A stretch of DNA of 64,000 bases from Candidatus Adlerbacteria bacterium (GTDB taxonomy: Bacteria; Patescibacteriota; Minisyncoccia; Phycocordibacterales; SBAW01), in the NCBI GenBank assembly GCA_028286685.1, contig JAQBRA010000002.1, positions 1,073-65,072 on the forward strand, given 5' to 3'. How positions within the stretch are numbered: the first letter of the stretch is position 1; each line of letters starts with the position of its first letter. A program made the position numbers and the translations under genes. The notes under the pieces are model-generated. The model was given only the letters and a program-made list of their open reading frames with translations, was not told the origin of the DNA and did no database searches. This document shows, one piece after another, positions 1 through 64,000 of the stretch.

Positions 1-8491: not shown

Positions 8492-8573
8492 AGATAGCGG
8501 ACGGTATGGTCTGCCCTAAGGCGACTCGTATCAAAAATTCATCGCACTTCGACAACAGAATAGGGGTCTTAAA

Positions 8574-9734
8574 ATGACACACATGGACGTTGCTCCAGGT
8601 CCGGATATCGTCAGTCGAGATACGGACCGAGTCGACACTTATCCCGCCTACTACTTCCTCGCACTCATTGTGCTTGCGGCGGCCTGGTTTCTGACAGGTC
8701 TCGTATTTTACGGGATACCCGTCGGATACGGCAGCTTAACGATCTACATGAGCACCGTCATCTGGGCTTTGGGAGCCGCGCACTTTGCGACCAGCTTCAG
8801 GATTGTAGAGCCTGACTACTTCGCTGGCGTCCTGGTGTTCGGAACGCCGACCGTTGTCGTGACTGGCAAACCGCTCTTGGTGCCCATGGGAATCTTTAAA
8901 GTCATAGAGATCTCCCGGGGCATCATCCAAATGGAGCTGCCCAACGAGCCGAATCTCATCTTCCGCAAAGAGGATGTAGAGATTGTTCCTCCTGGCATGT
9001 CACCCCCAATCCGGGTGACCTTCAAGAAGGGAGTGGCAGGCGACGATGGCTTTGATCCAAACGATCCGTTTGATGACAGGTCGACTCAAGAAGTGACTCC
9101 TATCATTCGCTTCAGGATTCAAGACGAAGAAGGGTTCTGGACGTTCTTCGTAAGGCTCGGAGGATTCGACGAAGCGCGCAAGCAAGCCGAAGACATGAGC
9201 ATCGCCGTTCTCCAGCAGTGGCTGACAGCACTCACTCTTCGGCAAGCTTTCGCGGGTATCGGAACAATCAACCGACATTACGACGATTACATCCGAGCGC
9301 AGACTAAAGGATGGGGCATCGAGATCGACAGTGCACACATCAAACTTATTGGCCTGTCGCACTCCTTCAATACAGCCATCCAGGATATCCCGCGCGCCAA
9401 AGCCGAAAAACTTGCTCGAACTTCTCGGGCAGAAGCTAAGCAGATTGAGCTCACGCGCGAAGGACTCGGCGAGGCTAATGCCAGAAAAGCACTTCTTTTT
9501 GCTGAAGCCTCTGGTCTTGAAGAGAAAGCGAAGTCACTTGGCGTAACCGGACACGACATGCTCGGTGCCGATACGGCCCGAGCGATCGGAGAGTCCGGCA
9601 ATATGATTATTGTCGGCGCTCAAGGCCTTACGGAAGCCGTTACCGCCGCGTTTGCGGCGGGAAAAGGCATGCAAGGAAAACCCAAACCCACACCCCCTGC
9701 CACTGAACCAGGCACACCACCCACTGGAGCATAG
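8574..9734 (+). CDS. SPFH/band-7 (stomatin/HflK-like) domain membrane protein with a C-terminal coiled-coil and a Pro/Thr tail
   Basis: Two N-terminal TM helices are followed by an SPFH core (VEPDYFAGVLVFGTPTVVVTGKPLLVPMGIFKVIEIS). A long helical region (AEAKQIELTREGLGEANARKALLFAEAS) follows. Confidence 0.6.
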   Translation: MTHMDVAPGPDIVSRDTDRVDTYPAYYFLALIVLAAAWFLTGLVFYGIPVGYGSLTIYMSTVIWALGAAHFATSFRIVEPDYFAGVLVFGTPTVVVTGKPLLVPMGIFKVIEISRGIIQMELPNEPNLIFRKEDVEIVPPGMSPPIRVTFKKGVAGDDGFDPNDPFDDRSTQEVTPIIRFRIQDEEGFWTFFVRLGGFDEARKQAEDMSIAVLQQWLTALTLRQAFAGIGTINRHYDDYIRAQTKGWGIEIDSAHIKLIGLSHSFNTAIQDIPRAKAEKLARTSRAEAKQIELTREGLGEANARKALLFAEASGLEEKAKSLGVTGHDMLGADTARAIGESGNMIIVGAQGLTEAVTAAFAAGKGMQGKPKPTPPATEPGTPPTGA

Positions 9735-9736
9735 AA

Positions 9737-10642
9737 ATGGAACTGACTTACGGAATCGCTATCTTTGTCCTCGTGGTGTTTTCCGTTTATTTTGGAAGAC
9801 ACTGGGAAAAGAAAGGCTCTACACGTATCAGCAGACCATCCCCCGTAACCCCTTCTACCAGAACACCGGAAGATACCGCAAACGAAGACAAAACTCCTCC
9901 TGCGGCTTCTGGCTGGTGGAAAGCGATAGGGGGCGTATCTGGTCGGTTTGTAACCTATTGGTCGACAAACTGGGCGTATGTTCTTCTGCCGCCCGCAGCG
10001 GTAGCACTGTCCCTTGTCCTGTTTGCATACTCCTTCCCTGAATGGTGGTGGTCATACAAACAATGGAATGGACCGACCTGGCAACTTGTGGTTGCCACGC
10101 TCGCACTCGGACTTATCAAGGTCTCTCCTCTCGCGCCCTCTTGGCGCGGGAGACTTACGGCATTAGTGCTCGTATTCGCGGTCGGAGCCTTTGTGTGGAC
10201 ACTTCTTGTCCGGGCTCCGTTCTTCTGCGCTCCTGGCGACACCGCGTGTCGCCAGGAGGAAGCCCGGGTGGCGAACGAGAAGCGTCTGGCCGTCCTGCAA
10301 GATCAGGCACGGCGCGCTAAACAAGAGCGGCGTGATGCAGTGGCACGAACGGACTGCACCCATGGCGTGTTGGCGACCATAGAGCTCAACCAAGAGCCGG
10401 TCACATTCCCCAACCGCTGCGTGTTTATCTTCGATATTACGGCCGGACCTGTCTGGTTCAAGGGCAGGGACGGCACTGTTGTCGGAGGCAGCACCGGAGT
10501 TACTGCAGGAGCTCGAGTGCCATGGCCCAGCGGGTTTCGACTCCTGGGCGCATGGTCGCGAGGCAACGGCAAGCTCGAAGGCGTCTTCTGCCCGGAAGAG
10601 CGGCCGGTATGGCGCAGCGGAACTTGCTCGCATACCGGTTAG
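9737..10642 (+). CDS. multi-pass membrane protein with a Cys-rich C-terminal domain (possible NfeD-like partner of the SPFH protein)
   Basis: Four predicted TM helices. The C-terminal soluble region contains about 7 Cys. Stop and start overlap with the SPFH gene. Confidence 0.4.
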   Translation: MELTYGIAIFVLVVFSVYFGRHWEKKGSTRISRPSPVTPSTRTPEDTANEDKTPPAASGWWKAIGGVSGRFVTYWSTNWAYVLLPPAAVALSLVLFAYSFPEWWWSYKQWNGPTWQLVVATLALGLIKVSPLAPSWRGRLTALVLVFAVGAFVWTLLVRAPFFCAPGDTACRQEEARVANEKRLAVLQDQARRAKQERRDAVARTDCTHGVLATIELNQEPVTFPNRCVFIFDITAGPVWFKGRDGTVVGGSTGVTAGARVPWPSGFRLLGAWSRGNGKLEGVFCPEERPVWRSGTCSHTG

Positions 10643-10757
10643 CAAACTTAGTTCTTACTGAAATCCCTTCTGGGGTACGCAGGACCAATTGGTCCTGCGT
10701 TTTTCTTTTCCCAAAAACCCTTATAAAAGGCCGTCTTTTGCTCCCCTCTCCCATCAC

Positions 10758-10786
10758 TTGACTTTTATACTCAAGTATGCTACTAT
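10758..10786 (+). promoter_or_regulatory. sigma70-like promoter (TTGACT-17-TACTAT) whose -10 ends 6 nt before the ATG, so the mRNA is probably leaderless
   Basis: TTGACT tttatactcaagtatgc TACTAT tgatat ATG. Confidence 0.35.
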
Positions 10787-10792
10787 TGATAT

Positions 10793-11269
10793 ATGCAAAA
10801 GACCCTTATAACCACTGCCGTGTTGGCCGCGCTTTTTGCTCCTCTATCAGCTATAGCCGCCTCGGTACCCACCGGATACTCTTACGACCCGGGCTATTCC
10901 TACACGCCTGGATACTCATATACCCCTGGCTACTCTATCCCGTCCGGCCACTCTGAAAACTCAGGCACTTCTATATCGTCGGGCCAGTCAATCTCAAGCG
11001 GTTCATCCATACCGTCGGGCCACTCTATACCTTCCGGCTACTCTATCCCCTCCGGACACTCGATACCTTCCGGCCATTCCGTAGAATCGGGACACTCTAT
11101 ATCGTCCGGCCAGTCCATCCAAACCGGCCATTCTATACAGTCGGGTTACTCTATTAGCTCCGGACATTCCATACAGTCGGGCCGCTCTATTCAGACCGGA
11201 TACTCAATACCTTCCGGCCGCTCCATAGAGTCCGGACATTCGATAGAGGGAACAAAGCTCAGCTGGTAA
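10793..11269 (+). CDS. secreted His/Ser-rich protein made of about 20 tandem hexapeptide repeats (S-I-P-S-G-H-like)
   Basis: Signal peptide MQKTLITTAVLAALFAPLSAIAAS. Then SIPSGHSIPSGYSIPSGHSIPSGHSVESGHSISSGQSIQTGHSIQSG... encoded by 18-nt DNA repeats. Confidence 0.6.
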   Translation: MQKTLITTAVLAALFAPLSAIAASVPTGYSYDPGYSYTPGYSYTPGYSIPSGHSENSGTSISSGQSISSGSSIPSGHSIPSGYSIPSGHSIPSGHSVESGHSISSGQSIQTGHSIQSGYSISSGHSIQSGRSIQTGYSIPSGRSIESGHSIEGTKLSW

Positions 11270-11285
11270 TACCCCGAAAGCCAAA

Positions 11286-11325
11286 ACAAAACTCCCGGAC
11301 TTACGTCCGGGAGTTTTGTTTCTGC
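11286..11325. terminator. bidirectional intrinsic terminator hairpin
   Basis: AAACAAAACTCCCGGAC-ttac-GTCCGGGAGTTTTGTTT, placed between convergent genes. Confidence 0.6.
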
Positions 11326-11335
11326 ACTTACTACA

Positions 11336-11617
11336 TTAGCAAGGCAAATTGCCGCCAACCATAGTAGAGATAAGTTTTATGATTGCAATGGCGGAGACCA
11401 TGATAAACATGCCTCCCAGGCCCCACAGCATATGCTGTTTGCCCTCTTCTTTCTTGCCGGCCTCATTGCTTAGGCCCCACAGAAATTCCACAAGCCCCCA
11501 GACGAACACCAAAAGCCCTGCCGCGAATATGAGTGCGAGTAGCGGGTTTATAAACGCCTCGGTCAGCTTGCCGACGATGGTGCAGGTAGCGCTATTTGTA
11601 ACGGCAGCAGATAGCAT
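11336..11617 (-). CDS. small two-TM membrane protein, paralog 1 of 5 (pilin-like topology)
   Basis: Shares a helix-loop-helix core with the four upstream paralogs (L..L..VFxWGLV.FLWG ... WGL...F.MVS...I). Confidence 0.5.
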   Translation of the reverse strand: MLSAAVTNSATCTIVGKLTEAFINPLLALIFAAGLLVFVWGLVEFLWGLSNEAGKKEEGKQHMLWGLGGMFIMVSAIAIIKLISTMVGGNLPC

Positions 11618-11622
11618 GATTA

Positions 11623-12018
11623 TTATGGGGTATACCCGTCTTTACCGAAGAGAGGGCCGCTGCTATTGCCATACTGTATCTGCGGGGCTTTTCCTCGGGC
11701 ATTTTCATCGATACCGAGCGCTTCTTGCATAAGGGCAACAATACCCCAAACCGACACCATAACAAACAAGGTTATAAGGCCCCACTTCATCAGGTCCTTG
11801 CCCTTCTCGTGCCCGCTCTTGCTCGATGCCCCCCACAGGTAGCGCACCAAGCCCCAGAAGAACACGACCAGCGCTAGGGTAATGAGTATCGGTATGAGCG
11901 CTCCTATAAGACTCCCAAAAGCCCCTAAGAGGCTTTCAATAGGCGACAGGTTAAGTCCTTGGGCAGAGGCCCATGCGGGCAAAGCGAACAGGAGCAAAGC
12001 TGCAGACCTTTTTATCAT
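11623..12018 (-). CDS. small secreted two-TM protein, paralog 2 of 5 (VirB2/TrbC-pilin-like topology)
   Basis: Signal peptide ending AWASAQG. Then LIPILITLALVVFFWGLVRYLWGASSKSGHEKGKDLMKWGLITLFVMVSVWGIVALM. Confidence 0.55.
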   Translation of the reverse strand: MIKRSAALLLFALPAWASAQGLNLSPIESLLGAFGSLIGALIPILITLALVVFFWGLVRYLWGASSKSGHEKGKDLMKWGLITLFVMVSVWGIVALMQEALGIDENARGKAPQIQYGNSSGPLFGKDGYTP

Positions 12019-12372
12019 TTACGGTACGAGTGCTTTAGGAGAGAGGACATCTGCATTGCGCTGGACACCCAAAGCATCCTGGGCCAGGCGGACAATGCCC
12101 CAGACCGACACCATGACAAACAAAGTTACGAGACCCCACTTCATCAGGTCCTTAGCACCGGCGGTGTTTGACTTGCCGCCAGCGCCGTACAAGTAGCGCA
12201 CCAAGCCCCAGAAAAAGACAACGAGTGCCAAGGTGATGAGTATCGGAACCAAGGCGGCAACGAGGCGGCCTACGGCGCCAATAAGATTGGCCAAAGGCTG
12301 TAGGCTCTGAGCCGAAGCCGCAAGCGGCAGTGCTAAAGAAAGGGCTGATAGTGCGGCGAAGGTCTTTTTCAT
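12019..12372 (-). CDS. small secreted two-TM protein, paralog 3 of 5
   Basis: Signal peptide ending ASAQS. Core LVPILITLALVVFFWGLVRYLYGAGGKSNTAGAKDLMKWGLVTLFVMVSVWGIV is nearly identical to paralog 2. Confidence 0.55.
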   Translation of the reverse strand: MKKTFAALSALSLALPLAASAQSLQPLANLIGAVGRLVAALVPILITLALVVFFWGLVRYLYGAGGKSNTAGAKDLMKWGLVTLFVMVSVWGIVRLAQDALGVQRNADVLSPKALVP

Positions 12373-12455
12373 TAAAATAACTTAAACGGGTATGGCTCTA
12401 TTCTAGCAGGCCCCTGCTCTCTTTTGCTTTGCCGTGTGGATAACAAAGGGCCAGG

Positions 12456-12698
12456 TTAGGCCGGCAGGAATATCCCCTGTAGCAATTGCAGTATGCCAAA
12501 TATGGATACCAGCACAAACAGCGCCACCAGGCCCCAGCCCAACAGCTCTTTTTGGCCCTGCTTGTCATGCGAGTCGCCGGACAGGTACAAGAACCGTACT
12601 GCGCCCCATAAAAATATGGCCAGCGCTACCGAGCCCAAGAGAGCCACCAGGACGTTTATAACGCTAATTATCTGGCCAACGAGGACGGAAAAAGTCAT
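12456..12698 (-). CDS. small two-TM membrane protein, paralog 4 of 5
   Basis: AIFLWGAVRFLYLSGDSHDKQGQKELLGWGLVALFVLVSIFGIL has the same motif arrangement. Confidence 0.5.
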   Translation of the reverse strand: MTFSVLVGQIISVINVLVALLGSVALAIFLWGAVRFLYLSGDSHDKQGQKELLGWGLVALFVLVSIFGILQLLQGIFLPA

Positions 12699-12701
12699 AT
12701 A

Positions 12702-13148
12702 TTAGCGGCCACAGAACTGTATCGTACCGCTGGTATCGAGCGTTTGGATAGTTGCCGAAATGATGCTGGCCAAGGTCCAAGCGCCCAGGAATATGGCAAT
12801 GCCTAAAATGACAAACTTAAAGTTCCTTTTAGCGTCGTCGAGCCCTGTCGCGCTGCCACGGGCCAATATAAACCTGAAACCCGACCATACTAAGAACAAG
12901 ACCGCGATCGGCATGCCTATCGCCATAATAATGTTGAGCAGGGCCTTGACCAGGTTGCAGAAATCATCAACGCCCAGCGGGTTACACAACTTAAAAGTAC
13001 CTCCTTGTGATCCGCAATCAGAGCCTGTGGGAACGGAATTTTGATATGTCCCTGTCTGGACAGAGTTTGCCTGCGCCAAAGCAAATTGTGGAATAAGTAT
13101 TATTCCACAAAGGATGAGCGAGGTTGAGATAAATTTATAAAATTTCAT
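12702..13148 (-). CDS. small secreted two-TM protein, paralog 5 of 5, with a Cys-containing N-terminal extension
   Basis: Signal peptide, then SDCGSQGGTFKLCNPLGVDDFCN, then the conserved core AVLFLVWSGFRFILARGS...FVILGIAIFLGAW. Confidence 0.5.
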   Translation of the reverse strand: MKFYKFISTSLILCGIILIPQFALAQANSVQTGTYQNSVPTGSDCGSQGGTFKLCNPLGVDDFCNLVKALLNIIMAIGMPIAVLFLVWSGFRFILARGSATGLDDAKRNFKFVILGIAIFLGAWTLASIISATIQTLDTSGTIQFCGR

Positions 13149-14440
13149 TGATTTGGCAAAAGCTGGCGCATAGCCTGGGCGGCATCAAAAACGGCCTGCT
13201 CGGGGTCGGTGCGCCCCGATGAGACAGATTCTATCATTGTTTTAAAGATGTTATTGGTCGCCGAGGCGTTCGGGTCATTCCACGAGCGCGAGATAAGCGC
13301 TGACTGTACGAACACCTCTCCGGCGGCAGAAGCCGAGGTGTCTATGGGCACATCGCGGCGCACCGGCGGCAAGGTGGTCTGCCCCGATACGGCAGCAATG
13401 CCTGCGGCCGAGGTAAGCTTTTGGGCCACCGCCAAAGCTCCGGCCGGGTTCTGCGCCCCGCGAGCAATGGAGAGCCCCGCGATATTGCCGGAGGTAATGC
13501 GGGATGAAGCGCCCATAAGCTGGGGCAGCACCGCAACGCCAAAGCGCAGGTTGGGATTGCGCTCCGCTATGGAGCGGTACTCGCTGGCAAAGCCGAAGTA
13601 AACTGCAACGTCGCCCGAAGCAAATGCGTTGTACGAGTTGGGCAGCGAGCGGTTCCACGAGTAGGTGGTTTTAGAAGGGTTGGCAAAATCGGTATAAAAC
13701 CGCAAGGCTCCGGCAGCCGGCGTGTCGCTCTGGTTTTCAGGCTTGGAACCTAAGACAGTGGTAAGCGCGCCCGCAGCATTGCGACTCGTGACAAAGTCTC
13801 CGGTCTGCATGAACAGGGCCGACAGGACCGCCTTGCCGTTGTTTATGTTGTCCCAGGTGCCCAGCGCCACCGCCGACTTGCGGACCGAGCCGGCAGAGAG
13901 CGAGGTTATCTTGGGCGCCAAGGTAATGAGATCATTCCAATACTGGGGCGGCTGGGCGATGCCAACCCCGGTAAAGGTGTCGCGGTTCCAGTACATGACC
14001 AAGGGGTCTATGGTAAACGGCAAGGCCAAGATGCCTCCCGGGGTCAAAAACAGCTGGCCCTCGTCAACAAAGGACGACATGAACGTGCTTTGCGTCACGG
14101 CGCTGTACGGGATAGGCACTATCTTGTCGGAAAGCCCGCCCATGCTGCTCTGCGAGAGGAAGACCAGGTCCGGACCGGTGCCTGCTGCAATGGCATTTAC
14201 CAGGTCAGACTCGTACGTGGCCGGGCTGTGATAGTAATACTGCACATCCGAGAGGCTCTTATCCGCGCTAGACACCTCGCCTAGGACCGAGTCCATGGTC
14301 GACTGGTCGATAGTGCCCCAGACAATAACCGTGCCTATTCCCCCTTGGCCGCCCACACCCCCAAAAAGAGCGAAGACGCCGATACCGATGACGACAAGGG
14401 CTACGAAAATGCCGGTAACTATGGTTTGGAAGCTGGACAT
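13145..14440 (-). CDS. extracellular solute-binding protein (ABC-transporter SBP family 1-like), N-terminally TM-anchored
   Basis: N-terminal TM helix, then the typical SBP_bac_1 alpha/beta pattern (GPDLVFLSQ..., WNRDTF..., ...DPEQA). It is co-directional with the five small genes and overlaps the first one. Confidence 0.65.
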   Translation of the reverse strand: MSSFQTIVTGIFVALVVIGIGVFALFGGVGGQGGIGTVIVWGTIDQSTMDSVLGEVSSADKSLSDVQYYYHSPATYESDLVNAIAAGTGPDLVFLSQSSMGGLSDKIVPIPYSAVTQSTFMSSFVDEGQLFLTPGGILALPFTIDPLVMYWNRDTFTGVGIAQPPQYWNDLITLAPKITSLSAGSVRKSAVALGTWDNINNGKAVLSALFMQTGDFVTSRNAAGALTTVLGSKPENQSDTPAAGALRFYTDFANPSKTTYSWNRSLPNSYNAFASGDVAVYFGFASEYRSIAERNPNLRFGVAVLPQLMGASSRITSGNIAGLSIARGAQNPAGALAVAQKLTSAAGIAAVSGQTTLPPVRRDVPIDTSASAAGEVFVQSALISRSWNDPNASATNNIFKTMIESVSSGRTDPEQAVFDAAQAMRQLLPNQ

Positions 14441-14446
14441 GCGGTA

Positions 14447-14983
14447 TTACTTTTTCCTTAGTATAAGCCCCCAATGGTAGGCGCCTGCGGGGATATCCTC
14501 TGCCTGACTGAATCCGGCGACCTCGAATATTTTCTTAGCCTCCACAGCGGACACTATCTGGTCGGGATGCGGCCCCAAGCCGCCGTGCGAGTCGCCCCAG
14601 TCGATAAGCATGAGGCGGCCGGCACGGCGCAGCACGCGGGCAGCTTCTGCGGCTGCAGCAGCCTTGTCCTCGGTCGAAAAGAGCCCGTTGGCCAAAATGC
14701 AAAAATCCATGGTGCCTTCGGGCAAATGCGTGCCGTTAAGCTTTTCTATCGTGCCGCGCACAACCTCTATGTTGCGCAAGCCCTCGGCCTCGGCCAGATT
14801 CTTAAGCCGCGGGAGCATGTCCTGATGGGCATCTACGGCCCACACCTGGCCCTGGGCCCCTACCGCGCGGGCAGCCGCGCGGGCAAAAAAGCCCGAGCCA
14901 GCGGCCAAGTCGGCCACGCGCGAGCCTTCGCTTATGTGGCACGCCGCCACTGCTGCCTGCGGATTAAGAAACGAACTCTCCAT
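14447..14983 (-). CDS. class I SAM-dependent methyltransferase
   Basis: Motif I VADLAAGSGFFARAAA. The start was set at the internal Met (MESSFLN). Confidence 0.6.
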   Translation of the reverse strand: MESSFLNPQAAVAACHISEGSRVADLAAGSGFFARAAARAVGAQGQVWAVDAHQDMLPRLKNLAEAEGLRNIEVVRGTIEKLNGTHLPEGTMDFCILANGLFSTEDKAAAAAEAARVLRRAGRLMLIDWGDSHGGLGPHPDQIVSAVEAKKIFEVAGFSQAEDIPAGAYHWGLILRKK

Positions 14984-15032
14984 TGCGTTCAGTATATATC
15001 CAAAAAAGCGCCGCCCAGAAAGTCTGGGCGGG

Positions 15033-15383
15033 CTAGGCGGCTTGCACTGAAACGATCCGGGCAAGTTTGGGTTTCAATTCCGTTTCTTCCACCCATCTAC
15101 CGCCTAAAGTTTCAGCAACGGGAATGCTGTAAAAACGCATATGGGCTACCGGCAGGATAAAAGAGTCGCCGAGCTCATACTCAATATCCTGGTAATAAAC
15201 CCACCCCTTAAGCAGCGGGCTTATCGCAATTGCAGCGCAACTGAGAGCCTCGGCCTCCGTATCAAAGAGGCTTTTGCATGTAGCGCAAGCGTATTGGACA
15301 TGGGCCTTCCAGACCGCGCAGCACCGGAGAGCCCTGGGCTGCTCGATATAGGCTGTTTCGCACCTCTCGCATTGAAATAACAT
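15033..15383 (-). CDS. hypothetical protein with an N-terminal zinc-ribbon-like CxxC...CxxC motif
   Basis: CERCETAY...CATCKSLF. Confidence 0.35.
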   Translation of the reverse strand: MLFQCERCETAYIEQPRALRCCAVWKAHVQYACATCKSLFDTEAEALSCAAIAISPLLKGWVYYQDIEYELGDSFILPVAHMRFYSIPVAETLGGRWVEETELKPKLARIVSVQAA

Positions 15384-15430
15384 CGCTACCTACCCCGCGC
15401 TAGAGCTTGTCTGCTTCAACTCTACACCCG

Positions 15431-15456
15431 CAAAAAAGCCCCGCTTGAGCGGGGGT
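15431..15456 (-). terminator. intrinsic terminator (hairpin plus U-tract on the minus strand)
   Basis: The plus strand reads caaaaaa-GCCCCGC-ttga-GCGGGGG. On the minus strand this gives a hairpin followed by UUUUUUG. Confidence 0.5.
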
Positions 15457-15487
15457 GGATAAGTCAGAGGCCGCGCGGGCAGTACCG

Positions 15488-15649
15488 CTACCGGCCAACC
15501 GCCACGGCCTCGGACGGAGTGCCGGAGATGGCAGCCTGGCGTTCTGCAGAGAGCACCGATGCGCCCCACAGCGAGTATGCAACCGTGCAGACCATCGCTA
15601 GGGCGACCACTCCTGCCGTGCCCATTTTATTAGAAACTTTCTCGCTCAT
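15488..15649 (-). CDS. small hydrophobic protein (53 aa), below the size cutoff of the ORF track
   Basis: Read by hand as MSEKVSNKMGTAGVVALAMVCTVAYSLWGASVLSAERQAAISGTPSEAVAVGR. A terminator follows immediately. Confidence 0.3.
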   Translation of the reverse strand: MSEKVSNKMGTAGVVALAMVCTVAYSLWGASVLSAERQAAISGTPSEAVAVGR

Positions 15650-15917
15650 ATATACATAAACGCACAACCTGCCTGTTTCTTACATGAATTACCCGCCGCA
15701 CGTATGTGCGGCGGGTAATAAAACAGCTTCTTGTCTTTAAAAATTACAGAAGGAACGGCGCACAATACAAAGAAACGCCCACCAATCCCGCAGCCCACAA
15801 CCCCGCCTTGCGACACGCTTCTTTGTTTCTGAAAAACGACACGACCCGCTTCGCCATGACGACCTCCCAAGATCCAGCCTCTGCCACAAAGGTACTCCAC
15901 CCCGCAGCGCGGTCAAC

Positions 15918-16178
15918 TTACTTATCCCCTTCGACTTTAGAAAATCGCTGCATCTGACTGTCCTCCCACTGCAGGGATTCGCTCCACTCGGCAAGCGGGC
16001 GGGTAAACAGCGGCGCGGCCGCATTGTCATACATCGGCTCGTACACCACCGCCCATTGATCAGTCGAGTCGAGCGCAACGCCGATAATTTTATATAAATC
16101 GCCCTTGTAGTGCTTATATACCTCCCCTGCCTCAGGGGCGTCTGCAGGCAACATTGGTACCGGATCTCCTTTTGACAT
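15918..16178 (-). CDS. DUF1653 domain protein
   Basis: YKHYKGDLYKIIGVALDSTDQWAVVYEPMY. The start was set at the internal Met (MSKGDPV). Confidence 0.55.
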   Translation of the reverse strand: MSKGDPVPMLPADAPEAGEVYKHYKGDLYKIIGVALDSTDQWAVVYEPMYDNAAAPLFTRPLAEWSESLQWEDSQMQRFSKVEGDK

Positions 16179-16200
16179 ATCCCTAGTATACAAACAAAAC

Positions 16201-16229
16201 GCCCGCGGCACCCAATGGGGCCGCGGGCT
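16201..16229 (-). terminator. palindromic hairpin GCCCGCGGC-N10-GCCGCGGGC with a minus-strand T-run (copy 1 of 2)
   Basis: A near-identical copy sits at 16484..16510. Both lie directly after small minus-strand genes. Confidence 0.4.
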
Positions 16230-16234
16230 CTCAA

Positions 16235-16396
16235 TCAATTCCTATAGCGATAACCGCTGTGGGGGTTCGCGCTGGCAAACTTATTCATCGCCTCTCTGTA
16301 GCTTTTGCCATCTCCGCTCTTGGGAGGAGACGGCGGGGTCCTGACCCCCTTTTTGCGAGCCTTGATCCGCTCACTCTGCCGTTTGGACTTTGCCAT
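16235..16396 (-). CDS. small basic protein (53 aa), hypothetical
   Basis: Read by hand as MAKSKRQSERIKARKKGVRTPPSPPKSGDGKSYREAMNKFASANPHSGYRYRN. A terminator hairpin lies immediately downstream. An alternative frame is listed in the track as 16285..16494. Confidence 0.3.
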   Translation of the reverse strand: MAKSKRQSERIKARKKGVRTPPSPPKSGDGKSYREAMNKFASANPHSGYRYRN

Positions 16397-16483
16397 TTCG
16401 ATACCTCCGTATCATTTCCGGGCTGGAACTGCGCCGCTGCCGACACCTTACTATGCCACCCTGTCAAAATCAACAAAATAAAA

Positions 16484-16510
16484 GCCCGCGGCACCCATAG
16501 GGCCGCGGGC
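16484..16510. terminator. palindromic hairpin GCCCGCGGC-N9-GCCGCGGGC with T-runs on both strands (copy 2 of 2)
   Basis: 27 of 28 nt identical to the copy at 16201. It lies after the stop of the 16523..16852 gene. Confidence 0.4.
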
Positions 16511-16522
16511 TATTCTTTTCGC

Positions 16523-16852
16523 TTATTTTTTTGTCTTGCGCCTGAGTTTGGTCTTGAGCTTGAGCTTTTTTATCTCACTCAAGACTTTGCGCGGAAGACC
16601 GGAGCTATTGCCTTTCTTGCGGCGCTTATTGTCTTCGGACAGGATTTTTTGGACCCGACGGATCTTCTTTGCATCCTGCGCTTCGATCTTTTCTCGAGCC
16701 ACTATCTCTTCCCGGCGCCGGGTATCGGCCTCGAAGAAAGTCTCCTGATTGGGGCCATAGACCACCTGGGACATCGAAGTTATTCCTGCCGTACCCAGGC
16801 CCCTAAACTTCGCATTAACGTTGCTGTACAGGCGTACTGCCATCTTCTCCAA
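16523..16852 (-). CDS. hypothetical protein with a Lys/Arg-rich C-terminus
   Basis: ORF in the track. No recognisable domain. Confidence 0.35.
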   Translation of the reverse strand: MEKMAVRLYSNVNAKFRGLGTAGITSMSQVVYGPNQETFFEADTRRREEIVAREKIEAQDAKKIRRVQKILSEDNKRRKKGNSSGLPRKVLSEIKKLKLKTKLRRKTKK

Positions 16853-16926
16853 TCCTCTAGAGCTGCTTGTCTGCTCCTATTTTACCAAATTTGACGTTTT
16901 AGTAAATAAATACTCTTATTCTGCCG

Positions 16927-17436
16927 CTAGTTTATCTTGTCGCCGTAATCGAGGTCGTGCTGGGCGTAGCGATGGCGCAGCATGGCCTCGTCGCCGTACT
17001 TGGCAAACGACTGCTCGAAGGGCGACGGCATAAAGCCGCGTTCCTCCAGGTGCGCGATGGCGCAGAAGTAGTTTTGCGTGCGCCCGGCCACGACCGAGGC
17101 GTAGTGCAGCCAGCCGTTTACGTAGCCGCAGTACATGCAGCCGATCTTCTCGTACCAGGTCAGATACGGCAGCCTGGCGCGATCGACAATGCGTATATAG
17201 TGGCTGCGCTTAACCTTGCGGATGCCAAACAGCGGGAAAGCAATTTGATGATAGAGCTCCAAGAAAATGTCTGAGATGACGACCGGCACGAGCATGAGCC
17301 AAACCAGGGGCGCGCCCACCAGGTAGCGCAAAAACTGCGGATATTTGGACTTTGTGTGGGTAATTATCGGTTTAGTCATACTTAAGTTATCCCCAGCGTT
17401 ATCCCCTTTTATGCCATTTTGGGGTGAATTGGTCAA
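16927..17436 (-). CDS. hypothetical membrane protein
   Basis: Two TM helices (LVGAPLVWLMLVPVVISDIFLEL). The start may instead be the internal Met MTKPII at about 17379. Confidence 0.4.
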   Translation of the reverse strand: MTNSPQNGIKGDNAGDNLSMTKPIITHTKSKYPQFLRYLVGAPLVWLMLVPVVISDIFLELYHQIAFPLFGIRKVKRSHYIRIVDRARLPYLTWYEKIGCMYCGYVNGWLHYASVVAGRTQNYFCAIAHLEERGFMPSPFEQSFAKYGDEAMLRHRYAQHDLDYGDKIN

Positions 17437-17447
17437 AATGCTATACT
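17407..17447 (+). promoter_or_regulatory. candidate plus-strand promoter (TTGGGG-17-TGcTATACT) with no downstream plus-strand CDS
   Basis: Extended -10 TGCTATACT. Both flanking genes are on the minus strand. Confidence 0.3.
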
Positions 17448-17454
17448 GGTGGAA

Positions 17455-17695
17455 GTAGGTAGGTCAGGAAGCATAGAGGCTTCTACTGATCCTAAAGCGA
17501 CATTGGTTGATCCATTTGATCGCATATTGTGTGGGGCGACCCACTTACCGGGCATGGGCTTACGCCGAGCGATTTCGGATCGAGGGCTGAGGAGTTGCTG
17601 GAGAGTACGCAACATTCTCCACTCAGGCACCAACATTCACTTACCGTTCGGACCCGCCTCCCAAACTCCAGCTTCGGCTCGGAGTTTTTGTATTT
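17455..17695 (+). ncRNA. candidate small RNA of about 240 nt, bounded by a promoter-like element and an intrinsic terminator
   Basis: A plus-strand terminator CTCCAGC-TTCG-GCTCGGAG plus TTTTTGTATTTTT sits at 17660-17695. The region has no credible plus-strand ORF and is internally hairpin-rich. Its family is unassigned. Confidence 0.3.
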
Positions 17696-20167
17696 TTACA
17701 AGCAAACGAAGGAGGCAATTGCGTCGCCTTCGCGGAGTTTCATCACGCGGACGCCTTGGGTGCTGCGGGAGAGGGACGGGATTTCTTTAAGCGCGGTGCG
17801 AATGACCTGACCCTTCTTGGAGACGACAACGATCTCGTCCTCGCCTACGCCTTCTTCTTTTGAAATTACTTTAGACGCAATCAGCGAGCCGGTCTTGGGG
17901 GTCGTATTCATGGTCTTGATGCCCGAGCCGCCGCGGTTCTGGTTCTTGTACTCGTCCACCGAGGTGGTCTTGCCGTAGCCGTTCTTGGACAACACCAGAA
18001 CCTCGAGGTTCTTCATCCCCTTCTTGATAACGTCGGCACCCACGATAATGTCGCCGGCCCCCAGCTTCATACCGCGCACGCCGCCGGCACCGCGGCCCAT
18101 GGCGCGGATGTCGCCCTCCTTAAAGCGGATCGATTGGCCCTTGGCGGTCGAGAGGAAGATCTCGTCGCCCTTCTCTACCAGGAGCGCGGCAATAAGCTCG
18201 TCGCCCTTCTGGAGCTTGATAGCAATAAGGCCCGAGCGGCGCACGTCATGGAAGGCGGTGGCGTCTACCTTCTTGGCAACGCCTTCTTTGGTGATCATGT
18301 ACAAAAACTTCTCGCCCTCCTTCTGGTTCTTGCGCATCGGCAGCACGCTCGATACTTTTTCTGAGTCGGTAAGCTGCAGGAAGTTGACCAGGGCCTTGCC
18401 CTTGGTCGAGCGCTTGCCTTCAGGAATTTCGTAGAACTTGAGCTGGAAGGCGCGGCCTGCGTCGGTAAAGAACAAAAGGTCGCTATGGGTCGAGGTGGTC
18501 AGGAAGGTAGTAACGAAGTCCTCCTCTTTAGTATCAAGGTCGATAACGCCAACGCCGCCGCGCTTCTGCTGCTTGTATTCGTCGGGGTTGGTGCGCTTAA
18601 CGTAGCCGCCTGCAGTCAATACCAAAACCTGCTCCTCGTCGGGCACGAGATCCTCGACATTGATAACGCCGGCGGCGCCTTTCATCACCTTGGTGTTGCG
18701 GTCGTCGCTAAAGCGGCGGGTAAGCTCCTCGATCTCATGCTTAATAAGCGCGAGCATCTTCTTGTCGCTGCCCAAGAGCGCGGTCAGCTCGGCAATAAGC
18801 GCCTGGACCTCTGCAAGCTCGTCCATGACCTTCTGGCGCTCGAGGTTAGCAAGGCGCGAAAGACGCATCTCCAAAATGGCAGTGGCCTGCAAGTCGCTGA
18901 ACTTGTACTTCTTAACGATGTTGGCATGCGCCTCCGGCACATCTTTGGAGGCGCGGATGGTCTTGATGAGCTCATCAATTATGTCGAGCGCCTTGGCGAG
19001 GCCGAGCAAGATGTGCTCGCGGTCCTGCGCCTTGGTGAGATCAAACAGCGTGCGGCGGCGCACGACCTCGCGGCGGTGCTTAATAAACTCCTCGAGGATG
19101 CCTTTGAGTGAAATGGTCTGCGGCACGCCGTCGACAAGCACAACCATGTTGAAATGGAACGTGTCCTCAAGCGCGGTGTGCTTGTAGAGGAAGTTGAGGA
19201 CCTTCTGCGGATGCGCGCCCTGTTTGAGGTCGATAACGACGCGGATGTCCTTGGACGATTCGTCGCGCAGGCCGCGCACGCCCTCAAGCTTCTTGTCGCG
19301 GACCAGGTCGGCGATGCGCATGATGAGGTCGGCCTTGTTGACGCGGTACGGAATGGAGGTAATGACGATCTGGAAGTCGCCCTTCTTGCCTTCTACAATT
19401 TCTGCCACGCCGCGCACGACTACGCCGCCCTTGCCGGTGCTGTAGGCATGCAAAAGCGCTTTCTTATCAAATGCCACGGCGCCCGTCGGGAAGTCCGGGC
19501 CGGTAATAAACTCCATGAGGTCCTCGACGGTTGCGTCCGGGTTTTCTATCAAATGCGTCAAAGCGCCGGAGACCTCGCCCAAGTTGTGCGGCGGAATAGA
19601 GGTTGCCATACCGACGGCGATACCGAGCGTGCCGTTAAGCAGAATGTTGGGCATGCCGGCAGGCAGCACCGTCGGCTCCTTGATAGTGCCATCGTAGTTG
19701 GGGCGCCACTCCACAGTGTCTTTATCAAGGTCGTTTAAGAGCGCCTCGGCTACGCGCGACATTTTCGCCTCGGTGTAGCGGTAGGCGGCGGCCGAGTCGC
19801 CGTCGATGGAGCCGAAGTTACCCTGGCCCAAAATGAGCGGGTAGCGCATAGAGAAGTCTTGCGTCATCTTGACCATCGCGTCGTACACCGACTGGTCGCC
19901 GTGCGGGTGGTATTTACCCAGTACGTCTCCCACGATAGTTGCCGACTTGCGGAAGCGCGCGCCCGGGGTAAGCCCCTGGCGATGCATGGTGTAGAGAATG
20001 CGGCGGTGCACCGGCTTGAGACCGTCGCGCACATCGGGCAGGGCGCGGTCGGTAATGACCGACATGGCGTAGTCGATAAAGCTCTCGCGCATTTCAGCGG
20101 AGATGCTGCGGCCGACGATGCCCGTGCCGCCCTGTTCTTTTGTCTTGTTTTCTTCCTTGTCTGCCAT
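17696..20167 (-). CDS. gyrA: DNA gyrase subunit A
   Basis: N-terminus [30 protein letters not shown] with the active-site Tyr region. C-terminal beta-pinwheel repeats. 823 aa. Confidence 0.92.
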
Positions 20168-20168
20168 A

Positions 20169-20420
20169 CTAGAATCCTGAAGTCGGGGCCGGTATTAACT
20201 GGTTGGGCCCATTGTAGCCGCTTTGCGCCGCCGCCGCAGTAAGCGACGTCTGGTTAGTATCGTCTTGCGCCAGCTGCGTCTCGTCGGAGGAAAGGCGGAA
20301 GCCCAGCGTCGTAATCCAGATAGCAAAGACCCCCGCCGTAACGACGCCCGCGATCTGCATCGCATGCTGGCGGCGCTCGTGGGGCTCTTTGGTCTTTATG
20401 TGATCGAGATACTTCTTCAT
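20169..20420 (-). CDS. small membrane protein (hypothetical) upstream of gyrA
   Basis: Single TM helix [19 protein letters not shown]. The start was set at the internal Met (MKKYL). Confidence 0.35.
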
Positions 20421-20427
20421 ATCTATA

Positions 20428-21048
20428 TTATGCGCCCAAAACGACGACTTCGGCCTCTTTGCCCTCAAGGTCCTTGCGCTTGACGGTCAGTTTTTCCTCG
20501 GCCTTTGTGCCCTCGGCACCCGCCTCCTTAAGGAATGATTTGAGCGCGGCCGCATCGTAGTGCATGGGCACGATTACCTTGGGGCCGAGCTGCACGGCCA
20601 GCTTATAGGCCGCCGCATGATCAAGCACTTCGCCGCCGCCGACCGGTATAAACAGTATATCGACTTCATCAACTTCTTGCTTGGCAGCCGCGGGCAGCTC
20701 GGCCGAGCCCATGGCGCCCAAAAAGCACAGGTTCATGCCCTCGAGCGATATAGAGTAGATAGTATTGATAGTCGCCTGCTTGTCGTAGGTCGTAGGCGCA
20801 CCAAAGCCACGCACTGCTACGCCCTTAACCTCATACTCGCCCGCGCCGCTTATAACGAACGGCTGGCGCTCGCCGAAGGAGGCGTTTTCGGTGCCATTGA
20901 AGTCTTCATGCGGCAAAGAGACAAGGGCGATGTCAGCGCCAAACTTAGAGGTGGCAAGCTTGGAGGATTTGCCGGGCGGGTTGATAGCGATAGTCAGATC
21001 GCCAAAGGTAACCTTAAAGCACTCGCCGCCCAGGTAGCTGATAACCAT
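20428..21048 (-). CDS. MBL-fold metallo-hydrolase family protein
   Basis: Beta-lactamase-fold pattern (ADIALVSLPHEDF ... FIPVGGG). 206 aa. Confidence 0.5.
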   Translation of the reverse strand: MVISYLGGECFKVTFGDLTIAINPPGKSSKLATSKFGADIALVSLPHEDFNGTENASFGERQPFVISGAGEYEVKGVAVRGFGAPTTYDKQATINTIYSISLEGMNLCFLGAMGSAELPAAAKQEVDEVDILFIPVGGGEVLDHAAAYKLAVQLGPKVIVPMHYDAAALKSFLKEAGAEGTKAEEKLTVKRKDLEGKEAEVVVLGA

Positions 21049-21233
21049 GCCTCCATTTTAACATATTTATGAACGCTTTTCCATAAATCGGCTTCTATCT
21101 ACTTGACATCTTCATATCGGAAGTTTATATTGCCTATACATGTTCGCCTGACGCGGACGCCCTCAAAAGGCGCCCTTTTTGTTCCCCAGGGGGCAGAGTC
21201 AGGATGAGGACGTGCAGCACACAGGAGACGACA

Positions 21234-21401
21234 ATGGGTCAAAACAACAAGCCGGGTCAGGGTCAGAAGGATCAGGACCAGCAGGGCGGCCAAAGCGGCC
21301 AGAAGCCCGGCCAGCAGAGCCAGCAGCCCGGCCAAGGCGGCCAGCAGCAGGGCGGCGCCCACAAGCCCGGCACCCAGCCCGGCAAGGGCTCGCAGCGCTA
21401 A
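21234..21401 (+). CDS. small Gln/Gly-rich low-complexity protein (KGG/YciG-like stress-protein style)
   Basis: MGQNNKPGQGQKDQDQQGGQSGQKPGQQSQQPGQGGQQQGG... An AGGAGA Shine-Dalgarno sits 5 nt upstream. Confidence 0.4.
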   Translation: MGQNNKPGQGQKDQDQQGGQSGQKPGQQSQQPGQGGQQQGGAHKPGTQPGKGSQR

Positions 21402-21671
21402 CGCGCGATCGGCCCACATCCTCGGCGGCGCCGGCGCGCCGTCGAGGACAACCCGGAGGAGTTCCATGAGCATCAAACCAATGCATGGCTTGGGAATTCC
21501 TCAAGCCTTGCAGCAACACGGTGCGGGACCTAAATCCCCGCCTGAACCAAGCGTACTTGGAGTAGTCGGATTCGGGCAACCGATTCCGCCGCTTCAAGGC
21601 GTCACGCCGTCTCTAAAGATCCAAGTCTCTGGGAGGAGAACGCAGAAGCGCCTTTAAGGCGCTCGCAGAAG

Positions 21672-21719
21672 CCCGGTTCGCGCAGCACCATTCAGGTGTT
21701 GAGCGAACCGGCTTTTTTA
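21672..21719 (+). terminator. intrinsic terminator
   Basis: GCCGGTTCGC...GCGAACCGGC followed by TTTTTTAT. Confidence 0.55.
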
Positions 21720-21849
21720 TTGCCCTAATTTGCAAAAAGGCCCCTTTCGGGCTATAGTCTGAGCCAATAGAGGGAGTCTCTATTATTAGAAACAGCGCGT
21801 AGGAGTAAAGCCAGATCTTGGCCCCCTACCGTACAAATCAATAAATATT

Positions 21850-22944
21850 ATGGAATCTAACCTTACCGAGGAGAACTTGCCCGCATCCGTGATGGCCATG
21901 TTTGCCGAGCAGGCACACATGCCGCCCAAGGCTGGCGATATTATCGAGGGCACCGTGCTCTCTTTGGACCGCGCCCGCCTCTACGTCGACCTGCCGCCTT
22001 TCGGCACCGGCGTTATTTACGGCCGCGAGTACATGAACGCGCGCGAGGTCATCAAGCGCACCAACGTCGGCGACAAGATCAGCGCCAAAGTCATTTCCAC
22101 CAACACCAAGGACGGCTACATCGAGCTTTCCCTTAAGGAGGCGCGCCAGGCCGCTGCCTGGGCCGAGGCCGAGGATATGGTCAAGAACAAGACCATGCTC
22201 GAGCTTACCGTTAAGGAGGCCAACAAGGGCGGACTCATCATGGAGTGGCAGGGTATTGCCGGATTCCTCCCCGCATCCCAGCTCAAGGCAGAACACTACC
22301 CGCGCGTCAGCGACGGCGACAAGGACCGCATTCTTGATGAGCTGCGCAAGCTCGTGGGCACCAAGCTCCCGGTCTCGATAATCGGCGCACAGCCGAAGGA
22401 GGGCAAGCTCATCTTCAGCGAGAAGGGCGCAGACGATAAGGAGAAGAAGGAGCTCATCGCCAACTACGCCGTGGGCGACGCCGTTAACGGCGAGGTTACC
22501 GGCATGGTGGACTTCGGCGTCTTCGTGAAGCTCGAGGAGGGCCTCGAGGGCCTGGTCCATATTTCCGAGATCGACTGGGGCCTGGTAGACGATCCGCGCC
22601 ACTTCTTCAAGGTCGGCGACAAGGTCCGCGTGAAGATCATCGATATCAAGGACGGCAAAGTGTCCCTCTCAGTGAAGGCGCTCAAGGAGAACCCTTGGGA
22701 GGCTGCCAAGGGCCGCTACAACAAGGGCGACAAGGTTGAGGGCGTGGTCATCAAGTTCAACAAGCACGGCGCACTCGCCTCTATCGAGGAAGGCATTGCC
22801 GGCCTGGTGCACGTCTCCGAGTTCGGCACCGAGGAGAAGCTCCGCGGTAGCTTGGAGCTCGGCAAGCGCTACCCCTTCACCATTTCCCTCTTCGAGCCGA
22901 AGGATATGCGCATGGCATTGAATTTCGCAGGGGATAAGAAGTAA
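21850..22944 (+). CDS. rpsA: 30S ribosomal protein S1 (short form with four S1 domains)
   Basis: Repeated S1 domains (GDIIEGTV..., VGDAVNGEVTGMVDFGVFV..., KGDKVEGVVIKFNKHGALA...). Confidence 0.85.
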   Translation: MESNLTEENLPASVMAMFAEQAHMPPKAGDIIEGTVLSLDRARLYVDLPPFGTGVIYGREYMNAREVIKRTNVGDKISAKVISTNTKDGYIELSLKEARQAAAWAEAEDMVKNKTMLELTVKEANKGGLIMEWQGIAGFLPASQLKAEHYPRVSDGDKDRILDELRKLVGTKLPVSIIGAQPKEGKLIFSEKGADDKEKKELIANYAVGDAVNGEVTGMVDFGVFVKLEEGLEGLVHISEIDWGLVDDPRHFFKVGDKVRVKIIDIKDGKVSLSVKALKENPWEAAKGRYNKGDKVEGVVIKFNKHGALASIEEGIAGLVHVSEFGTEEKLRGSLELGKRYPFTISLFEPKDMRMALNFAGDKK

Positions 22945-22970
22945 ATCCTGCCGATATCCGCGCAAACAAG

Positions 22971-23002
22971 AAACCGCCTCTCAATTAAGAGAGGCGGTTT
23001 TG
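22971..23002. terminator. bidirectional terminator hairpin between rpsA and the receiver-domain gene
   Basis: AAACCGCCTCTC-aatta-AGAGAGGCGGTTTT. Confidence 0.55.
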
Positions 23003-23353
23003 CATCAGATTCTTAAGCAGGGCATTGAACTGCTCCCTTGAAATGAACTTGCCCAAAAATAAGTGCGCCCCGCGCTCTTTTGCCTCCTGCTGCACGGCAG
23101 GTATGCCATGTCGCGATATGACAACGATTGCGGGTGTGCCGCAGCGCTTGCGGATAGTGTCGATGAGCACGAAGCCCTCCTCTGCCTGGCTGCTTAGGCC
23201 CAAGAGCAGCACCAAGTCGAACTCCTCGGCTACCTCGACAAGACCCGAAGCACTAACAGTCGAGACAGAGATACATCCGGTCGTAACCAGCTTGCTTTCC
23301 CAGTCCACAGCCTCGATAGAGGTTGCCGTGTGGTTTACGACGAGCGCTCGCAT
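22985..23353 (-). CDS. single-domain response-regulator receiver (CheY-like) protein, probably a pseudo-receiver
   Basis: The receiver fold is recognisable (IVVISRHG, LGKF). However, the acidic pocket DD is replaced by NH, and the phospho-acceptor site reads DLVLLL instead of DLVLLD. Confidence 0.5.
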   Translation of the reverse strand: MRALVVNHTATSIEAVDWESKLVTTGCISVSTVSASGLVEVAEEFDLVLLLGLSSQAEEGFVLIDTIRKRCGTPAIVVISRHGIPAVQQEAKERGAHLFLGKFISREQFNALLKNLMQNRLS

Positions 23354-23414
23354 GGGACGCCTCCTTTGTACTTTGCCCCACTATACGGCATGAGCACCCC
23401 TTGCGCAAAAATTA

Positions 23415-23945
23415 CTACCGCGCATTTATTGCGGTCATTGCGGCTTGGACGCCGTCTTCCAAAACTATTTCCAGCGCCTCCTGCACTATCTTTTTAACTT
23501 TTTTGAGCTTCTCCGCATCGAGAGGCTTGAATTTGCCCAAGACAAAGTCGGTAATCTTCTCGGGCGCGGGCCGCTTGAGCAATCCCTTTGGGGTGGCGCC
23601 CGATATGCCGATGCGGATGCGCACGTAGTCTTTGGTCTTAAGGGCCTTTTCTATCGACTTAACCCCGTTGTGGCCGCCGGCGCTCGAGCCGAAGGAGACT
23701 TTGACGCGGCCCAAGGGCAGATCGAGCTCGTCATGGAGCACGATAAGCTTTTCTGCAGCTTTTTTGCTCGCAATCAGCTTCTTTATGGGGCCGCCCGAGT
23801 TGTTCATATACACGTTAAGCTCGGCGACCTTCGCTTTTTTGGGCAGCTTGTCCTTAAGCGCAGCCAGAAGGTCCTTGCCGACGTTGTGCCGGGTGCCAAT
23901 GTATTCCTTATCAGGGTTCCCGAGCCCCACTACTATCCAAGACAT
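23415..23945 (-). CDS. pth: peptidyl-tRNA hydrolase
   Basis: MSWIVVGLGNPDKEYIGTRHNVG ... with the catalytic His region. The start was set at the internal Met. Confidence 0.85.
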   Translation of the reverse strand: MSWIVVGLGNPDKEYIGTRHNVGKDLLAALKDKLPKKAKVAELNVYMNNSGGPIKKLIASKKAAEKLIVLHDELDLPLGRVKVSFGSSAGGHNGVKSIEKALKTKDYVRIRIGISGATPKGLLKRPAPEKITDFVLGKFKPLDAEKLKKVKKIVQEALEIVLEDGVQAAMTAINAR

Positions 23946-24105
23946 GCAGGCACTATACCACGCAGGCAAAAAACAATAGAAAAATAGTCTGGCCCGAGAG
24001 GGCTCAGAGCCCGATACGGGAGACCCGAGGACTTTTTTCTATTGTTTTTCTGCCGGAGATGTTAAAAAAGCTTGCACTGTTTGCAAAGAGGTATAAACTA
24101 ATGCC

Positions 24106-24663
24106 ATGCCACAGGAGAACAGTGATTCTTTTTTCACCGAACTCCTCAAATTCGTAGTAGTCGCGGCCGTCATCGTGCTCCCGGTGCGCCTTTTTGTCGC
24201 GCAACCGTTCATTGTCTCCGGCGAGAGCATGGATCCGACGTTTAAGAACGGGCAATACCTCATTGTCGACGAGCTTACCTACCGCCTGGAGGACCCCAAG
24301 CGCGGCGACGTGGTTATTTTCCGCTACCCGCGCAACCCTTCCGAGTTCTTTATCAAGCGCATTATCGGACTCCCGGGCGAAACCGTTACGATCCAGGACG
24401 GCACCGTATCGGTAATGGGCGCGGACGGCAGCGCGGTCGCACTCAACGAGCCGTACGTAAAAAACATCGGCAACGGCCGCGACTCATCGTATCCGCTCGG
24501 CGCAGACGAATACTTTGTTATGGGCGACAATCGTCCCGAAAGCTCCGACTCCCGCATTTGGGGCGTACTTCCCCGCGAAAATATGATAGGACGCGCCCTG
24601 GTACGGCTTTTGCCCGTCGGGGACGCAGGCGTCTTCCCCGGCTCGGCTACGTACTCTCAGTAA
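24106..24663 (+). CDS. lepB: signal peptidase I
   Basis: VSGESMDPTFKNGQYLIV (Ser box), GDNRPESSDSRIWG box, N-terminal TM helix. Confidence 0.85.
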   Translation: MPQENSDSFFTELLKFVVVAAVIVLPVRLFVAQPFIVSGESMDPTFKNGQYLIVDELTYRLEDPKRGDVVIFRYPRNPSEFFIKRIIGLPGETVTIQDGTVSVMGADGSAVALNEPYVKNIGNGRDSSYPLGADEYFVMGDNRPESSDSRIWGVLPRENMIGRALVRLLPVGDAGVFPGSATYSQ

Positions 24664-24664
24664 T

Positions 24665-25807
24665 ATGAGCGCCCCCCAGAAATCCTCCCCGGCCAGCTTC
24701 CTTAAATTGTCCCAGGACGTTGCCTCCTTTTACGGCTTCCGGCCGCTGCGCGAGATAGAAAAGAGCCTTGCCCCCGGCATCTACAAGCGCGGGGCGCACA
24801 ACTTTTCCTCCGCCTCGACCGCGCTGGCGCACAGCTCCGGCGGCGTGCTCCCGGAGCCGGTCATGGCCTACTATGCCAGCGCCTCCCCCTTGCATGTGCC
24901 CGGGGGTTGGCCCGCGCGCGAGGTGGGCGAGTTCGGCTTGCAGGTGGCGGGCGCCAAAGAGAGCGTCGGCGAAGTGTTCCTGCTCAAGACGGTCGCCACT
25001 ATTTTAAGCGAGTGGGGCGGCACCATGACCCGGGTGCGCATCAATGCGCTCGGCGACCGGGACTCCCGGCAACGCTTTGCGCGCGAACTTTCAAGCTACC
25101 TGCGCCGCCAGTCGCACAACCTGTCGCCCGAGTGCCGCGACAAGGCGCCTGAAGACCCTATGGCAGTGTTTGCCTGCGCCGACGAGGCATGCCGCGCGGC
25201 GCTCGAGTCCGGTCCACGCGCGATGAACTTCTTATCGGAGAAGAGCCGCGCCCATTTCCGCGAGGTCTTGGAGCACTTGGAGCACTTGGGGCTCCCCTAC
25301 GAGCTTGATGACATGCTGATGGGCGACGAGCGCGAGCCGCGCGTGGCGTTTGCTATCGACCTCAATGAAGACGCCACGGTCCTGGGCTCTATCGGCGGAC
25401 GCTTTGATGACCATGTCCGCCGGCTCACCGGCCACAAGGAGGCTACGGCAGTCCACGCCAGCCTGTTTTTCCGCAAGAAAGGCCTTACCGCTTCAAACTT
25501 CCAGCTCGAGAGCCCCACAGGGCGGCCCCGCATCTACTTTGTCCAGCTGGGCATGCGCGCCAAGCTGCGTTCGCTCGAGGTAAGCGACATATTGCGCGTA
25601 GCCCGCATCCCGGTCCTGCAATCCTTCGACTCGTCCCGCCTTTCCCCGCAGCTCTTGGCCGCAACTGCGGCAGGAGTCTCCCACCTTATTATTATGGGCC
25701 AGCGCGAGGCTCTGGACGGCACGGTTATCGTCCGCGCGGCCGACAATAGTGCCCAGACGACGCTCGGCCTCTCCCAGCTCCCCCGCTATTTAAAGGCCCT
25801 GCACTAG
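24665..25807 (+). CDS. class II aaRS-like protein of HisRS/HisZ type with a degenerate motif 2 and a C-terminal anticodon-binding-like domain
   Basis: The N-terminus YGFRPLREIE is HisRS-like. The motif 2 region REVGEFGLQVAG lacks the catalytic Arg residues. A GGRFDD motif 3-like block is present. A C-terminal alpha/beta domain resembles the HGPT anticodon-binding domain. Confidence 0.45.
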   Translation: MSAPQKSSPASFLKLSQDVASFYGFRPLREIEKSLAPGIYKRGAHNFSSASTALAHSSGGVLPEPVMAYYASASPLHVPGGWPAREVGEFGLQVAGAKESVGEVFLLKTVATILSEWGGTMTRVRINALGDRDSRQRFARELSSYLRRQSHNLSPECRDKAPEDPMAVFACADEACRAALESGPRAMNFLSEKSRAHFREVLEHLEHLGLPYELDDMLMGDEREPRVAFAIDLNEDATVLGSIGGRFDDHVRRLTGHKEATAVHASLFFRKKGLTASNFQLESPTGRPRIYFVQLGMRAKLRSLEVSDILRVARIPVLQSFDSSRLSPQLLAATAAGVSHLIIMGQREALDGTVIVRAADNSAQTTLGLSQLPRYLKALH

Positions 25808-25859
25808 GGCCCAGGGGCAGTTGCAGCCCGTCCTTACCCGTGTTATATTTTCCCCACAC

Positions 25860-26117
25860 ATGGCAACCAACGCAGAGGTAAAAAAGAACGACAACGAGAA
25901 CGCGATAAACCTTATCCGCCGCTTTAGTAAGCGCGTCCAGGGAACGGGCCTTATCCAGGCTACCCGCAAGCGCCGCTACTTTGCCCGCGCAAAGTCCAAG
26001 CTGGTTACCCGCAAGGGCGCCCTTAAGCGCATGGCCCGCCGCGAGGAGGTAACCGAGCTCATCAAGCTCGGCAAGATGGAGGCCCGCGTCCCGGGCCAGC
26101 GCTTCCGCCGCAAGTAA
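25860..26117 (+). CDS. rpsU: 30S ribosomal protein S21
   Basis: INLIRRFSKRVQGTGLIQATRKRRYFARAKSK... The start was set at the internal Met (MATNAEV). Confidence 0.7.
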   Translation: MATNAEVKKNDNENAINLIRRFSKRVQGTGLIQATRKRRYFARAKSKLVTRKGALKRMARREEVTELIKLGKMEARVPGQRFRRK

Positions 26118-26125
26118 ATCTCCGC

Positions 26126-26464
26126 GTGGTACGCATCCCCGCAGTATTTAAGAAGATCCAGGCCGAGATACTCGGCCCCAGCTACGACCTTTCGGTCGTT
26201 TTTTTGGTTGAGAAGGAGATGCGAAAAGCGATGAAGTACCGGTACGAGAAAATAGCCGGAAAGAAGACGTCCAACGTGCTGTCGTTCCCGCTTTCCAAAA
26301 CGTCCGGCGAAATCCTCATCTGCCCCGATGCCGCAAAGCCCTACACCCTTGCCTACCTTTTTATCCACGGATGCCTGCACCTTAAAGGGTCCAAGCATAG
26401 TGATACAATGGAGCGTGAAGAGAACCGGATTTTAAAAAAATTCGGCCTTCGCGCGCATGAATAA
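26126..26464 (+). CDS. ybeY: rRNA maturation RNase YbeY
   Basis: HGCLHLKGSKH matches the H-G-x-L-H-L-x-G-x-D-H zinc motif. Confidence 0.8.
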   Translation: MVRIPAVFKKIQAEILGPSYDLSVVFLVEKEMRKAMKYRYEKIAGKKTSNVLSFPLSKTSGEILICPDAAKPYTLAYLFIHGCLHLKGSKHSDTMEREENRILKKFGLRAHE

Positions 26465-27635
26465 TATTGTCACCGGCATAGACATCGGCACTTACCACGT
26501 CAAAGTGGTAATTGCTGAGCGCGCGGACGACCCCCGAGTACCGCCCCGCATTCTGGGCACCGGCTACGCCGAGTCCCGCGGCCTGCGCCAGGGCTACATC
26601 GTCTCCATACCCGAAGTCTCTCGCTCGGTCGCCGCAGCGGTGGCCCAGGCAAGCAAGGCCGCGCGGGTAAAAGTTAAGCGCGCCTATCTGGCGGTTGGCG
26701 GCGTGGGGCTCGACGAGGCCTTCTCGCGCGGAGAGACGGTTGTTGAGCGCGGCGACAGCGAGATTACTGACCGCGACCTGCCGCGCGCCATAAAGGCCAG
26801 CGAAGCGGCGCTTCCGCCATCCGCGACCCTTAACCGCAAGATACTGCACACCATACCGCTCAAGCTCTCCGTCGACGGCACGCGCGTCATGGGCCGTACG
26901 CCCGCCGGCATGAAGGGCGTGCGCCTTTCGGTCGAGACCCTTTTTATCACCTGCCTGGAGCGCCACGTGCATGACCTGGTTGCCGCCGTAGAGGACGCAG
27001 GGCTTGAGGTTGAAGATGTCGTAGCGGCTCCCCTGGCTGCATCGTTTATCGCGCTTACCAAGATGCAGAAGCGCGTGGGCTGCGTCCTCGCCAACATCGG
27101 CGCCGAAACCCTTTCCATTATCGTATTTGAGGACAATGCGCCCACCTCGCTTAAAGTATTTCCCGTAGGCGCATCCGACATCACCAACGACCTGGCGCTC
27201 GGTCTGCGCATCAGCCCCGAAGAGGCGGAAGGATTGAAGTCCGGCGCCGTGCTCGGATCGACTTATCCTAAGAAAAAAGTCGACGACCTCATTGCCCGGC
27301 GTGTCGGGGACATGTTCCGGCTCGTCGAGGCGCACCTGAAAAAGATCGGCAAAGACGAGCTCTTGCCCGCGGGCATCATACTCACCGGAGGCGGCTCGGC
27401 CGTGCAGTCGGTCGCAGACCTCGCCAAAGCAGTGCTGCGGCTCCCTTCGCGCACGGCGGCGCTTGCGGAAGGCACTGCGGCAAAGATGCAGCTGCGCGAC
27501 TCATCGTGGGCAGTAGCCTACGGCCTTACCGTCTGGGGCTTCAGCGAGGGCGGCGAACTGGAGATCCACGAGCCGAGCACCGTTTCTGAAACCCTCAGGT
27601 CGCTGTGGCGCTGGTTTAAGAAATTCTTGCCCTAG
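26457..27635 (+). CDS. ftsA: cell division protein FtsA
   Basis: Actin-like ATPase (GIDIGTYHVKVVIAE ... ILTGGGSAV) located directly upstream of ftsZ. Confidence 0.85.
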   Translation: MNNIVTGIDIGTYHVKVVIAERADDPRVPPRILGTGYAESRGLRQGYIVSIPEVSRSVAAAVAQASKAARVKVKRAYLAVGGVGLDEAFSRGETVVERGDSEITDRDLPRAIKASEAALPPSATLNRKILHTIPLKLSVDGTRVMGRTPAGMKGVRLSVETLFITCLERHVHDLVAAVEDAGLEVEDVVAAPLAASFIALTKMQKRVGCVLANIGAETLSIIVFEDNAPTSLKVFPVGASDITNDLALGLRISPEEAEGLKSGAVLGSTYPKKKVDDLIARRVGDMFRLVEAHLKKIGKDELLPAGIILTGGGSAVQSVADLAKAVLRLPSRTAALAEGTAAKMQLRDSSWAVAYGLTVWGFSEGGELEIHEPSTVSETLRSLWRWFKKFLP

Positions 27636-27762
27636 GCAAGCGCCGCCATAGGGCGGCTTTTTCGATACAAAAGCCAGGTTTGTCAAAATTGCCAAAGGTT
27701 TTAGGAACAAGTAGAGTTGTAGGGCTACACGGCACGCACACCTAAACAACCAACCAATCCTT

Positions 27763-28986
27763 ATGGCACAAGTACATCCTGAAATCGAGGCATTCGCGCG
27801 CATTCGCGTCATTGGCGTGGGCGGTTCGGGCAAGAATGCCGTCAACCACATGGTCGAGGAGAAGGTGCGTGGTGTCGACTTCATCACGATAAACACCGAC
27901 GCGCAGGACCTCCACCACTCCCTCGCCAAGAAGAAAATCCATATCGGCAAGAACCTCACGCGCGGCCTCGGCGCCGGCATGAACCCGGAGCTCGGCAAGC
28001 GCGCTTCCGAGGAAACCAAGGAAGAGATACAGCAGGCCATCAAGGGCTCTGACATGGTCTTTATCGCGGGCGGCATGGGCGGCGGCACCGGCACGGGTGC
28101 AGCGCCCGTCGTTGCGCGCACCGCAAAGGAAATGGGCGCGCTTACCGTCGCGGTCGTTACCAAGCCGTTTGCCTTCGAGGGCCAGGCCCGCATGCGCTTG
28201 GCCGAGGCCGGGCTTGACGACCTGCGCAAGGAAGTAGACGCGCTCATCATCATCCCCAACGACCGCCTCCTCGCTACCGTCGCCAAGGACACTACGCTCA
28301 AGCAGGCCTTCGCCCAGTGCGACGACGTCTTGAAGCAGGCTGTGGAGGGCATCTCCGACCTCATCACCAATCCGGGCATCATCAACGTCGACTTCGCCGA
28401 CGTCCGCGCGGTCATGGAAAACTCCGGCTCGGCCCTTATGGGCATCGGTATCGCCTCGGGCGAAAACCGCTCCGCCATCGCCGCCAAGGCCGCCGTCTCC
28501 TCGCCGCTCCTCGAGCTCTCCATCAACGGCGCCAAGGGCGTCCTGTTCGCCATCGCGGGTGGCGATGACCTGGGCATGCTCGAGGTCCACGAGGCCGCTA
28601 AAATAATCACCGAGTCCGTCGACCCGAACGCCAAGATCATCTTCGGCGCAGTCAAGGACGACAAGCTCAAGAAGGGCGAGGTTCGCGTGACCGTTATTGC
28701 GACCGGCTTCCCCGCCCCGGGTATGGCCGCTCCCCGCGGCACGCCTTTGTTTACGGCATTCGGCCGCGAGACCACCAAAGAAAAGGAGAAGGAGGAGGAT
28801 GTGCCGCCCTTGGGCCAGGCAGGACGCATCTTTAATGCGCCCCAGGCCCCCGCTCCCCGCGAGGAAAAGGAAGAACCTAAAGTAGCGGCACCTTCCTCTC
28901 AGGAGCCCATCAAGATCAAAGTAGACGAGGATGACGACGAGTGGGGCGCGGTACCGAGCTTCCTGCGCCGCCCCAAGATTAAGTAG
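27763..28986 (+). CDS. ftsZ: cell division protein FtsZ
   Basis: GVGGSGKNAVNHM, the tubulin signature GGGTGTGAAPVVA, and NTDAQ. Confidence 0.95.
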   Translation: MAQVHPEIEAFARIRVIGVGGSGKNAVNHMVEEKVRGVDFITINTDAQDLHHSLAKKKIHIGKNLTRGLGAGMNPELGKRASEETKEEIQQAIKGSDMVFIAGGMGGGTGTGAAPVVARTAKEMGALTVAVVTKPFAFEGQARMRLAEAGLDDLRKEVDALIIIPNDRLLATVAKDTTLKQAFAQCDDVLKQAVEGISDLITNPGIINVDFADVRAVMENSGSALMGIGIASGENRSAIAAKAAVSSPLLELSINGAKGVLFAIAGGDDLGMLEVHEAAKIITESVDPNAKIIFGAVKDDKLKKGEVRVTVIATGFPAPGMAAPRGTPLFTAFGRETTKEKEKEEDVPPLGQAGRIFNAPQAPAPREEKEEPKVAAPSSQEPIKIKVDEDDDEWGAVPSFLRRPKIK

Positions 28987-29015
28987 TTTACAAAAGGCGC
29001 ATAGAGTTGTATCTT

Positions 29016-29043
29016 AGCGGCGGACCCAATCCGCCGCTTTTGG
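29016..29043 (+). terminator. intrinsic terminator after ftsZ
   Basis: AGCGGCGGA-cccaa-TCCGCCGCT followed by TTTGG. Confidence 0.45.
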
Positions 29044-29068
29044 CGCACAAACGCACATAAAGGATGCC

Positions 29069-29662
29069 ATGTCTGAACAAGAGGCAGAACTGATCCGGAA
29101 TTCTCTCAGAAAAAAGCCAGGCACCTTTACCGGCAGAGAGATCGAGGGAATTTGCATCCATCGGGCCGCTAGTTCCGACCAGATCTGGCGGCAGATAGCT
29201 GAGCCGAGCCCCAAACTCTACTTGCACCAGCTAAAAGGCCATGCCCGAGCAATGATTCCCCAGAGTATCGAATACCTCAGGTCAGACGAGCCGGTAGCCG
29301 CTGTCGATAGCATAATCATATTTATGGTAAAGGCATGCCAGCGAACCGGACTGATTCTGGGGGACTTTATTCCCCCTAAGGAACTTGCCGGCGTCAGACG
29401 GGCGGCACTACTGCGAGGAGGACGGCTGCCGCTCGATAACCCAAGCCACCCGCTGATAAGGAGCGGCAACGGCAAGGAGATGTTCCGAGCACACGCGGTC
29501 ATCGCCGGAATAAGCCCTCAGGACCTCGGCATCAACAAAAATGAAGCCGAGCGCTGCCTTCGGGCATACTTCTACAAAGGCAGGCCGCGCATGAAAGAGC
29601 ATTGGAAGGCCGCTCAAAAACAGGCTGAGTTCGTCAATAACCTCTTCCCTGCCACCGCTTAG
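29069..29662 (+). CDS. hypothetical protein (ORFan) between ftsZ and trxB
   Basis: 197-aa ORF with good coding appearance. No recognisable motif. Confidence 0.35.
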   Translation: MSEQEAELIRNSLRKKPGTFTGREIEGICIHRAASSDQIWRQIAEPSPKLYLHQLKGHARAMIPQSIEYLRSDEPVAAVDSIIIFMVKACQRTGLILGDFIPPKELAGVRRAALLRGGRLPLDNPSHPLIRSGNGKEMFRAHAVIAGISPQDLGINKNEAERCLRAYFYKGRPRMKEHWKAAQKQAEFVNNLFPATA

Positions 29663-29750
29663 CGCGCCAGCAGGCGCTCAGTTTCTCAATACGCCACCGC
29701 CAAAAGCGGTGGCTTCTTCTTTGGGCCCTTACGCGGTAAAATAGATTTCT

Positions 29751-30677
29751 ATGTACGACCTTGCGATTATCGGCGGCGGCCCTGCGGGGGTTGCCGCCGG
29801 CGTGTATGCGGCCCGCAAACGACTTAAGACAGTTTTTATTGCAGAGACCTTCGGCGGGCAGTCGACCGACTCCCTCGATATCCAGAACTGGATAGGCATC
29901 CCGCATATCCCCGGCCCCGCGCTTGCTAAAGCCCTGGAGGCCCACCTGCGCGAGTATGCGAGCGATATCGTCGACCTTAAGGCTGGCGAGCGCGCCGCAA
30001 CTGTAGAGAAGAGTGCGACAGGATTTGCCATAACGACTCAGAAGGGCTCATACGAGGCCAAGACGGTCCTTATCGCCACCGGCGGCTCGCGACGCAAGCT
30101 CGGCATTCCGGGAGCCGAACAATACGAGAACAAGGGCATTGTCTACTGCGCCTCCTGCGACGGCCCGCTGTTTGCCGGACAAGACACGGTGGTTATCGGC
30201 GCGGGCAATGCCGGGTTTGAGACCGCAGCGCAGCTCTTGGCCTATGCAAAATCGGTTACGCTCCTTAACCGCAGCAGCGCATTTGACAAGGCCGACGCCA
30301 AGACCGTCGAAGCCGTGCGCAATCACCCGAACATGACCATACTTGCCGACACGGAGCCCGTAGAGGTTAAGGGCACGATGTTCGTAAATGCGCTTACGGT
30401 TAAAAACACCAAGACCGGAGAGACTAAAGATCTCCCTGCCGGAGGCATCTTTGTTGAAATCGGTGCCCTGCCCGCCACTGGCCTGGTCAAAGATCTCGTG
30501 GAATTCGACCCTTTCAATCACATAAAGGTCGACCCGCGCACGCAGCGCGCCTCAGTTGCGGGCGTATGGGCTGCGGGCGACTGCACGGACGGCTTGTACC
30601 ACCAAAACAATATTGCCGCGGGAGACGCGGTCAAAGCGCTCGAGGATATCTACTTGTATATAAAGTCGGGCAGCTAG
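29751..30677 (+). CDS. trxB: thioredoxin-disulfide reductase
   Basis: FAD motif AIIGGGPAG, redox-active CASCDG, NADPH motif VVIGAGNAG. Confidence 0.85.
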   Translation: MYDLAIIGGGPAGVAAGVYAARKRLKTVFIAETFGGQSTDSLDIQNWIGIPHIPGPALAKALEAHLREYASDIVDLKAGERAATVEKSATGFAITTQKGSYEAKTVLIATGGSRRKLGIPGAEQYENKGIVYCASCDGPLFAGQDTVVIGAGNAGFETAAQLLAYAKSVTLLNRSSAFDKADAKTVEAVRNHPNMTILADTEPVEVKGTMFVNALTVKNTKTGETKDLPAGGIFVEIGALPATGLVKDLVEFDPFNHIKVDPRTQRASVAGVWAAGDCTDGLYHQNNIAAGDAVKALEDIYLYIKSGS

Positions 30678-32038
30678 CCTTTTTTAGGGACGTCGAATAT
30701 AGAAGGCTCGACCTTCTCCCCTGCCAAATGGCGGGCAATGATGCGTCCGCCGCAGGCCGAAGGCAGTATGCCTATGCCATTGCAGCCCAGGTTGTATAAA
30801 AGCACCGGGTTTTGCGGCTCGGGCCCGACCATGCGCACGCCGTTTTTGGTGTAGCCCATGAGCCCGTGCCAGGTAAAGATGTATTCTATTTTTTTGTTCG
30901 GATCCGAATCATACGTCTTGCGCAAAAAGTCATCGATCGCCTGCACATACTCCTCCGGAAACTCCTGCTCGTAGGAATACGCGCCTCGCTCCGGGAGCGC
31001 CGCCTCGGGCCCACCTATCGATATAAGGTTGTGGCCCGGGTGAGCTTCGTACTCATACGGGCGGCGAGTCAGGTAAAAGTAAACTTCTCCTGCGCTCGCT
31101 CCGGATTGCGGGAAGTAGCTAATAGCTACGGGAGGCTTATTGAGCTTCTCGAGATAGCCGGACATGTAGCCGATGTGGCCGCTAAGGCCGGCATGAAAGC
31201 GCCCGTTTACCTCAAGCCCGTGCTCGTTGATGATCGTAAAATCCTCGAATCCGTTGGTGCACAAGACGACCCTGTCTGCCGTTACAGTGTGCGTTCCCGC
31301 ATCCAAGAGCGCGTCGGCGTCGCGCAGGATCAGCTTATGGACCGGCGCATGCTCGTACAAGGCCAGGCGGTCGGGATACGTCTTGAGGAGATACGCAAAT
31401 ACCTCCTGGCACAAAAGCGCGCTATTGATGCAGCCTTTTTGATAGGAAAGCGCGGCCACGTACTCCGGCGCCTCGGACTCCAAAAGCGCCAGGACTTTCT
31501 GGTGCGGCACGACTTCGTAGAGCCCCTTGTACTCGGCCGGTATGGCGCTTAAGAAAGCAGCAGTCTCGCTTATTCGCATGCGCTCGAGCGGCAGGCCGGC
31601 CTCCTGGCGCCGGTGATTATTTTTCAAATGGAGCAGGACCTGGGTCTCGCTGGTAAAGCCCGCATGGCCCTCGAAACGTGAGAATGGGATATCGAGCCCG
31701 GCATCAGTGTACATCTCGTCTAAAAGCGCCCAGGCATCCTCGACGGCCCGCTGGCCGCGCGCCGCCATGTCCAGGCCGAACTCCTCTGCCAGGCTCGCAA
31801 AACCGCGCTCAAAGTAGCTCGTAACCTGCCCGGCATTGTGGCCCGTAGCGCCATGCGCCATCTTAAAGCGCTCGAGCACTACAACCCGCTTATCGGTGTA
31901 TTTAAGGGTGAAATACGCCGTGGCCGTGCCCGCGATGCCCGCGCCAATAATGGCCACGTCGGCTGCAAGGTCGCCCGGGAGAGTCTTTGACACCCGGGCT
32001 TGGTCGAGCTGGTAGAGCCAGGGCGAGCGGTTCTTCAT
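30674..32038 (-). CDS. FAD-dependent oxidoreductase (DAO / amino-acid oxidase-like)
   Basis: Dinucleotide-binding motif VAIIGAGIAGTATAY. DAO-family length and C-terminal G-rich block. Confidence 0.6.
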   Translation of the reverse strand: MKNRSPWLYQLDQARVSKTLPGDLAADVAIIGAGIAGTATAYFTLKYTDKRVVVLERFKMAHGATGHNAGQVTSYFERGFASLAEEFGLDMAARGQRAVEDAWALLDEMYTDAGLDIPFSRFEGHAGFTSETQVLLHLKNNHRRQEAGLPLERMRISETAAFLSAIPAEYKGLYEVVPHQKVLALLESEAPEYVAALSYQKGCINSALLCQEVFAYLLKTYPDRLALYEHAPVHKLILRDADALLDAGTHTVTADRVVLCTNGFEDFTIINEHGLEVNGRFHAGLSGHIGYMSGYLEKLNKPPVAISYFPQSGASAGEVYFYLTRRPYEYEAHPGHNLISIGGPEAALPERGAYSYEQEFPEEYVQAIDDFLRKTYDSDPNKKIEYIFTWHGLMGYTKNGVRMVGPEPQNPVLLYNLGCNGIGILPSACGGRIIARHLAGEKVEPSIFDVPKKG

Positions 32039-32111
32039 GACTTAGTGAGTGAGAGAATAAAAATTTGTTTTTAATTCCGAGCGAGTGACAGCCATGCAAG
32101 ACGGAGTTCTT

Positions 32112-32522
32112 TTATCGTATGGTTTTGACGAGCGTAAAGTTGCCGCGGAAACCAGGGTTTCCCGAAGCGCCTTCGTCGACATCGCCGACGCGCACGACAA
32201 CCTGCCCGGGCTCCTCAAAGACGCCTATCTCGTGGCCGCCGCCAGCAAACCAGCAGATGACCTTGGATTTCTCATACTCCAAAAAGTCGGAGTCCATCTC
32301 GGCGCAGCTGCCCTCGTGCGTACCGATGTCGAAGCTCTCGCCGCCTGCCATGAGGGTTACTTGCGTCTGCGGTATGCCATCCTTTTCGCCCCGCTCGGAA
32401 AACTCCCACGAGTAGACAAGGGGCCCGGCCGGGGCTTTTGTGTCGTGCCTAAAGACCGTAAACGCCACGCCGCCCAAAATGATGATGATAAGGCCGAGAA
32501 TTCCCCATGATTTAGGTGTCAT
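32112..32522 (-). CDS. hypothetical N-terminally anchored protein
   Basis: TM helix ILGLIIIILGGVAFTVF followed by a soluble domain. Confidence 0.35.
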   Translation of the reverse strand: MTPKSWGILGLIIIILGGVAFTVFRHDTKAPAGPLVYSWEFSERGEKDGIPQTQVTLMAGGESFDIGTHEGSCAEMDSDFLEYEKSKVICWFAGGGHEIGVFEEPGQVVVRVGDVDEGASGNPGFRGNFTLVKTIR

Positions 32523-32551
32523 GCGAATAAGTATAACGTCCTCGCCAGCTC

Positions 32552-33322
32552 TTACAAACGCTCTATAGTGGTCGCCCAGATAACGCCGTCTATGTCGTAG
32601 GGAGTGTTTGCCTCGGCCGGATGCAGCGGGCCCTCAACCTTGACCTTGGCGCCGGTTGGGAAATCGACCGGCGATGCGGACATAAGCGAGGTGTTTATGG
32701 CGTAGTGGCCGTCGCTCTGGTCTATTGCGATGCCGAAGGCGCATTCCATAGTATGTGGGCCGTCACCCTTGTGCGGCAGGCACTCCCAGACGCCCGTAAC
32801 GCTTACCCGCTCAGGCGGTGGCTCTGTGGCGCCCTTTTGCCAGCTGGAGATAAGCCATTGCTCCGCCCGTTTTTCGAGCGCAATAGTTACCGGATACGTG
32901 GCGGCATAGCCTTCTGGATCATCATTCGTTACCTCAACTACCGTGCCCTGCGCGGTCGCGGTCGCATCCTTGTAGCTAACCTCGGCAATCTCGACGCGGT
33001 CGGGCCACGGACTCGAGGTTTGGCGGCCAGGGGCGCTCTTAGGGTCAGCCTGCCATGCCGCAAAAAGTTCCGGGGTTATATAGAGGCCGTACTGCGCGCC
33101 CACTTGCGCCGCAGCATCCGGAGCCAGGAGCGAGACATTCTTCATGTTCGAGCCCAGGCCCTCGATAGCGGCCCGAATAGCTGAGTCCTCGGTATTGGAG
33201 ACCGAACCCTGATCCGGAGCCTTCTGCCCGCCGAACAGCACCAGCATCAGCGCGACCCCAAGTGCCACCGCCGCCCCTATCCCCATGATTGCCTCTTTTT
33301 TCATAAACACATTGTAACGCAT
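32552..33322 (-). CDS. hypothetical N-terminally anchored or secreted protein
   Basis: TM or signal helix GIGAAVALGVALMLVLF. The start may be the internal Met MKKEAIM. Confidence 0.35.
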   Translation of the reverse strand: MRYNVFMKKEAIMGIGAAVALGVALMLVLFGGQKAPDQGSVSNTEDSAIRAAIEGLGSNMKNVSLLAPDAAAQVGAQYGLYITPELFAAWQADPKSAPGRQTSSPWPDRVEIAEVSYKDATATAQGTVVEVTNDDPEGYAATYPVTIALEKRAEQWLISSWQKGATEPPPERVSVTGVWECLPHKGDGPHTMECAFGIAIDQSDGHYAINTSLMSASPVDFPTGAKVKVEGPLHPAEANTPYDIDGVIWATTIERL

Positions 33323-33524
33323 TTGCGAGTGGCTACTTATTAAGCCGGGCCTAGCCAGAATTTTTCTTCTTGCTCATAATCGTGCCTACGATGCCGGCAA
33401 TGACCGCCAAGAGCCCGAGCAGCTGCGCTCCGCGGTTTAGGAGAAGCCTAGATAGTCTTATGTAGACTTTTTCTGCGTGTCATAGTGCCAGTATGCCAGC
33501 TCCCTACAAATAGGCGCGGAAAAA

Positions 33525-35423
33525 TTACGGCAACGACTGGCGGCCCTGTGTGGCCCCTACGACGGGTATCCCCTTCTGTTTTATATAATTGACTATGCTC
33601 TGGAACATGCTGGGCGTTACGGAGTAGAGACTGTTGTTAGTGTCAATATCGTGGAACGCGAGTATGAGCCACGTACGCGTCTGCGCCGCAGTATCGACCC
33701 ACTGCTTGACCTGGTCGAGCGTCACGGTATTACGCAGCTCCTGGTACTCGAGCTGGTACGGGTCGGAGTTGGTGGACACGTAGCCGCTTATGGTCGCGGC
33801 CGCACTGGTAAAGCCTGCGTCTCGCACGACCTGGAGCGTCGTCGCGTCGTACTCGCCGTACGGGTACGCGAACGAAAGCACCGACCCCACGCTCCACCCC
33901 AAAAGATCCTGCCGCGACCCGGCTATCTCGTCCTGCTCCTGCTGGGGTGTGAGCGCGGTCAAGTGCGCATGCGTGCGGGTGTGCGCGCCTATCTCGTGCC
34001 CGCGAGCCGCCAGGTCCTGCACTTGCGCCTTGGACACAAAGCCCGGAAAGCCATTGTCGGCCGTCTCGCGCGAGATAATATAGAACATCCCCTTGAATCC
34101 GGCCGTATCGAGCATGGGCGCGGCCGCGGAGTACTGGCTGCTTAAGCCGTCATCGAAGCGGAAGGTCACCGCCCCGGTCAAGAATATGCCGCTCGAGGCC
34201 GAAGAGGCGGTTATGGCTACGTTGTCGAGCGATAGCGTACCGTTGCCTTTGATAAGGTGGAAGACTCTCGTCTTGGCCGCAGCAGATGGCACCGAAAGAG
34301 CGGCCGTGGCAGTAGTCCACGACGAGGCGGCAGGCAAGGTCTTGAGGTCCGCGTAGAAAAAGCTGCCGTCGGCGCGCTGGAATTCTGCGGTCAAGATTGT
34401 CGGCACGTTCGCCATATAGCTGTCCGAGTAGGTATACGCGCCCGGTGAGAGCGCCACCTGCTCGTGCACCCACTTGGCGTCGCCGCTTGCGTAGCCCGAC
34501 ATAGCTATCTGCGCGCCATTGCCGCTCTGTCCCGAGACGGGATATGTAAACACGCGCGTATTGCTGCCATAGCCGCCGCGGGCCCAACGCGCTGGGAGCC
34601 CCCCGGAGCCCGCGGTCTCGAAGTCGCCGTTTAGCACCGAGTTCTGGGCGGACGGAGGCGGCGGGGACGGCGGCATGACCTCGCGCAGGACGTAGTCGTC
34701 GGTATCGAGCGTGCCGTTGCTTTTAATAAGATGGAAGATCGTCGCTGACACCGTGCCCGCGGGCGCCGCAAATTGCACCGTGATGTTCGTGTATGCGGCG
34801 CTCGCGGGCAAGGTGGCAACGTCCTTATAAACGAACGTGCCGCCCGAGAGCGCAAAGCGGATAGTGACTATGCTTGCGGCCGTGCTTTTGTAGGTGTCCG
34901 AAAATTCGTAGGTCTTGCCGCCTGTTACGGGCATGTCGTCCGGGTACCACTTGGCGTCGCCGCTTGCGTAATTGGATAGTGCGACCTCAACGCCACTGCC
35001 ACTTTTGCCCGGCACGGGGTACGTAAGCGCTCGCGTGCTGCTGCCGTAGCCGCCCTTGTGCCAGCTGGCTGGCAGGCCGGGCTGACCGGCAGTCTCAAGC
35101 CCGGGATTAGGCACCAGATTGGGGCCAAAGCTGGAAGCTGCCGGAGCGAGCGCGGCGGGAGCCGCCGCGGGCGCTGTCTTGTTGCCGCTCGGCAGCGTAG
35201 GACTCGGTATAGGCGCCTTTCTGTCTATGTTGGGCTCTTGCGCGGTTTCGCGGTGCGGTATGAGTATGGGCCCGGCGCGCTGCAGGTTAGGGTCCGCGGC
35301 GCTTTCTTGGTTTGGGACCGGAGCGCCGAAGGAGACCCCGAGCGGCGCCACCAGCGCCACCATGACAATAAGCGTCGCTATTTTCTTTCGCCCGCGCCAC
35401 CAATTGTTTACATTGTCTTTCAT
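33525..35423 (-). CDS. secreted polysaccharide deacetylase (CE4/NodB domain) with two N-terminal tandem carbohydrate-binding-like repeats
   Basis: The C-terminal NodB block TFRFDDGLSSQ...HTRTHAHL is present. Two repeats of about 130 aa (LPASWHKGGYGSSTRALTYPV... and LPARWARGGYGSNTRVFTYPV...) occupy the N-terminal half. Confidence 0.65.
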   Translation of the reverse strand: MKDNVNNWWRGRKKIATLIVMVALVAPLGVSFGAPVPNQESAADPNLQRAGPILIPHRETAQEPNIDRKAPIPSPTLPSGNKTAPAAAPAALAPAASSFGPNLVPNPGLETAGQPGLPASWHKGGYGSSTRALTYPVPGKSGSGVEVALSNYASGDAKWYPDDMPVTGGKTYEFSDTYKSTAASIVTIRFALSGGTFVYKDVATLPASAAYTNITVQFAAPAGTVSATIFHLIKSNGTLDTDDYVLREVMPPSPPPPSAQNSVLNGDFETAGSGGLPARWARGGYGSNTRVFTYPVSGQSGNGAQIAMSGYASGDAKWVHEQVALSPGAYTYSDSYMANVPTILTAEFQRADGSFFYADLKTLPAASSWTTATAALSVPSAAAKTRVFHLIKGNGTLSLDNVAITASSASSGIFLTGAVTFRFDDGLSSQYSAAAPMLDTAGFKGMFYIISRETADNGFPGFVSKAQVQDLAARGHEIGAHTRTHAHLTALTPQQEQDEIAGSRQDLLGWSVGSVLSFAYPYGEYDATTLQVVRDAGFTSAAATISGYVSTNSDPYQLEYQELRNTVTLDQVKQWVDTAAQTRTWLILAFHDIDTNNSLYSVTPSMFQSIVNYIKQKGIPVVGATQGRQSLP

Positions 35424-35677
35424 ACCTACATATCGTCTTTAACATACGGACGCGATTTCGCGTAAGTGTAGTGCGTATGCCGTGATAGGACTGTGAACAA
35501 AGGCTATGGACAAAGCACGCATGCCGTAGCACAGCGCAATAATCTGAAGATGAAATATGGCGCAACCGTGCGATATACGATTCTTCATTAAGTTTCATCG
35601 TCCTTTCACTATTGACCATATTCACCGAGTCTTAAAGAATATGCAGGTGCGAAGCTTACCCGTTATGAATTCCAAGA

Positions 35678-37438
35678 TTGCAACCCATGCGTATTACAAA
35701 AGCCGCGCTCGTCGCGACTCTATCCCTCAGTGTGCTACTGCCGACGTTCGCGTCGGCGCAGACAGCTTCGGTCTATTACCCGTTCAACAGTGCGGGCACG
35801 CTCTATCAAGCGAGCTCTGCCGAAAAAAGCCCCAGTTCCTACTTCTGGCTTAAAAGCGGCGCCAAACTCGTCATCAAAGATGGTGTGGGCAACACGATAC
35901 AAGGCGCCCTTCCCGCCGACGATCCGTGGAGAAAGACCTATGCATCGACCCTCGCCACGGCCTCCGACAATGGCGCGCACCCGCAGAACACCTTCCTCCT
36001 GCTAACCCGGGCCGCATACAAGAACACCTCCGCACAGATATATGTGCGCCGTACGGCCGACAACCTTACAAACCCGGCCAATCGACAGCCCTACAACGGC
36101 GAGTCGATCCTCGCGCGGTACCAGAGTGACGGAACCTTCTACTATGCCGGCATCCGAGCCGATGGCACGGTCGTCATCAAAAAGAAATTGAACGGCGCAT
36201 ACCAAACGCTCTCGCAGAAGAAGGTGCTCTCTGGCACGTATAACGCAAGTTCAAATCCTAACCTCATCCCTAAAAACACCTGGATAGGACTTAAGCTCAC
36301 GATTGAAGACACCAGCGCAGGCCCGCAACTTACCCTCTTTACCGATGTGAGTAAGACCGGCGCGTGGAGCAAGGCGCTCAGCGTTATCGACGACAAGGCG
36401 AAATTCGGCAGCCCTATCACGGGCGCGGGTGTCGTCGGCATCCAAACCGATTACGCGGACGCGCAGTTCGACGACTTCCTCTTCTCGGAGATAGCGGCAA
36501 CATCGACCCCAGCCCCGACGCCAGCACCCACACCTACCCCTACTCCCACCCCCACTCCGACCCCGACGCCAGCACCCACACCTACGCCGACGCCTACCCC
36601 CGCACAGGGATATGACGCTACCGTGCTCGGCGGCAAGCCAGTCATGTACCTTGCAATGAACTCGTTCAGCACGGGCAAAGAGTCGGACCTAAGCGGCCAT
36701 AACAACGCCGGCGCCTACAAAGGCGGCACGCCCACGACGGCCGCGCTCCCTAACGGGGAGACGGCAGCCAACTTCAACGGCTCGAGCCAGTACCTGACCG
36801 TGCCGTCGAACGCCTCGCTCTCGATCCCGACTACCGGCAAATTGACGTGGGAGGCGTGGATCCGGCCCGATACGTTCCAGTTTTCCAACGCCAGCAGCGA
36901 TGGCTATGTCGACTGGATGGGCAAATGCGCAAACTACTCGCCGACGTGCGAGTGGGAGGCGCGCATCTACGGCGCATCGACCGCACAAGGCCGCCCCAAC
37001 CGACTCTCAGCCTACGCGTTCAACCCATCGGCCGGTCTCGGGAGCGCGGCCGACTGGCAGCCGCAGGCGGGCCTCCTGCAGGCGGGCAAGTGGCTCCACG
37101 TGGTCGCAGAATACGACCTATCGACGACGCCATCTGGGTGCTCCTCCGCTTACCCCGGATCGATCAACATCTGGGTCAACGGCATCAAGCAGAACTTCGC
37201 CGCACATGCACCGACCGGATGCATGAGCCAGTACAAAATATCCCCCAAAGCCGGCAGTTCGCCGCTTACTATCGGGACGATGGCGCTCGACACCTGGTTT
37301 AAGGGTGCGGTCGGCAAGGTCGCCGTGTACAACCGACTGCTGACGCAGACTGAAATCAATGCGCACTTCACTGCAATGACAGGCGCCAATCCTTCCGGCT
37401 CGTGCGCATCCACCTGTACCGCCGCGCTCGTGCAGTAA
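35678..37438 (+). CDS. secreted two-domain protein: an unassigned N-terminal domain, a Pro-Thr linker, and a C-terminal LamG/concanavalin-like domain
   Basis: Signal peptide, then a domain paralogous to the 41769..42605 protein (shared HPQN.F.L.TR and YYAG.R.DG..VIKKK.NGAY.TL). A (TP)n linker follows, then a C-terminal domain with a LamG_3-like pattern. Confidence 0.55.
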   Translation: MQPMRITKAALVATLSLSVLLPTFASAQTASVYYPFNSAGTLYQASSAEKSPSSYFWLKSGAKLVIKDGVGNTIQGALPADDPWRKTYASTLATASDNGAHPQNTFLLLTRAAYKNTSAQIYVRRTADNLTNPANRQPYNGESILARYQSDGTFYYAGIRADGTVVIKKKLNGAYQTLSQKKVLSGTYNASSNPNLIPKNTWIGLKLTIEDTSAGPQLTLFTDVSKTGAWSKALSVIDDKAKFGSPITGAGVVGIQTDYADAQFDDFLFSEIAATSTPAPTPAPTPTPTPTPTPTPTPAPTPTPTPTPAQGYDATVLGGKPVMYLAMNSFSTGKESDLSGHNNAGAYKGGTPTTAALPNGETAANFNGSSQYLTVPSNASLSIPTTGKLTWEAWIRPDTFQFSNASSDGYVDWMGKCANYSPTCEWEARIYGASTAQGRPNRLSAYAFNPSAGLGSAADWQPQAGLLQAGKWLHVVAEYDLSTTPSGCSSAYPGSINIWVNGIKQNFAAHAPTGCMSQYKISPKAGSSPLTIGTMALDTWFKGAVGKVAVYNRLLTQTEINAHFTAMTGANPSGSCASTCTAALVQ

Positions 37439-37537
37439 GGTTACCGACCTAAAAATCGACTCATCCCCCGTTCAGCGCAGTGCAACAGGCCATGGTTCAC
37501 TATCAGTTCAGCGTACTACGGTACAGTACGCCGTGAT

Positions 37538-38923
37538 ATGGAAGCTCAATCTGCGACAGAGAGAATAGCGGGAAAGGACGACAAGAAAGGACCGAAATCC
37601 CGCATCGACAAGCCGCGGAACGGGCAGGAAGATGAGCACCCACCCCCTCGCCTACTGAACGTAGCAGTGGTCGGCGTCGGCTATGTCGGCCTACCGCTCG
37701 CGCTCCTGGCCCGCGCAAAGGGCTACCGGGTGCGGGGCATCGACATCGACGAGCGCAAGCGCGCAGCTGTGCGTGACGCAGCCGTGGCCGACCTGGACGC
37801 CTCCTTTACGGAGGCGTTGCGCGTGCAGCCCTTAGAGGTCTCAGGCCATTTCGGCCCGGTGCGCAGCGCGAACATTGTCATCGTATGCGTGCCGACCCCG
37901 GTCGACGACGAGCATAACCCGGACCTCTCCTTGATCGAGGGAGCTGCACGCCGCGTCGGGCGCAACCTGCACCAAGGCGCACTCGTCATACTGGAGTCGA
38001 CCGTGCATCCCGGCACCTGCGACGAGATCTTTATCCCCATTTTAGAGAAAGCGTCGGGCCTGCGCGCCGGAAAGGATTTCGGCGTAGCCCATTGCCCGGA
38101 ACGCATCAACCCGGGAGACAAGGTTTGGACGATAGAACGCATCCCCCGCGTCGTGGGCGCCACGACCGAAAAGGCGCTTAGCTTGGCGGCCAGCTTCTAC
38201 CGCTCGATACTCAGCGCGTCGGTCCATGAGATGGAGAGCATTAAAGAGGCCGAGGCGGTCAAGGTGGTTGAGAATTCCTTTAGGGACATTAACATTGCCT
38301 TCGTCAACGAGCTCGCGATGTCCTTCAGCAAGCTTGGCATCGACGTCAGCCACGTGCTGAGCGGCGCCGCGACGAAGCCTTTCGGCTTCCTGCTCCATCA
38401 GCCGGGGTGCGGTGTTGGAGGGCATTGCATACCGGTCGACCCGTACTACCTTATACGGTACGCCAAGCGCAACGGATTTTCGCACCGCTTCCTGTCGCTC
38501 GCACGCACGATAAACGAAGGCATGCCCGCATATACAGTCTCGCTCGTCGAGACAGGCCTGCACTCGCTCGGACGCACGTTGAGCAACTCGAGCGTGGCGC
38601 TCTTGGGCCTCTCTTATAAAGCCAACGTAAGCGACCTGCGCGAGAGCCCGTCGTTCGAGATTAAGGAACTGCTTGAGAGTAAGGGGGCACGGGTGCGCAC
38701 CTTCGACGAGCATGCGCCCGACCGATCGACGACGCACTCGCTCGCCGAGGCGCTCGACGGGGCCGATGCCGCAATAGTCGCGACCGCCCATGCGGAGTTC
38801 GCTGGACTGCCCCCCTCGGTGTTCGCCTCGCGCGGCGTGCGCGTGGTGGTCGACGGACGCAACTGCCTCCAAAAGGAGCAGTACCTGCGGGCGGGCATCC
38901 TTTACCGCGGCATAGGCCGCTAA
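37538..38923 (+). CDS. nucleotide-sugar dehydrogenase (UDP-glucose/GDP-mannose dehydrogenase family)
   Basis: Rossmann motif VAVVGVGYVGLPLA. The catalytic Cys region GGHCIPVDP is present. 461 aa. Confidence 0.8.
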   Translation: MEAQSATERIAGKDDKKGPKSRIDKPRNGQEDEHPPPRLLNVAVVGVGYVGLPLALLARAKGYRVRGIDIDERKRAAVRDAAVADLDASFTEALRVQPLEVSGHFGPVRSANIVIVCVPTPVDDEHNPDLSLIEGAARRVGRNLHQGALVILESTVHPGTCDEIFIPILEKASGLRAGKDFGVAHCPERINPGDKVWTIERIPRVVGATTEKALSLAASFYRSILSASVHEMESIKEAEAVKVVENSFRDINIAFVNELAMSFSKLGIDVSHVLSGAATKPFGFLLHQPGCGVGGHCIPVDPYYLIRYAKRNGFSHRFLSLARTINEGMPAYTVSLVETGLHSLGRTLSNSSVALLGLSYKANVSDLRESPSFEIKELLESKGARVRTFDEHAPDRSTTHSLAEALDGADAAIVATAHAEFAGLPPSVFASRGVRVVVDGRNCLQKEQYLRAGILYRGIGR

Positions 38924-38927
38924 GGCA

Positions 38928-40211
38928 ATGGAACCACTACCCACGCAGCGACGGCTCGCATTCCTGCAGGACGCAGGGCCCCTGTTTATGTTCTTCCTCG
39001 TGGTTTACTTCATCATCATTCTGAAGACCGCGACTGTCTCCTCCATCGTCGACCACTGGTTCTTTGGCTTATACAGTCTGCTCATCACGACCTACATCCT
39101 CTCACGCTTCCTGCTGTCGCATTTCCATGTAGTGCCCCGCGCGGACCCCGCCTACCGCCCGACCGTCACTTTCGTGGTGCCGGCCAAGAACGAGGAGGAC
39201 AACATACGCGAGACTATGCGCAAGTTCAGCGAGGTCGACTACCCGCCCGAACTTATCGAGGTGATAGCTATCAACGACGGCTCCACCGACCGGACGCTTG
39301 AGGAGATGCGCGCAGCTGCGCTTGAGATACGTGCGCGCATCGCGCGCGTCGAGGTTATCCACTGGGGCCACAATCGCGGCAAGCGCCACGGCATGGCGGA
39401 AGGAGTACAGCGCGCGCGGCACGAAATCATCATCTTCATCGACTCCGACAGCTTCATCGAGCCCGACTGCGTCACCCACCTGGTAAAGTACTTCGCCGAC
39501 CCGGCAGTCGGCGCGGTCTCGGGGCATACCGACGTCCACAACGACCAGGCAAACTTCCTCACCCGCATGCAGGCCATACGCTACTACCTGGCGTTCCGAG
39601 TCTACAAGGCGGCGGAGTCGGTATTCGGCGCGGTAACCTGCTGCCCAGGCTGCTGCAGTGCATACAAGCGCGCCTACCTTATACCCATACTCGACGAGTG
39701 GCTTACCCAGCGCTTTTTGGGCGGCCAGTGCACCTTTGGCGACGACCGCTCGCTCACCAACTTTATCCTGCGGAAATTCGAGGCGGTCTATGCGCCCGAG
39801 GCGCGAGCGCGCACCGTCGTGCCCGAGAAGTTCGCCACGTACGTGCGCCAGCAACAGCGCTGGAAAAAGTCGTGGATACGCGAGACTTTTATCGCATGCG
39901 GATTTATGTGGCGCAAGCATCCGCTCGCGGCGATATCCTTCTATACGTACGTTTTTTTGGCGTTCGCCTCTCCTATCGTGTTTGCCCGCGCGATGATCTG
40001 GCATCCGCTTACGACCGCAAGCGTGCCGCTTGTGTACCTCGCGGGACTCTTCCTCATGCTCATGCTGCACGGGCTCTACTACCGCCTGTACATGGGCCCG
40101 CGAGCGTGGCTCACGGGGATAATGAGCTTTTGGTTTAATTCCGTGGTGCTTATGTGGCAGCTCCCTTGGGCACTCATCACGCTCAAGGACTCCCGCTGGG
40201 GCACCCGTTAA
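38928..40211 (+). CDS. processive family-2 glycosyltransferase of the HasA/NodC/chitin-synthase type (hyaluronan-synthase-like)
   Basis: Blocks GKRHGMAEG, DSDSFIEPD, LTRMQAIRY, CPGCCSAYKR, GDDRSLTNF, QQQRWKKSWIRE and SRWGTR align with the HasA/NodC signature motifs. The protein has multiple TM helices. Confidence 0.75.
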   Translation: MEPLPTQRRLAFLQDAGPLFMFFLVVYFIIILKTATVSSIVDHWFFGLYSLLITTYILSRFLLSHFHVVPRADPAYRPTVTFVVPAKNEEDNIRETMRKFSEVDYPPELIEVIAINDGSTDRTLEEMRAAALEIRARIARVEVIHWGHNRGKRHGMAEGVQRARHEIIIFIDSDSFIEPDCVTHLVKYFADPAVGAVSGHTDVHNDQANFLTRMQAIRYYLAFRVYKAAESVFGAVTCCPGCCSAYKRAYLIPILDEWLTQRFLGGQCTFGDDRSLTNFILRKFEAVYAPEARARTVVPEKFATYVRQQQRWKKSWIRETFIACGFMWRKHPLAAISFYTYVFLAFASPIVFARAMIWHPLTTASVPLVYLAGLFLMLMLHGLYYRLYMGPRAWLTGIMSFWFNSVVLMWQLPWALITLKDSRWGTR

Positions 40212-40216
40212 CTCCC

Positions 40217-41767
40217 ATGAGATTCGCACGATTTTCACTGCAAAGGCTCGGCCCGATAGTTTTTGCGGGAGTACTGCTCATGGTCGCGACTGTCTCGACG
40301 TTCACCTGGAAGAGCGCCCACTACGGGCAGACGCCGTTCTTCAACTGGCTGGTCCTCATGGTCGAAGAACGCACGGTAGCGGCGGCGTTCAATGGGTGGC
40401 ACTCCCTCGGCGATCTGTCAGCGCTCCTGGCGCCAAAAAAGACACAGGCGCAGCTCGCGAGAGCTGTCCCCGTGCTGGCCTATCACCGCCTGACGCTCAC
40501 CGAGGAGGCCGGCCAGCTTCCGGTGGCGCGCTTCATGGACCAGATGGAGACGCTGCACCGCGCCGGCTGGCACACCGCCACACTCGAGGAGTACCGGCAG
40601 TTCGTGCAGGGCACGCGCACGCTCCCCGAGCGCACCTTTCTCCTGACGTTCGACGACGGGGCGCAGCAGAGCTACTACCCCGTCGACCCCATACTCAAGA
40701 CGCTCGGTTACAGCGCGGTACAGTACGTCATCGTATCCGCCAGCGAAACGCCCAAAAGCATCTACTACCTATCGCCCGAGCAGATAAGCGCCATGCTCTC
40801 AACCGGGCGCTGGGAGATAGGCTCGCACTCCTTTGACGCACACCACACCTACCCCACCGACCCCGCAGGCGGGACCGGCATCTTTTATACCGACAAACTC
40901 TGGATGCCCACGCAAGGGCGCCTGGAGACCGACGCGGAGTTCCTCGCGCGCGTGCACGACGATCTCTTGCGCGCGCGCCAGGCGCTCGAAGCGCGCTACG
41001 GCGTAACAGTCGACACGTTTGCCGTCCCCTTTGGCGGAGAGACCGGACACCGCGCGGCGGACAACTACGCCGGTGGCAGCGATATAACGCTCGCGGAAGC
41101 GCGCAGGCTCTACGACTTCGTGTGGCTGCAGACCGACCGGCGCGACTTTACCTTCAATTACCCCAGCTACCCCTCTATACTCGGCAGGCGCATACACGTC
41201 GACTACGACTGGGAAGGCGAGACGCTCAAGACATTTATGGAGGGTGGAGTCCCCAAGGCGCTGCCATATAGGGATAACTTTGCCGTCGACAGCGGCTGGC
41301 GGCACTCCTGGGGCAGCGTCCAGCCCATCGGGTCGCTCGAGCTCGGTGCGGGCCCGCAGGATACCAGCGCGGGGAGCGTGCTGGACGGGAGTCTCTTGTG
41401 GAGCGCGTACCAAGCGGAGGCGACGGTCAATTGGGAACACGGGTACGCGGTGATCATGGGCGCGGTGCGCGACGCCCACACATACCGGTCGTGCTCGTTC
41501 TCTCCCGGCGAGGTCGAAATACACGACACCAGCGGCACCAGCATCATCCCGCTTGCCAAGCGCGCGGAGTCTGAGATCCAATACGGACAGGGGGTCAAGC
41601 TGGGTATCCGCGTGGAAGATGCCGCTATCTCCTGCTTGTACAACGGCCATGTCCTGCTCTCCGCGCCGACTGGCCGCAACGAGGGCGGCGTCGGCATACA
41701 GACTTGGGCGCCTGAACCAGGCACGGCGAGCCTCCTGGTGACCAATTTTCTCGCAGACCCGCTGTAA
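40217..41767 (+). CDS. membrane-anchored polysaccharide deacetylase (CE4/NodB domain) with a C-terminal beta-rich domain
   Basis: NodB blocks FLLTFDDGAQQSY, RWEIGSHSFDAHH and FAVPFGGETGH. The start was set at MRFARFSL, which overlaps the GT2 stop. Confidence 0.7.
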   Translation: MRFARFSLQRLGPIVFAGVLLMVATVSTFTWKSAHYGQTPFFNWLVLMVEERTVAAAFNGWHSLGDLSALLAPKKTQAQLARAVPVLAYHRLTLTEEAGQLPVARFMDQMETLHRAGWHTATLEEYRQFVQGTRTLPERTFLLTFDDGAQQSYYPVDPILKTLGYSAVQYVIVSASETPKSIYYLSPEQISAMLSTGRWEIGSHSFDAHHTYPTDPAGGTGIFYTDKLWMPTQGRLETDAEFLARVHDDLLRARQALEARYGVTVDTFAVPFGGETGHRAADNYAGGSDITLAEARRLYDFVWLQTDRRDFTFNYPSYPSILGRRIHVDYDWEGETLKTFMEGGVPKALPYRDNFAVDSGWRHSWGSVQPIGSLELGAGPQDTSAGSVLDGSLLWSAYQAEATVNWEHGYAVIMGAVRDAHTYRSCSFSPGEVEIHDTSGTSIIPLAKRAESEIQYGQGVKLGIRVEDAAISCLYNGHVLLSAPTGRNEGGVGIQTWAPEPGTASLLVTNFLADPL

Positions 41768-41768
41768 C

Positions 41769-42605
41769 ATGCTTATGCAGTTCTATGGCGTACTATCGGC
41801 GATGATCCTTTTAGCCGCAGTGGCGCTCCTTTTTGGCGCGGATCGAGTCGGCACGCCCGTGGCTACGGTCGCCTCGCCGTATGTCTACTTGTTCGGAGGG
41901 AACGGCGCACTGGAAGAGGCCAGGAATACGTCCAGGACCGCGAGCCCCTACTGGTGGCTAAACTCCGGCGGCAGAATCGAGATTGCCGGCTCCCTGGGCA
42001 GCACGATGCAGGGCGACGCGCCGCAAGGTGACCGATGGCGCACGGCCTACGCCGCCTCCAACCCGACCGATACCGACCAGGGTCTCCATCCGCAGAACAT
42101 CTTCCGTCTCGTGACGCGCAGCCTGTGGGGAGACGCGAGCCAGGAGGTCGAGCTGCGCCTGGTTGCCGACCAGAAGAGCCAAAGCCCTAATCGCAACGCG
42201 TCGAACGGGCTCTTTCTTATGAGCCGGTACGTGGACGGCGATACGCTTTACTACGCGGGCCTGCGCGTCGACGGCATGGCCGTGATAAAGAAAAAATACA
42301 ACGGCGCGTATTATACGCTTGCCGAGGCGCCGGCCTTCCCCGGCGCCTACGACCGCGACAAAAACCCCAATCTCCTGCCGCACGGGGAATGGCTCTCGAT
42401 ACGGTCCGAGACCGCGCATACTGACGGCGGCATCGCCATACGCCTATACCTGAAGCGGGAGTCGGACACCAATTGGCTGAAGCTCCTCGAGGCGATTGAC
42501 CGCGGCCAGAGCGGGACGCCCGCCATCAGGGGCCGCGGGCGCGGCGGCATCCGCACCGACTTTATGGACGTGCAGTTCCGCTCGTACCGGATGGAAAATT
42601 TGTGA
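41769..42605 (+). CDS. secreted protein paralogous to the N-terminal domain of the 35678..37438 protein
   Basis: YWWLNSGGRIEI...HPQNIFRLVTRS...YYAGLRVDGMAVIKKKYNGAYYTL parallels the upstream paralog. Confidence 0.5.
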   Translation: MLMQFYGVLSAMILLAAVALLFGADRVGTPVATVASPYVYLFGGNGALEEARNTSRTASPYWWLNSGGRIEIAGSLGSTMQGDAPQGDRWRTAYAASNPTDTDQGLHPQNIFRLVTRSLWGDASQEVELRLVADQKSQSPNRNASNGLFLMSRYVDGDTLYYAGLRVDGMAVIKKKYNGAYYTLAEAPAFPGAYDRDKNPNLLPHGEWLSIRSETAHTDGGIAIRLYLKRESDTNWLKLLEAIDRGQSGTPAIRGRGRGGIRTDFMDVQFRSYRMENL

Positions 42606-42762
42606 CCCAAGTGGGAGAAAACTGGAACAACTTCTTTTAGAGCTAGGGGCTTGGTATGCCTTTGGGCGGGCTCTAGAGGCCGAGCGGGTCTAGTACTGAT
42701 ATTGGGGATTAGAAATGAAGAAGTCCCGTGAGAAGTGCGTGACTTCTCCGGGACTTTATCTC

Positions 42763-43200
42763 TTACTCCTTCTTCGGGTATGTTTTGTGTATTTCAAGAT
42801 ACTTCTCTTCCGTTGACGGCAAACCAGCGCAAGTAAAAGCATCTGTGATACTTATCCGGCTCTCAAACAGAAAGCCGAGTTCTGCCATTTCAAACAAGGT
42901 TTGTAGGTCGATGCCCTTGCCGCTCCATTCCTCCGTCTTAATGTAGACAGTCACGTCTTCCTTGTGATAGTAATACTCGATTTCAGTGACTTTCGCCTCT
43001 GAGAAACGAGCAATTGAGTTGAAGGCAATTTCCTTCCCTTCAGCAGGAATAGCATTCACTGGCCAAGGAAGATAGAAAAGCGATGGGTGCGACGGGGAGT
43101 GCAGCCGCACTGCAGTCGCATACTCTTCAGGTAGATCCCAGTCATCCGCAGCAGTAGGAATTTCTACTAAGGCGACGGCTGGCGGTGCCAAGTAGTTCAT
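42763..43200 (-). CDS. hypothetical protein (low-GC ORFan) next to the tRNA-Glu/tRNA-Ser pair
   Basis: 145-aa ORF, visibly AT-richer than its surroundings. No recognisable motif. Confidence 0.35.
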   Translation of the reverse strand: MNYLAPPAVALVEIPTAADDWDLPEEYATAVRLHSPSHPSLFYLPWPVNAIPAEGKEIAFNSIARFSEAKVTEIEYYYHKEDVTVYIKTEEWSGKGIDLQTLFEMAELGFLFESRISITDAFTCAGLPSTEEKYLEIHKTYPKKE

Positions 43201-43291
43201 ACGACCCTCCTCTTAGATGTTTTTCATCGACGAAAAACTATCGATGTATCCGCAGGCAAAATAACACACTATTTTATTTAAATCAACTCTG

Positions 43292-43363
43292 TGACCCCAC
43301 CGGGAATCGAACCCGGATTAACGGCTTGAAAAGCCGGCGTCCTAACCGTTAGACGATGGGGCC
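43292..43363 (-). tRNA. tRNA-Glu (TTC)
   Basis: Reverse complement reads GGCCCCATCGTCTAACGGTTAGGACGCCGGCTTTTCAAGCCGTTAATCCGGGTTCGATTCCCGGTGGGGTCA. Confidence 0.7.
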
Positions 43364-43390
43364 GCATGCCCGGGGCTTTAACCCTGGGCT

Positions 43391-43480
43391 TGGCGGAGGA
43401 GGTGAGATTCGAACTCACGGTGGAGTTTCCCCCACGCCACATTTCGAGTGTGGTGCCTTCGACCACTCAGCCACTCCTCC
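43391..43480 (-). tRNA. tRNA-Ser (CGA), class II, with CCA encoded
   Basis: Reverse complement reads GGAGGAGTGGCTGAGTGGTCGAAGGCACCACACTCGAAATGTGG...GTGAGTTCGAATCTCACCTCCTCCGCCA. Confidence 0.75.
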
Positions 43481-43551
43481 GTACCACGCAAAATAACACT
43501 TTTTTAACCTCTTTGCTATACTGGCTGCATTAGCCGCTTACCTGCATATAT

Positions 43552-43974
43552 ATGAACCGAGTAGTACATTTTGAGATACAGGCAGACGATCTGGACCGTG
43601 CGCAGAAGTTTTATGAGACAGCATTCGGCTGGACCTTCCAGCAGATGGGTCCCGAATACGGCAATTACCGAGTTATTACGACCGGCCCTGGCCCGGACGA
43701 AATGGCCGAAGGGGTCAAGATGGAAGACCTGGGCATTAACGGCGGAATGATGAAGCGCAACGCTCCGCTGCCCGCGGACGGCATGTCTCCCAACGCATTT
43801 ACCAGTGTTATGGGCGTGGGCGATATTGAGTCGATAATGCCTAAGATAGAGGCGGCAGGAGGCAAACCCCAGACCGACCTTATGGATGTGCCGAATGTCG
43901 GAAAGATCCGCTACTACAAGGATACCGAGGGCAATCTTTTTGGGATCATACAGCCGACAATGCGGGCGGCATAA
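43552..43974 (+). CDS. VOC (glyoxalase/bleomycin-resistance fold) family protein
   Basis: VVHFEIQADDLDRAQKFYETAFGW ... GNLFGIIQ, typical of VOC/Glo_EDI_BRP-like proteins. Confidence 0.6.
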   Translation: MNRVVHFEIQADDLDRAQKFYETAFGWTFQQMGPEYGNYRVITTGPGPDEMAEGVKMEDLGINGGMMKRNAPLPADGMSPNAFTSVMGVGDIESIMPKIEAAGGKPQTDLMDVPNVGKIRYYKDTEGNLFGIIQPTMRAA

Positions 43975-44015
43975 TAATTGAAAAAAGCTCCAAAATGCGC
44001 TAAGGTTTTGGAGAT

Positions 44016-44088
44016 GCGCGGTTAGCTCAGTTGGTAGAGCATCCCCTTGACGTGGGGAGGGTCGCAGGTTCAAGTCCTGCACCGCGCA
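44016..44088 (+). tRNA. tRNA-Val (GAC)
   Basis: GCGCGGTTAGCTCAGTTGGTAGAGCATCCCCTTGACGTGGGGAGGGTCGCAGGTTCAAGTCCTGCACCGCGCA. Confidence 0.8.
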
Positions 44089-44091
44089 CAA

Positions 44092-44934
44092 ATGAAAGAC
44101 ATAGTCGTTTTATATCATCGCAACTGCCCGGACGGGTTTACGAGCGCCTATTGCGCTTGGAAAAAGTTTGGCGACCAGGCTGACTATATTGCCATGTCTC
44201 ATGGCCAAGAGCCGCCCCAAGGGCTTGAAGGCAAGGAAGTGTACTGCATCGACTACAGCTTTAAGAAAGACATCCTTCTTGATCTGGAGAAAAAGGTTAA
44301 GCGCCTGATAGTGCTCGATCACCACATGGGCGCCCGCGAGGCCGTCGAGGCCGTGCACGAGCACGTGTTTGATAACGACCGCTCCGGTGCCGGCATTGCA
44401 TGGCGATACTTCCATCCGGACGCGAGCGTGCCCCGGCTTGTCGACTACGTCGAGGATAACGATATAAATAAAAACAGCCTGACAAACATACGGGAAATAA
44501 CCACATTTATAAGCATCCAACCTTTCGACTTTAGCCACTTCGACAAGCTTGCGCAGAACATAGAGACCGAAGACGGCTTTAAAAATATTGTCGCGCAAGG
44601 CGGCGCCTATCTCGCCTACCTCGCAAGCCTGTGCGACTACTTGGCAACCAAGGCAGAGGAGGTAGAAATTGACGGACATCGCGTATTTGCCGTAAACGTC
44701 CAGGGCTCGCAGCTGGTGCGCGATGAGATCGGCCACAGGCTCTCGGCGCAAAAAGGCAGGCCGTTCGCCATCATCTGGTGCGAGGACTCGAAAGGCCGGG
44801 GCTTTTCCCTGCGCGGCGACGGCAGCGTAGACCTGTCCCTGCTGGCGCAAAAATACGGCGGCAACGGCCACAAAGGCGCCGCAAGCTTCAGGCTGCCGCA
44901 CGGCAACTCCCTCCCTTTTACGTACCTTGAATAA
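44092..44934 (+). CDS. DHH-family phosphoesterase (NrnA-like nanoRNase/pAp phosphatase; DHH plus DHHA1 domains)
   Basis: The DHH motif region VLDHHMG and the DHHA1 GGGH-like block YGGNGHKGAASF are present. The start was moved downstream of tRNA-Val, to the internal Met MKDIVVLYHRNCPDG. Confidence 0.65.
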   Translation: MKDIVVLYHRNCPDGFTSAYCAWKKFGDQADYIAMSHGQEPPQGLEGKEVYCIDYSFKKDILLDLEKKVKRLIVLDHHMGAREAVEAVHEHVFDNDRSGAGIAWRYFHPDASVPRLVDYVEDNDINKNSLTNIREITTFISIQPFDFSHFDKLAQNIETEDGFKNIVAQGGAYLAYLASLCDYLATKAEEVEIDGHRVFAVNVQGSQLVRDEIGHRLSAQKGRPFAIIWCEDSKGRGFSLRGDGSVDLSLLAQKYGGNGHKGAASFRLPHGNSLPFTYLE

Positions 44935-44971
44935 AGAAAGAGCGCCGACCCGAAGGTCGGCGCATTTTTTG

Positions 44972-46180
44972 TTATAGGAACTCCTTAAGGAACGCGTGCA
45001 CAGAACCCGGAGGAGTCATGCCGGAGTATCGCTCATCACCAATAACGATGCGATTGGGCTTCTTGTAGTAACTCGATTGGAGGTTGAAGGTGTAAACACC
45101 TTCTTCATCCGTACGCTGCAACCGGTCTTCCGGACGCTTGAGGCTCGACCAGAGAAAGTCGAGCGATTCGCTCCCGAAAGACGGCTCCCTATTTTGTATA
45201 TAGGGCGCCACCCGCGAGCCAGTAGCCAGCAGGAAGGTCGTCTGAGCATCGCCGCCGCCCCATAATCCGGCCCGAAGGTCGGTAAGGGTATCTCCGGCAT
45301 AGAAGAGGCGCAGGTCTTTTGTCGGTCGGCCGGCTGCTTTCGCAGACTCCGAAAACAGCCGGTTGATCATCTTCTCCTTTCTTGCTCCCCAAGGAATGAG
45401 GTAGAGCGTGTATTTGCTGTTTTCAGGATTATTCCGGTCGGGCCTGCTTTCATCTACAAGCGCAATACGAAGGGCGACCGAATGCCCTTCGGACTTCTTA
45501 CGTTCAATAGCGGAAACGAGCGCATTCATCTGGGCCAATCCGCTACTTCCTTTGAAGTCGAGCTGGAATCTGTATTCCAGCGGAGCGACGTCAGTCAGGT
45601 CTTGCTCGTAGTTACTCCTATTTTCTAAGGGAGACATGTACTCTCCCGCTTCAGGAAAGGTGTCCGCCAAGAAAGCCAGCATCGACAGGCGCCACGGCTC
45701 AGGCTTCGATGCTCCTTTCTTGGCAGCGTCGTGCTTGAGCAGATCGAAGTAGTTATGATCAACCATGTACCCGTGCCCGTTACGCAGGCAGATGCCGCTC
45801 CCGAAGCCGGCGGAAACATCCCAATCGAGAGAGTGGTCAAAAAACGAAACCCCCTCGAGCGGAACAGGCACGCGCCTGCCCGTTACCTGCTCAACGCCCC
45901 ACTTGGGCTCAGGTTCGAGGAAGCCGAGTTTTTTCGACGCTTGATAGACCGAGCTCGACATAGTGAGCGCAGGCGTACGGGCCGTTACAGCACCCGCCAC
46001 CAACCCTCTGTCCAAAAGCAGCTGGCGAACAGCCGCTCTGTCATTCAACTCATTCGAAGACGGAATCTTATCTCCCGTTGTAAATGTCCCATCAAGGTCG
46101 GTAAGCACCATGATGCCGCTTTCTTTTAACTTGGGGATATAGGAAGCTTTCCCATAAGGATCCCCCACCACGTCCGTCAT
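44972..46180 (-). CDS. HAD-superfamily hydrolase-like protein
   Basis: HAD motif I MVLTDLDGTFT and motif IV-like YAGDTLTD. Confidence 0.45.
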   Translation of the reverse strand: MTDVVGDPYGKASYIPKLKESGIMVLTDLDGTFTTGDKIPSSNELNDRAAVRQLLLDRGLVAGAVTARTPALTMSSSVYQASKKLGFLEPEPKWGVEQVTGRRVPVPLEGVSFFDHSLDWDVSAGFGSGICLRNGHGYMVDHNYFDLLKHDAAKKGASKPEPWRLSMLAFLADTFPEAGEYMSPLENRSNYEQDLTDVAPLEYRFQLDFKGSSGLAQMNALVSAIERKKSEGHSVALRIALVDESRPDRNNPENSKYTLYLIPWGARKEKMINRLFSESAKAAGRPTKDLRLFYAGDTLTDLRAGLWGGGDAQTTFLLATGSRVAPYIQNREPSFGSESLDFLWSSLKRPEDRLQRTDEEGVYTFNLQSSYYKKPNRIVIGDERYSGMTPPGSVHAFLKEFL

Positions 46181-46347
46181 TTAACCCCTCCCAAAGAGCA
46201 AGCTGGAATACGGCTACACTCTACCCATTACTTGATACACAACAATATCCGCTTTCAAGCTTACTGGATAGAACCTGTGATCTACATGAAGCCGTTAGAA
46301 TAAGCAAAAACCCTTGAAATAAGTGATTTTTGTGGTATTTTGGTGTT

Positions 46348-47460
46348 ATGAAAGTGCTCGCCATAGAGACCTCCTGCGACGAGACCGGCATTGCCCTGGT
46401 GGAAGGCCGCCGCACTCCGGCAGGCATGGAATTTAGCACCCTCAAGGCGGCATTGGTCAGCCAGGCCGCTCTGCATGCACCGTACGGAGGAGTCTTCCCC
46501 ACTTTGGCCAAGCGCGAACACACAGCAAGTCTGCCAGTACTGTTTGAGCAGTTTAAAGATGAAGATTTTGACGCCATTGCGGTCACCCAAGGACCGGGAC
46601 TCGAGCCGGCGCTCTGGACCGGCATCGAGTTTGCAAAAAAAATTGCAAGCGACTTTAAGAAGCCCCTCTTGCCCGTCAATCATATGGAGGGCCATATTAT
46701 TTCCTCGCTCGCACGGCCGGTTACCAGCCCCGATACTCATTCTAGTATTCTGCAGAACACTAGGGTACTAAGCGATGCGCAGTTTCCAATACTCGCCCTG
46801 CTCGTCTCCGGCGGACACACCGAATTTGTCCTGATGCGCGACTGGTTTCAATACGAGCTTATCGGCCGCACGCTCGACGATGCCGTGGGCGAAGCGTTCG
46901 ACAAGGTGGCCCGCATGATCGGAGTCCCCTACCCGGGCGGGCCGCAAATCTCCAAGCTCGCGCAGGGCGCCCGTGTCCGGTCCTTAAAGTCCGACATCAA
47001 GCTTCCACGCCCTATGCTCCATGCCGACTCCTGCGACGTATCCTTCTCGGGCCTTAAGACCGCGGCACTCTACGCTTTGCGCGACCGCGGCGGCGTACAA
47101 AAACTCTCAGGCGACGAAATATCGGCCTTTGCCGCCGAGCTTGAGGATGCCATTGTCGAAGTCTTGTGCGCCAAGACGCGCCGCGCGCTGGAGCAAACCG
47201 GCGCCAAGACCTTGGTCATAGGCGGGGGTGTGGCAGCCAACCGCTACTTGCGCGAGGAACTGCAGAAAATGGTGCTTGAGGATTTTAACGATGTCGAATT
47301 CCGCCTCCCGGAGCTTTCCATCACCGGGGACAACGCCATTATGATTGCCGAGGCGGCCCTCGCCCACCTCCTTATGGGCGACTGGCAGCTCGACCAGTCC
47401 GGCACAGATCTGGATTTTAAGGCTCAGGGCAACCTTTCTCTAGCCCAAAAAGTGTTGTAA
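46348..47460 (+). CDS. tsaD: tRNA N6-adenosine threonylcarbamoyltransferase TsaD
   Basis: MKVLAIETSCDETGIALVE and the Kae1/TsaD HxxH-like regions. Confidence 0.8.
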   Translation: MKVLAIETSCDETGIALVEGRRTPAGMEFSTLKAALVSQAALHAPYGGVFPTLAKREHTASLPVLFEQFKDEDFDAIAVTQGPGLEPALWTGIEFAKKIASDFKKPLLPVNHMEGHIISSLARPVTSPDTHSSILQNTRVLSDAQFPILALLVSGGHTEFVLMRDWFQYELIGRTLDDAVGEAFDKVARMIGVPYPGGPQISKLAQGARVRSLKSDIKLPRPMLHADSCDVSFSGLKTAALYALRDRGGVQKLSGDEISAFAAELEDAIVEVLCAKTRRALEQTGAKTLVIGGGVAANRYLREELQKMVLEDFNDVEFRLPELSITGDNAIMIAEAALAHLLMGDWQLDQSGTDLDFKAQGNLSLAQKVL

Positions 47461-47469
47461 ATTAAGCCC

Positions 47470-49626
47470 ATGCCGGAGAAATTCCTCAAGCCCTACGACG
47501 CCCAGGCCTCAGAGGCCTCTATATATAAGACATGGGAGGAGTCGGGCTACTTTAACCCCGACAACTTGCCGCCGCTCCAAGACGGCTCTGCGCGCACCGA
47601 GCCTTTTTCCATAGTATTGCCGCCACCTAACGTTACCGGCACGCTCCACCTGGGCCACGCCTCCATGCTGGCAGTCGAAGACATTTTAGTGCGCTACAAC
47701 CGCATGAAGGGCAAGAAGGCGCTTTGGATACCGGGCACCGATTCGGCGGCAATCGCCACCCAGAGCAAGGTTGAAAAGGAAATCCAAAAGAGCGAGGGCA
47801 AATCCCGCCACGATCTGGGGAGAGACGAGCTCCTCAAACGCGTGGACGCCTTTGCCGAAGAGAGCAAAACAACTATCGTCAACCAAGTTAAGCGTATGGG
47901 CTCCTCCCTGGACTGGAGCCGCTATGCCTACACGCTCGACGATAAGCGCTATAAGGCGGTCATGGAGGCGTTCGTGCGCATGTACGACGCTGGGCTCATT
48001 TATCGCGGCAATCGCATAGTTAACTGGGACCCCAAGGGCCAGACGACTATTTCCGATGACGAGATAGTGCACGAGGAGCGCACGGCAAAACTGGTCACGT
48101 TTAAATACTCCAAAGACTTCCCCATCGCCGTCTCTACCACTCGACTTGAGACCAAAGTGGGCGACACGGCGGTCGCGGTGCATCCGGACGATGCTCGCTA
48201 CCAGGAATTTGTAGGAAAAGAATACGACGCGACCTTTTGCGGCGTGCCTTTGCATATAAAAATTATCGCCGACAAGGAAGTCGATCCGGAATTCGGCACC
48301 GGCGCCTTGGGCGTTACTCCCGCGCATTCCCAAACCGACTGGGAGATAGCCGACCGGCATAATATTGCCGCGCGCCCCCAAGTAATAAACGAGTACGCAA
48401 AGATGACCGTCGAGGGACCGCTCAGCGGCAAAAAAGTTCTTGAGGCCCGCGAAACAGTCTTGGAATGGCTCAAGACTGAAGGTCTTTTTATTGAAGAGAA
48501 GGATATCCAGCAAAACGTCTCGACTGCGGAGCGCACCGGCGGCATTATCGAGCCCTTGCCGAAGCTGCAGTGGTTCATAGACGTCAACAAGCCTATAGCC
48601 GAGCGCGGCGACAAATCACTTAAAGAGCTTATGCGCGAGGCGGTAGCATCCGGCGGAGTCATGATCACTCCTAGCCACTTTGAAAAGATTTATTTCCATT
48701 GGATAGAGAATCTGCGCGACTGGTGCATTAGCCGCCAGATCTGGTTCGGGCACCGCATACCCGTCTGGTATAAGGGTACTGAGACCTACGTAGGCATAGA
48801 GGCGCCCGAGGGTGAAGGATGGGGTCAGGATCAAGACACGCTCGACACGTGGTTTAGCTCGGGTCTGTGGACCTTCTCCACCTTGGGCTGGCCGGAGGAG
48901 ACGGAGGACCTAAAAACCTTCCACCCTACCTCAGTCCTTGAGACCGGCTACGACATCCTCTTCTTCTGGGTAGCGCGCATGATACTCATGAGCAGCTTTT
49001 TGATGAAAGAAGTGCCGTTTAAGAACGTATACCTCCACGGCCTCGTGCGCGACGGCCAAGGCCGCAAGATGAGCAAGTCTTTGGGCAACATTATCGACCC
49101 GTTGGATATGATAAATAAGTACGGCGCCGATGCCGTACGCCTTTCGCTTATCGTGGGCGCTGCCCCAGGCAACGATATCCGTCTCGATGAGAACCGCATA
49201 CGCGCCTACAAGAACTTTGCCAACAAGGTATGGAACATTACCCGCTTCGTGCTCGAGAGCGCACAGGAAGCAGATGCCATCGTTGATTCCCCCATCAATC
49301 CCGCAGACGAGAGCCTTATAGCCGAAGCAAAAGTCATGGCCCAAGAAGTTGCCAAGCATATAGACACCTTCCGCCTCGATTTGGCTGCCGATGCCGCCTA
49401 CCAGTTTATCTGGCACCGCTTTGCCGACGAAGTGCTGGAGGAGAGCAAACCGCTCTTGCGCGGGGACGACAAGGTCCGCGCGGCCTCCCGCGCTGCAGCG
49501 CTTCTGCAGTCGCTCGATATACTCCTAAAGGCGCTTCACCCGTTTATGCCGTTTGTAACCGAGGAAATCTGGAAGGACATGCCTTCTCGTAAAGATTTGC
49601 TTATGGTCGAAGCGTGGCCTTCCTAA
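47470..49626 (+). CDS. valS: valine--tRNA ligase (short form)
   Basis: HIGH motif PPNVTGTLHLGHA, KMSKS motif, an editing-domain region. 718 aa. Confidence 0.85.
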   Translation: MPEKFLKPYDAQASEASIYKTWEESGYFNPDNLPPLQDGSARTEPFSIVLPPPNVTGTLHLGHASMLAVEDILVRYNRMKGKKALWIPGTDSAAIATQSKVEKEIQKSEGKSRHDLGRDELLKRVDAFAEESKTTIVNQVKRMGSSLDWSRYAYTLDDKRYKAVMEAFVRMYDAGLIYRGNRIVNWDPKGQTTISDDEIVHEERTAKLVTFKYSKDFPIAVSTTRLETKVGDTAVAVHPDDARYQEFVGKEYDATFCGVPLHIKIIADKEVDPEFGTGALGVTPAHSQTDWEIADRHNIAARPQVINEYAKMTVEGPLSGKKVLEARETVLEWLKTEGLFIEEKDIQQNVSTAERTGGIIEPLPKLQWFIDVNKPIAERGDKSLKELMREAVASGGVMITPSHFEKIYFHWIENLRDWCISRQIWFGHRIPVWYKGTETYVGIEAPEGEGWGQDQDTLDTWFSSGLWTFSTLGWPEETEDLKTFHPTSVLETGYDILFFWVARMILMSSFLMKEVPFKNVYLHGLVRDGQGRKMSKSLGNIIDPLDMINKYGADAVRLSLIVGAAPGNDIRLDENRIRAYKNFANKVWNITRFVLESAQEADAIVDSPINPADESLIAEAKVMAQEVAKHIDTFRLDLAADAAYQFIWHRFADEVLEESKPLLRGDDKVRAASRAAALLQSLDILLKALHPFMPFVTEEIWKDMPSRKDLLMVEAWPS

Positions 49627-49659
49627 ATTGCCCCAAAGGGGCTGTGCTATACTTTTTTT

Positions 49660-50346
49660 ATGTCCGGTGTGGCTCTTCTTATCGCCGTTGTGGGCGGGAT
49701 ACTGCCCGCGCTGCTGTGGCTCACGTTCTGGCTCATGGAGGACCGCTGCGACCCCGAGCCCAAGCGCTACATATTCTTCTGCTTTATCGGCGGCATGGTA
49801 GCGGTCCCGCTTATACTCCCTATCGAGCAGTATGTGGCGCATTACCTGGCGGGGACGCAGCTTTTGCTGGCCTGGGCAACGCTTGAGGAGTTGTTTAAAT
49901 TCGCTGCGGCGTACGCGGCCGCACTGCGCTTCAGGGTCTTTGACGAGCCTCTGGACGGCGTTATATACCTGGTTACGGCGGCGCTCGGATTCTCCGCGCT
50001 TGAAAACGTATTCTTCCTCCTCTCACCAGTCGGCGACGGCGATCTTTTGCGCACCATAGTCACGGGTGACTTGCGCTTTATCGGCGCAACGCTCTTGCAC
50101 ACGCTTTCATCTGCAACTATCGGCGTTGCGCTGGCGCTTTCGTTCTACAAGAGCGTGGCGCTGCGGAAATTCGCCGCATTCGCGGGAGTTATCCTTGCGG
50201 TCGCATTGCATACGCTCTTTAATTTTTTTATACTTACAAGCGGCAAGGGGTCGACCTTTATGGTCTTCCTCGCCATCTGGCTTGGCATCGTAGTACTCCT
50301 CTTTACCATAGAGCAGGTCAAGCAGCCGGCGCGCGACTACTGTTAG
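49660..50346 (+). CDS. PrsW-family intramembrane metalloprotease
   Basis: EELFKF (E-E-x-x-x-K) motif and the FxxxxxxxLHTLFN His motif. Multi-pass membrane protein. Confidence 0.6.
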   Translation: MSGVALLIAVVGGILPALLWLTFWLMEDRCDPEPKRYIFFCFIGGMVAVPLILPIEQYVAHYLAGTQLLLAWATLEELFKFAAAYAAALRFRVFDEPLDGVIYLVTAALGFSALENVFFLLSPVGDGDLLRTIVTGDLRFIGATLLHTLSSATIGVALALSFYKSVALRKFAAFAGVILAVALHTLFNFFILTSGKGSTFMVFLAIWLGIVVLLFTIEQVKQPARDYC

Positions 50347-50367
50347 CTAACTATCCCTATATTATTT

Positions 50368-50880
50368 ATGGCACGAGAAAGGCGATCATTGTTTGAGTGG
50401 CTTACGGGGAGCCAAGGCGAAGCGGACTACTCTTTTGACGAACTCGAGCAAGGCGGCGCCTCTTTTGCCGCAACCCCGGCCCGCGGAGGCCGCGTCCCGG
50501 TCCATTCACCAAGCGCTCCCATGCCCCTGCAGGAGCCCGAGGAGGAACCAGCGGGAGAATTGGCCGTCGATGTCTACCAGACCCCGACCCATATCGTCAT
50601 TAAAGCCATGATAGCTGGCGTTAAGCCTGATGATCTCGACGTTTCCATAACCCGCGATATGGTTACTATCCGCGGCAAGCGCGAGCGCCATACCGAGGGT
50701 ACTGCAGGCGACTTTTTCTTCCAGGAACTCTACTGGGGCGCTTTTAGCCGCACCATCGTCCTGCCCCAGGAGGTGGAGATAGAAGAGGCTGAGGCTTCCG
50801 AGAAGCACGGCCTCCTCATTGTGCGCCTCCCCAAGCTCGACAAGGGCCGCCAGGCAAAACTCAAGGTCAAATCGAATTAG
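50368..50880 (+). CDS. Hsp20/alpha-crystallin family small heat-shock protein
   Basis: Alpha-crystallin domain LAVDVYQTPTHIVIKAMIAGVKPDDLDVSI...LLIVRLPK. Confidence 0.8.
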   Translation: MARERRSLFEWLTGSQGEADYSFDELEQGGASFAATPARGGRVPVHSPSAPMPLQEPEEEPAGELAVDVYQTPTHIVIKAMIAGVKPDDLDVSITRDMVTIRGKRERHTEGTAGDFFFQELYWGAFSRTIVLPQEVEIEEAEASEKHGLLIVRLPKLDKGRQAKLKVKSN

Positions 50881-50887
50881 GTTCTAG

Positions 50888-50933
50888 CCATAAAGTAAAA
50901 GACCTGCCGCAGGGCAGGTCTTTTACTTTATGG
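50888..50933. terminator. perfect 21-bp stem hairpin with GCAG loop between convergent hsp20 and tRNA-Phe
   Basis: CCATAAAGTAAAAGACCTGCC-gcag-GGCAGGTCTTTTACTTTATGG. It abuts the tRNA-Phe 3' end. Confidence 0.55.
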
Positions 50934-51006
50934 TGCTTGGGGCCGGGCTCGAACCGGCGACATCTTCCTCTTCAGGGAAGCGCTCTACCAACTGAGCTAC
51001 CCAAGC
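50934..51006 (-). tRNA. tRNA-Phe (GAA)
   Basis: Reverse complement reads GCTTGGGTAGCTCAGTTGGTAGAGCGCTTCCCTGAAGAGGAAGATGTCGCCGGTTCGAGCCCGGCCCCAAGCA. Confidence 0.8.
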
Positions 51007-51049
51007 AATAAGACCAGCTTATCAAAAAGCGGGACTTTAGGCCACTGGC

Positions 51050-51334
51050 CTAGCGGCTAGTCGAAGTCCCGAAATACTGGCCGAAAAAGCTCCGTGCCTG
51101 CTGCTCAAAACCCTGTGCCGAGTCGTACAAGCCTAATACCTGATGAACGTAGGGCTGCACATAGGCGTAATAGGTGTACGCCGAGACGCTGAATATAAGC
51201 ACCCACCATATGACGGCCACAAACGTATGCCAGCGCTGGTTGCGGCGCATGGCATGGACCACCTTGTTGGTGTCCTGGCTTAAGAGCGTATTGCGGCGCA
51301 CCAGCTCTTTAAGCTCCTCTATCTCCGTATCCAT
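51050..51334 (-). CDS. hypothetical small membrane protein
   Basis: Single TM helix FVAVIWWVLIFSVSAYTYYAYV. 94 aa. Confidence 0.35.
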   Translation of the reverse strand: MDTEIEELKELVRRNTLLSQDTNKVVHAMRRNQRWHTFVAVIWWVLIFSVSAYTYYAYVQPYVHQVLGLYDSAQGFEQQARSFFGQYFGTSTSR

Positions 51335-51357
51335 GCCCTAAATTGTATCACGCACAG

Positions 51358-52245
51358 CTACTTGTCCTTAAAAAAATCCTCGAGCCCCAGCTGCGTCGCC
51401 TCGGCCATGGCATTGAGTGTGCTCTCGCGCAGGAGCGGGTCTTGGATGCGGCGCTCGTATATGTAGGAATATTCCACCAACACACTTGCGGCCTCCAGCG
51501 TATTGTATGCGCCTATGGCGATAAGCTCTTGGTCTTCCACCAGACCCGCGCTTTCGCCCGGCAAGGTGCTCGGGTAGGTTACATCCATAAGGCGGTCCCG
51601 CAGGGCCTCTCCGACCGCCCAGGAGCCCCGCGCGTTGCCAAACTGATTCTCGGGCGTGTAGATAGTAAAGCCGGTGTACGGAGCCGGGTAGTTAAGATCG
51701 TAGCGCGCCGTATCGTTGAAATGCACATGCAAGACGAGATCGAACTCCTCGTCATTGGACCACTTATTGATGCCGTAGAGCCTGAGCGCCGCTTCGCTGG
51801 CGGCGGTCCCATGCGGCACGCCGCTCGCAGATTCAAGATTCCCCGACTCCAAATGACGCTCCATGCGGTCCTTGTAGCGCGCGATGAAATCCTCGGTCTG
51901 CTCCCGTCGATCGGTAAAATATTCAAGGAGGTCGGGGTCGTACCCCTCTTCGGTACGCGCCATGCGCACCTCCAAGTTCTTATTATCCCCCAAGAGGTCC
52001 TTAATTTTTTCTGCAAGTTCAAGATTTAGGTCAGCCTCGCGCAGGCCGGCAAAGGAGGTGCCACTAAACTGATCGTCATGCCCGGCAACAATGAGCACCT
52101 TAAAATCGCCCTTGCCCTTCTGTGCATCCTTATATGCCTTATGGAGGATTGCCGGCGTCGAAGTGTCCTTGTAGGCGGCGGCAAAGGCCTGGCCTGCAGG
52201 CAAAATAAGCAGGGCCGCGGCGACCAACACTAACAAGCGCTTCAT
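51358..52245 (-). CDS. N-acetylmuramoyl-L-alanine amidase (Amidase_3 family), secreted
   Basis: Signal peptide, then VLIVAGHDDQFSG... and the Amidase_3 His/Glu pattern. Confidence 0.65.
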   Translation of the reverse strand: MKRLLVLVAAALLILPAGQAFAAAYKDTSTPAILHKAYKDAQKGKGDFKVLIVAGHDDQFSGTSFAGLREADLNLELAEKIKDLLGDNKNLEVRMARTEEGYDPDLLEYFTDRREQTEDFIARYKDRMERHLESGNLESASGVPHGTAASEAALRLYGINKWSNDEEFDLVLHVHFNDTARYDLNYPAPYTGFTIYTPENQFGNARGSWAVGEALRDRLMDVTYPSTLPGESAGLVEDQELIAIGAYNTLEAASVLVEYSYIYERRIQDPLLRESTLNAMAEATQLGLEDFFKDK

Positions 52246-52283
52246 AAAGCCAGTATAGCAGGTGCCTACCTGAAGATTTTATG

Positions 52284-52355
52284 TGCCCTTAGCAGGAATT
52301 GAACCTACATCTTCTCCTTAGGACGGAGTTGCTCTATCCGTTGAGCTATAAGGGC
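52284..52355 (-). tRNA. tRNA-Arg (CCT)
   Basis: Reverse complement reads GCCCTTATAGCTCAACGGATAGAGCAACTCCGTCCTAAGGAGAAGATGTAGGTTCAATTCCTGCTAAGGGCA. Confidence 0.7.
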
Positions 52356-52371
52356 TTTCTGTTTTTACGAC

Positions 52372-52393
52372 AAAACCGGCTTTCGCCGGTTTT
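52372..52393 (-). terminator. terminator hairpin downstream of the glutaredoxin gene
   Basis: AAAACCGGC-tttc-GCCGGTTTT. Confidence 0.4.
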
Positions 52394-52420
52394 GAGTATG
52401 CTACAGATTCGCCTTTTGGG

Positions 52421-52663
52421 CTACGCCTCGATCCCGAGCTTGCCAGCCACCTTGGCGCGGTCAAAGCCCACCATCATCTCATCGCCGATAACGATAACCG
52501 GGACGCCTAGCTGGCCGGTCATCTGGATCATCTCCTCGCGCTTTGCGGCGTCGGTTGAGACGTCGTAGCCGGTGTACTCAATGCCCTTTTCGGCAAAGAA
52601 ATCCTTGGCCATCTCGCAGAAGTGGCAGGTCGGCGTGCTGTAGATAGTAACGGTCTTTTGCAT
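52421..52663 (-). CDS. glutaredoxin-family (NrdH-like) small redox protein
   Basis: Thioredoxin fold, about 80 aa, with CxxC (TCHFCE) and GVPVIVIGD. Confidence 0.7.
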   Translation of the reverse strand: MQKTVTIYSTPTCHFCEMAKDFFAEKGIEYTGYDVSTDAAKREEMIQMTGQLGVPVIVIGDEMMVGFDRAKVAGKLGIEA

Positions 52664-52714
52664 AAATCCTTGGTTATTTGCTAGTAACTCCAGTATATCA
52701 CGCAGGCTCTTAGG

Positions 52715-53341
52715 CTAGAATCCGAGCTTTTCCTTAACTAAGATCACGTGGATCTTCCGGCCAGTAAAGCCGACATTCTCCTTGTGGAACACGAACACTT
52801 TGTTAACCGCAGTACCTGCCTCGGGGCCGTATACTTTCTTCATGCGCGCATCCTCCAGGGGCACCACATGGTCTAGGAGGCGCTTGTAGGTATCAGCCAG
52901 GGTCGGCACGATCTTTTGGGCACCCACTACGAAGACGACATTGGGCGAGCTATACACGATGTGCGGCAGCTGGCTTCCGGTGTTAGAGGCAATAAGCATC
53001 TCGCCGGTCTCCGAAAGCGCGTGCACCGAGCCTGCGTAATATTCGGAAGTGAGAGCTTGGCGGCGCAACTCCTTCTGCTTTTCAGCATCCGCCTCGGAAA
53101 CAATGCCCGCATGGAGATTGTCCCAGCCATGACCCTCGGCCTTAAGGTGATCGATAAAGCCGATCTCTTCAAGGGTTGCAGACGCGCCGTTCATGACTGA
53201 AGCGCCCTGAGGAATAAGCTCCTTAACCTTTGCCAAAGCCTCTTCCTTGGTAGCCACGACTACCGGCTCGAAGCCGCGCTCCTTAAGCCCTGCGACTGTC
53301 TTAGTAATCGACTCTTCTGATGCCAATTGTGTGTAATCCAT
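52715..53341 (-). CDS. LUD-domain (LutC/YkgG-like, DUF162) protein
   Basis: Length and the conserved GAS...NTG block pattern of the LUD domain. Confidence 0.45.
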   Translation of the reverse strand: MDYTQLASEESITKTVAGLKERGFEPVVVATKEEALAKVKELIPQGASVMNGASATLEEIGFIDHLKAEGHGWDNLHAGIVSEADAEKQKELRRQALTSEYYAGSVHALSETGEMLIASNTGSQLPHIVYSSPNVVFVVGAQKIVPTLADTYKRLLDHVVPLEDARMKKVYGPEAGTAVNKVFVFHKENVGFTGRKIHVILVKEKLGF

Positions 53342-53403
53342 AGATTCAGTATATACCGATACTTTACATTGTAAAGTAGTAGGCGCTGTGATACGATTAT
53401 TTT

Positions 53404-53712
53404 ATGGCTTTGGCTACCCCTCTGGCACACAAAAAAGGCGGCTGTCCCGTACAAAAAACGGCCACTTTGCTGAGCGATACATGGACCATGCTTATCATCC
53501 GGGACCTCCTTGAGGGCCCTAGGCGCTTTTGCGACCTCGAACGCTCGCTTGAGGGCATATCGACCCGCACCCTGACCTTGAAGCTCAAAATCCTCGAGTC
53601 CGAACGGCTTATTAAGAAGCTCAAAGACGGCAGCTACTCGGCGACTCCCCGGGGCAAGGGCCTGCGGGTAGTCGAAAGCGCCATGCGCCGGTATGGAGAG
53701 AAATTTTTATAA
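53404..53712 (+). CDS. HxlR-family winged-helix transcriptional regulator
   Basis: CPVQKTATLLSDTWTMLIIRDLLEGPRRFCDLERSLEGISTRTLTLKLKILE matches the HxlR signature. Confidence 0.7.
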   Translation: MALATPLAHKKGGCPVQKTATLLSDTWTMLIIRDLLEGPRRFCDLERSLEGISTRTLTLKLKILESERLIKKLKDGSYSATPRGKGLRVVESAMRRYGEKFL

Positions 53713-53787
53713 ACTGTGCGGAATAGAAGCTGGGACTTATATTCCTTCCCTCGCTCGCAAATAATAGCGGGCTTTATTTGTCTCACT

Positions 53788-53961
53788 CGGGTGCGGAATG
53801 GGAATCGGTCAGGCGTTCGTATAATGCCGTCGCATTATACGCCGCACGACCCTGCCTCGCTCCCGTGCCCGCTGGCACGGGGCCCGCTCCGGCTTTCGAT
53901 TCTCCACACAACCCGCCCCGCGGGTCGTTCATTCCGCACTCTTGTCACTATAGTTCCTCGG
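53788..53961 (-). repeat. tRNA-3'-end-associated composite element, copy 2 (Gly). Same architecture as copy 1, with Gly-specific antisense and sense segments
   Basis: The minus strand carries the antisense tRNA-Gly 3' end TGCGGAATG-[aacgaCCCGCgggGCGGGttgtgt]-GGAGAATCGAA. The conserved core AAGCCGGAGCGGGCCCC...GCGAGGCAGGGTCGTGCGGC...GAACGCCTGACC follows. It ends with the sense copy GATTCCCATTCCGCACC. Confidence 0.6.
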
Positions 53962-54032
53962 TGCGGAATGGGAGAATCGAACTCCCGCCCGTTGCTTGGG
54001 AAGCAACTGTTCTACCACTAAACCAATTCCGC
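53962..54032 (-). tRNA. tRNA-Gly (CCC)
   Basis: Reverse complement reads GCGGAATTGGTTTAGTGGTAGAACAGTTGCTTCCCAAGCAACGGGCGGGAGTTCGATTCTCCCATTCCGCA. Confidence 0.8.
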
Positions 54033-54045
54033 GTACGGGCCTAAT

Positions 54046-54477
54046 TTACCACACGAAGAGCGCCCTGAATATCCTTACGAAAAAGTTGGGCGAGTCGGCC
54101 GACTCGGAGCTTGTGGTGGCCTGCCGCCGCACAATATCTATCTGGCCCTCGCCCGGCCGGGCTACCCCGTAGCGCTCGCGCACGCCCGCCTCCACCCCCC
54201 TATCCGACGACAAAGCGGCTACGGCGGCCCCTACGTGCTTGTGCTGGGACCGGAGCTCTTCCAGCTCGGCGCGAGCGCTCGCATCGGCACCTGAAGCAGC
54301 CACAAACTTGCCGTACATGCCCCAAGTGCCCCGCACCGCTATAAAAGCCACAAATACCAGGAACGCCACGCCGGCCAGGCCGAAACCCGTCTGCATCAAA
54401 TCCTGCCGGCCCGCTCGGCGCTTGCGATAGTCCTGCATGCTCTCATTGTACCCTCTTCCGGGGACCCCTTTATCCAC
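54046..54477 (-). CDS. septum-formation-initiator-like (FtsB/DivIC-type) small membrane protein
   Basis: Single TM helix followed by a short coiled-coil (ARAELEELRSQ). Confidence 0.35.
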   Translation of the reverse strand: MDKGVPGRGYNESMQDYRKRRAGRQDLMQTGFGLAGVAFLVFVAFIAVRGTWGMYGKFVAASGADASARAELEELRSQHKHVGAAVAALSSDRGVEAGVRERYGVARPGEGQIDIVRRQATTSSESADSPNFFVRIFRALFVW

Positions 54478-54604
54478 CGCCCTATATGCGCTAGACTAGT
54501 GCTATGTACGGAAAACACCACAGTCGCGTCGTCAAAATCGGCGGATACGTCCTGGCAGTAGTCGTTATTGCCTCGATGGTTATCGCCTACTTCGCTCCGG
54601 CAGT

Positions 54605-56392
54605 CTAATCGCCTGACTTCACCATCTTAAGGAAGACATCTTCCGGGATGTTTACCTTGCCGCGGCCGAGCATCTTCTTCTTGCCCTTTTTCTGCTTGTC
54701 GCGCAGCTTCATTTTGCGGGTAATGTCGCCGCCGTACATGTGCTGGGTAACATCCTTGGCCATGGCGGACAAGGTTTTGGAAGAAAGTATGCGGCCGGTA
54801 GCCACGCCCTGGATTTTGGTCGTAAACATCTGGCGCGGCAGGATTTTATATAATTTCTCCACAGCAGCAACTGCTTCCTCGTAGGCGCGATGGCTCGCCA
54901 CAATGCGCGTAAACGCGGGAACCGGCTCGTCGGCTACCAAAATATCGAGCCTGGTTACCTCCGCAGGGCGCAGCTCCCCTATCTCATAAGAAATAGAGGC
55001 GTAGCCCGAGGAGGCCGACTTTACCTTGTCAAAGAAGTTGCGCATGAGCTCGCGCAGCGGCATCGACACCTTGAGCATCATGCGCTCCTCGGAAAAGCGG
55101 TCGGTCGAGAGCGTGGTGGCCTCGTGCTCGTACAAAAGCGGCAGGAGATTGCCCAAGTACTCGCCCGGTATCAGAATCTCGGCCTCGACATACGGCTCCC
55201 ATACGTGTGCCACTTCGCCATGGTCCGGAAACAACGGCGGAGAATAGACAATGATGCGCTCGCCTGATTTGGTTTCAACCTCGTAGGTAATGGTCGGCGT
55301 CGTGACAATAAGAGAGATATCGGACTCGCGGCGCAGGCGCTCGGTGATAATTTCCAAGTGGAGCATGCCCAAAAGCCCGCAGCGGAATCCGCGACCCAAG
55401 ACGCCGGACGATTCTTCTTCGTACGAAAGCGACGAATCGGACAAGCGGAGCCGGGAGAGCGCCTGCCGCAGGCCGACAAAGTCGTCCTGGCTCTCGGGAT
55501 AGACGGATGCCCACACGACCGGCCGAGGCTCGGCGTAGCCCGACAGCGGCACGGTCTTAGTACCCTTCGCGCGTACGGTATCGCCGACGCGCGCAAAGCC
55601 CGACTCCTTGATGCCGGTTACGACATAGCCTATCGAGCCCGCGCCCAATTCCGGCACCGGGGTCGGCTGCGGCGAGAATACGCCGACCTCGAGAGCATTG
55701 AAGGTGCGGCCGCTGGCGGAAAACTCCAGAGCATCGCCCTTTTTTATGGCTCCGGCGAAGTTGCGCAAAAAGACGATGATGCCCTGGTGATCCGAGTACT
55801 GGAAGTCGAAGATGAGCGCCTTGGGTTCTTTTTCTTCCGCCTCTTTGGGCGGGGGCACCTTGGCAATGACCGCCTTCAAGAGCTCCTCAACTCCCTCGCC
55901 GGTCTTGCCCGAGCAATGGTAAATTTCGTGCGCCTCGACGCCCAGGAGCCTCATGACCTGTCCCTCTACATCCTCCACGCGCGCCAAGGGAGAGTCTATT
56001 TTGGATAGCGCCGGAACTATCACGAGCCCGAGCTGCTGGGCGCTGCGCAGCACGGTCAGCGTCTGCGCCTGCACGCCCTGGGTCGCATCGACCAGGAGTA
56101 TCGCGCCCTCCACAGCCGTCAGCGCGCGCGACACCTCGTAGCTAAAGTCGATATGGCCGGGAGTATCGATAAGGTTGAGCATGTATTCCTCTCCTTCGAG
56201 GGCGTACTTCATGCGCACCGGCTGCATTTTTATAGTGATGCCGCGCTCGCGCTCAAGGTCCATGGAATCGAGCACCTGCTCGCGCATGCGGCGAGGTTCG
56301 ATAGTCTTGGTGACCTCTAAAAAGCGATCGGCCAGGGTCGATTTACCATGGTCGATGTGGGCGATGATGGAGAAATTGCGTATGCGCTGCAC
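54605..56392 (-). CDS. lepA: elongation factor 4 (LepA)
   Basis: IRNFSIIAHIDHGKSTLADR, DTPGHIDF, the LepA C-terminal domain. 595 aa. Confidence 0.92.
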   Translation of the reverse strand: MQRIRNFSIIAHIDHGKSTLADRFLEVTKTIEPRRMREQVLDSMDLERERGITIKMQPVRMKYALEGEEYMLNLIDTPGHIDFSYEVSRALTAVEGAILLVDATQGVQAQTLTVLRSAQQLGLVIVPALSKIDSPLARVEDVEGQVMRLLGVEAHEIYHCSGKTGEGVEELLKAVIAKVPPPKEAEEKEPKALIFDFQYSDHQGIIVFLRNFAGAIKKGDALEFSASGRTFNALEVGVFSPQPTPVPELGAGSIGYVVTGIKESGFARVGDTVRAKGTKTVPLSGYAEPRPVVWASVYPESQDDFVGLRQALSRLRLSDSSLSYEEESSGVLGRGFRCGLLGMLHLEIITERLRRESDISLIVTTPTITYEVETKSGERIIVYSPPLFPDHGEVAHVWEPYVEAEILIPGEYLGNLLPLLYEHEATTLSTDRFSEERMMLKVSMPLRELMRNFFDKVKSASSGYASISYEIGELRPAEVTRLDILVADEPVPAFTRIVASHRAYEEAVAAVEKLYKILPRQMFTTKIQGVATGRILSSKTLSAMAKDVTQHMYGGDITRKMKLRDKQKKGKKKMLGRGKVNIPEDVFLKMVKSGD

Positions 56393-56424
56393 TGCACTAA
56401 ACTACCATTTTTAAGGCCTAAAAA

Positions 56425-58095
56425 CTAGCTCGATACATCAGTCGGCTCCAAAATAACCTTAGGCGGCATAAAGCGGTTTTTAAGCGCCAGGTACGTCTCC
56501 GCAATCTCCTTGTTTTTAAGCAGGTAAAGTACCACGGCCGTCACCATAAGCCCCACTGCGCCGCCCACAAAGCCTTGGGTCAAAATGCCGGCAGTAGTAT
56601 TTATATCGACCAAGAGGCCCATGACGGTAAGCGCGACATAAGCCGCGCCGCCGCCCACTATCGAGGCGCCCAGGCTTTCAAACGAGAGCCTCCATAGCGG
56701 CCCCAGGGTCAGCTTGAAGTCGCGGCGCAAGTGCCAGAAGCCGGCCGCAAACCCCGCCAAAGAGCCCAGGGTCATCGCTAGCGCAAGCATGAGGACCGTC
56801 GTGCCCGTGAGGTCGGAAACGCGCAGCATGGCCTCGAGCATGTCGCGCCAGAGGTAATTGCCGTGGAACACCGCAATGAATAGCAGCGCCGAGAGCACCG
56901 AGACGCACACAGTCGTTAATCCGAAATAAAAAGGCTTGGACGTATTGCCTGCCGCATAATACGCGCGGGCAATGAGCATCGATACCGACTGCGCGAGCAG
57001 GGACACGACAAACAGCGCCAGCGCAGCGGCGGTGAGCTTGGTCGCCCCCCAATCGAACGCGCCGGAGCCGAGTATTGCGCGCACCAGCTGCGCGCGCAAA
57101 ACGATTATGAGCACCGTTGCAGGTATGGTCCAGAAGAATATGTGGCGCAGCGCCACCTCAACGTGCCGCGCAAATTCCGAGAGTTCCCCGCCCGCATGGA
57201 GCTTGGAGAGCGTCGGGAATGCCGCGACCGAGTACGACACGCCGATAATAGTCAGCGGCACGGCCTGCAGGTTCCAGCCGAACATGAATACTGCAATGGA
57301 GCCCGGCGCCATAAACGACGCCAGCGCAGTGAGGATGATGAGCGATATCTGCCCGGCGCCCAAGGAAAGCGTGCGCGGCACCGAGAGGCTCAGCACTTTC
57401 CACAGCTCGCGGCGCGACTCGCGCCACGGCATGTGCGTCTGCGGGCGCTCGACCGCAAAGAACGGGAGCTGGACGAGCATATGGAGCGCCGCGCCTATAA
57501 CCACGCCCCACGCGAGGCCCGCAAGCCCCATGCGCGGATACAAAAATACGATACCCGATATGATGCCTAGGTTATATAAAAGCGGCGATATGGAATAGAG
57601 GAAGAACCGGTGCCGCATCTGGGTCAAGTTAGCGAGGATGTTTGAGGCGCCCAAGAATATCGGCTGCAGGAGCAGTATGCGCGCGAGCAGTACCAAGTCG
57701 GGATTTGCAATGCCCGGTGCGATAAGCTGCAGGAGCCAGGGCGCGAGCATGAACACTACCAGCGATATGGCTCCCATTGCCGCAAAGAAAAATAAGAGCA
57801 TCTGCCGCAGGAAGGAAATCATGTGCCCCTCGTCGGTCTCGGCAAGCCTCGAGAGCACCGGCAAGAGCGCATACAGCGACAGGAGCGAAGCGACGGTAGC
57901 AAACAGCAAGTCCGGAATGCGGAATGCCGCATAGTACACGTCGAGTGTATGCGACGCGCCGAACTCCGCCGCCAAGAGCCGGTCGCGCACCAAGGCCAGA
58001 AGCTGGCTGCCCAAGGCAAAAGCCGCCAGCAAGTAGGCGGCCTGATGCATCCCGCGGACCTCGCGCCCTATGACGCTTAAAAAAGCTCGTACCAC
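56425..58095 (-). CDS. murJ: lipid II flippase MurJ (MviN family)
   Basis: About 14 TM helices. The N-terminus LLALVRDRLLAAEFGASHTLDVYYAAFRIPDLLF is MurJ-like. Confidence 0.8.
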   Translation of the reverse strand: MVRAFLSVIGREVRGMHQAAYLLAAFALGSQLLALVRDRLLAAEFGASHTLDVYYAAFRIPDLLFATVASLLSLYALLPVLSRLAETDEGHMISFLRQMLLFFFAAMGAISLVVFMLAPWLLQLIAPGIANPDLVLLARILLLQPIFLGASNILANLTQMRHRFFLYSISPLLYNLGIISGIVFLYPRMGLAGLAWGVVIGAALHMLVQLPFFAVERPQTHMPWRESRRELWKVLSLSVPRTLSLGAGQISLIILTALASFMAPGSIAVFMFGWNLQAVPLTIIGVSYSVAAFPTLSKLHAGGELSEFARHVEVALRHIFFWTIPATVLIIVLRAQLVRAILGSGAFDWGATKLTAAALALFVVSLLAQSVSMLIARAYYAAGNTSKPFYFGLTTVCVSVLSALLFIAVFHGNYLWRDMLEAMLRVSDLTGTTVLMLALAMTLGSLAGFAAGFWHLRRDFKLTLGPLWRLSFESLGASIVGGGAAYVALTVMGLLVDINTTAGILTQGFVGGAVGLMVTAVVLYLLKNKEIAETYLALKNRFMPPKVILEPTDVSS

Positions 58096-58181
58096 TCCCC
58101 CATTTTACCTTGGAATATAAGGAAAAGACACAAAACCGCCGCCCGTGATGGGCGGCGGTTTTAGTTAGAGCAAGGTCGCGC

Positions 58182-60512
58182 TTATTCCTGCACCGGAGCG
58201 GTGGTGGATTGGGTCGGGGTGGTCGTCGCTCCCTCGAGCGCCGGCTTGCCCGCCTGCATGTTGCTTATGACCAGCTTGATTTCCTGATTGTCCGGATTGG
58301 TGCGAACCAAGTCCTGGAACAACTGCAGCGCTTCTACCTGGCGGCTCTGCGTGTAGTAGCTGAGACCCAGGAAGTACTTGGCGTTCGCATAATCGGCCTG
58401 GATCTTGAGCGCCTGCTCAAGCGGCGCGATAGCCTCCTTCGGGGCTCCGCCTGCGTAGTACAGCAAGCCGAGCTGGAACCACAGGGGCGCTACGCCCGGC
58501 GCCGACTGCACCGCAGCCTGTGCGGCCTGGACCGCCGAGTTAAGGTCGTTGTTGGCGACATTGAGCTGTACCAGGAACAGGATCGCGTCAGTGTAGTTGG
58601 GCTTCTGGGTCAGCGAAGCGCGCAGGTACTCGATAGTGCCCGCCTGATCGCCGTTCATAGCCGAGAGGCGCGACAGCGCGAGCGTAATGGTCGGATTCTG
58701 CGGATTGCGGCTCAGTGCGGCCAGATACGTAGAGCTTGCCTGGGCATACGCGCCCTCTACCTTAAGCGAGGAGAGCAGGTCGTATACGCGCGCCATGGAG
58801 AGGAGCGGCCGGTAATCATCCGGATTTGCGGCGATGGCTTTCTGGCCGGCAGCAATAGTCGACTGCAGAGCGGCGGCAAACTGGGTCTGCAGGTCCGCAG
58901 CAGGAGTGTTTGTATTCTGCGCGAGGCCTGCCAATTTGGTGCCGCCTGCATCTACCTGGAGGCGCAAGGCGTCGCCGATAGACTCAATGCCCTCGGCTTT
59001 GACTGCCAGTGCGAGCGCCTCGTCTGCATTGCCGTTTGCCAAGGCAACGCTTGCCTTGCCGACATACACCTCGGCCAAAGCGCGCTGCGAAGTCTTAGCG
59101 GATGCCACGAGCGCAGCGATAATGATGAGCATGCCGAGCGCCAGCGCGTAGAGCTGCACGGGGCGGCTCGGAGCCTCTTCCGTAACTGCAGGACGCCCCT
59201 GGCGCCACAAGAAGCCGAAGGATGCTCCGGCCAAAGTAAGAGCCAAGAGGATAAGGTTTTGGCTCGGGACATAGAAGATCATGGATGCCAAAAGCAGGAA
59301 GCTGCCTGCGGCGAGCGCCATGGCAAGGCCCTTGTCCTCGCGGTTGAGCACCGATACGCGCCAAGCGCGTGCCAAAGCGGCAAGCACCAGGAGGAACGGC
59401 AGTATCCAAGCCAAGACGCCGAGCACGCCTACGGTGCCGAGCGCAGTCGTGAGCGTCGAGAAGCCGACGTTAAAGTCGAGATTCCAGAACGCGGACTGGT
59501 TAACCTCAGCCGGCTTGTGGGCCAGCCACAACTCGCCAAAGGTGTTAGGGCCCGTGCCGGTAAGTGTGCGACCAAACGAGCCGTCGCGGCCTGCCGAGAG
59601 TACGGCCTGAGTAGACTGGTAGGAAGGGCGGACCTCCAAGGAAGATACGGGGAAGATCGACGTGAGGCCGGTATTGAACAGCGGGCCCCAGAAGATGAAG
59701 GCGATCGAAACCATGGCGGAGCCGATGGCGATCCACGGCATGCGGCCCATAAGGCCGCGGGGCACATGCTGGACTTCGCCCTCCTCGCCGCGATGCGAGA
59801 TAAACGAGTAGAGACCGACGCACAGCGAGGCGACCAGGACCAAGGCCCATGCCAAGCTAAAGTTGACGAACGCCAAGAGGAGTACTAGCGCGACGCCCAA
59901 TACCATAGAGCCGATGCGCATCAGGTTGGACGAGCGGCGCAGCTCTATTTGTACGAGAACAAAGAGGAACGCGAGCGAAGCCAAGAGGCCAAGATCGTTC
60001 CACTTGCCCACGAGGTTGACCGAGCGGTCGGCAAACGTCTGGAACGGTATGACCGAGGTGCCAAAGAGTATGGCGATGAACTGGAATACGACTGCGGCGA
60101 CCAGCGCCCACAGGACCGTCGTGTAGAGCAGGCGTGCGGTGCGCTGAGTGCGGAAGAGCGCCGACGAGAAGACGAAGGCGAGCGCGGCGAGCGTCGTAAA
60201 GAGGACTGTGTCCCACTCTACGCTAAAGCCGCTCCATGAAACGGTGGAGTCGAGCGATAGGAAGGCCGATAATGTATAAGCGGCCGGCAGCAAGAACACG
60301 GCGAGCGTCGCCCAAGCCCCATGCGAACGGACGAACTCGCGCATGCCGCCCCCGGCGACAAACAGCACCGCCGCTCCAAGAAGGAGTGCGGCAAACACGG
60401 CTACCTTTGCTAATTGAAACGGGAACCACGCGGTCGGGATGACCAGCACCAAGGCAAGAACGATACCTGCCAGGTACAGGCCCCGAGACCACGCCTGTAG
60501 TCTTGAGTACAT
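58182..60512 (-). CDS. O-antigen-ligase-like (Wzy_C) polytopic membrane protein with C-terminal TPR repeats
   Basis: A 12-TM N-terminal half with a Wzy_C-like loop. The C-terminal third has TPR-like helical repeats (AYAQASSTYLAALSRNPQN... and similar). Confidence 0.5.
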   Translation of the reverse strand: MYSRLQAWSRGLYLAGIVLALVLVIPTAWFPFQLAKVAVFAALLLGAAVLFVAGGGMREFVRSHGAWATLAVFLLPAAYTLSAFLSLDSTVSWSGFSVEWDTVLFTTLAALAFVFSSALFRTQRTARLLYTTVLWALVAAVVFQFIAILFGTSVIPFQTFADRSVNLVGKWNDLGLLASLAFLFVLVQIELRRSSNLMRIGSMVLGVALVLLLAFVNFSLAWALVLVASLCVGLYSFISHRGEEGEVQHVPRGLMGRMPWIAIGSAMVSIAFIFWGPLFNTGLTSIFPVSSLEVRPSYQSTQAVLSAGRDGSFGRTLTGTGPNTFGELWLAHKPAEVNQSAFWNLDFNVGFSTLTTALGTVGVLGVLAWILPFLLVLAALARAWRVSVLNREDKGLAMALAAGSFLLLASMIFYVPSQNLILLALTLAGASFGFLWRQGRPAVTEEAPSRPVQLYALALGMLIIIAALVASAKTSQRALAEVYVGKASVALANGNADEALALAVKAEGIESIGDALRLQVDAGGTKLAGLAQNTNTPAADLQTQFAAALQSTIAAGQKAIAANPDDYRPLLSMARVYDLLSSLKVEGAYAQASSTYLAALSRNPQNPTITLALSRLSAMNGDQAGTIEYLRASLTQKPNYTDAILFLVQLNVANNDLNSAVQAAQAAVQSAPGVAPLWFQLGLLYYAGGAPKEAIAPLEQALKIQADYANAKYFLGLSYYTQSRQVEALQLFQDLVRTNPDNQEIKLVISNMQAGKPALEGATTTPTQSTTAPVQE

Positions 60513-60599
60513 ATACGATTATGCTTAAGAAGGGCACGATGCCCTCCCCTATTAATACGAACCTCTATCAGTATAAACCCAAGTTTAAAGAAAATATGG

Positions 60600-60930
60600 A
60601 AAGATGGGGACAGCAAGGCGAAACCCCGGCAGTTAGCCGGGGTCCTCGCATTTAGCGCGCGCGTCTGTAAGCCGAGTTCTGTCGTGGGCTGCAATTTATC
60701 TGGGCCCAGAGTCGCCCCTGGGCTCGAGCGGCACTCCGCAGTTGCCTGCGGCACGGCCTTGCACCCGGGTAGGGATTTTGCCGTTTCACCCGAACTAAAT
60801 CGGTTCGTCACTGTTCGCACCCCTTACGACCGCTAATATCGTACGGCAGGCGTTACCTGCTACCTTGCTACTGCAGTTGCCCGCAGTGGGAGCTCGGACT
60901 TTCCTCTCCGTCTTGCGACAGAGCTGCAAC
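60600..60930 (-). ncRNA. rnpB: RNase P RNA (bacterial type A)
   Basis: The minus strand contains GAGGAAAGTCCGAGCTCC (P4 5' strand), AGCAGGTAACGCCTG, GGGTGAAACGGC and CACGACAGAACTCGGCTTACAG (P4 3' strand). The ends are approximate. Confidence 0.75.
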
Positions 60931-60944
60931 CAAACGCGCTTTTA

Positions 60945-61424
60945 CTATTGTACCACGATTTTCTGTCCTTCGGCAATGCCGTGCTTTGCGGCAAAGCCGG
61001 CCGGAACTTCAAGCACATAGCGAGCAGGCTGTGTCGGCCTGAACACCTCAGGGAAGCTTTCAGGGGCGACTAGAGGCGCAATGGTGACTATAGTGCCGTC
61101 TGCGGCAACCCAGATGATATCGAGCGGAATGAGCGTATCTTTCATCCAAAAAGCCCACAACTCGTCGGTATCAAATACGAACCACATGCCCCGGCCTTCT
61201 TCCAGACGGTTGCGGCCGCCTAAGCCCCGCTCGCGCAAAGGGTCAGTATCGGCGACCTCGGCCACTACCTCAGTTGAGCCCAGGGAAAGAGTGACGGTTG
61301 AATGCGTGGTCATGGGAGTAGGTACCAGAGCGGGGCGCTGCCCATAAAGCACGAAAGCCGCCCCCAGGGCGGCCGCCAGTGCTAAAAGTATGAGCGGCAG
61401 TTGTAGTGCGGCCCTCACAGGCAA
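60945..61424 (-). CDS. DUF192 (COG1430) domain protein, secreted or anchored
   Basis: N-terminal signal or TM helix, then the DUF192 pattern RERGLGGR...WMKDTLIPLDIIWV. Confidence 0.55.
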   Translation of the reverse strand: MPVRAALQLPLILLALAAALGAAFVLYGQRPALVPTPMTTHSTVTLSLGSTEVVAEVADTDPLRERGLGGRNRLEEGRGMWFVFDTDELWAFWMKDTLIPLDIIWVAADGTIVTIAPLVAPESFPEVFRPTQPARYVLEVPAGFAAKHGIAEGQKIVVQ

Positions 61425-61685
61425 TTAGGAGAGGTGCTTGGAGACAAGCTTGGTCATCTCGAACATGTTTACCATGTCCTTGCCGCCGAAGACCTTCTTG
61501 AGGTTCTCGTCAGCGTTGATGTTGCGCTTGTTGGTAGGGTCCTGGAGATCGTGCTTCTTGATGTATACCCAGAGAGCCTTAACGACCTCGGAGCGGGGCA
61601 TAGGGCCCTTGCCCACTACCTCGGCGAGATCATCGCTGATCTGCATCGGCTTCATAAATGCGGAATTTGCTTTTGCGGGTGCCAT
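61425..61685 (-). CDS. SWIB/MDM2-domain protein
   Basis: ISDDLAEVVGKGPMPRSEVVKALWVYIKKHDLQDPTNKRNINADENLKKVFG is the typical SWIB domain. Confidence 0.7.
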   Translation of the reverse strand: MAPAKANSAFMKPMQISDDLAEVVGKGPMPRSEVVKALWVYIKKHDLQDPTNKRNINADENLKKVFGGKDMVNMFEMTKLVSKHLS

Positions 61686-61783
61686 AAGATTTGTATGTAA
61701 ACTAACTATTTCTAAACGGTTAATAAGACCTGTCTATAGTATACCAGCCCTGCTTAGGCGCAAGGGGGCCTGTTTTACAACTG

Positions 61784-61868
61784 CGGAGGCGGTGAGATTC
61801 GAACTCACGGTGGGTTGCCCCACGCCGCCTTTCCAAGGCGGTGCACTAGACCGCTATGCGACGCCTCC
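61784..61868 (-). tRNA. tRNA-Ser (GGA), class II
   Basis: Reverse complement reads GGAGGCGTCGCATAGCGGTCTAGTGCACCGCCTTGGAAAGGCGGCGTGGGGCAACCCACCGTGAGTTCGAATCTCACCGCCTCCG. Confidence 0.75.
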
Positions 61869-62377
61869 AGTGCTCATACAAAATACCCTTATTTCGGCCA
61901 AAGATAAAGGCCGGATTTCTCCTTCGAGGAATCCGGCCTGCCGCGTAGCAGCTATTTGTGGCGTTTGCCGAAGGTGGTCCGATTCTTCTGGCCGCCCGCT
62001 GACGTCTGATAGATTGTCCGTTTCGGCCTGTCGTCCACCCGAGCCTTCGGCTGCTGGGTCGGCGCCGGGCGCTCATACAGCTTGGCGAAGTCCGACATTG
62101 TCGGGCTTTGTCGAGCCGTAGTTTCGTGCGCGGGCAGAAGCTGCTCGCCTTCCATCCGACCAGAAGGCTCAAACGCCTTCGAAGGCCGCGGTATAAAACC
62201 GGCGTTTCGCGTATTGATGATCGATTTTTCGGTCACGCGGCCGCCGCTGCGCCGTTCAAAAACCACCTGCACCATAGTAAGGTCCCCGCTTTAGCCTCTC
62301 CCCCACGGAGAGGCTTACTTCATTAATAGTAGCATATTTGACCCAAAAAGTCAAGCACTACTATAACAGCCTTTCAA

Positions 62378-63268
62378 TTACTGGCTTAGCAGCGCCTTAA
62401 TCCGCTGCTCTACCGGCGGATGGGTCAAAAATAGCCGGGCTAGGCCGCTCATGGCCGCCTTGGGGCCGAATGGGTTTGAGATATACAGGTGCGCTGTGGC
62501 GTTATTGGCGCGGCGCATGGGTGCCTGGTAGCCGCCGATTTTGCGCAGCGCGTTTGCCAGACCCTCCGGGTAGCGGGTTAGCAGTGCGCCCGATGCGTCT
62601 GCCAGAAACTCGCGCTTGCGCGATATCGCAAGCTGAATGAGCGTGGCGACTATGGGAGAAAGAACGATGAGCACCACCGCAACAATCATGAGTATCGGGT
62701 TTTTGTTATCGCGATCGTTGTTCCCTCCCCCAAATAGGGTCGAGCGCAAGAAAAAGTCAGAGGCCAAGGTAACAAAGCCCACCAAGACCACTGCCACGGT
62801 CGACACTAGCATGTCGCGGTTGCCGATATGCGAAAGTTCGTGCGCGATAACCCCTTCAAGCTCCGTGCGTTCCATCATGCCTAAAAGACCTGTGGTAACC
62901 GCGACAGCCGCATGCTCCTTGTTGCGGCCGGTGGCAAAAGCGTTGGGTGCCGGGTCATCAATCACATACACCTTCGGCTTGGGCAGGCCCGCCGTAATAG
63001 CCAGGTTTTCGACAATATTATTGAGCTCGGGATACTGCGCGTCGCTTGCCGGCTTGGCGCCACTCATGGCAATGACCACCTTGTCGGAGCTCCAGTAGGC
63101 CCATACGTTGGTAACAATGGAGAATACAACCGCGATAAGCAGGATCGAGGGATTATTAAAATAGTACGACAGCGCCCAGCCGATAAGCACGACCACGCCC
63201 AAGAACCCGGCCATAAGTATCCAAGTCTTGGCGATGTTTGACTCTTGATGCGTGTATAGCGTTGCCAT
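62378..63268 (-). CDS. htpX: protease HtpX (M48 zinc metalloprotease)
   Basis: HEXXH motif IAHELSHIGNRD and the membrane-helix pattern of HtpX. Confidence 0.85.
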   Translation of the reverse strand: MATLYTHQESNIAKTWILMAGFLGVVVLIGWALSYYFNNPSILLIAVVFSIVTNVWAYWSSDKVVIAMSGAKPASDAQYPELNNIVENLAITAGLPKPKVYVIDDPAPNAFATGRNKEHAAVAVTTGLLGMMERTELEGVIAHELSHIGNRDMLVSTVAVVLVGFVTLASDFFLRSTLFGGGNNDRDNKNPILMIVAVVLIVLSPIVATLIQLAISRKREFLADASGALLTRYPEGLANALRKIGGYQAPMRRANNATAHLYISNPFGPKAAMSGLARLFLTHPPVEQRIKALLSQ

Positions 63269-63771
63269 TAGTTTGTTTTATTGAGACGCTCCTCGACCAT
63301 CTCTATTTCATGGTCGATGCCCTGGATAAGCTCGTAGTTTTTAACCTCGCTTGCAAGCACCCAGGCAAACTCGGTTGCATCCTCGTCCAGAACAACCTCG
63401 CCACCCTCGTACTTGCAGTAAAAGCTCAGGACGATTGCCGGAACGCCGTCGGGGCGGATAAAGGTCAGGTCCAAGAGGTACTGCGCATCGGACACCTCAA
63501 TCCCCACCTCTTCCTTAATCTCGCGCTTAAGGGTGTTTTCGACCGCGCCGTACCACTGCGGACTCTCGGAGTTGGCATAGGTAGCCTCCCCGTCCATGTA
63601 GTCCTTGGTCTCAAGACCGCCGCCCGGCACCGTCCACATGTTGGGCCACGCCTTTTTAGTCGGTGCTCTCTTGGTTATAAGGTAGCGGTAGCCGTCCACG
63701 TCTTTGCGCCAAATGATACCGGTTATAGCGATCCGATGAAGATCGGAGTAGATGGGAGTGGGTACCTCCAT
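63268..63771 (-). CDS. NUDIX hydrolase
   Basis: The Nudix box GGGLETKDYMDGEATYANSESPQWYGAVENTLKREIKEEVGIEV matches the GX5EX7REUXEEXGU pattern. The start was set at the internal Met MEVPTPIY. Confidence 0.65.
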   Translation of the reverse strand: MEVPTPIYSDLHRIAITGIIWRKDVDGYRYLITKRAPTKKAWPNMWTVPGGGLETKDYMDGEATYANSESPQWYGAVENTLKREIKEEVGIEVSDAQYLLDLTFIRPDGVPAIVLSFYCKYEGGEVVLDEDATEFAWVLASEVKNYELIQGIDHEIEMVEERLNKTN

Positions 63772-63775
63772 AGAG

Positions 63776-64000
63776 TTAGAACTTAACTGCGACCGGCTGG
63801 CGGGCAGCCGCATCAATCTCGCCCAACTCGAAGAACTCGCGCGGCTCGAAGCGGAACGTGCTGGCAATGACATTGCCCGGGAAGCTTTCTACCGAAGTGT
63901 TGAGGTCGCGCACATTGGTGTTGTAGAAACGGCGCGCAGCTTGAATTTTATTTTCCGTATCCGAAAGTTCGCGCTGGAGCTCCAGGAAGTTGGTGTTGGC
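63776..64000 (-). CDS. LemA-family protein (partial; N-terminus beyond the window)
   Basis: The minus-strand C-terminus reads ...ANTNFLELQRELSDTENKIQAARRFYNTNVRDLNTSVESFPGNVIASTFRFEPREFFELGEIDAAARQPVAVKF, which is LemA-like. Confidence 0.55.
   Translation of the reverse strand, partial: ANTNFLELQRELSDTENKIQAARRFYNTNVRDLNTSVESFPGNVIASTFRFEPREFFELGEIDAAARQPVAVKF

Follow-up and report, generated by a model that had tools for sequence, protein, structure and literature searches.

A MalE-like solute-binding protein gene linked to a conserved five-gene array of VirB2-like pilins in Patescibacteria

Tandem arrays of VirB2-like genes have been known in Patescibacteria since 2023 and 2025, from Southlakia epibionticum (SEML1_0014-0019; Wang et al. 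2023, PMC10633639) and from the survey by Quinonero-Coronel et al. 2025 (PMC12102498), in which VirB4 was found in 2,417 of 3,035 Patescibacteria assemblies. The PF18895 pilins are essential in Southlakia (PMC10633639) and are among the five top-expressed signal-peptide genes of cultured Paceibacteria (PMC10936435), and one review offers the speculation that uptake from the host runs through the pilus as a conduit (PMC12857230). The five small genes described here are of this known kind, and the view of a first-pass annotation of the locus, that it could not be assigned to a described system, is thus superseded by published arrays (PMC10633639, PMC12102498). Their linkage to a solute-binding protein (SBP) gene, their fixed order, the gene fusions and the missing partners appear to be undescribed in the literature searched; solute-binding proteins are not mentioned in either PMC10633639 or PMC12102498.

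The stretch of DNA analyzed, hereafter the window, is 64,000 nt long, and its ORFs were covered by the ORF, Pfam and phmmer scans. It comes from a metagenome-assembled genome of Candidatus Adlerbacteria (Patescibacteria/CPR), in keeping with the reduced-genome or episymbiotic bacterium that had been guessed from the sequence; the bacteria that carry this operon are ultra-small and probably host-dependent. All six ORFs of the first-pass annotation, the SBP and five small genes, are present on the minus strand at the positions it gave (Table 1). The small genes are, as it had stated, co-directional with and directly 3' of the family-1 SBP, whose stop codon overlaps the start of p148 in the sequence ATGA. 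Intergenic gaps are mostly 0-5 nt, the exception being the 83 nt between p80 and p117. Within the window the neighbors of the array are housekeeping chromosomal genes, and Pfam detected none for phage, lysis or bacteriocin synthesis. The whole neighborhood (Lactamase_B_3, gyrA, methyltransferase, SBP, pilins and IF-2) is syntenic among related loci.

Table 1. Coordinates of the features of the locus, counted from the first nucleotide of the window
Feature	Position	Strand	Basis
Terminator-like hairpin	15011..15031	-	consensus scan; 9 pairs, 7 G-C, then T run
SAM methyltransferase, 178 aa	14447..14983	-	Pfam hits
MalE-like SBP, 431 aa	13145..14440	-	PF01547, PF13416
p148, position-1 pilin	12702..13148	-	PF18895 35.1 bits; PF04956 28.0 bits
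p80, position-2 pilin	12456..12698	-	PF18895 30.5 bits
p117, position-3 pilin	12019..12372	-	PF18895 29.3 bits
p131, position-4 pilin	11623..12018	-	PF18895 27.7 bits
p93, position-5 pilin, last of array	11336..11617	-	PF18895 23.7 bits; five-member HMM E = 2e-32

The operon probably starts one gene before the SBP, with a small, cytoplasmic, class I SAM-dependent methyltransferase that ends 6 nt from the SBP start. It matches Methyltransf_25 (57.6 bits), Methyltransf_11 (53.7 bits) and Ubie_methyltran (49.1 bits) in Pfam and falls below every NCBIfam cutoff. Its length is counted from the ATG at 14983, and the ORF reaches back to a TTG at 15064. The terminator-like hairpin, a pattern match only, closes the 116-aa gene upstream and immediately precedes the start of the methyltransferase, which makes it the likely 5' boundary of the transcription unit. 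In most of the best 80 of at least 532 related loci, as well as in three Pfam-annotated contigs (L082, L085 and L086), the gene immediately before the SBP encodes a methyltransferase homolog of 170-210 aa, and gyrA together with the small methyltransferase precedes the SBP in related loci. The enzyme may itself have a role in the system.

Profile searches place the small proteins among the T4SS pilins, in line with the VirB2/TrbC-type identity first proposed for them. The curated gathering cutoff of PF18895 (T4SS_pilin, VirB2/TrbC-like), 26.6 bits, is passed by four of the five; p93 scores just under it and is clearly homologous to the other four by an HMM built from all five, which within the 64-kb window matches only these five ORFs (E 1e-29 to 1e-48). 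For PF04956 (TrbC/VirB2; cutoff 27.9 bits) the p148 match is marginal, p131 scores 13.7 bits and the other three have no match. On independent contigs, too, homologous arrays have precomputed PF18895 matches. The helix-loop-helix that had been noticed in all five aligns over a 66-residue two-helix core, in which p148 is 12-21% identical to the others, most other pairs are 32-44% identical and p117 and p131 reach 74%. This last pair differs at many synonymous positions, a pattern of purifying selection without recent conversion which, given the 74% core identity, points to an old duplication held under selection.

The five proteins follow the VirB2-type plan of a leader and two long hydrophobic helices with a short polar loop between them, except that p80, a hairpin alone, has no signal peptide and p93, a short hairpin protein, has no leader. 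The remaining three have the Sec signal peptides that had been predicted, ending in ALAQA (p148), ASAQS (p117) and ASAQG (p131) as read from the sequence. In p117 the hairpin is followed by a short C-terminal tail and in p131 by one of ~30 aa. The loops are mostly net-basic, p80 being the exception, and each protein is predicted to form a membrane hairpin with its N-terminus out, loop in and C-terminus out, as T4SS pilins do before assembly.

The Cys-containing N-terminal extension that had been noted in one protein belongs to p148, in which a signal peptide, a low-complexity Gly/Ser/Thr-rich spacer, a Cys motif, the VirB2-type two-helix hairpin and a tail with a near-invariant Cys follow one another. 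PF18895 is found in 99 of 99 p148 homologs and a precomputed PF04956 match in most orthologs. Among the homologs C64 and C146 reach a conservation of 90% or more, and the position-1 cysteines, lying before helix 1 and in the C-terminal tail, could close the hairpin by a disulfide. The AlphaFold2 model has a signal helix at 2-24 and a hairpin of helices 63-95 and 100-140 (hairpin pLDDT ~90). Its top Foldseek match is VirB2 of the Agrobacterium T-pilus (8exh_A; 25% identity over 72 columns), which is not significant (E = 4.4, probability 0.18), and a profile search of PDB sequences with p148 gave no match. In other loci the position-1 protein carries accessory domains, either He_PIG, Big_9, Cadherin_5 and fn3 (L021 and L064) or the lysozyme-like SLT or SLT_3 (L080 and L081).

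The SBP matches PF01547 (66.6 bits) and PF13416 (64.7 bits) and has the family and fold of a CUT1-type receptor (cluster-B/D family-1 SBP, MalE fold). Its AlphaFold2 model (pLDDT 86.2) is matched by Foldseek to MBP and other sugar SBPs with TM ~0.7 and 16-19% identity, and a profile search of PDB sequences returned carbohydrate SBPs only. The maltose contacts W62, D65 and R66 of MalE are not kept, and E111 of MalE aligns with D145, which is invariant in the SBP family. The N-terminal hydrophobic helix (~22 residues, within residues 3-27 of the model) most likely stays uncleaved and anchors the protein in the membrane. Conserved residues (F4, Q5, F12, G19 and F23) form a stripe along it that suggests helix-helix packing, and the anchor as a whole is averagely conserved (rank 253 of 402 windows).

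Co-conservation of the SBP and the small genes, which the first-pass annotation had named as a check, proved to be complete in the loci scored. The SBP scan confirmed at least 532 relatives, and the analysis was made on the best 80 loci, in which the SBP is 28-71% identical to that of the window. In the 60 of these best 80 with at least 3 kb of downstream DNA, a pilin gene directly follows the SBP in 60 of 60, starting within 60 nt of it in 57, and at least three pilin genes lie downstream in 58. The mean number of pilin genes in these 60 loci is 4.70 in the 3 kb downstream versus 0.03 in the 3 kb upstream. The SBP stop codon overlaps a start codon in 18 of the 76 loci with enough downstream sequence, which indicates translational coupling, and an ATG lies within 20 nt in 49 more. 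Neighbors other than the SBP and pilins vary among loci. The annotation had also named two findings that would speak against it, membership of the small proteins in an unrelated known family and lack of SBP co-conservation; both were looked for, and neither was found.

Array size has its mode at five, and the five-gene set is kept throughout a bacterial class. The positions differ from one another in signal peptide, cysteines and length, each with an architecture of its own. Among five-gene arrays the best match in another array is to the same position for 77%, 65%, 42%, 66% and 79% of the genes at positions 1-5, so that position 5 is the best kept; for position 3 the matches divide equally between positions 3 and 4, as a later duplication would explain.

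In some relatives the SBP and the first pilin form a single protein. Six such SBP::pilin-1 proteins of 579-659 aa are present among the matches listed. Five (P0220, P0221, P0253, P0258 and P0260) fall into two clades, and the group descending from the ancestor of both includes all 120 unfused relatives in the tree; P0344, at 38% identity, is a third fusion lineage. The tree and the sequences together thus give three or more separate lineages with an SBP::pilin-1 fusion. Because the fusions occur in at least five assemblies and three lineages, they are unlikely to be assembly artefacts. In one contig (L085) four more pilin genes follow the fused gene, so that the total is still five, and in another (L086) the contig ends after three. 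The recurrence of these fusions strengthens the proposal that the operon encodes a surface uptake or attachment structure.

The partners expected of either a transporter or a secretion system are missing from the vicinity. As had been stated for the window, no ABC permease, ABC ATPase, VirB4 or VirD4 was found among its 46 ORFs with Pfam, and phmmer searches of these ORFs with E. coli MalF, MalG and MalK gave no match. In the best 80 of at least 532 loci, phmmer found no MalF/MalG-like ORF in 1.215 Mb, permease or ATPase genes adjoin the SBP in 0 of 80, and L019 and L024 are the only loci with MalK-like ORFs, at a distance of ~7-8.5 kb from the SBP. Elsewhere in these genomes there could be a permease and an ATPase of the CUT1 type. 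VirB4, VirB6 and VirD4 are neither in the 64-kb window nor recurrent within 10 kb of the operon; the locus lacks the gene set that marks a T4SS cluster, VirB4 usually with VirB6 and VirB3 alongside the pilins. No large ATPase recurs within 10 kb in the best 80 of at least 532 loci, one of which (L021) has a DUF87/HerA-type ATPase ~7 kb away.

The reading that we prefer, with a probability of roughly 0.55, is that the locus is the Paceibacteria version of the Patescibacteria VirB2/TrbC pilin array, encoding a heteromeric surface assembly whose first subunit has a carbohydrate-binding head. The small SAM methyltransferase, the MalE-like carbohydrate-binding protein and the five pilin paralogs would constitute one conserved operon. 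The position-specific orthologs argue that the pilins are distinct subunits of one heteromeric assembly, much like major and minor pilins, and not interchangeable antigenic variants. Within it p148 would be the adaptor, its extracytoplasmic N-terminal extension presenting an accessory domain: here the translationally coupled SBP, which at least three other lineages have fused to pilin-1, and in still other lineages an Ig/Fn3/cadherin-like or lysozyme-like (SLT) domain on the position-1 pilin itself. The SBP is then most likely the ligand-binding head of an envelope structure rather than a receptor serving an ABC permease encoded next to it; in species with unfused genes it may form a physical complex with the pilins, and its putative glycan ligand would be part of the host envelope, or else it would capture host-derived sugar at the contact site. 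We know of no experimental case of filament formation by a PF18895 protein; if these pilins do form a filament or conduit, its assembly would need VirB4/VirB6 machinery encoded elsewhere in the genome. Dependence of the array on a T4SS is putative, given that VirB4, VirB6 and VirD4 are absent from the window and do not recur in the 10 kb around the operon. An anchored SBP or three-helix fusion would be hard to extrude on a pilus, as its permanent-looking anchor is poorly suited to leaving the membrane, and a place at the base or platform fits better than that of a tip adhesin.

The same features could be read as a hetero-oligomeric membrane complex in which the five two-helix proteins (ten helices) join the SBP as a new SBP-dependent channel, transporter or sensor, the VirB2-like hairpins replacing the ABC permease with neither pilus nor T4SS. 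The apparently permanent anchor (helix 3-27) with its packing stripe (F4, Q5, F12, G19, F23), the three-helix protein that the fusions create, the conserved order and number of about five subunits, and a vicinity with neither VirB4/VirB6 nor ABC permease are all consistent with such a complex. We nevertheless consider it unlikely, though the strongest of the competing readings: the profile matches are to T4SS pilins and to no transporter family, the operon encodes no energizing component, the anchor as a whole is only averagely conserved (253 of 402 windows), and adhesin-type or cell-wall-lytic position-1 domains fit an envelope-spanning or contact structure better. Appreciably less probable is an ordinary CUT1 ABC importer receptor with its permease and ATPase elsewhere, standing beside the pilins only because gene order was inherited or the genes are co-regulated, with neither a physical nor a functional tie. 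Orphan SBPs are no rarity among monoderm bacteria, the fold and sequence family are those of a canonical sugar SBP, and with the whole neighborhood syntenic the order could be partly inertia. Independent SBP::pilin-1 fusions in at least three lineages, however, make little sense unless the two proteins share a function, the start-stop overlaps point to translational coupling, and linkage holds in 60 of 60 loci (from the best 80 of at least 532) while SBP identity falls to 28-71% and other neighbors vary; nor did the 1.2 Mb of sampled loci contain a MalF/MalG-like ORF.

The array might also be a store of interchangeable pilin variants serving antigenic or host-range variation, an idea put forward for Bartonella and Anaplasma and for other VirB2 arrays of Patescibacteria. 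The high divergence of the paralogs (12-44% core identity) and the proposal made for arrays of other classes (PMC12102498) speak for this, but the paralogs are orthologous by position across genomes, stable in number (mode five) and specific by position in signal peptide, cysteines and length, and p117 and p131 bear the mark of purifying selection, not of recent conversion. Together these properties imply fixed, non-redundant roles, and we regard variant switching as improbable. Holins or bacteriocin/immunity proteins, the alternative identity raised by the first-pass annotation, share with the small proteins only the generic likeness of small size and two hydrophobic helices. No such family is matched in Pfam or NCBIfam at E <= 1, where pilin profiles do match, the genomic context is one of housekeeping genes without phage, lysis or bacteriocin biosynthesis genes, and the five-gene set is conserved across the whole bacterial class. 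The profile results effectively refute this identity.

A more far-reaching version of the pilin reading, which we hold to be quite doubtful, is a nutrient device that works without an ABC permease, the SBP head, carried by or fused to the first subunit of a heteromeric VirB2-type conduit, grabbing host-envelope glycans or sugars and a T4SS-related channel importing them into a bacterium without the usual importer. If true, such permease-free uptake would for the first time connect the essential Patescibacteria pilins mechanistically with feeding on a host. In any case, an SBP, a protein that normally feeds a membrane pump, tied to five pilin-like proteins is a testable clue to the function of these surface proteins.

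Compared with the Patescibacteria arrays of Southlakia and the 2025 survey (PMC10633639, PMC12102498), the locus is alike in its PF18895 and some PF04956 matches, in its tandem divergent two-helix proteins, many with Sec signal peptides, and in its chromosomal location in monoderm ultra-small bacteria. The Southlakia array, however, lies inside a T4SS cluster directly after VirB6 and has no SBP (PMC10633639), whereas here the SBP and methyltransferase stand at the head of an array near gyrA with no VirB4/VirB6 within 10 kb, the paralogs are orthologous position by position, and several lineages have the SBP and the first pilin as one fused protein. With Agrobacterium VirB2 and RP4 TrbC the array shares the two-helix hairpin and long leader; p148 comes out marginally above the PF04956 cutoff, and the best PDB match of its model, Agrobacterium VirB2 (8exh, 25% identity), is not significant (E = 4.4). 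VirB2 and TrbC are cyclized head to tail. Unlike them, the position-1 pilins have near-invariant cysteines before helix 1 and in the C-terminal tail, and the organisms are monoderm.

The SBP has the fold (TM ~0.7) and the PF01547/PF13416 matches of the CUT1 SBPs E. coli MalE, Thermococcus TMBP (1eu8) and Thermotoga 5ci5, but it is only 16-19% identical to them, does not keep W62/D65/R66, has no adjacent permease or ATPase and is linked or fused to pilins. SBPs tied to type IV secretion include PrgZ and TraC of enterococcal conjugative plasmids and ChvE of Agrobacterium. PrgZ, a family-5 peptide binder, catches a pheromone for conjugation and passes it to the chromosomal Opp permease, and ChvE senses sugars and turns on the vir genes via the kinase VirA. 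These proteins resemble what is proposed for the SBP described here in being functionally tied to a T4SS without a permease of their own, but neither PrgZ nor ChvE is co-operonic with or fused to pilins. A further analogy is with the GspH-I-J-K-type minor pilins and pseudopilins of type IV pili and type II secretion, whose N-terminal helix is processed by prepilin peptidase: their fold and assembly machinery are unrelated to those of the array, but they too form, within one operon, a fixed, ordered set of small paralogs with distinct roles and one adhesive or receptor module.

In the window the solute-binding protein (SBP) and the five small proteins, which we name by length as p148, p80, p117, p131 and p93, are encoded by tightly packed genes. 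The stop codon of the SBP gene and the start codon of p148 overlap as ATGA, and the remaining junctions measure 0-5 nt, save for an 83-nt gap between p80 and p117. A pattern scan found a terminator-like hairpin directly before the start of the methyltransferase gene, and its position suggests that the methyltransferase, the SBP and the five pilin-like proteins form one transcription unit. The methyltransferase is a generic class I SAM enzyme for which no more specific name was found.

Coordinates of features in the window and in related loci (handles beginning with L denote related loci in other genomes)
Feature	Locus	Position	Strand	Remarks
Operon core, six co-directional genes	window	11336-14440	-	ORFs
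SBP, 431 aa	window	13145-14440	-	first of the six genes
Small proteins in order after SBP: 148, 80, 117, 131, 93 aa	window		-	ORFs
p148	window	12702-13148	-	public NCBI record JWL87_25 (P0123)
Secreted 158-aa repeat protein	window	10793-11269	+	convergent on pilin array; signal peptide
SPFH/Band_7 membrane protein and small upstream gene	window	8574-9734	+	convergent on array end
SPFH/Band_7 pair	L082	13423-14478		convergent likewise
Surface-polysaccharide-like cluster	window	33525-42605		
RNase P RNA	window	60652-60942	-	291 nt
Long ORF	window	6805-7980	+	overlaps tRNA-Leu 7013-7098
Long ORF	window	61438-62121	+	overlaps tRNA-Ser 61783-61868
939-aa MVP_shoulder/Vault_3 protein	L018	2288-5107	-	Patescibacteria MAG
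1159-aa class I tRNA synthetase	L021	3681-7160	+	
Second pilin-like cluster and ATPase	L021	~14.9-19.8 kb		4.9-6.9 kb downstream of SBP

The surroundings are those of an ordinary chromosome, with genes for GyrA, IF-2, LepA, MurJ, FtsA, FtsZ, a tRNA synthetase, 11 tRNAs and RNase P RNA. Rfam matches in the window are confined to the tRNAs and the RNase P RNA, and no riboswitch that might give a clue to the SBP ligand was found. The RNase P RNA appears to be a reduced form, spanning fewer nucleotides than the 367 positions of its model and scoring 104.8 bits against a gathering cutoff of 100. The two long ORFs that overlap tRNAs have no family matches and are probably not real genes, at least at full length. 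The surface-polysaccharide-like cluster encodes two polysaccharide deacetylases (632 and 537 aa), a Laminin_G_3/concanavalin-like protein, a UDP-glucose dehydrogenase and a chitin-synthase-like family-2 glycosyltransferase.

Closer to the operon, the secreted 158-aa protein consists almost wholly of ~17 copies of a six-residue Ser/Gly-rich unit (SGHSIP-like), encoded by an 18-nt DNA repeat, and resembles known families only weakly (serine-rich and collagen-like adhesins); in L082, a 56%-identical relative, the equivalent place is taken by a 159-aa gene. The SPFH/Band_7 protein, present in both, is a conserved neighbour of the array in the Adlerbacteria-like group. A Candidatus Adlerbacteria MAG contains a "hypothetical protein" with exactly the SBP sequence, and in the public NCBI record the SBP and the pilins all bear that name. 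The recorded form of p148, at only 95 aa, lacks signal peptide, spacer and cysteine motif.

The first-pass annotation had described the small proteins as five paralogous two-helix products of the minus strand, three of them with signal peptides and one (p148) with a Cys-containing extension, and this description proved accurate. All five align over a 66-residue core of two hydrophobic helices joined by a short charged loop, and an HMM built from them matches only these five ORFs in the 64-kb window. Its guess that they are VirB2/TrbC-type pilins is borne out by profile searches: four of the five pass the curated cutoff of PF18895 (T4SS_pilin), the fifth falls slightly under it, and p148 also reaches the TrbC/VirB2 cutoff. 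NCBIfam yields only weak matches, all to a pilin-like conjugal transfer family. The p148 model starts with a signal helix, after which a disordered spacer leads to a long two-helix hairpin; its best PDB match by Foldseek is the Agrobacterium T-pilus subunit, a match that is statistically non-significant, and a profile search of PDB sequences returned only noise.

The SBP itself was correctly placed in family 1 (PF01547, 66.6 bits; PF13416, 64.7 bits). Its AlphaFold2 model (pLDDT 86.2) shows a hydrophobic N-terminal helix (residues 3-27) and, after it, a two-lobe fold like that of MalE, and on this model the protein looks permanently membrane-anchored. Conservation of the anchor as a whole is not unusual (rank 253 of 402 windows), and a conserved stripe on it, formed by F4, Q5, F12, G19 and F23, counts as weak evidence. 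Foldseek matches the model to maltose-binding protein and other sugar binders at a TM of ~0.7 and an identity of only 16-19%, and the family profile finds only carbohydrate-binding SBPs among solved structures. When the ligand contacts of MalE were mapped, the N-terminal lobe alone aligned; there, MalE E111 corresponds to the invariant D145, and the contacts W62, D65 and R66 have no conserved counterpart.

With the SBP as query, at least 532 relatives were confirmed in species-representative genomes, and the best 80 of them were analysed as loci. Nearly all of these 80 lie in Patescibacteria MAGs named Adler-, Kaiser-, Taylor-, Nomura- or Azambacteria, or Paceibacterota. Fully or almost fully assembled carriers of the operon include OZ244961.1, OY969557.1, the 754-kb contig CAZYUH010000001.1 and the Adlerbacteria JWL87 MAG. 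The SBP and the small genes, treated as one operon in the first-pass annotation, do stay together in relatives: a pilin gene directly follows the SBP gene in all 60 loci with at least 3 kb of downstream sequence, its start lies no more than 60 nt past the SBP stop in 57, and 58 have three or more pilin genes, five being the commonest number. The 3 kb downstream of the SBP hold a mean of 4.70 pilin genes, against 0.03 in the 3 kb upstream. In 18 of 76 loci a start codon overlaps the stop of the SBP gene, and in 49 more an ATG comes within 20 nt after it. In most loci the gene directly before that of the SBP, usually just after gyrA, encodes a small class I SAM methyltransferase, and precomputed Pfam annotation of independent JGI and NCBI contigs shows PF18895 in such arrays.

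Some of the genome labels call for comment. A typical SBP-pilin operon is found in a MAG named Patiriisocius, a flavobacterium (L074, JBLHQB010000022.1), on a contig that is probably mis-binned, and the title 'uncultured Candidatus Saccharibacteria' looks like a placeholder on many TPA MAGs, since their SBPs share 69-75% identity with the Adlerbacteria protein. Among the flanking genes, the 939-aa protein of L018 (MVP_shoulder, 79.8 bits; Vault_3, 39.5 bits) is unusual for bacteria, and the tRNA synthetase of L021 has a histidine-phosphatase (His_Phos_1) domain inserted mid-protein.

A single 597-aa protein in one of the 80 loci comprises the SBP and the position-1 pilin, with no signal peptide between them, and a dedicated search of NCBI and JGI assemblies yielded further fusions of 579-659 aa (P0221, P0253, P0258, P0260 and P0344). 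All share one plan: an N-terminal helix, the SBP, a 40-60-residue linker, the Cys motif and the two-helix hairpin. The resulting topology is sensible, with the SBP and the pilin N-terminal extension both outside the membrane. On a tree of SBP domains, the fusions other than P0344 form two distinct clades, and the common ancestor of these clades spans all 120 sequences; P0344, at 38% identity, represents a third fusion lineage. In L085, whose contig is long enough to tell, four further pilin genes come after the fused gene, which keeps the total at five; the L086 contig ends after three. Such repeated, independent fusion is strong genomic evidence that the SBP and the position-1 pilin work as a complex.

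The first pilin is also the carrier of outside domains. Adlerbacteria-type p148 orthologues conserve, at 90% or more, a Cys just before helix 1 and a Cys in the C-terminal tail; both would lie outside the cell, where a disulfide between them could close the hairpin, an arrangement that recalls the head-to-tail cyclisation of VirB2/TrbC. In other lineages the position-1 protein bears Ig-like, cadherin-like and fibronectin-type domains, or lysozyme-like SLT domains; adhesion and cell-wall-cutting domains of this kind fit an envelope or contact structure.

The partners expected of either a transporter or a secretion system are missing from the neighbourhood. As the first-pass annotation stated, no ABC permease, ABC ATPase, VirB4 or VirD4 is present among the ORFs scanned in the window, and no MalF- or MalG-like permease was found there or in 1.2 Mb of related loci. 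MalK-like ATPases are confined to two loci, roughly 7-8.5 kb from the SBP gene, and no large ATPase recurs near the operon across the 80 loci. The large flanking ORFs have housekeeping roles (FtsH, ClpB, RecJ, RNase J and tRNA synthetases), with the exception of one DUF87 protein in L021. There, a second cluster of three pilin-like genes precedes a 552-aa DUF87/HerA-type ATPase, possibly VirB4- or VirD4-like; in no other of the 80 loci does a T4SS-type ATPase lie within 10 kb of the SBP operon. It is possible that a permease or a T4SS is encoded elsewhere in the genome, and VirB4 has been reported in 2,417 of 3,035 Patescibacteria assemblies (PMC12102498).

We favour, with a probability of roughly 0.55, a model in which the five VirB2-type subunits build one heteromeric assembly, the first subunit holding the SBP as a carbohydrate-binding head. 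The head would serve to recognise a glycan of the host or to capture a sugar at the cell surface, and the filament or conduit would need a T4SS encoded elsewhere for its assembly. Since the SBP has the look of a permanently anchored protein, its pair with pilin 1 may be a membrane base or platform and not the distal tip. The anchored SBP and the missing T4SS genes also fit an SBP-dependent complex that is purely membrane-embedded and needs no T4SS, which we regard as possible at best and rather unlikely. That the SBP is an ordinary ABC receptor, merely syntenic with the array, is unlikely, being weakened by both the SBP-pilin fusions and the translational coupling of the two genes.

The composition of the array bears on what its paralogs are for. 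In five-gene arrays, the best match lies at the same ordinal position in other arrays for 77% of position-1, 65% of position-2, 66% of position-4 and 79% of position-5 proteins; for position 3, best matches are shared equally by positions 3 and 4, consistent with a later duplication. Architecture is position-specific too: position-1 proteins nearly always combine a signal peptide with cysteines ahead of helix 1, and position 5 is short. p117 and p131 share 74% core identity and differ by many synonymous changes, which rule out recent gene conversion and point to upkeep by selection. The paralogs are fixed structural components, and this position-specific orthology makes antigenic variation among the pilins very unlikely. 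The further suggestion that the small proteins are holins or bacteriocin-immunity proteins was dropped as hardly credible, since no such family supports it in Pfam or NCBIfam.

The deeply conserved, translationally coupled and repeatedly fused pair of SBP and pilin 1 turns a vague idea of the pilus in adhesion or uptake into testable questions about the SBP ligand, the SBP-pilin-1 interface and its place at host contact, and so offers a direct experimental handle on the role of Patescibacteria VirB2-like pilins. For annotators, the link to pilins speaks against naming this SBP an ABC-transporter subunit by default.

Much of bacterial diversity belongs to the Patescibacteria, which appear to live on other microbes. 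The first-pass annotation could not assign the operon to a described system; PF18895-type small proteins and Patescibacteria pilin arrays are already known. Southlakia has six essential PF18895 genes after VirB6, in a cluster with no SBP, and is the sole species in which VirB2-like pilins have been tested genetically and found essential (PMC10633639). An apparently orphan family-5 peptide SBP of Southlakia, SEML1_0634, beside secG and a holin-like gene, was also scored essential (PMC10633639 supplement) and is another stand-alone SBP that matters in a Patescibacterium. A survey described 441 arrays of 2-11 genes and proposed versatility towards hosts (PMC12102498), a review has speculated that the pilus is a conduit for uptake from the host (PMC12857230), and T4SS-pilin genes rank in the top five of signal-peptide genes by expression in cultured Paceibacteria (PMC10936435). 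An SBP linked to pilins is mentioned neither in these papers nor in any other that our literature searches found. Beside these known arrays, three features seem to be new to the literature: a five-gene form in conserved order that is headed by an SBP and preceded by a methyltransferase, the separation of this form from virB4, and the repeated fusion of SBP and pilin.

Follow-up and report, generated by a model that had tools for sequence, protein, structure and literature searches.

A six-gene locus (33525-42605) in the window, the whole 64,000-nucleotide stretch of DNA from a candidate-phyla-radiation bacterium analysed here, contains four genes, C, D, E and F, that we read, with a probability of about 0.7, as a synthase-dependent surface-polysaccharide operon conserved in Patescibacteria and working by the mechanism proposed below, with A and B as accessory genes. 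The product is probably a partly deacetylated surface polymer that resembles chitin and may be acidic, and it is not ordinary hyaluronan. It would be based on GlcNAc, and would probably incorporate an N-acetyl-hexosaminuronic acid and be de-N-acetylated outside the cell. The general mark of synthase-dependent systems, a membrane GT2 co-encoded with extracytoplasmic polymer-modifying proteins, is present.

All six open reading frames lie where the sequence-only reading had placed them, and a check of the frames gives the same content: two CE4 deacetylases, two secreted paralogues, a sugar-nucleotide dehydrogenase and a processive GT2. A (33525..35423, 632 aa) is on the minus strand. The divergent A/B intergenic region (35424..35677) holds one promoter-like site (35612-35640, plus strand), found by a consensus scan alone and with no evidence of function. 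On the plus strand follow B (35678..37438, 586 aa), C (37538..38923, 461 aa), D (38928..40211, 427 aa), E (40217..41767) and F (41769..42605, 278 aa). The junctions from C to F are tight: D starts 4 nt past the stop of C, the D/E gap is 5 nt when counted from the ATG at 40217, and F starts 1 nt past the stop of E. The frame of E stays open back to a GTG at 40154, and E had been described as an overlapping NodB deacetylase; the overlap is probably an artefact of taking this first GTG, as the ATG at 40217, 5 nt past the TAA of D, gives a typical signal-anchor N-terminus. N-terminal hydrophobic segments are found alike in E, F, A and B. In the loci of relatives, A and B are only sporadic neighbours of a conserved core.

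D is predicted to be a membrane-embedded processive GT2 synthase. The motifs first noticed in it (GKRH, DSDS, QxxRW, SRWGTR) can all be read in the protein, as NRGKRHGM (149-156), DSDS (172-175), QQQRW (308-312) and, in its final six residues, SRWGTR, with GDDR at 271-274. GDDR, QQxRWKKSWxRE and a terminal WGTR are hallmarks shared with the hyaluronan synthases (HAS), and GDDR has been called invariant in that family (PMC11750622). A structural model of D (pLDDT 81.5) has XlHAS1 and CvHAS as best Foldseek matches (TM 0.75-0.77, E 8e-22); BcsA (2e-13) and chitin synthases such as Chs1 (E about 5e-11 to 1e-10) come behind. Among PDB sequences, CvHAS scores 111 bits and Chs1 26 bits. By DSDS, GDDR, QQQRW, WGTR and these top structural matches, D shows the sequence and fold features of class I HAS, and its earlier description as a HasA/NodC/chitin-synthase-type processive GT2 holds, hyaluronan synthases being its nearest solved folds.

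More precise identities for D were considered and rejected. As a PgaC/IcaA PNAG synthase it scores 127 bits on TIGR03937 (cutoff 422), with 22% core identity, and the locus has no small PgaD-like gene; as a cellulose synthase BcsA it scores 31 bits on the CelA model (cutoff 699), and the protein ends at WGTR without a PilZ domain. As a chitin synthase it matches Chs1 far more weakly than HAS, by sequence and by fold, and has GDDR in the place of GEDR, the chitin synthase motif. NodC (TIGR04242) is its best full-length curated model, but the score of 197 bits, reached over residues 48-427, falls far short of the cutoff of 550, and the GDDR, KSWIRE and WGTR of D stand against GEDR, RSTYRD and WLSR in NodC. 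The Pfam domain Chitin_synth_2 reaches 102 bits (cutoff 27) on D, and this domain, which also matches HAS and other GT2 enzymes, is not specific (PMC5122149).

A neighbour-joining tree, built on 189 core columns with few references, makes the family of D monophyletic (100% bootstrap), with CvHAS, XlHAS1, B. anthracis HasA and NodC all outside; joining the family to HAS without NodC obtains only 14%. The phylogeny suggested along with the sequence-only reading has thus been run, and it puts D inside neither HAS nor NodC. Clustering with cellulose or other non-GlcNAc synthases was the outcome which that reading had named as contrary to it; D lies far from PgaC and cellulose synthase. Judged by its sequence, D represents a family of its own in the HAS/NodC/CHS superfamily: its identity is 30% with B. 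anthracis HasA along the aligned length and 31-39% with HAS in the catalytic core. At E <= 1e-10 it has about 3,900 matches among database proteins, and many of its orthologues are labelled 'hyaluronan synthase' by JGI. Its 119 closest database homologues are 63-93% identical, and those with a named source are all Patescibacteria; with such conservation, the suggestion that the locus is a major surface determinant is judged likely.

In CvHAS the carboxylate of UDP-GlcA is framed by K177, R341, the GDD at 300-302 and R348 (PMC12987647; PMC11750622), and D keeps the corresponding residues (K152, R311, G271-D273 and R318). The contacting Lys and Arg are found in NodC too, which has GEDR and WLSR instead of GDDR and WGTR. 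As to the HAS dual-specificity residues proposed earlier as a check, the carboxylate contacts of CvHAS are conserved in D, but most of them in NodC as well. Across the related loci compared, no active-site position of the GT2 covaries with the presence of the dehydrogenase.

This dehydrogenase, C, is NAD-dependent, carries all three UDPG_MGDP_dh domains of Pfam and scores 389 bits on TIGR03026 (cutoff 190). It had been called Ugd-like, a description that does not survive. UDP-N-acetylhexosamine (HexNAc) dehydrogenase models fit it better (archaeal UDP-ManNAc dehydrogenase 295 bits, TviB 230, WecC 219) than do UDP-glucose dehydrogenase (UGDH) models (TuaD 157, E. coli Ugd 41). The Ugd/HasB/TuaD equivalog cutoffs are all missed (41 against 757, 157 against 700, 190 against 670), and no HexNAc equivalog is reached either (TviB 230 against 592, WecC 219 against 459). 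PDB sequences rank in the same way (4r16 284 bits, Cap5O 220, UGDH about 145). The catalytic Cys motif reads GVGGHCIPVDPYYL, and its GGHCIPVDPYYL is of the HexNAc type, where UGDHs carry GGSCFPKD. In a neighbour-joining tree, C groups with a TviB named by PGAP and with a Paenibacillus dehydrogenase (100% bootstrap), UGDHs forming the outgroup (100%). By sequence, then, C is a nucleotide-sugar 6-dehydrogenase of the UDP-N-acetylhexosamine group (TviB/WbpO/WbpA/WecC/Cap5O), not a Ugd/HasB-like one. BLAST finds the TviB type (250-270 bits) and 4r16 (260-280 bits) roughly equal, and C, equidistant by score from the TviB and 4r16/WecC types, is left by these scores undecided between GlcNAc and ManNAc. 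JGI labels its orthologues 'UDP-N-acetyl-D-glucosamine dehydrogenase', and an E. coli WecB query found no match in the window and one in just 1 of about 90 loci, so that a 2-epimerase is not linked to the system. Since C is not Ugd-like, the analogy with hasB-hasA and the GlcA-containing, hyaluronan-like polymer drawn from it both fall, and GlcA-containing hyaluronan is, on this sequence evidence, an unlikely product of the locus. A UDP-ManNAc/UDP-GlcNAc dehydrogenase unrelated to the GT2 product had been foreseen as the finding that would undo the first proposal; the enzyme is indeed of the HexNAc type, but its tight and conserved adjacency to the GT2 speaks against 'unrelated'.

Both CE4 proteins have the Asp-Asp and His-His motifs of their family. 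E, a predicted PgaB/BpsB-type de-N-acetylase with an N-terminal membrane anchor, has a CE4 domain (PF01522, 53 bits) that scores 98.6 bits on PgaB (TIGR03938, cutoff 322) and matches BpsB best among PDB sequences (70 bits), then PgaB and IcaB. The CE4 assignment of the sequence-only reading thus stands, and its NodB type gives way to a PgaB type; the NodB model finds A alone, at 23 bits. TFDDG and H-x4-H are kept in 23/23 aligned Patescibacteria-type homologues of E, the latter with the spacing of His184 and His189 of PgaB (five residues apart). The C-terminal domain of E, about 230 aa long, gave no consistent family match. A, a predicted secreted or anchored HfsH-like deacetylase, has its CE4 domain at residues 418-539 (PF01522, 86 bits), with the motifs RFDDG, HTRTH and AYPYG read from its sequence, and finds its best NCBIfam model in HfsH (103 bits, cutoff 400). 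Two N-terminal repeats of about 145 aa (102-246 and 261-404), 45.5% identical, precede this domain. A second secreted CE4 enzyme with tandem repeats on the opposite strand was thus correctly seen; the repeats, whose carbohydrate-binding nature is putative, match neither a Pfam family nor any PDB sequence.

F begins with a membrane helix (2-23) and matches neither a Pfam family nor a PDB sequence. Its model (pLDDT 95.3) retrieves CBM66 (E 2e-8), legume lectins, the GH43 protein BlXynB and a 1,3-1,4-beta-glucanase (lichenase) with Foldseek, and 44 residues, many of them charged, are invariant across 36 F sequences. Going by this model, F is a membrane-anchored concanavalin-A-like beta-sandwich protein of an undescribed family. 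B is predicted to be secreted: behind its signal peptide come an F-like domain (27-272), a Pro-Thr linker and a Laminin_G_3 domain (367-561, 47.6 bits). The F-like region is 38% identical to residues 32-278 of F (E 3e-51), and B and F are therefore paralogues. They had been noticed as two secreted paralogues bracketing the biosynthetic genes; the paralogy is borne out, and B is merely a sporadic neighbour of the core in relatives.

The order dehydrogenase-GT2-CE4-F is conserved across Patescibacteria. CE4 lies directly downstream of the GT2 in 72/73 related loci, and this arrangement is therefore far beyond chance. Of 53 Patescibacteria loci, 48 include F and 41 have the dehydrogenase directly upstream of the GT2; beside the GT2, the dehydrogenase is absent from the other 12 and from all 12 loci of other phyla, so that the universal partner of the GT2 is the CE4 protein, not the dehydrogenase. 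A Paenibacillus megaplasmid carries a CE4-DH-GT2-CE4-GH18 cluster, the dehydrogenase (DH) again directly upstream of the GT2, with a GH18 family enzyme (D-x-E present) in the position of F; by analogy, this points to a beta-linked GlcNAc backbone. Three further, more divergent dehydrogenase orthologues share a cluster with a processive GT2 and a CE4 protein, one directly upstream of the GT2 and two with a single gene between. In one of these three clusters the GT2 is of a different type. Relatives in Gram-negative phyla combine the GT2 with a pseudo-CE4 protein and a giant TPR protein; in those sampled, the CE4-like partner lacks catalytic residues and yet is always retained, which hints at a scaffold role.

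The mechanism we propose begins in the cytoplasm, where C would oxidise a UDP-N-acetylhexosamine to its uronic acid; with no linked 2-epimerase, the likeliest substrate is UDP-GlcNAc. MurJ and an amidase are found in the window and imply a peptidoglycan pathway, hence a pool of UDP-GlcNAc. With its hyaluronan-synthase fold and motifs, D would polymerise UDP-GlcNAc and pass the chain through its own transmembrane channel, probably taking the product of C as a second donor. It would need no lipid carrier, a saving in keeping with a reduced genome. E, which has the catalytic motifs and would be anchored at the outer face by a single N-terminal helix, would de-N-acetylate part of the emerging polymer, as PgaB, BpsB and IcaB do, and A might deacetylate it further. 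F and the related domain of B, concanavalin-like proteins in the slot taken by GH18 in the Paenibacillus relative, may bind the polymer or trim it. A chitin/chitosan-like chain would result, probably acidic, and zwitterionic once deacetylated, and would serve as wall, capsule or adhesive material. Of the hyaluronan-like or chitosan-like polymer first suggested, the de-N-acetylated GlcNAc type is plausible because CE4 deacetylases are constant partners of D; the GlcA-containing, hyaluronan-like type is not retained.

A bolder form of this proposal, tentative at best, would make D a new dual-specificity synthase that uses GlcNAc and, in alternation, N-acetylglucosaminuronic acid supplied by C. 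E and A would partly de-N-acetylate this 'N-acetyl-hyaluronan' or acidic chitin into a zwitterionic polymer, which in Paceibacteria-type ultra-small bacteria would be the chief matrix of the envelope or of adhesion. To our knowledge, no synthase-made polymer of this composition has been described. Neutral GlcNAc polymers are the best-known substrates of CE4 and GH18 enzymes, which counts against the proposed mechanism. A plain chitin/chitosan-like homopolymer is possible too, if doubtful: D would use UDP-GlcNAc only, E and A would deacetylate the chain, and the dehydrogenase, linked by operon convenience, would serve another glycan, a primer or a decoration. The universal CE4 partner beside a dehydrogenase missing from other phyla, the NodC and Chitin_synth_2 scores, the Paenibacillus GH18 gene, the kinship of E with PNAG deacetylases that act on a GlcNAc homopolymer and the absence of any GT2 position correlated with the dehydrogenase all suit this account. 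It sits less well with the 4-nt C-D junction, with an adjacency kept in Patescibacteria and Paenibacillus and echoed by the divergent dehydrogenase orthologues near GT2 and CE4 genes, with the HAS-type GDDR of D, unlike the GEDR of NodC, and with the window ORFs scanned, among which no other glycosyltransferase able to use the dehydrogenase product was found.

That D makes short secreted chito-oligosaccharides, NodC-like host signals, not a long structural polymer, is highly improbable. NodC is its best curated model and resembles it in size and topology, the CE4 partners recall nodB-nodC, and Patescibacteria, which often live as episymbionts, have to interact with hosts. Against this stand the missed NodC cutoff, the divergent GDDR, KSWxRE and WGTR, the PgaB type of E, the lack of a nodA-like acyltransferase at the locus, and the giant TPR proteins of relatives in Gram-negative phyla, partners of the kind found in polymer export systems, such as PgaA, BcsC and AlgK. 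Highly improbable too is true hyaluronan (GlcA-GlcNAc), or a GlcA polymer like that of type 3 pneumococci: the gene order does resemble the hasA/hasB pair and the plasmid dehydrogenase-glycosyltransferase pair of Lactococcus and Enterococcus, and both the JGI names and the nearest solved fold of D say HAS, but C scores 41-157 bits on the UDP-glucose dehydrogenase models Ugd and TuaD against 220-295 on HexNAc models and stands apart from UGDHs in motif and tree, D falls outside the HAS sequences of its own tree, and neither UGDH nor GalU is found among the window ORFs scanned.

On the preferred reading, so widely conserved a carrier-free polymer operon is a strong candidate for a core part of the envelope or of the attachment machinery in Patescibacteria, abundant, mostly uncultured and host-dependent bacteria whose cell surface is little known. 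As a sister lineage to hyaluronan synthases and NodC associated with another class of dehydrogenase, the D family could broaden the range of products known from HAS-like synthases and open the way to new chitin-like materials of acidic or zwitterionic character. F defines an unannotated protein family.

Among known systems, class I HAS with UGDH (streptococcal and B. anthracis hasA/hasB, Chlorella virus and vertebrate HAS) come nearest to D. They too rely on a single membrane GT2, which in D would likewise polymerise and export, they share GKR, DSD, GDDR, QQxRW-KS-x-RE and the C-terminal WGTR, they are its best structural match, and has operons place a dehydrogenase gene beside the synthase. 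Yet D forms a separate clade, the has partner is a UGDH and not a UDP-HexNAc type, and has operons have no counterpart of the obligatory CE4 partner or of F. PNAG systems (pgaABCD, icaADBC, bpsABCD) also join a GT2 to an extracytoplasmic PgaB/IcaB-type CE4 enzyme and partial de-N-acetylation, and the giant TPR protein of the Gram-negative-phyla relatives recalls PgaA; they have PgaD/IcaD, absent here, where a dehydrogenase is present, and E bears its other C-terminal domain in place of the hydrolase domain of PgaB. NodC-NodB, and eukaryotic chitin synthase with chitin deacetylase, share the GT2 superfamily and CE4 deacetylation, a likeness extended by the GH18 enzyme of the Paenibacillus version; D however falls under the NodC cutoff with different motifs, there is no nodA, the CE4 enzyme is PgaB-type, and chitin synthases match D less well in structure than HAS do. 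C belongs to the same dehydrogenase group as the enzyme of the Vi antigen pathway (TviB/TviC) and as WbpO, WbpA, WecC and Cap5O; their pathways are ABC- or Wzy-dependent and pass the uronic acid to GT4 or other non-synthase transferases, where the present proposal has the HAS-like synthase D. Finally, Caulobacter HfsH is the best curated match for the CE4 domain of A, far under its cutoff, A having two extra repeats. Holdfast is the product of a Wzy-type pathway, not of a synthase, and can adhere only if its GlcNAc-containing adhesin is partly deacetylated, which makes a plausible parallel in function for an episymbiont.

We read the six genes at 33525-42605 as a synthase-dependent system for making and exporting a polysaccharide, with a probability of about 0.7. 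A (33525-35423, minus strand, 632 aa) codes for a CE4 deacetylase. The other five are on the plus strand: B (35678-37438, 586 aa), with an F-like domain, a Pro-Thr linker and Laminin_G_3; C (37538-38923, 461 aa), a nucleotide-sugar dehydrogenase; D (38928-40211, 427 aa), the GT2 synthase; E (ORF 40154-41767, 537 aa), a second CE4 deacetylase; and F (41769-42605, 278 aa), which matches no known family. Pfam recognizes the CE4 domains of both deacetylases, and finds Laminin_G_3 in B, GT2/Chitin_synth_2 in D and, in C, three UDPG_MGDP_dh domains; a hydrophobic segment stands at the N-terminus of each of A, B, E and F. The sequence-only reading had placed the six genes and the boundaries of the locus correctly: the neighbouring genes scanned either have housekeeping functions (TrxB-like, DAO, VOC, DHH, TsaD and a tRNA synthetase) or belong to four ORFs without a Pfam match. 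The overlap of D and E that it described is probably the product of taking the first in-frame GTG as the start of E; ATG 40217, the likely start, which gives E a normal signal-anchor, removes it, and the gaps along C-D-E-F then amount to 4, 5 and 1 nt. A promoter and terminator scan gave nothing informative.

C and F are 100% identical to proteins from a Candidatus Adlerbacteria MAG. The window also has 11 scattered tRNA genes and the genes of MurJ, FtsA/FtsZ and GyrA. The gene for the MurJ lipid II flippase adjoins the gene of a protein of 776 aa whose C-terminal part is TPR-rich (56425-60512, minus strand), and an Amidase_3 gene is found at 51358-52245; MurJ and Amidase_3, both outside the glycan locus, are evidence that the organism builds peptidoglycan. 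A 391-aa ORF (6805-7980, plus strand) is probably spurious, because it overlaps a predicted tRNA-Leu on the same strand (7013-7098). Pfam gave no match for the ORFs at 44972-46180 (minus), 812-2242 (plus) and 32552-33322 (minus), of 402, 476 and 256 aa respectively.

The synthase D does contain the motifs first quoted for it, as NRGKRHGM, DSDS, QQQRW and a C-terminal SRWGTR, together with GDDR. Its PDB sequence scores are highest with the hyaluronan synthases (HAS) of Chlorella virus (111 bits) and Xenopus (106), against 38 for cellulose synthase and 26 for chitin synthase. Among curated HMMs NodC comes first, at 197 bits, well under its cutoff of 550, followed by PgaC (127) and CelA (31), and identity by tblastn is 30-36% with NodC, 30% with Bacillus anthracis HasA and 26-27% with PgaC. 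The AlphaFold model (pLDDT 81.5), a GT-A domain surrounded by membrane helices, two at the N-terminus and three at the C-terminus, best matches the Xenopus and Chlorella virus enzymes XlHAS1 and CvHAS (E 8e-22 to 4e-18, TM 0.75-0.77), and more weakly BcsA (E 2e-13) and chitin synthases (about 5e-11), within a comparison set that had no Cps3S or NodC structure. In the core tree – our trees are neighbour-joining trees with few characterised references – the family of D is a clade with 100% support that excludes HAS, HasA and NodC; it unites proteins from Patescibacteria, one from Paenibacillus, and others from Aminicenantes, Syntrophorhabdus and Kiritimatiellia MAGs, and the tree leaves relationships among the groups outside it without resolution. 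The kinship with HasA and NodC proposed earlier thus stands as proximity to HAS and NodC, far from PgaC and cellulose synthase, and falls as membership of either; indeed, as a member of HAS, NodC, chitin synthase, PgaC or BcsA, D fails at least one defining test every time. Its family shares GDDRxLTN, QQxRW-KS-W-x-RE and WGTR with HAS, whereas the NodC counterparts are GEDRHLT, RWARSTYRD and WLSR: judged by sequence, D sides with HAS at the level of motifs, yet forms its own family. D also keeps K152, R311, G271-D273 and R318, the equivalents of CvHAS K177, R341, GDD 300-302 and R348, which frame the carboxylate of UDP-GlcA (PMC12987647; PMC11750622). As the Lys and Arg occur in NodC too, this conservation allows a uronic acid donor and does not prove it. 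A search for GT2 positions that track the presence of the dehydrogenase found none in the active-site motifs, differences following phylogeny.

With 389 bits, the dehydrogenase C clears the general model for nucleotide-sugar dehydrogenases, and it scores 295 bits with archaeal UDP-ManNAc dehydrogenase, 230 with TviB and 219 with WecC, against 190, 157 and 41 with three UDP-glucose dehydrogenase models. Of the solved structures compared, a set that had no WbpA or WbpO, 4r16 (284 bits) and Cap5O (220) come closest to it, UDP-glucose dehydrogenases reaching about 145. In a neighbour-joining tree built on 400 columns with 200 bootstraps, the dehydrogenases of Patescibacteria group with a protein named TviB by PGAP and the Paenibacillus enzyme (100% bootstrap), apart from a clade of WecC, Cap5O and 4r16 (98%), with UDP-glucose dehydrogenases as the outgroup (100%). 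C, initially called Ugd-like, is therefore closest to UDP-HexNAc dehydrogenases, and identity with Ugd or HasB is ruled out by HMM, PDB and tree evidence alike. Raw scores are more cautious than the tree, for they put the TviB type, at 250-270 bits, and 4r16, at 260-280 bits, about equally far from C, so that the C2 configuration of its substrate is not fixed. JGI names the orthologues 'UDP-N-acetyl-D-glucosamine dehydrogenase', and tblastn with Escherichia coli WecB, a UDP-GlcNAc 2-epimerase, gave no hit in the window and one among about 90 related loci. On these relationships, the JGI naming and the near-absence of a linked 2-epimerase, we favour with moderate confidence a reaction in which C would convert UDP-GlcNAc to UDP-GlcNAcA.

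The CE4 domain of E is nearest to the PNAG de-N-acetylases BpsB, PgaB and IcaB (98.6 bits with the PgaB model), and TFDDG and two His five positions apart, as in PgaB, are kept in all 23 Patescibacteria-type homologues aligned. Among the E-like partners aligned, those of three relatives in Gram-negative phyla (LFEGxRK, SMG) and that of Paenibacillus (SFEDG, no His) have lost these residues. Paenibacillus has a separate canonical CE4 upstream. Such degenerate partners (L066 9225-11144; L067 9142-11079; L074 8168-10096; L085 9279-11048, each surveyed locus in its own coordinates) have neither the catalytic Asp-Asp nor the two metal-binding His, yet are retained after the GT2. There, the CE4-like protein looks like a pseudo-deacetylase, likely a scaffold or a guide for the chain. 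That these residues are lost although no other partner accompanies the GT2 so constantly suggests that E-like proteins also have a role apart from catalysis, for example in guiding the chain. No consistent Pfam match for the C-terminal domain of E was found in 27 homologues. In A the CE4 motifs are canonical, with a low-scoring resemblance to HfsH; its two tandem repeats (45.5% identical to each other), first described as carbohydrate-binding, match nothing in Pfam or PDB, and their assignment to a known module was rejected.

Residues 27-272 of B are 38% identical to residues 32-278 of F (E 3e-51). Pfam matches none of 36 members of the F family, and a PDB profile search with F returned nothing. 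The model of F (pLDDT 95.3) consists of an N-terminal membrane helix and a concanavalin-like beta-sandwich, with likenesses to CBM66, legume lectins and GH16/GH43-associated domains; its 44 invariant residues, many of them Arg, Lys, Asp and Tyr, would suit either an enzyme or a protein that binds a charged polymer. In B, a long Pro-Thr/Pro-Ala linker (TPAPTPAPTPTPTPTPTPTPTPAPTPTPTPTPA, 36500-36620) joins the F-like domain to Laminin_G_3, and causes spurious matches to S-layer, internalin and TonB models.

At E <= 1e-10 D has about 3,900 protein matches, and its closest 119 database homologues, from Kaiserbacteria, Paceibacterota and Parcubacteria where a source is named, are 63-93% identical to it. 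The survey drew on a species-level genome collection (80 loci) and four other loci. A CE4 directly follows the GT2 in 72 of the 73 loci with room for it; of 53 Patescibacteria-type loci, 48 contain F and 41 have the dehydrogenase directly upstream of the GT2, and none of the 12 loci from other phyla has it. A and B turn up only sporadically. Three more dehydrogenase orthologues (54-56% identical), chosen regardless of context, each share a gene cluster with a CE4 and a processive GT2: one immediately precedes the GT2, and a single gene separates the other two from it. One locus counted as having no dehydrogenase, L050, has upstream of its GT2 a 328-aa ORF (6886-7872) that has only the central domain and a portion of the N-terminal one, probably a decayed dehydrogenase gene. 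A conserved response regulator of the OmpR type (224 aa, identity between loci 52-71%) lies a few kb from the cassette in about 25 Patescibacteria loci (L003 16114-17860; L006 4444-6214; L019 6068-7802; L020 6092-7832; L030 6960-7634; L038 4448-5122; and others), usually with a histidine kinase and often in the order RR-HK-DH-GT2-CE4-F, or beside the GT2 where the dehydrogenase is missing. This suggests two-component control of polymer production in many relatives; the 64-kb window holds no homologue of this regulator.

More distant loci vary the theme. On a Paenibacillus cellulositrophicus megaplasmid the order is CE4, dehydrogenase, GT2 (39% identical to D), CE4-like protein and a GH18 protein that retains D-x-E of the catalytic motif; the dehydrogenase (TviB model, 429 bits) is an unannotated 414-aa ORF (L085 6034-7278; NZ_CP045296.1, 263338-264582) between the CE4 gene and the GT2, not in the PLSDB gene table. 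The loci examined from Gram-negative phyla have, after the GT2, a CE4-like protein and a protein of 1,340-1,670 aa; the latter is TPR-rich in both loci tested by Pfam, and a GHL10 hydrolase lies near in one locus. A variant Patescibacteria cluster (L093 4449-12089), which belongs to one of the three further dehydrogenase orthologues, runs CE4, dehydrogenase, SDR epimerase/dehydratase, GT2 of a different, weakly PgaC-like type (571 aa) and an unknown protein (583 aa); it may build its polymer from a uronic acid that has been epimerised or modified in some other way, and a TviC-like identity for the SDR was set aside, the match being generic. On the mobilizable Lactococcus plasmid pUCCL637C (L086 1105-3522), a Ugd-type dehydrogenase and a HAS-like GT2 with GDDR and WGTR form a two-gene module flanked by IS30 and IS6 transposases, and Enterococcus faecium has a similar one (H6); the pair looks like a mobile hasB/hasA- or cps3D/cps3S-like unit for a uronic-acid polymer.

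The synthase-dependent model is drawn from what is observed: domain identities, fold, motifs, and gene linkage with its conservation. C would produce UDP-HexNAcA; D would polymerise and export a GlcNAc-based chain, probably with the product of C included; E would remove N-acetyl groups from the chain outside the cell; F and B would bind or trim it, and A would carry out further deacetylation. Every substrate, linkage and chain length here, and the biological role, is what we infer. Taken by itself, incorporation of the uronic acid into the polymer is tentative, at somewhat less than even odds, and that D makes an alternating copolymer is doubtful. Equally doubtful is the main rival, a plain chitosan-like homopolymer to which the dehydrogenase would be unrelated; in its favour are CE4 as the universal partner of the GT2, the loci without the dehydrogenase, and GH18. 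True hyaluronan, or the hyaluronan-like product once proposed, is very improbable.

As to precedent, 'hyaluronan synthase' appears as an annotation in a passing remark on soil Parcubacteria MAGs (PMC6064768), and beyond it full-text literature searches found no account of the operon, of F, or of any pairing between a HAS-like synthase and a HexNAc dehydrogenase. Systems of this kind are already known, from HAS, from PNAG, and from chitin synthesis followed by deacetylation; new here are the GT2 clade, the different class of dehydrogenase and an undescribed accessory family.

Follow-up and report, generated by a model that had tools for sequence, protein, structure and literature searches.

Behind tRNA and tmRNA genes of Paceibacteria/Adlerbacteria-type CPR bacteria, and on the same strand as those genes, lies an uncatalogued family of approximately 95-nt elements, which covariation establishes as a family of structured RNAs. 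One member follows tRNA-Gly(CCC) in the stretch of 64,000 nucleotides from a Candidatus Adlerbacteria contig (JAQBRA010000002.1) that was analysed in this study and is referred to as the window. The whole Gly unit spans positions 53786-53939 on the minus strand and consists of a split antisense of the tRNA 3′ end, a core with two hairpins, and a decayed sense copy of the same tRNA end. We infer that the module probably controls the maturation or the availability of the tRNA 3′ end. Our favoured reading, to which we assign a probability of roughly 0.4, is that of an RNA module transcribed in cis with the tRNA, which exerts this control and spreads as a cassette.

The unit behind tRNA-Gly

The tRNA-Gly(CCC) gene is located at 53960-54032 on the minus strand (ARAGORN; 70.4 bits with the Rfam tRNA model), with A73 at 53962; all features of the unit given below are on the same strand. 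In a complementarity alignment, nucleotides 54-73 of the tRNA (X1, 53962-53981) are complemented by the 5′ arm of the unit (X′), which comes in two parts: X′a (GTGCGGAATG, 53930-53939), antisense to tRNA nucleotides 65-73 plus the first trailer base; and X′b (GGAGAATCGAA, 53895-53905), which borders the core and is antisense to nucleotides 54-64, that is, to the T-loop and the 3′ strand of the T-stem. Together, X′a and X′b are the exact reverse complement of nucleotides 54-73 (20/20). Folding places a 9-bp hairpin with a GGG loop (ACGACCCGC-GGG-GCGGGTTGT, 53908-53928) between the two parts, where it interrupts the antisense arm at the boundary of acceptor stem and T-stem. A sequence-only reading of this DNA had already recognised an antisense split by a hairpin, and the split is real, but the hairpin has 9 bp rather than 5. 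Interpretation as a tRNA pseudogene whose T-loop had received an insert was considered and rejected, as X′b is antisense, not sense, to the T-loop.

The spacer (trailer) between the tRNA and the unit (53940-53961) appears unconstrained in sequence, and a promoter and terminator scan found neither a promoter of the unit's own on its strand nor a terminator in the spacer. The conserved core (53807-53894), recognised by its covariance model (CM) match, by covariation and by RNAalifold, has the order AGCCGGAGCGGGCCCC...GCGAGGCAGGGTCGTGCGGC, then the hairpin GTATAATGC-GACG-GCATTATAC, and then GAACGCCTGACC. It is followed by X2 (CGATTCCCATTCCGCACCCGAG, 53786-53807), which reads CGAT--TCCCATTCCGCA plus CCCGAG and is a direct repeat of tRNA nucleotides 56-73 and the trailer with a 2-nt deletion. 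According to the folds, X2 is able to pair with X′, closing the unit. The layout, the complete antisense match and the X2 repeat bear out the earlier notion of a second full tRNA-linked element at tRNA-Gly that carries Gly-specific antisense and sense arms.

Core structure and covariation

Two covarying hairpins (P-alpha/P2 and P3) follow an invariant junction in the core. In the Gly copy, the GCC of P-alpha (53891-53893) pairs with GGC (53854-53856), a helix that contains the P2 hairpin together with an internal loop (GGA/GA); P3 (53807-53851) contains a conserved G.U pair, a U.C mismatch and a bulged G opposite AA, topped by a 10-bp upper stem with a GACG loop. In an alignment of 68 copies, 93.8% of the cells were paired, compared to 33-39% when the partners were slid; 31 of the 34 pairs showed double changes, and the observed covariation values were matched by none of 500 shuffles. 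For the Gly/Cys-type copies aligned separately (30 copies), the paired cells amounted to 99.2%, against 28-38% with slid partners, and RNAalifold recovered the same helices independently. Covariation extends even to the 3-bp GCC/GGC helix, which appears as GGC/GCC and as GAC/GUC in other copies. These results substantiate the earlier proposal that the core blocks are conserved while the intervening stems differ by compensatory changes, and the check by alignment and folding that had been suggested for it gave covarying pairs. As the conserved G.U pair is present in 66 of the 68 copies, the structure belongs to the tRNA-sense strand. The hairpin splitting the arm is found at the same position in 15 of 17 type-B copies (those with a layout like that of the Gly unit), with 8-11 bp of unrelated sequence.

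It might be argued that nothing functional is present, and that the unit reflects chance GC-rich similarity, a neutral remnant of a duplicated end or a plus-strand coding region. A plus-strand ORF at 53716-54021 (101 aa) does overlap the Gly unit. However, the covariation lies far above the controls, the family recurs in 178 copies scoring 79-107 bits, and the ORF has no Pfam match and is antisense to both the tRNA and the covarying RNA, for which reason it is best regarded as an artefact, in agreement with the sequence-only reading. Covariation and recurrence refute this explanation, to which we attach next to no probability.

Copies in the window and in other CPR genomes

The window contains exactly three copies, located after tRNA-Gly, tRNA-Cys and tRNA-Lys; the Gly and Cys units that had been noted before are both real, and the count of two has to be raised by the Lys unit. 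A 24-nt core block occurs three times in the window and not once in 100 dinucleotide shuffles, the third occurrence being that of the Lys copy. With a CM built from 68 relatives, the Gly (53804-53899, E=4e-16), Lys and Cys copies score 93.1, 92.9 and 78.7 bits, respectively, and because the next-best match within the 64 kb reaches 23 bits, similarity due to low-complexity GC-rich sequence is ruled out. A divergent core, GGGGTCGGGAA, which is present in some loci elsewhere, was not found in the window.

The Cys unit (6835-7006, plus strand) lies behind tRNA-Cys(GCA), is of type B and has the same layout as the Gly unit: X′a at 6856-6863, the hairpin at 6865-6885, X′b at 6888-6898, a core ending at 6986, and X2 at 6986-7005. 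The gene for tRNA-Leu(TAA) starts 7 nt past this unit, which must be co-transcribed because it is sandwiched by two tRNAs 178 nt apart. The Lys unit (7992-8132, minus strand; core 8000-8092) lies behind tRNA-Lys(CTT) and is of a second type, A. Here, a perfect 23-bp terminator-like hairpin begins within the tRNA 3′ end, its 3′ arm leads directly into the core, and an orphan GTGCG follows the core.

In total, 178 copies (CM 79-107 bits) were found, every one in genomes or metagenomes of Paceibacteria-type CPR bacteria. About 80% lie 34-120 nt behind a tRNA or tmRNA gene on the same strand, or in tandem behind another copy: 54 of the 79 copies in the first set directly follow a same-strand tRNA and a further 8 are in tandem; the corresponding numbers in an independent metagenome set are 67 and 11 out of 99. 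One copy follows tmRNA. At gathering thresholds, Rfam 15 (4227 models) yields tRNAs and RNase P only in the window; at E<=10, no match overlaps the Gly unit, and the Cys and Lys units give no meaningful score, with chance miRNA-type matches on the Lys hairpin only. Literature searches found no description of the tRNA-trailer element. The large size and CPR restriction of the family, its second architecture (Lys), the tmRNA host and the weaker sense copy go beyond what had been noted for this DNA.

Although spare DNA is scarce in the tiny genomes of CPR/Patescibacteria, roughly half of the tRNA genes that were sampled in the retrieved loci carry a unit (55 with, 56 without). The neighbouring genes in the window are housekeeping genes such as infB, rbfA, lepA, HxlR, gyrA and ftsZ. 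A role as a fail-safe terminator or insulator was considered and rejected: a terminator-like site follows only 10 of 71 units, and the excess of convergent genes downstream (22/58 versus 17/62) is not significant.

Pairing of the 5′ arm with the tRNA

In type B (Gly, Cys and others), X′ is the antisense of tRNA nucleotides 54-73 in two parts around the 9-bp hairpin, and there is in addition X2, which directly repeats the tRNA 3′ end. In type A (Lys and others), a long hairpin starts at about tRNA nucleotides 70-73, and its 3′ arm constitutes X′. The match of X′ to its own tRNA is close, with 0-1 mismatches for Ser, Cys, Gln, Glu, Gly and Tyr, and often reaches into the trailer; the sense copy X2 is the less conserved of the two arms. 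About 20 different tRNA-matched arms are carried on one conserved scaffold, and no known bacterial RNA class is built in this way, with an arm tailored to the tRNA in every copy.

When the tRNA and the unit were folded together, X′b paired with the tRNA itself in the minimum-energy structure of 24 of 25 type-B loci, and among 65 type-A loci there were 59 whose arm paired into the 3′ end of the tRNA. At the type-B loci the joint fold was better than the separately folded tRNA and unit by 4-24 kcal/mol, although the folded tRNA may never be invaded, since neither tRNA tertiary structure nor folding during transcription enters the energies. When the unit was folded alone, X′ and X2 closed it. In most type-A copies the X2 closing helix has just 2-3 bp, and a three-helix switch is therefore clear only for type B. 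Moreover, the type-A core may be made only by read-through, as the terminator-like hairpin separates it from the tRNA.

According to the favoured reading, the unit would be transcribed within the tRNA precursor, and X′ would zip onto the tRNA 3′ end and the trailer. The resulting helix would border the conserved junction, and the tRNA 3′ terminus might thereby be docked on the core or sequestered by it. In type B, X2 would compete for X′, with X′:X2 closing the core, giving three mutually exclusive helices in the manner of a sequestor and anti-sequestor. The module could then gate the maturation or availability of the tRNA 3′ end through a putative protein, ligand or RNA-catalysed step. As for its spread, the cassette might be gained and lost while bounded by duplicated tRNA 3′ ends, and these repeats could serve as homology arms between genomes with the same tRNA. 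If such gating occurs, it would be a new layer of translation control and the first cis-regulatory RNA behind a tRNA.

A milder version of the catalytic reading discussed below would be a riboswitch that is located 3′ of the tRNA and gates its maturation by sequestering its 3′ end. Like the junction aptamers of riboswitches (purine, TPP), the unit has hairpins around a near-invariant junction and occurs in tandem arrangements; and like riboswitches with a switching P1, one strand of its closing helix can instead pair with functional upstream sequence, the two folds being mutually exclusive. In silico, the junction is conserved and the helices exclude one another. However, the unit lies 3′ of a tRNA and not 5′ of an mRNA, which is atypical, and its sequestered partner is the tRNA's own 3′ end; in addition, P1 has only 2-3 bp in type A, and no Rfam match was obtained.

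One scaffold with about 20 precisely matched arms would also be expected of guide RNAs acting in trans, in which the core binds one protein and X′ guides it to the pre-tRNA or the tRNA gene, expression being achieved by piggy-backing on tRNA promoters. The two-part guide around a hairpin is no more than reminiscent of the pocket of H/ACA RNAs and of bridge RNA loops. On the other hand, the two halves pair contiguously without an unpaired target base, type-A guides lie mostly on non-conserved trailer sequence, and no candidate protein was found in 52 loci. As each guide adjoins its own target, action in cis is simpler, and we regard the guide explanation as quite improbable. Several specific guide systems were rejected. 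An H/ACA guide RNA shares the two-part guide and the 9-bp hairpin, but the contiguous pairing leaves no bases unpaired, and there is neither a lower stem nor an ACA. Bridge RNAs possess two internal loops that pair with both strands of target and donor. For an IS110/IS1111 bridge (seek) RNA, no DEDD recombinase ORF lies by any unit, no protein family recurs, and X′ is complementary to one strand only, the sense strand, through both of its halves and without a gap. TIGR-Tas guide arrays are unrelated to the tRNA-trailer unit in size and layout.

The junction and processing of the tRNA 3′ end

The unit might alternatively be a device for processing the tRNA 3′ trailer. It would be either a ribozyme that cleaves itself or a docking site for a nuclease (RNase III, P or Z), and X′ would act as an internal guide bringing the 3′ end or the trailer of the tRNA to the active site, in analogy to theta ribozymes. 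Its position immediately 3′ of tRNAs, which are mostly without encoded CCA, is consistent with this notion, as are the helix of X′ and the tRNA end that abuts the invariant junction and the high conservation of that junction, typical for catalytic or tightly bound RNAs. Ribozymes reported to trim tRNA trailers provide a precedent (PMC10879173). However, no Rfam ribozyme family matched, even at E<=10, and about half of the sampled tRNAs manage without a unit. Furthermore, the tRNA nucleotides nearest the junction are 70-73 in type A and 54-56 in type B, so that no single cleavage geometry gives a mature 3′ end in both types. We consider this explanation unlikely. Like the theta and HDV-like ribozymes behind phage tRNAs (PMC10879173), the unit is a small structured RNA co-transcribed with a tRNA. 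It differs from them in being chromosomal in CPR bacteria and in having a tRNA-antisense arm and a tRNA-end repeat; and the nested double pseudoknot of HDV-like ribozymes (P1, P1.1, P2, P3, P4) is absent, the unit having two plain hairpins and the arm helix. A relationship to RNase P was rejected, as it consisted of just an 8-nt match (AACGCCUG) to P8, which was taken as chance.

A more far-reaching idea, which we think has very little chance of being correct, is that the core is a small catalytic RNA that exchanges the 3′ half of the tRNA in a splice-like manner, the T-loop being cut and X2 being joined. At the junction, X′b would bring together tRNA nucleotides 54-56 and the beginning of X2 in P1/P10 order, and X2 would be a built-in "spare part" for the 3′ half; in reverse, the element might insert itself into tRNAs. 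If so, it would represent a new ribozyme class. Group I introns have a P3-P9 catalytic core of at least about 200 nt and an omega-G, and they interrupt their host gene. The likeness to their internal guide sequence is that the type-B X′b has two partners, tRNA nucleotides 54-56 for its 3′ part and the start of X2 for its 5′ part, so that a putative 5′ exon end and 3′ exon start meet at the junction in P1/P10 order. Unlike such introns, the unit has a core of about 90 nt without P3-P9 and no match to an Rfam intron, and the tRNA-Gly is intact (70 bits). Splicing would be neither needed nor productive, because the tRNA upstream lacks nothing and X2 is frequently defective. In Patescibacteria, group I introns are common in tRNAs, where they lie in the anticodon loop (PMC13011429).

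Gain, loss and mobility

The main rival to control of the tRNA 3′ end, possible and yet less likely in our judgement, is a selfish, non-autonomous mobile cassette for which any host function is secondary. The unit would fold in a single-stranded DNA or RNA intermediate, with the pairing of X′ and the tRNA end (X) imitating the double-stranded end of a tRNA gene, and a recombinase, transposase or reverse transcriptase encoded elsewhere would insert it at tRNA 3′ ends, duplicating them. Such a protein-less element, with tRNA ends as both target and homology arms, would be of a new kind.

Several observations agree with mobility. Direct repeats of the tRNA 3′ end, 20-27 nt long, bound the insert in loci L001, L007 and L114 and are decayed in the window. 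Occupied and empty sites exist among relatives: the tRNA-Gly site is occupied in L114, with a perfect, undeleted 20-nt repeat and a shared downstream flank, and empty in L106 and L107; empty sites are also known for Cys and Phe tRNAs. These empty sites come from LepA relatives at approximately 90% identity; a search for insertion polymorphism among close strains by exact-protein look-ups returned the same organism only. Tandem arrays contain up to five diverged units, each keeping a tRNA-specific 5-mer, and the unit's own 5-mer recurs after 29% of type-A units compared to 3% in controls. Units that are truncated at the 5′ end or internally deleted occur as relics, cores at different tRNAs within one genome can be 95% identical, and X2 breaks at one spot, like a recombination joint. 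The arrays, the relics of deleted units and the near-identical cores look selfish and speak against the favoured model. tRNA and tmRNA 3′ ends are classic integration sites. Williams reportedly placed the crossover sublocations of integrases, in 2002, at the tRNA T-loop and at the extreme 3′ end, and we take the two repeat positions of the unit (T-loop and extreme 3′ end) to match these.

On the other side, no integrase, transposase or reverse transcriptase was found in the window, and none recurs beside units: in an all-against-all clustering of 536 ORFs from 52 loci, no family was present in more than 7 loci and the top clusters contained no obvious enzyme of these three kinds, although an enzyme acting in trans is conceivable. 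No viral copy was found in the 2.9 million contigs of IMG/VR: a loose pattern matched 46 of these contigs, none of which was confirmed by the CM, and a phage origin was rejected. A selfish cassette also leaves the retargeting of X′ to about 20 tRNAs unexplained, and indels at the X2 joint are unexpected under conservative site-specific recombination.

The orthologues provide another argument against pure mobility. Between the Gly core and its orthologue in L114, 9 of 96 positions differ and the structure is kept at all 9, through three double compensatory pairs, two changes to G.U and one loop base. X′a is the same in both, the spacer is unalignable, and the adjoining parts are 90-100% identical. 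Since the variable stems of copies within a genome mostly differ, the copies are old yet intact; together with the structure-preserving changes, this indicates selection on each resident copy.

Like integrative elements that target tRNA or tmRNA genes, the unit has a duplicated tRNA 3′ part on both sides, involves T-loop and 3′-end positions, and forms arrays at one site; as in integron attC and CTX attP sites, one strand can, by means of an internal inverted copy, adopt a fold that imitates the target duplex. Elements mobilised by tyrosine integrases differ from it, as the insert here is approximately 150 nt, non-coding and without an integrase, and the joint in X2 has indels. X′ and X2 form inverted arms with bulges, but the centre, unlike that of att-type sites, is conserved in sequence and covaries in structure; an integron integrase was not observed, and the family is absent from phage collections. 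With REP/REPIN, BOX, ERIC and Correia elements the unit shares its multi-copy, protein-less and structured nature, its location at the 3′ ends of transcription units, its occasional arrays and its clade specificity. Those repeats, however, have no locus-specific arm and no tie to tRNAs, and their primary sequence is far less conserved across genera; a MITE/REP-like repeat was rejected, as the arms differ at each tRNA and the flanking repeats are not fixed in length (4-27 nt). Finally, an antisense of about 18-20 nt to a specific tRNA 3′ end recalls the primer-binding site of retroviruses and LTR elements. This candidate was likewise rejected: the Gly copy has no complement of CCA and the Cys copy only an imperfect one, the complementarity enters the genomic trailer and is split by a hairpin, and no reverse transcriptase was found.

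Apart from its mechanism, the family accounts for spurious ORF calls and assembly breaks beside CPR tRNA genes, and the CM can be used for annotation. A partial third tRNA-Gly 3′ end (X3, CTATTCCGCACAG, 53714-53726, minus strand) adjoins the stop codon of the HxlR gene in the window. With one mismatch and the ancestral CAG trailer, which matches that of the relatives L106 and L102, X3 is the footprint of an older allele.

A conserved element behind tRNA-Gly and its copies in the window

The sequence following tRNA-Gly(CCC) (53960-54032, minus strand; Rfam, 70.4 bits) very probably (roughly 0.9) belongs to a genuine, hitherto uncatalogued family of structured elements that is confined to CPR, is tied to the 3' ends of tRNAs or tmRNA and has its fold on the sense strand. 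Read on the minus strand, its letters match exactly those that the sequence-only reading had given. The parts are a 22-nt spacer (53940-53961), the first part of an antisense arm, X'a (GTGCGGAATG, 53930-53939), a 9-bp hairpin splitting the arm (53908-53928), the second part, X'b (GGAGAATCGAA, 53895-53905), a conserved core (53807-53894) and X2 (CGATTCCCATTCCGCACCCGAG, 53786-53807). In a complementarity alignment, X'a plus X'b (together X') is the perfect reverse complement of tRNA-Gly nt 54-73, and X2 aligns with the tRNA 3' end and trailer, minus 2 nt. The plus-strand ORF over this unit had been called an artefact, and it has no Pfam match. A partial third tRNA-Gly 3' end, X3 (CTATTCCGCACAG, 53714-53726, minus strand), adjoins the HxlR stop codon, with the HxlR terminator (53753-53772, plus strand) between it and X2. 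As this fragment bears the ancestral trailer, tRNA-Gly and its unit probably came as a single block in place of an older allele.

The Gly unit had also been described as a further copy of an element at tRNA-Cys, and the Cys copy (6835-7006, plus strand) indeed has the same plan. The window has three occurrences of a 24-nt core block that none of 100 shuffles contained; its third match led to a copy behind tRNA-Lys(CTT) (7992-8132, minus strand), where a 23-bp perfect hairpin starts within the tRNA 3' end, its 3' arm continues into the core, and the unit is trailed by an orphan GTGCG repeat. tRNA-Cys and tRNA-Leu enclose the Cys unit, and as no promoter or terminator separates the two genes, the unit must be a segment of a polycistronic precursor. 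A 391-aa ORF (6805-7980, plus strand) crosses the Cys unit and tRNA-Leu; the true gene within it is probably 7105-7980, for which Pfam gave no match and which runs convergent to the Lys unit. Long perfect hairpins without a core start at the 3' ends of tRNA-Phe (50880-50931, minus strand; the encoded CCA is included) and tRNA-Leu(TAG) (8419-8470, plus strand), and these may be empty sites of the Lys type. The window's class A RNase P RNA (60652-60942, minus strand; 104.8 against a gathering threshold of 100) is just 291 nt, a reduced form in keeping with CPR.

Covariation of the core

The alignment and folding of copies that had been proposed as a check gave pairing far above the controls. In alignment A2 (68 sequences, structure derived by hand), 93.8% of cells are in standard pairs, compared with 33-39% when the 3' partners were slid by 1-3 columns; changes on both sides occur in 31 of 34 pairs, and none of 500 shuffles matched any observed measure. 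For the 30 Gly/Cys-type copies of alignment A5, pairing reached 99.2% (slid controls, 28-38%), with compensatory pairs at 21 of 33. RNAalifold recovered the same helices without using the hand-derived input.

A 3-bp core helix, GCC/GGC, covaries to GGC/GCC (8 copies) and GAC/GUC (2 copies). Inside it lie an internal loop, conserved as NNA opposite GA, and P2, a variable hairpin. P3 comes next and has a bulged G opposite AA, a variable stem of ~10 bp, a GACG loop, a U.C mismatch for which a second subfamily has a C-G pair, and a G.U pair retained in 66/68 copies. On the other strand this G.U pair and the numerous changes from G-C to G-U would read as A.C mismatches, so it is the tRNA-sense strand that folds. 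Insertions of 15-55 nt within the P3 hairpin were seen at three comparison loci (L010:3338-3447, L124:1249-1368 and L133:2269-2419), which still score 72-88 bits.

Family size and association with tRNA genes

The units had no match among the Rfam 15 models, even at E<=10. A core-derived pattern scanned over one genome per prokaryotic species matched 53 loci, all but one in Patescibacteria, with diverged subfamilies under-sampled because collection scans relied on one exact pattern. The odd locus, in Deltaproteobacteria, was a chance match rejected by the covariance model. Positive genomes are labelled Adlerbacteria, Paceibacterota, Nomurabacteria, Kaiserbacteria or Minisyncoccia, and several MAGs "Saccharibacteria". 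The last, "uncultured Candidatus Saccharibacteria" MAGs, include loci L003, L013, L046, L048, L049 and others; their label is doubtful because LepA on 754-kb and 590-kb contigs of at least two such MAGs is 86-88% identical to that of the window, itself part of a Candidatus Adlerbacteria MAG contig. The covariance model R1, whose E-values are rough owing to a shortened calibration, found exactly three copies in the window (93.1, 92.9 and 78.7 bits; next, 23 bits), 77 in the 53 genome loci, and 99 in 73 metagenome contigs, with no copy among the IMG/VR candidates.

Of the 79 copies in the genome set, 54 are found 34-114 nt downstream of a tRNA on the same strand, and a further 8 stand in tandem after another unit; most others are at the edge of a locus or come after tRNAs that are degenerate or contain introns. 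Of the 99 metagenome copies, 67 are behind a tRNA, 11 in tandem and 6 at contig edges. One copy follows tmRNA, with its arm antisense to the tmRNA 3' end, and an aberrant one was located to the 3' UTR of rplL, ahead of the rplL terminator. At least 20 isoacceptor types carry units; in the sampled loci 55 tRNAs have one and 56, about half, lack one. A ribozyme or nuclease pad that processes the trailer would sit at such a position, and we consider this reading rather improbable. Units were also seen behind tRNA genes with group I-like introns that ARAGORN missed (L043:3560-3900, minus strand; L171:1600-1700).

Two architectures and predicted competing helices

Units behind Ala, Arg, Ile, Leu, Lys, Phe, Val and Trp tRNAs, including the window Lys copy, are of type A, in which a long terminator-like hairpin, often perfect, supplies its 3' half as the 5' arm; the hairpin's 5' half begins 1-5 nt within the tRNA 3' end, and the arm continues straight into the core. 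Type B (Asp, Cys, Gln, Glu, Gly, Ser, Tyr, Met and tmRNA; the window Gly and Cys copies) has a two-part complement of tRNA nt 54-73, often reaching a few nt into the trailer, with an 8-11-bp hairpin of unrelated sequence interrupting it near the acceptor/T-stem boundary (15/17 copies). Downstream of the core comes X2, which directly repeats tRNA nt 56-73 together with 2-7 nt of trailer. Some loci carry a perfect X2 (L001, 25 nt; L007 and L114, 20 nt each), and in others it is truncated or disrupted at one spot, with indels of -2, -2, -3, -4, +3 or +22 nt at the T-loop/T-stem border. In contrast, X' has 0-1 mismatches to its tRNA. Such antisense arms might suggest a family of guides acting in trans, which we regard as very unlikely.

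At L040:3783-5060, two small membrane-protein ORFs (~1 kb), bounded by GGGTCA repeats, separate tRNA-Glu from its unit, the X2 of which has a 22-nt hairpin insertion common to L019, L030 and L134. Other, much more diverged structured sequences with the motif GGGGTCGGGAA...TTCCCG, absent from the window, follow arms antisense to tRNA-Ser or tRNA-Leu 3' ends (L038 ~2830-2900; L037 ~4100-4200, minus strand; L029:2500-2600; L007 ~1840-1900), so the antisense-arm logic may exist with different cores too.

Folded alone, the Gly unit is predicted to pair X' with X2 and close the core (z = -5.8). Folded with tRNA-Gly, X' is predicted to pair with tRNA nt 54-73 and X2 with the 5' acceptor strand, at -124.6 kcal/mol jointly versus -110.8 for the separate parts, these being thermodynamic predictions that ignore kinetics and tRNA tertiary structure. 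The X'-to-tRNA pairing is likewise the predicted preference in 24/25 type B loci. For type A, the arm's last five bases are predicted to pair with the tRNA end or trailer in 59/65 loci, drawing on average 4.4 of the last 8 tRNA bases from the acceptor stem. The arm's complementarity to the tRNA reaches 3 bases nearer the junction than that to X2, so that the tRNA:arm helix would abut the conserved junction.

As to mechanism, we tentatively favour, at somewhat less than even odds, an RNA module that acts in cis. In such a module: the arm would zip onto the tRNA 3' end and trailer; the zipped end would dock on the conserved junction; X2 in type B would compete for the arm, giving a sequestor/anti-sequestor logic; and the module might thereby gate 3'-end maturation or availability of the tRNA. 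The junction resembles the P1/P10 geometry of group I introns, with no other feature alike; by this analogy a small ribozyme might exchange the tRNA 3' half at the T-loop, which seems a distinctly long shot.

Gain, loss and turnover

In LepA-anchored relatives of about 90% identity, tRNA-Gly is bare in two (L106 and L107), and L102 and L104 have a nested tRNA-Gly insertion of another kind. In these (L102:4860-5090 and L104:4880-5110), an older tRNA-Gly is interrupted by an entire tRNA-Gly(CCC) that is bordered by its inverted leader and trailer (~18 bp); of the older gene there remain nt 1-27 as a 5' fragment and, on the 3' side, a fragment starting at the anticodon loop. Metagenome contig L114 carries an orthologous tRNA-Gly plus unit with a perfect 20-nt repeat and a downstream flank matching that of empty sites (orthology of L114 and L115 here means a shared tRNA allele and flanks).

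The cassette is best regarded as gained and lost through the duplicated tRNA ends. With a copy of a highly conserved tRNA end on each side, it could enter, by homologous recombination, any genome that has the tRNA in question, and leave by the same route; a broken X2 would stabilise it. No transposase, integrase or reverse transcriptase is linked to units among window neighbours or evident among the top protein clusters from 52 loci. The main rival, a selfish cassette whose fold serves mobilisation, is possible though on the unlikely side, and is compatible with the cis-acting module. On resident copies, the window and L114 Gly cores differ at 9 of 96 positions, of which six form three double-compensatory pairs in P3, two change a pair to G.U and one is in a loop; X'a is identical and the 18-22-nt spacer unalignable. 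From sequence comparison, this pattern is what would be expected of purifying selection on a resident structure.

In one genome the tRNA-Arg and tRNA-Ala cores are 95% identical. Tandem arrays of 2-5 units behind one tRNA (L137:2507-2880, minus strand; L013:3073-3431; L162:2740-2936) mix deeply diverged core subfamilies, and all their units retain a tRNA-specific 5-mer (GTGCG, GTGGA or GTGCT). L162 and L041 carry homologous units in swapped order, and relics of internally deleted units are common.
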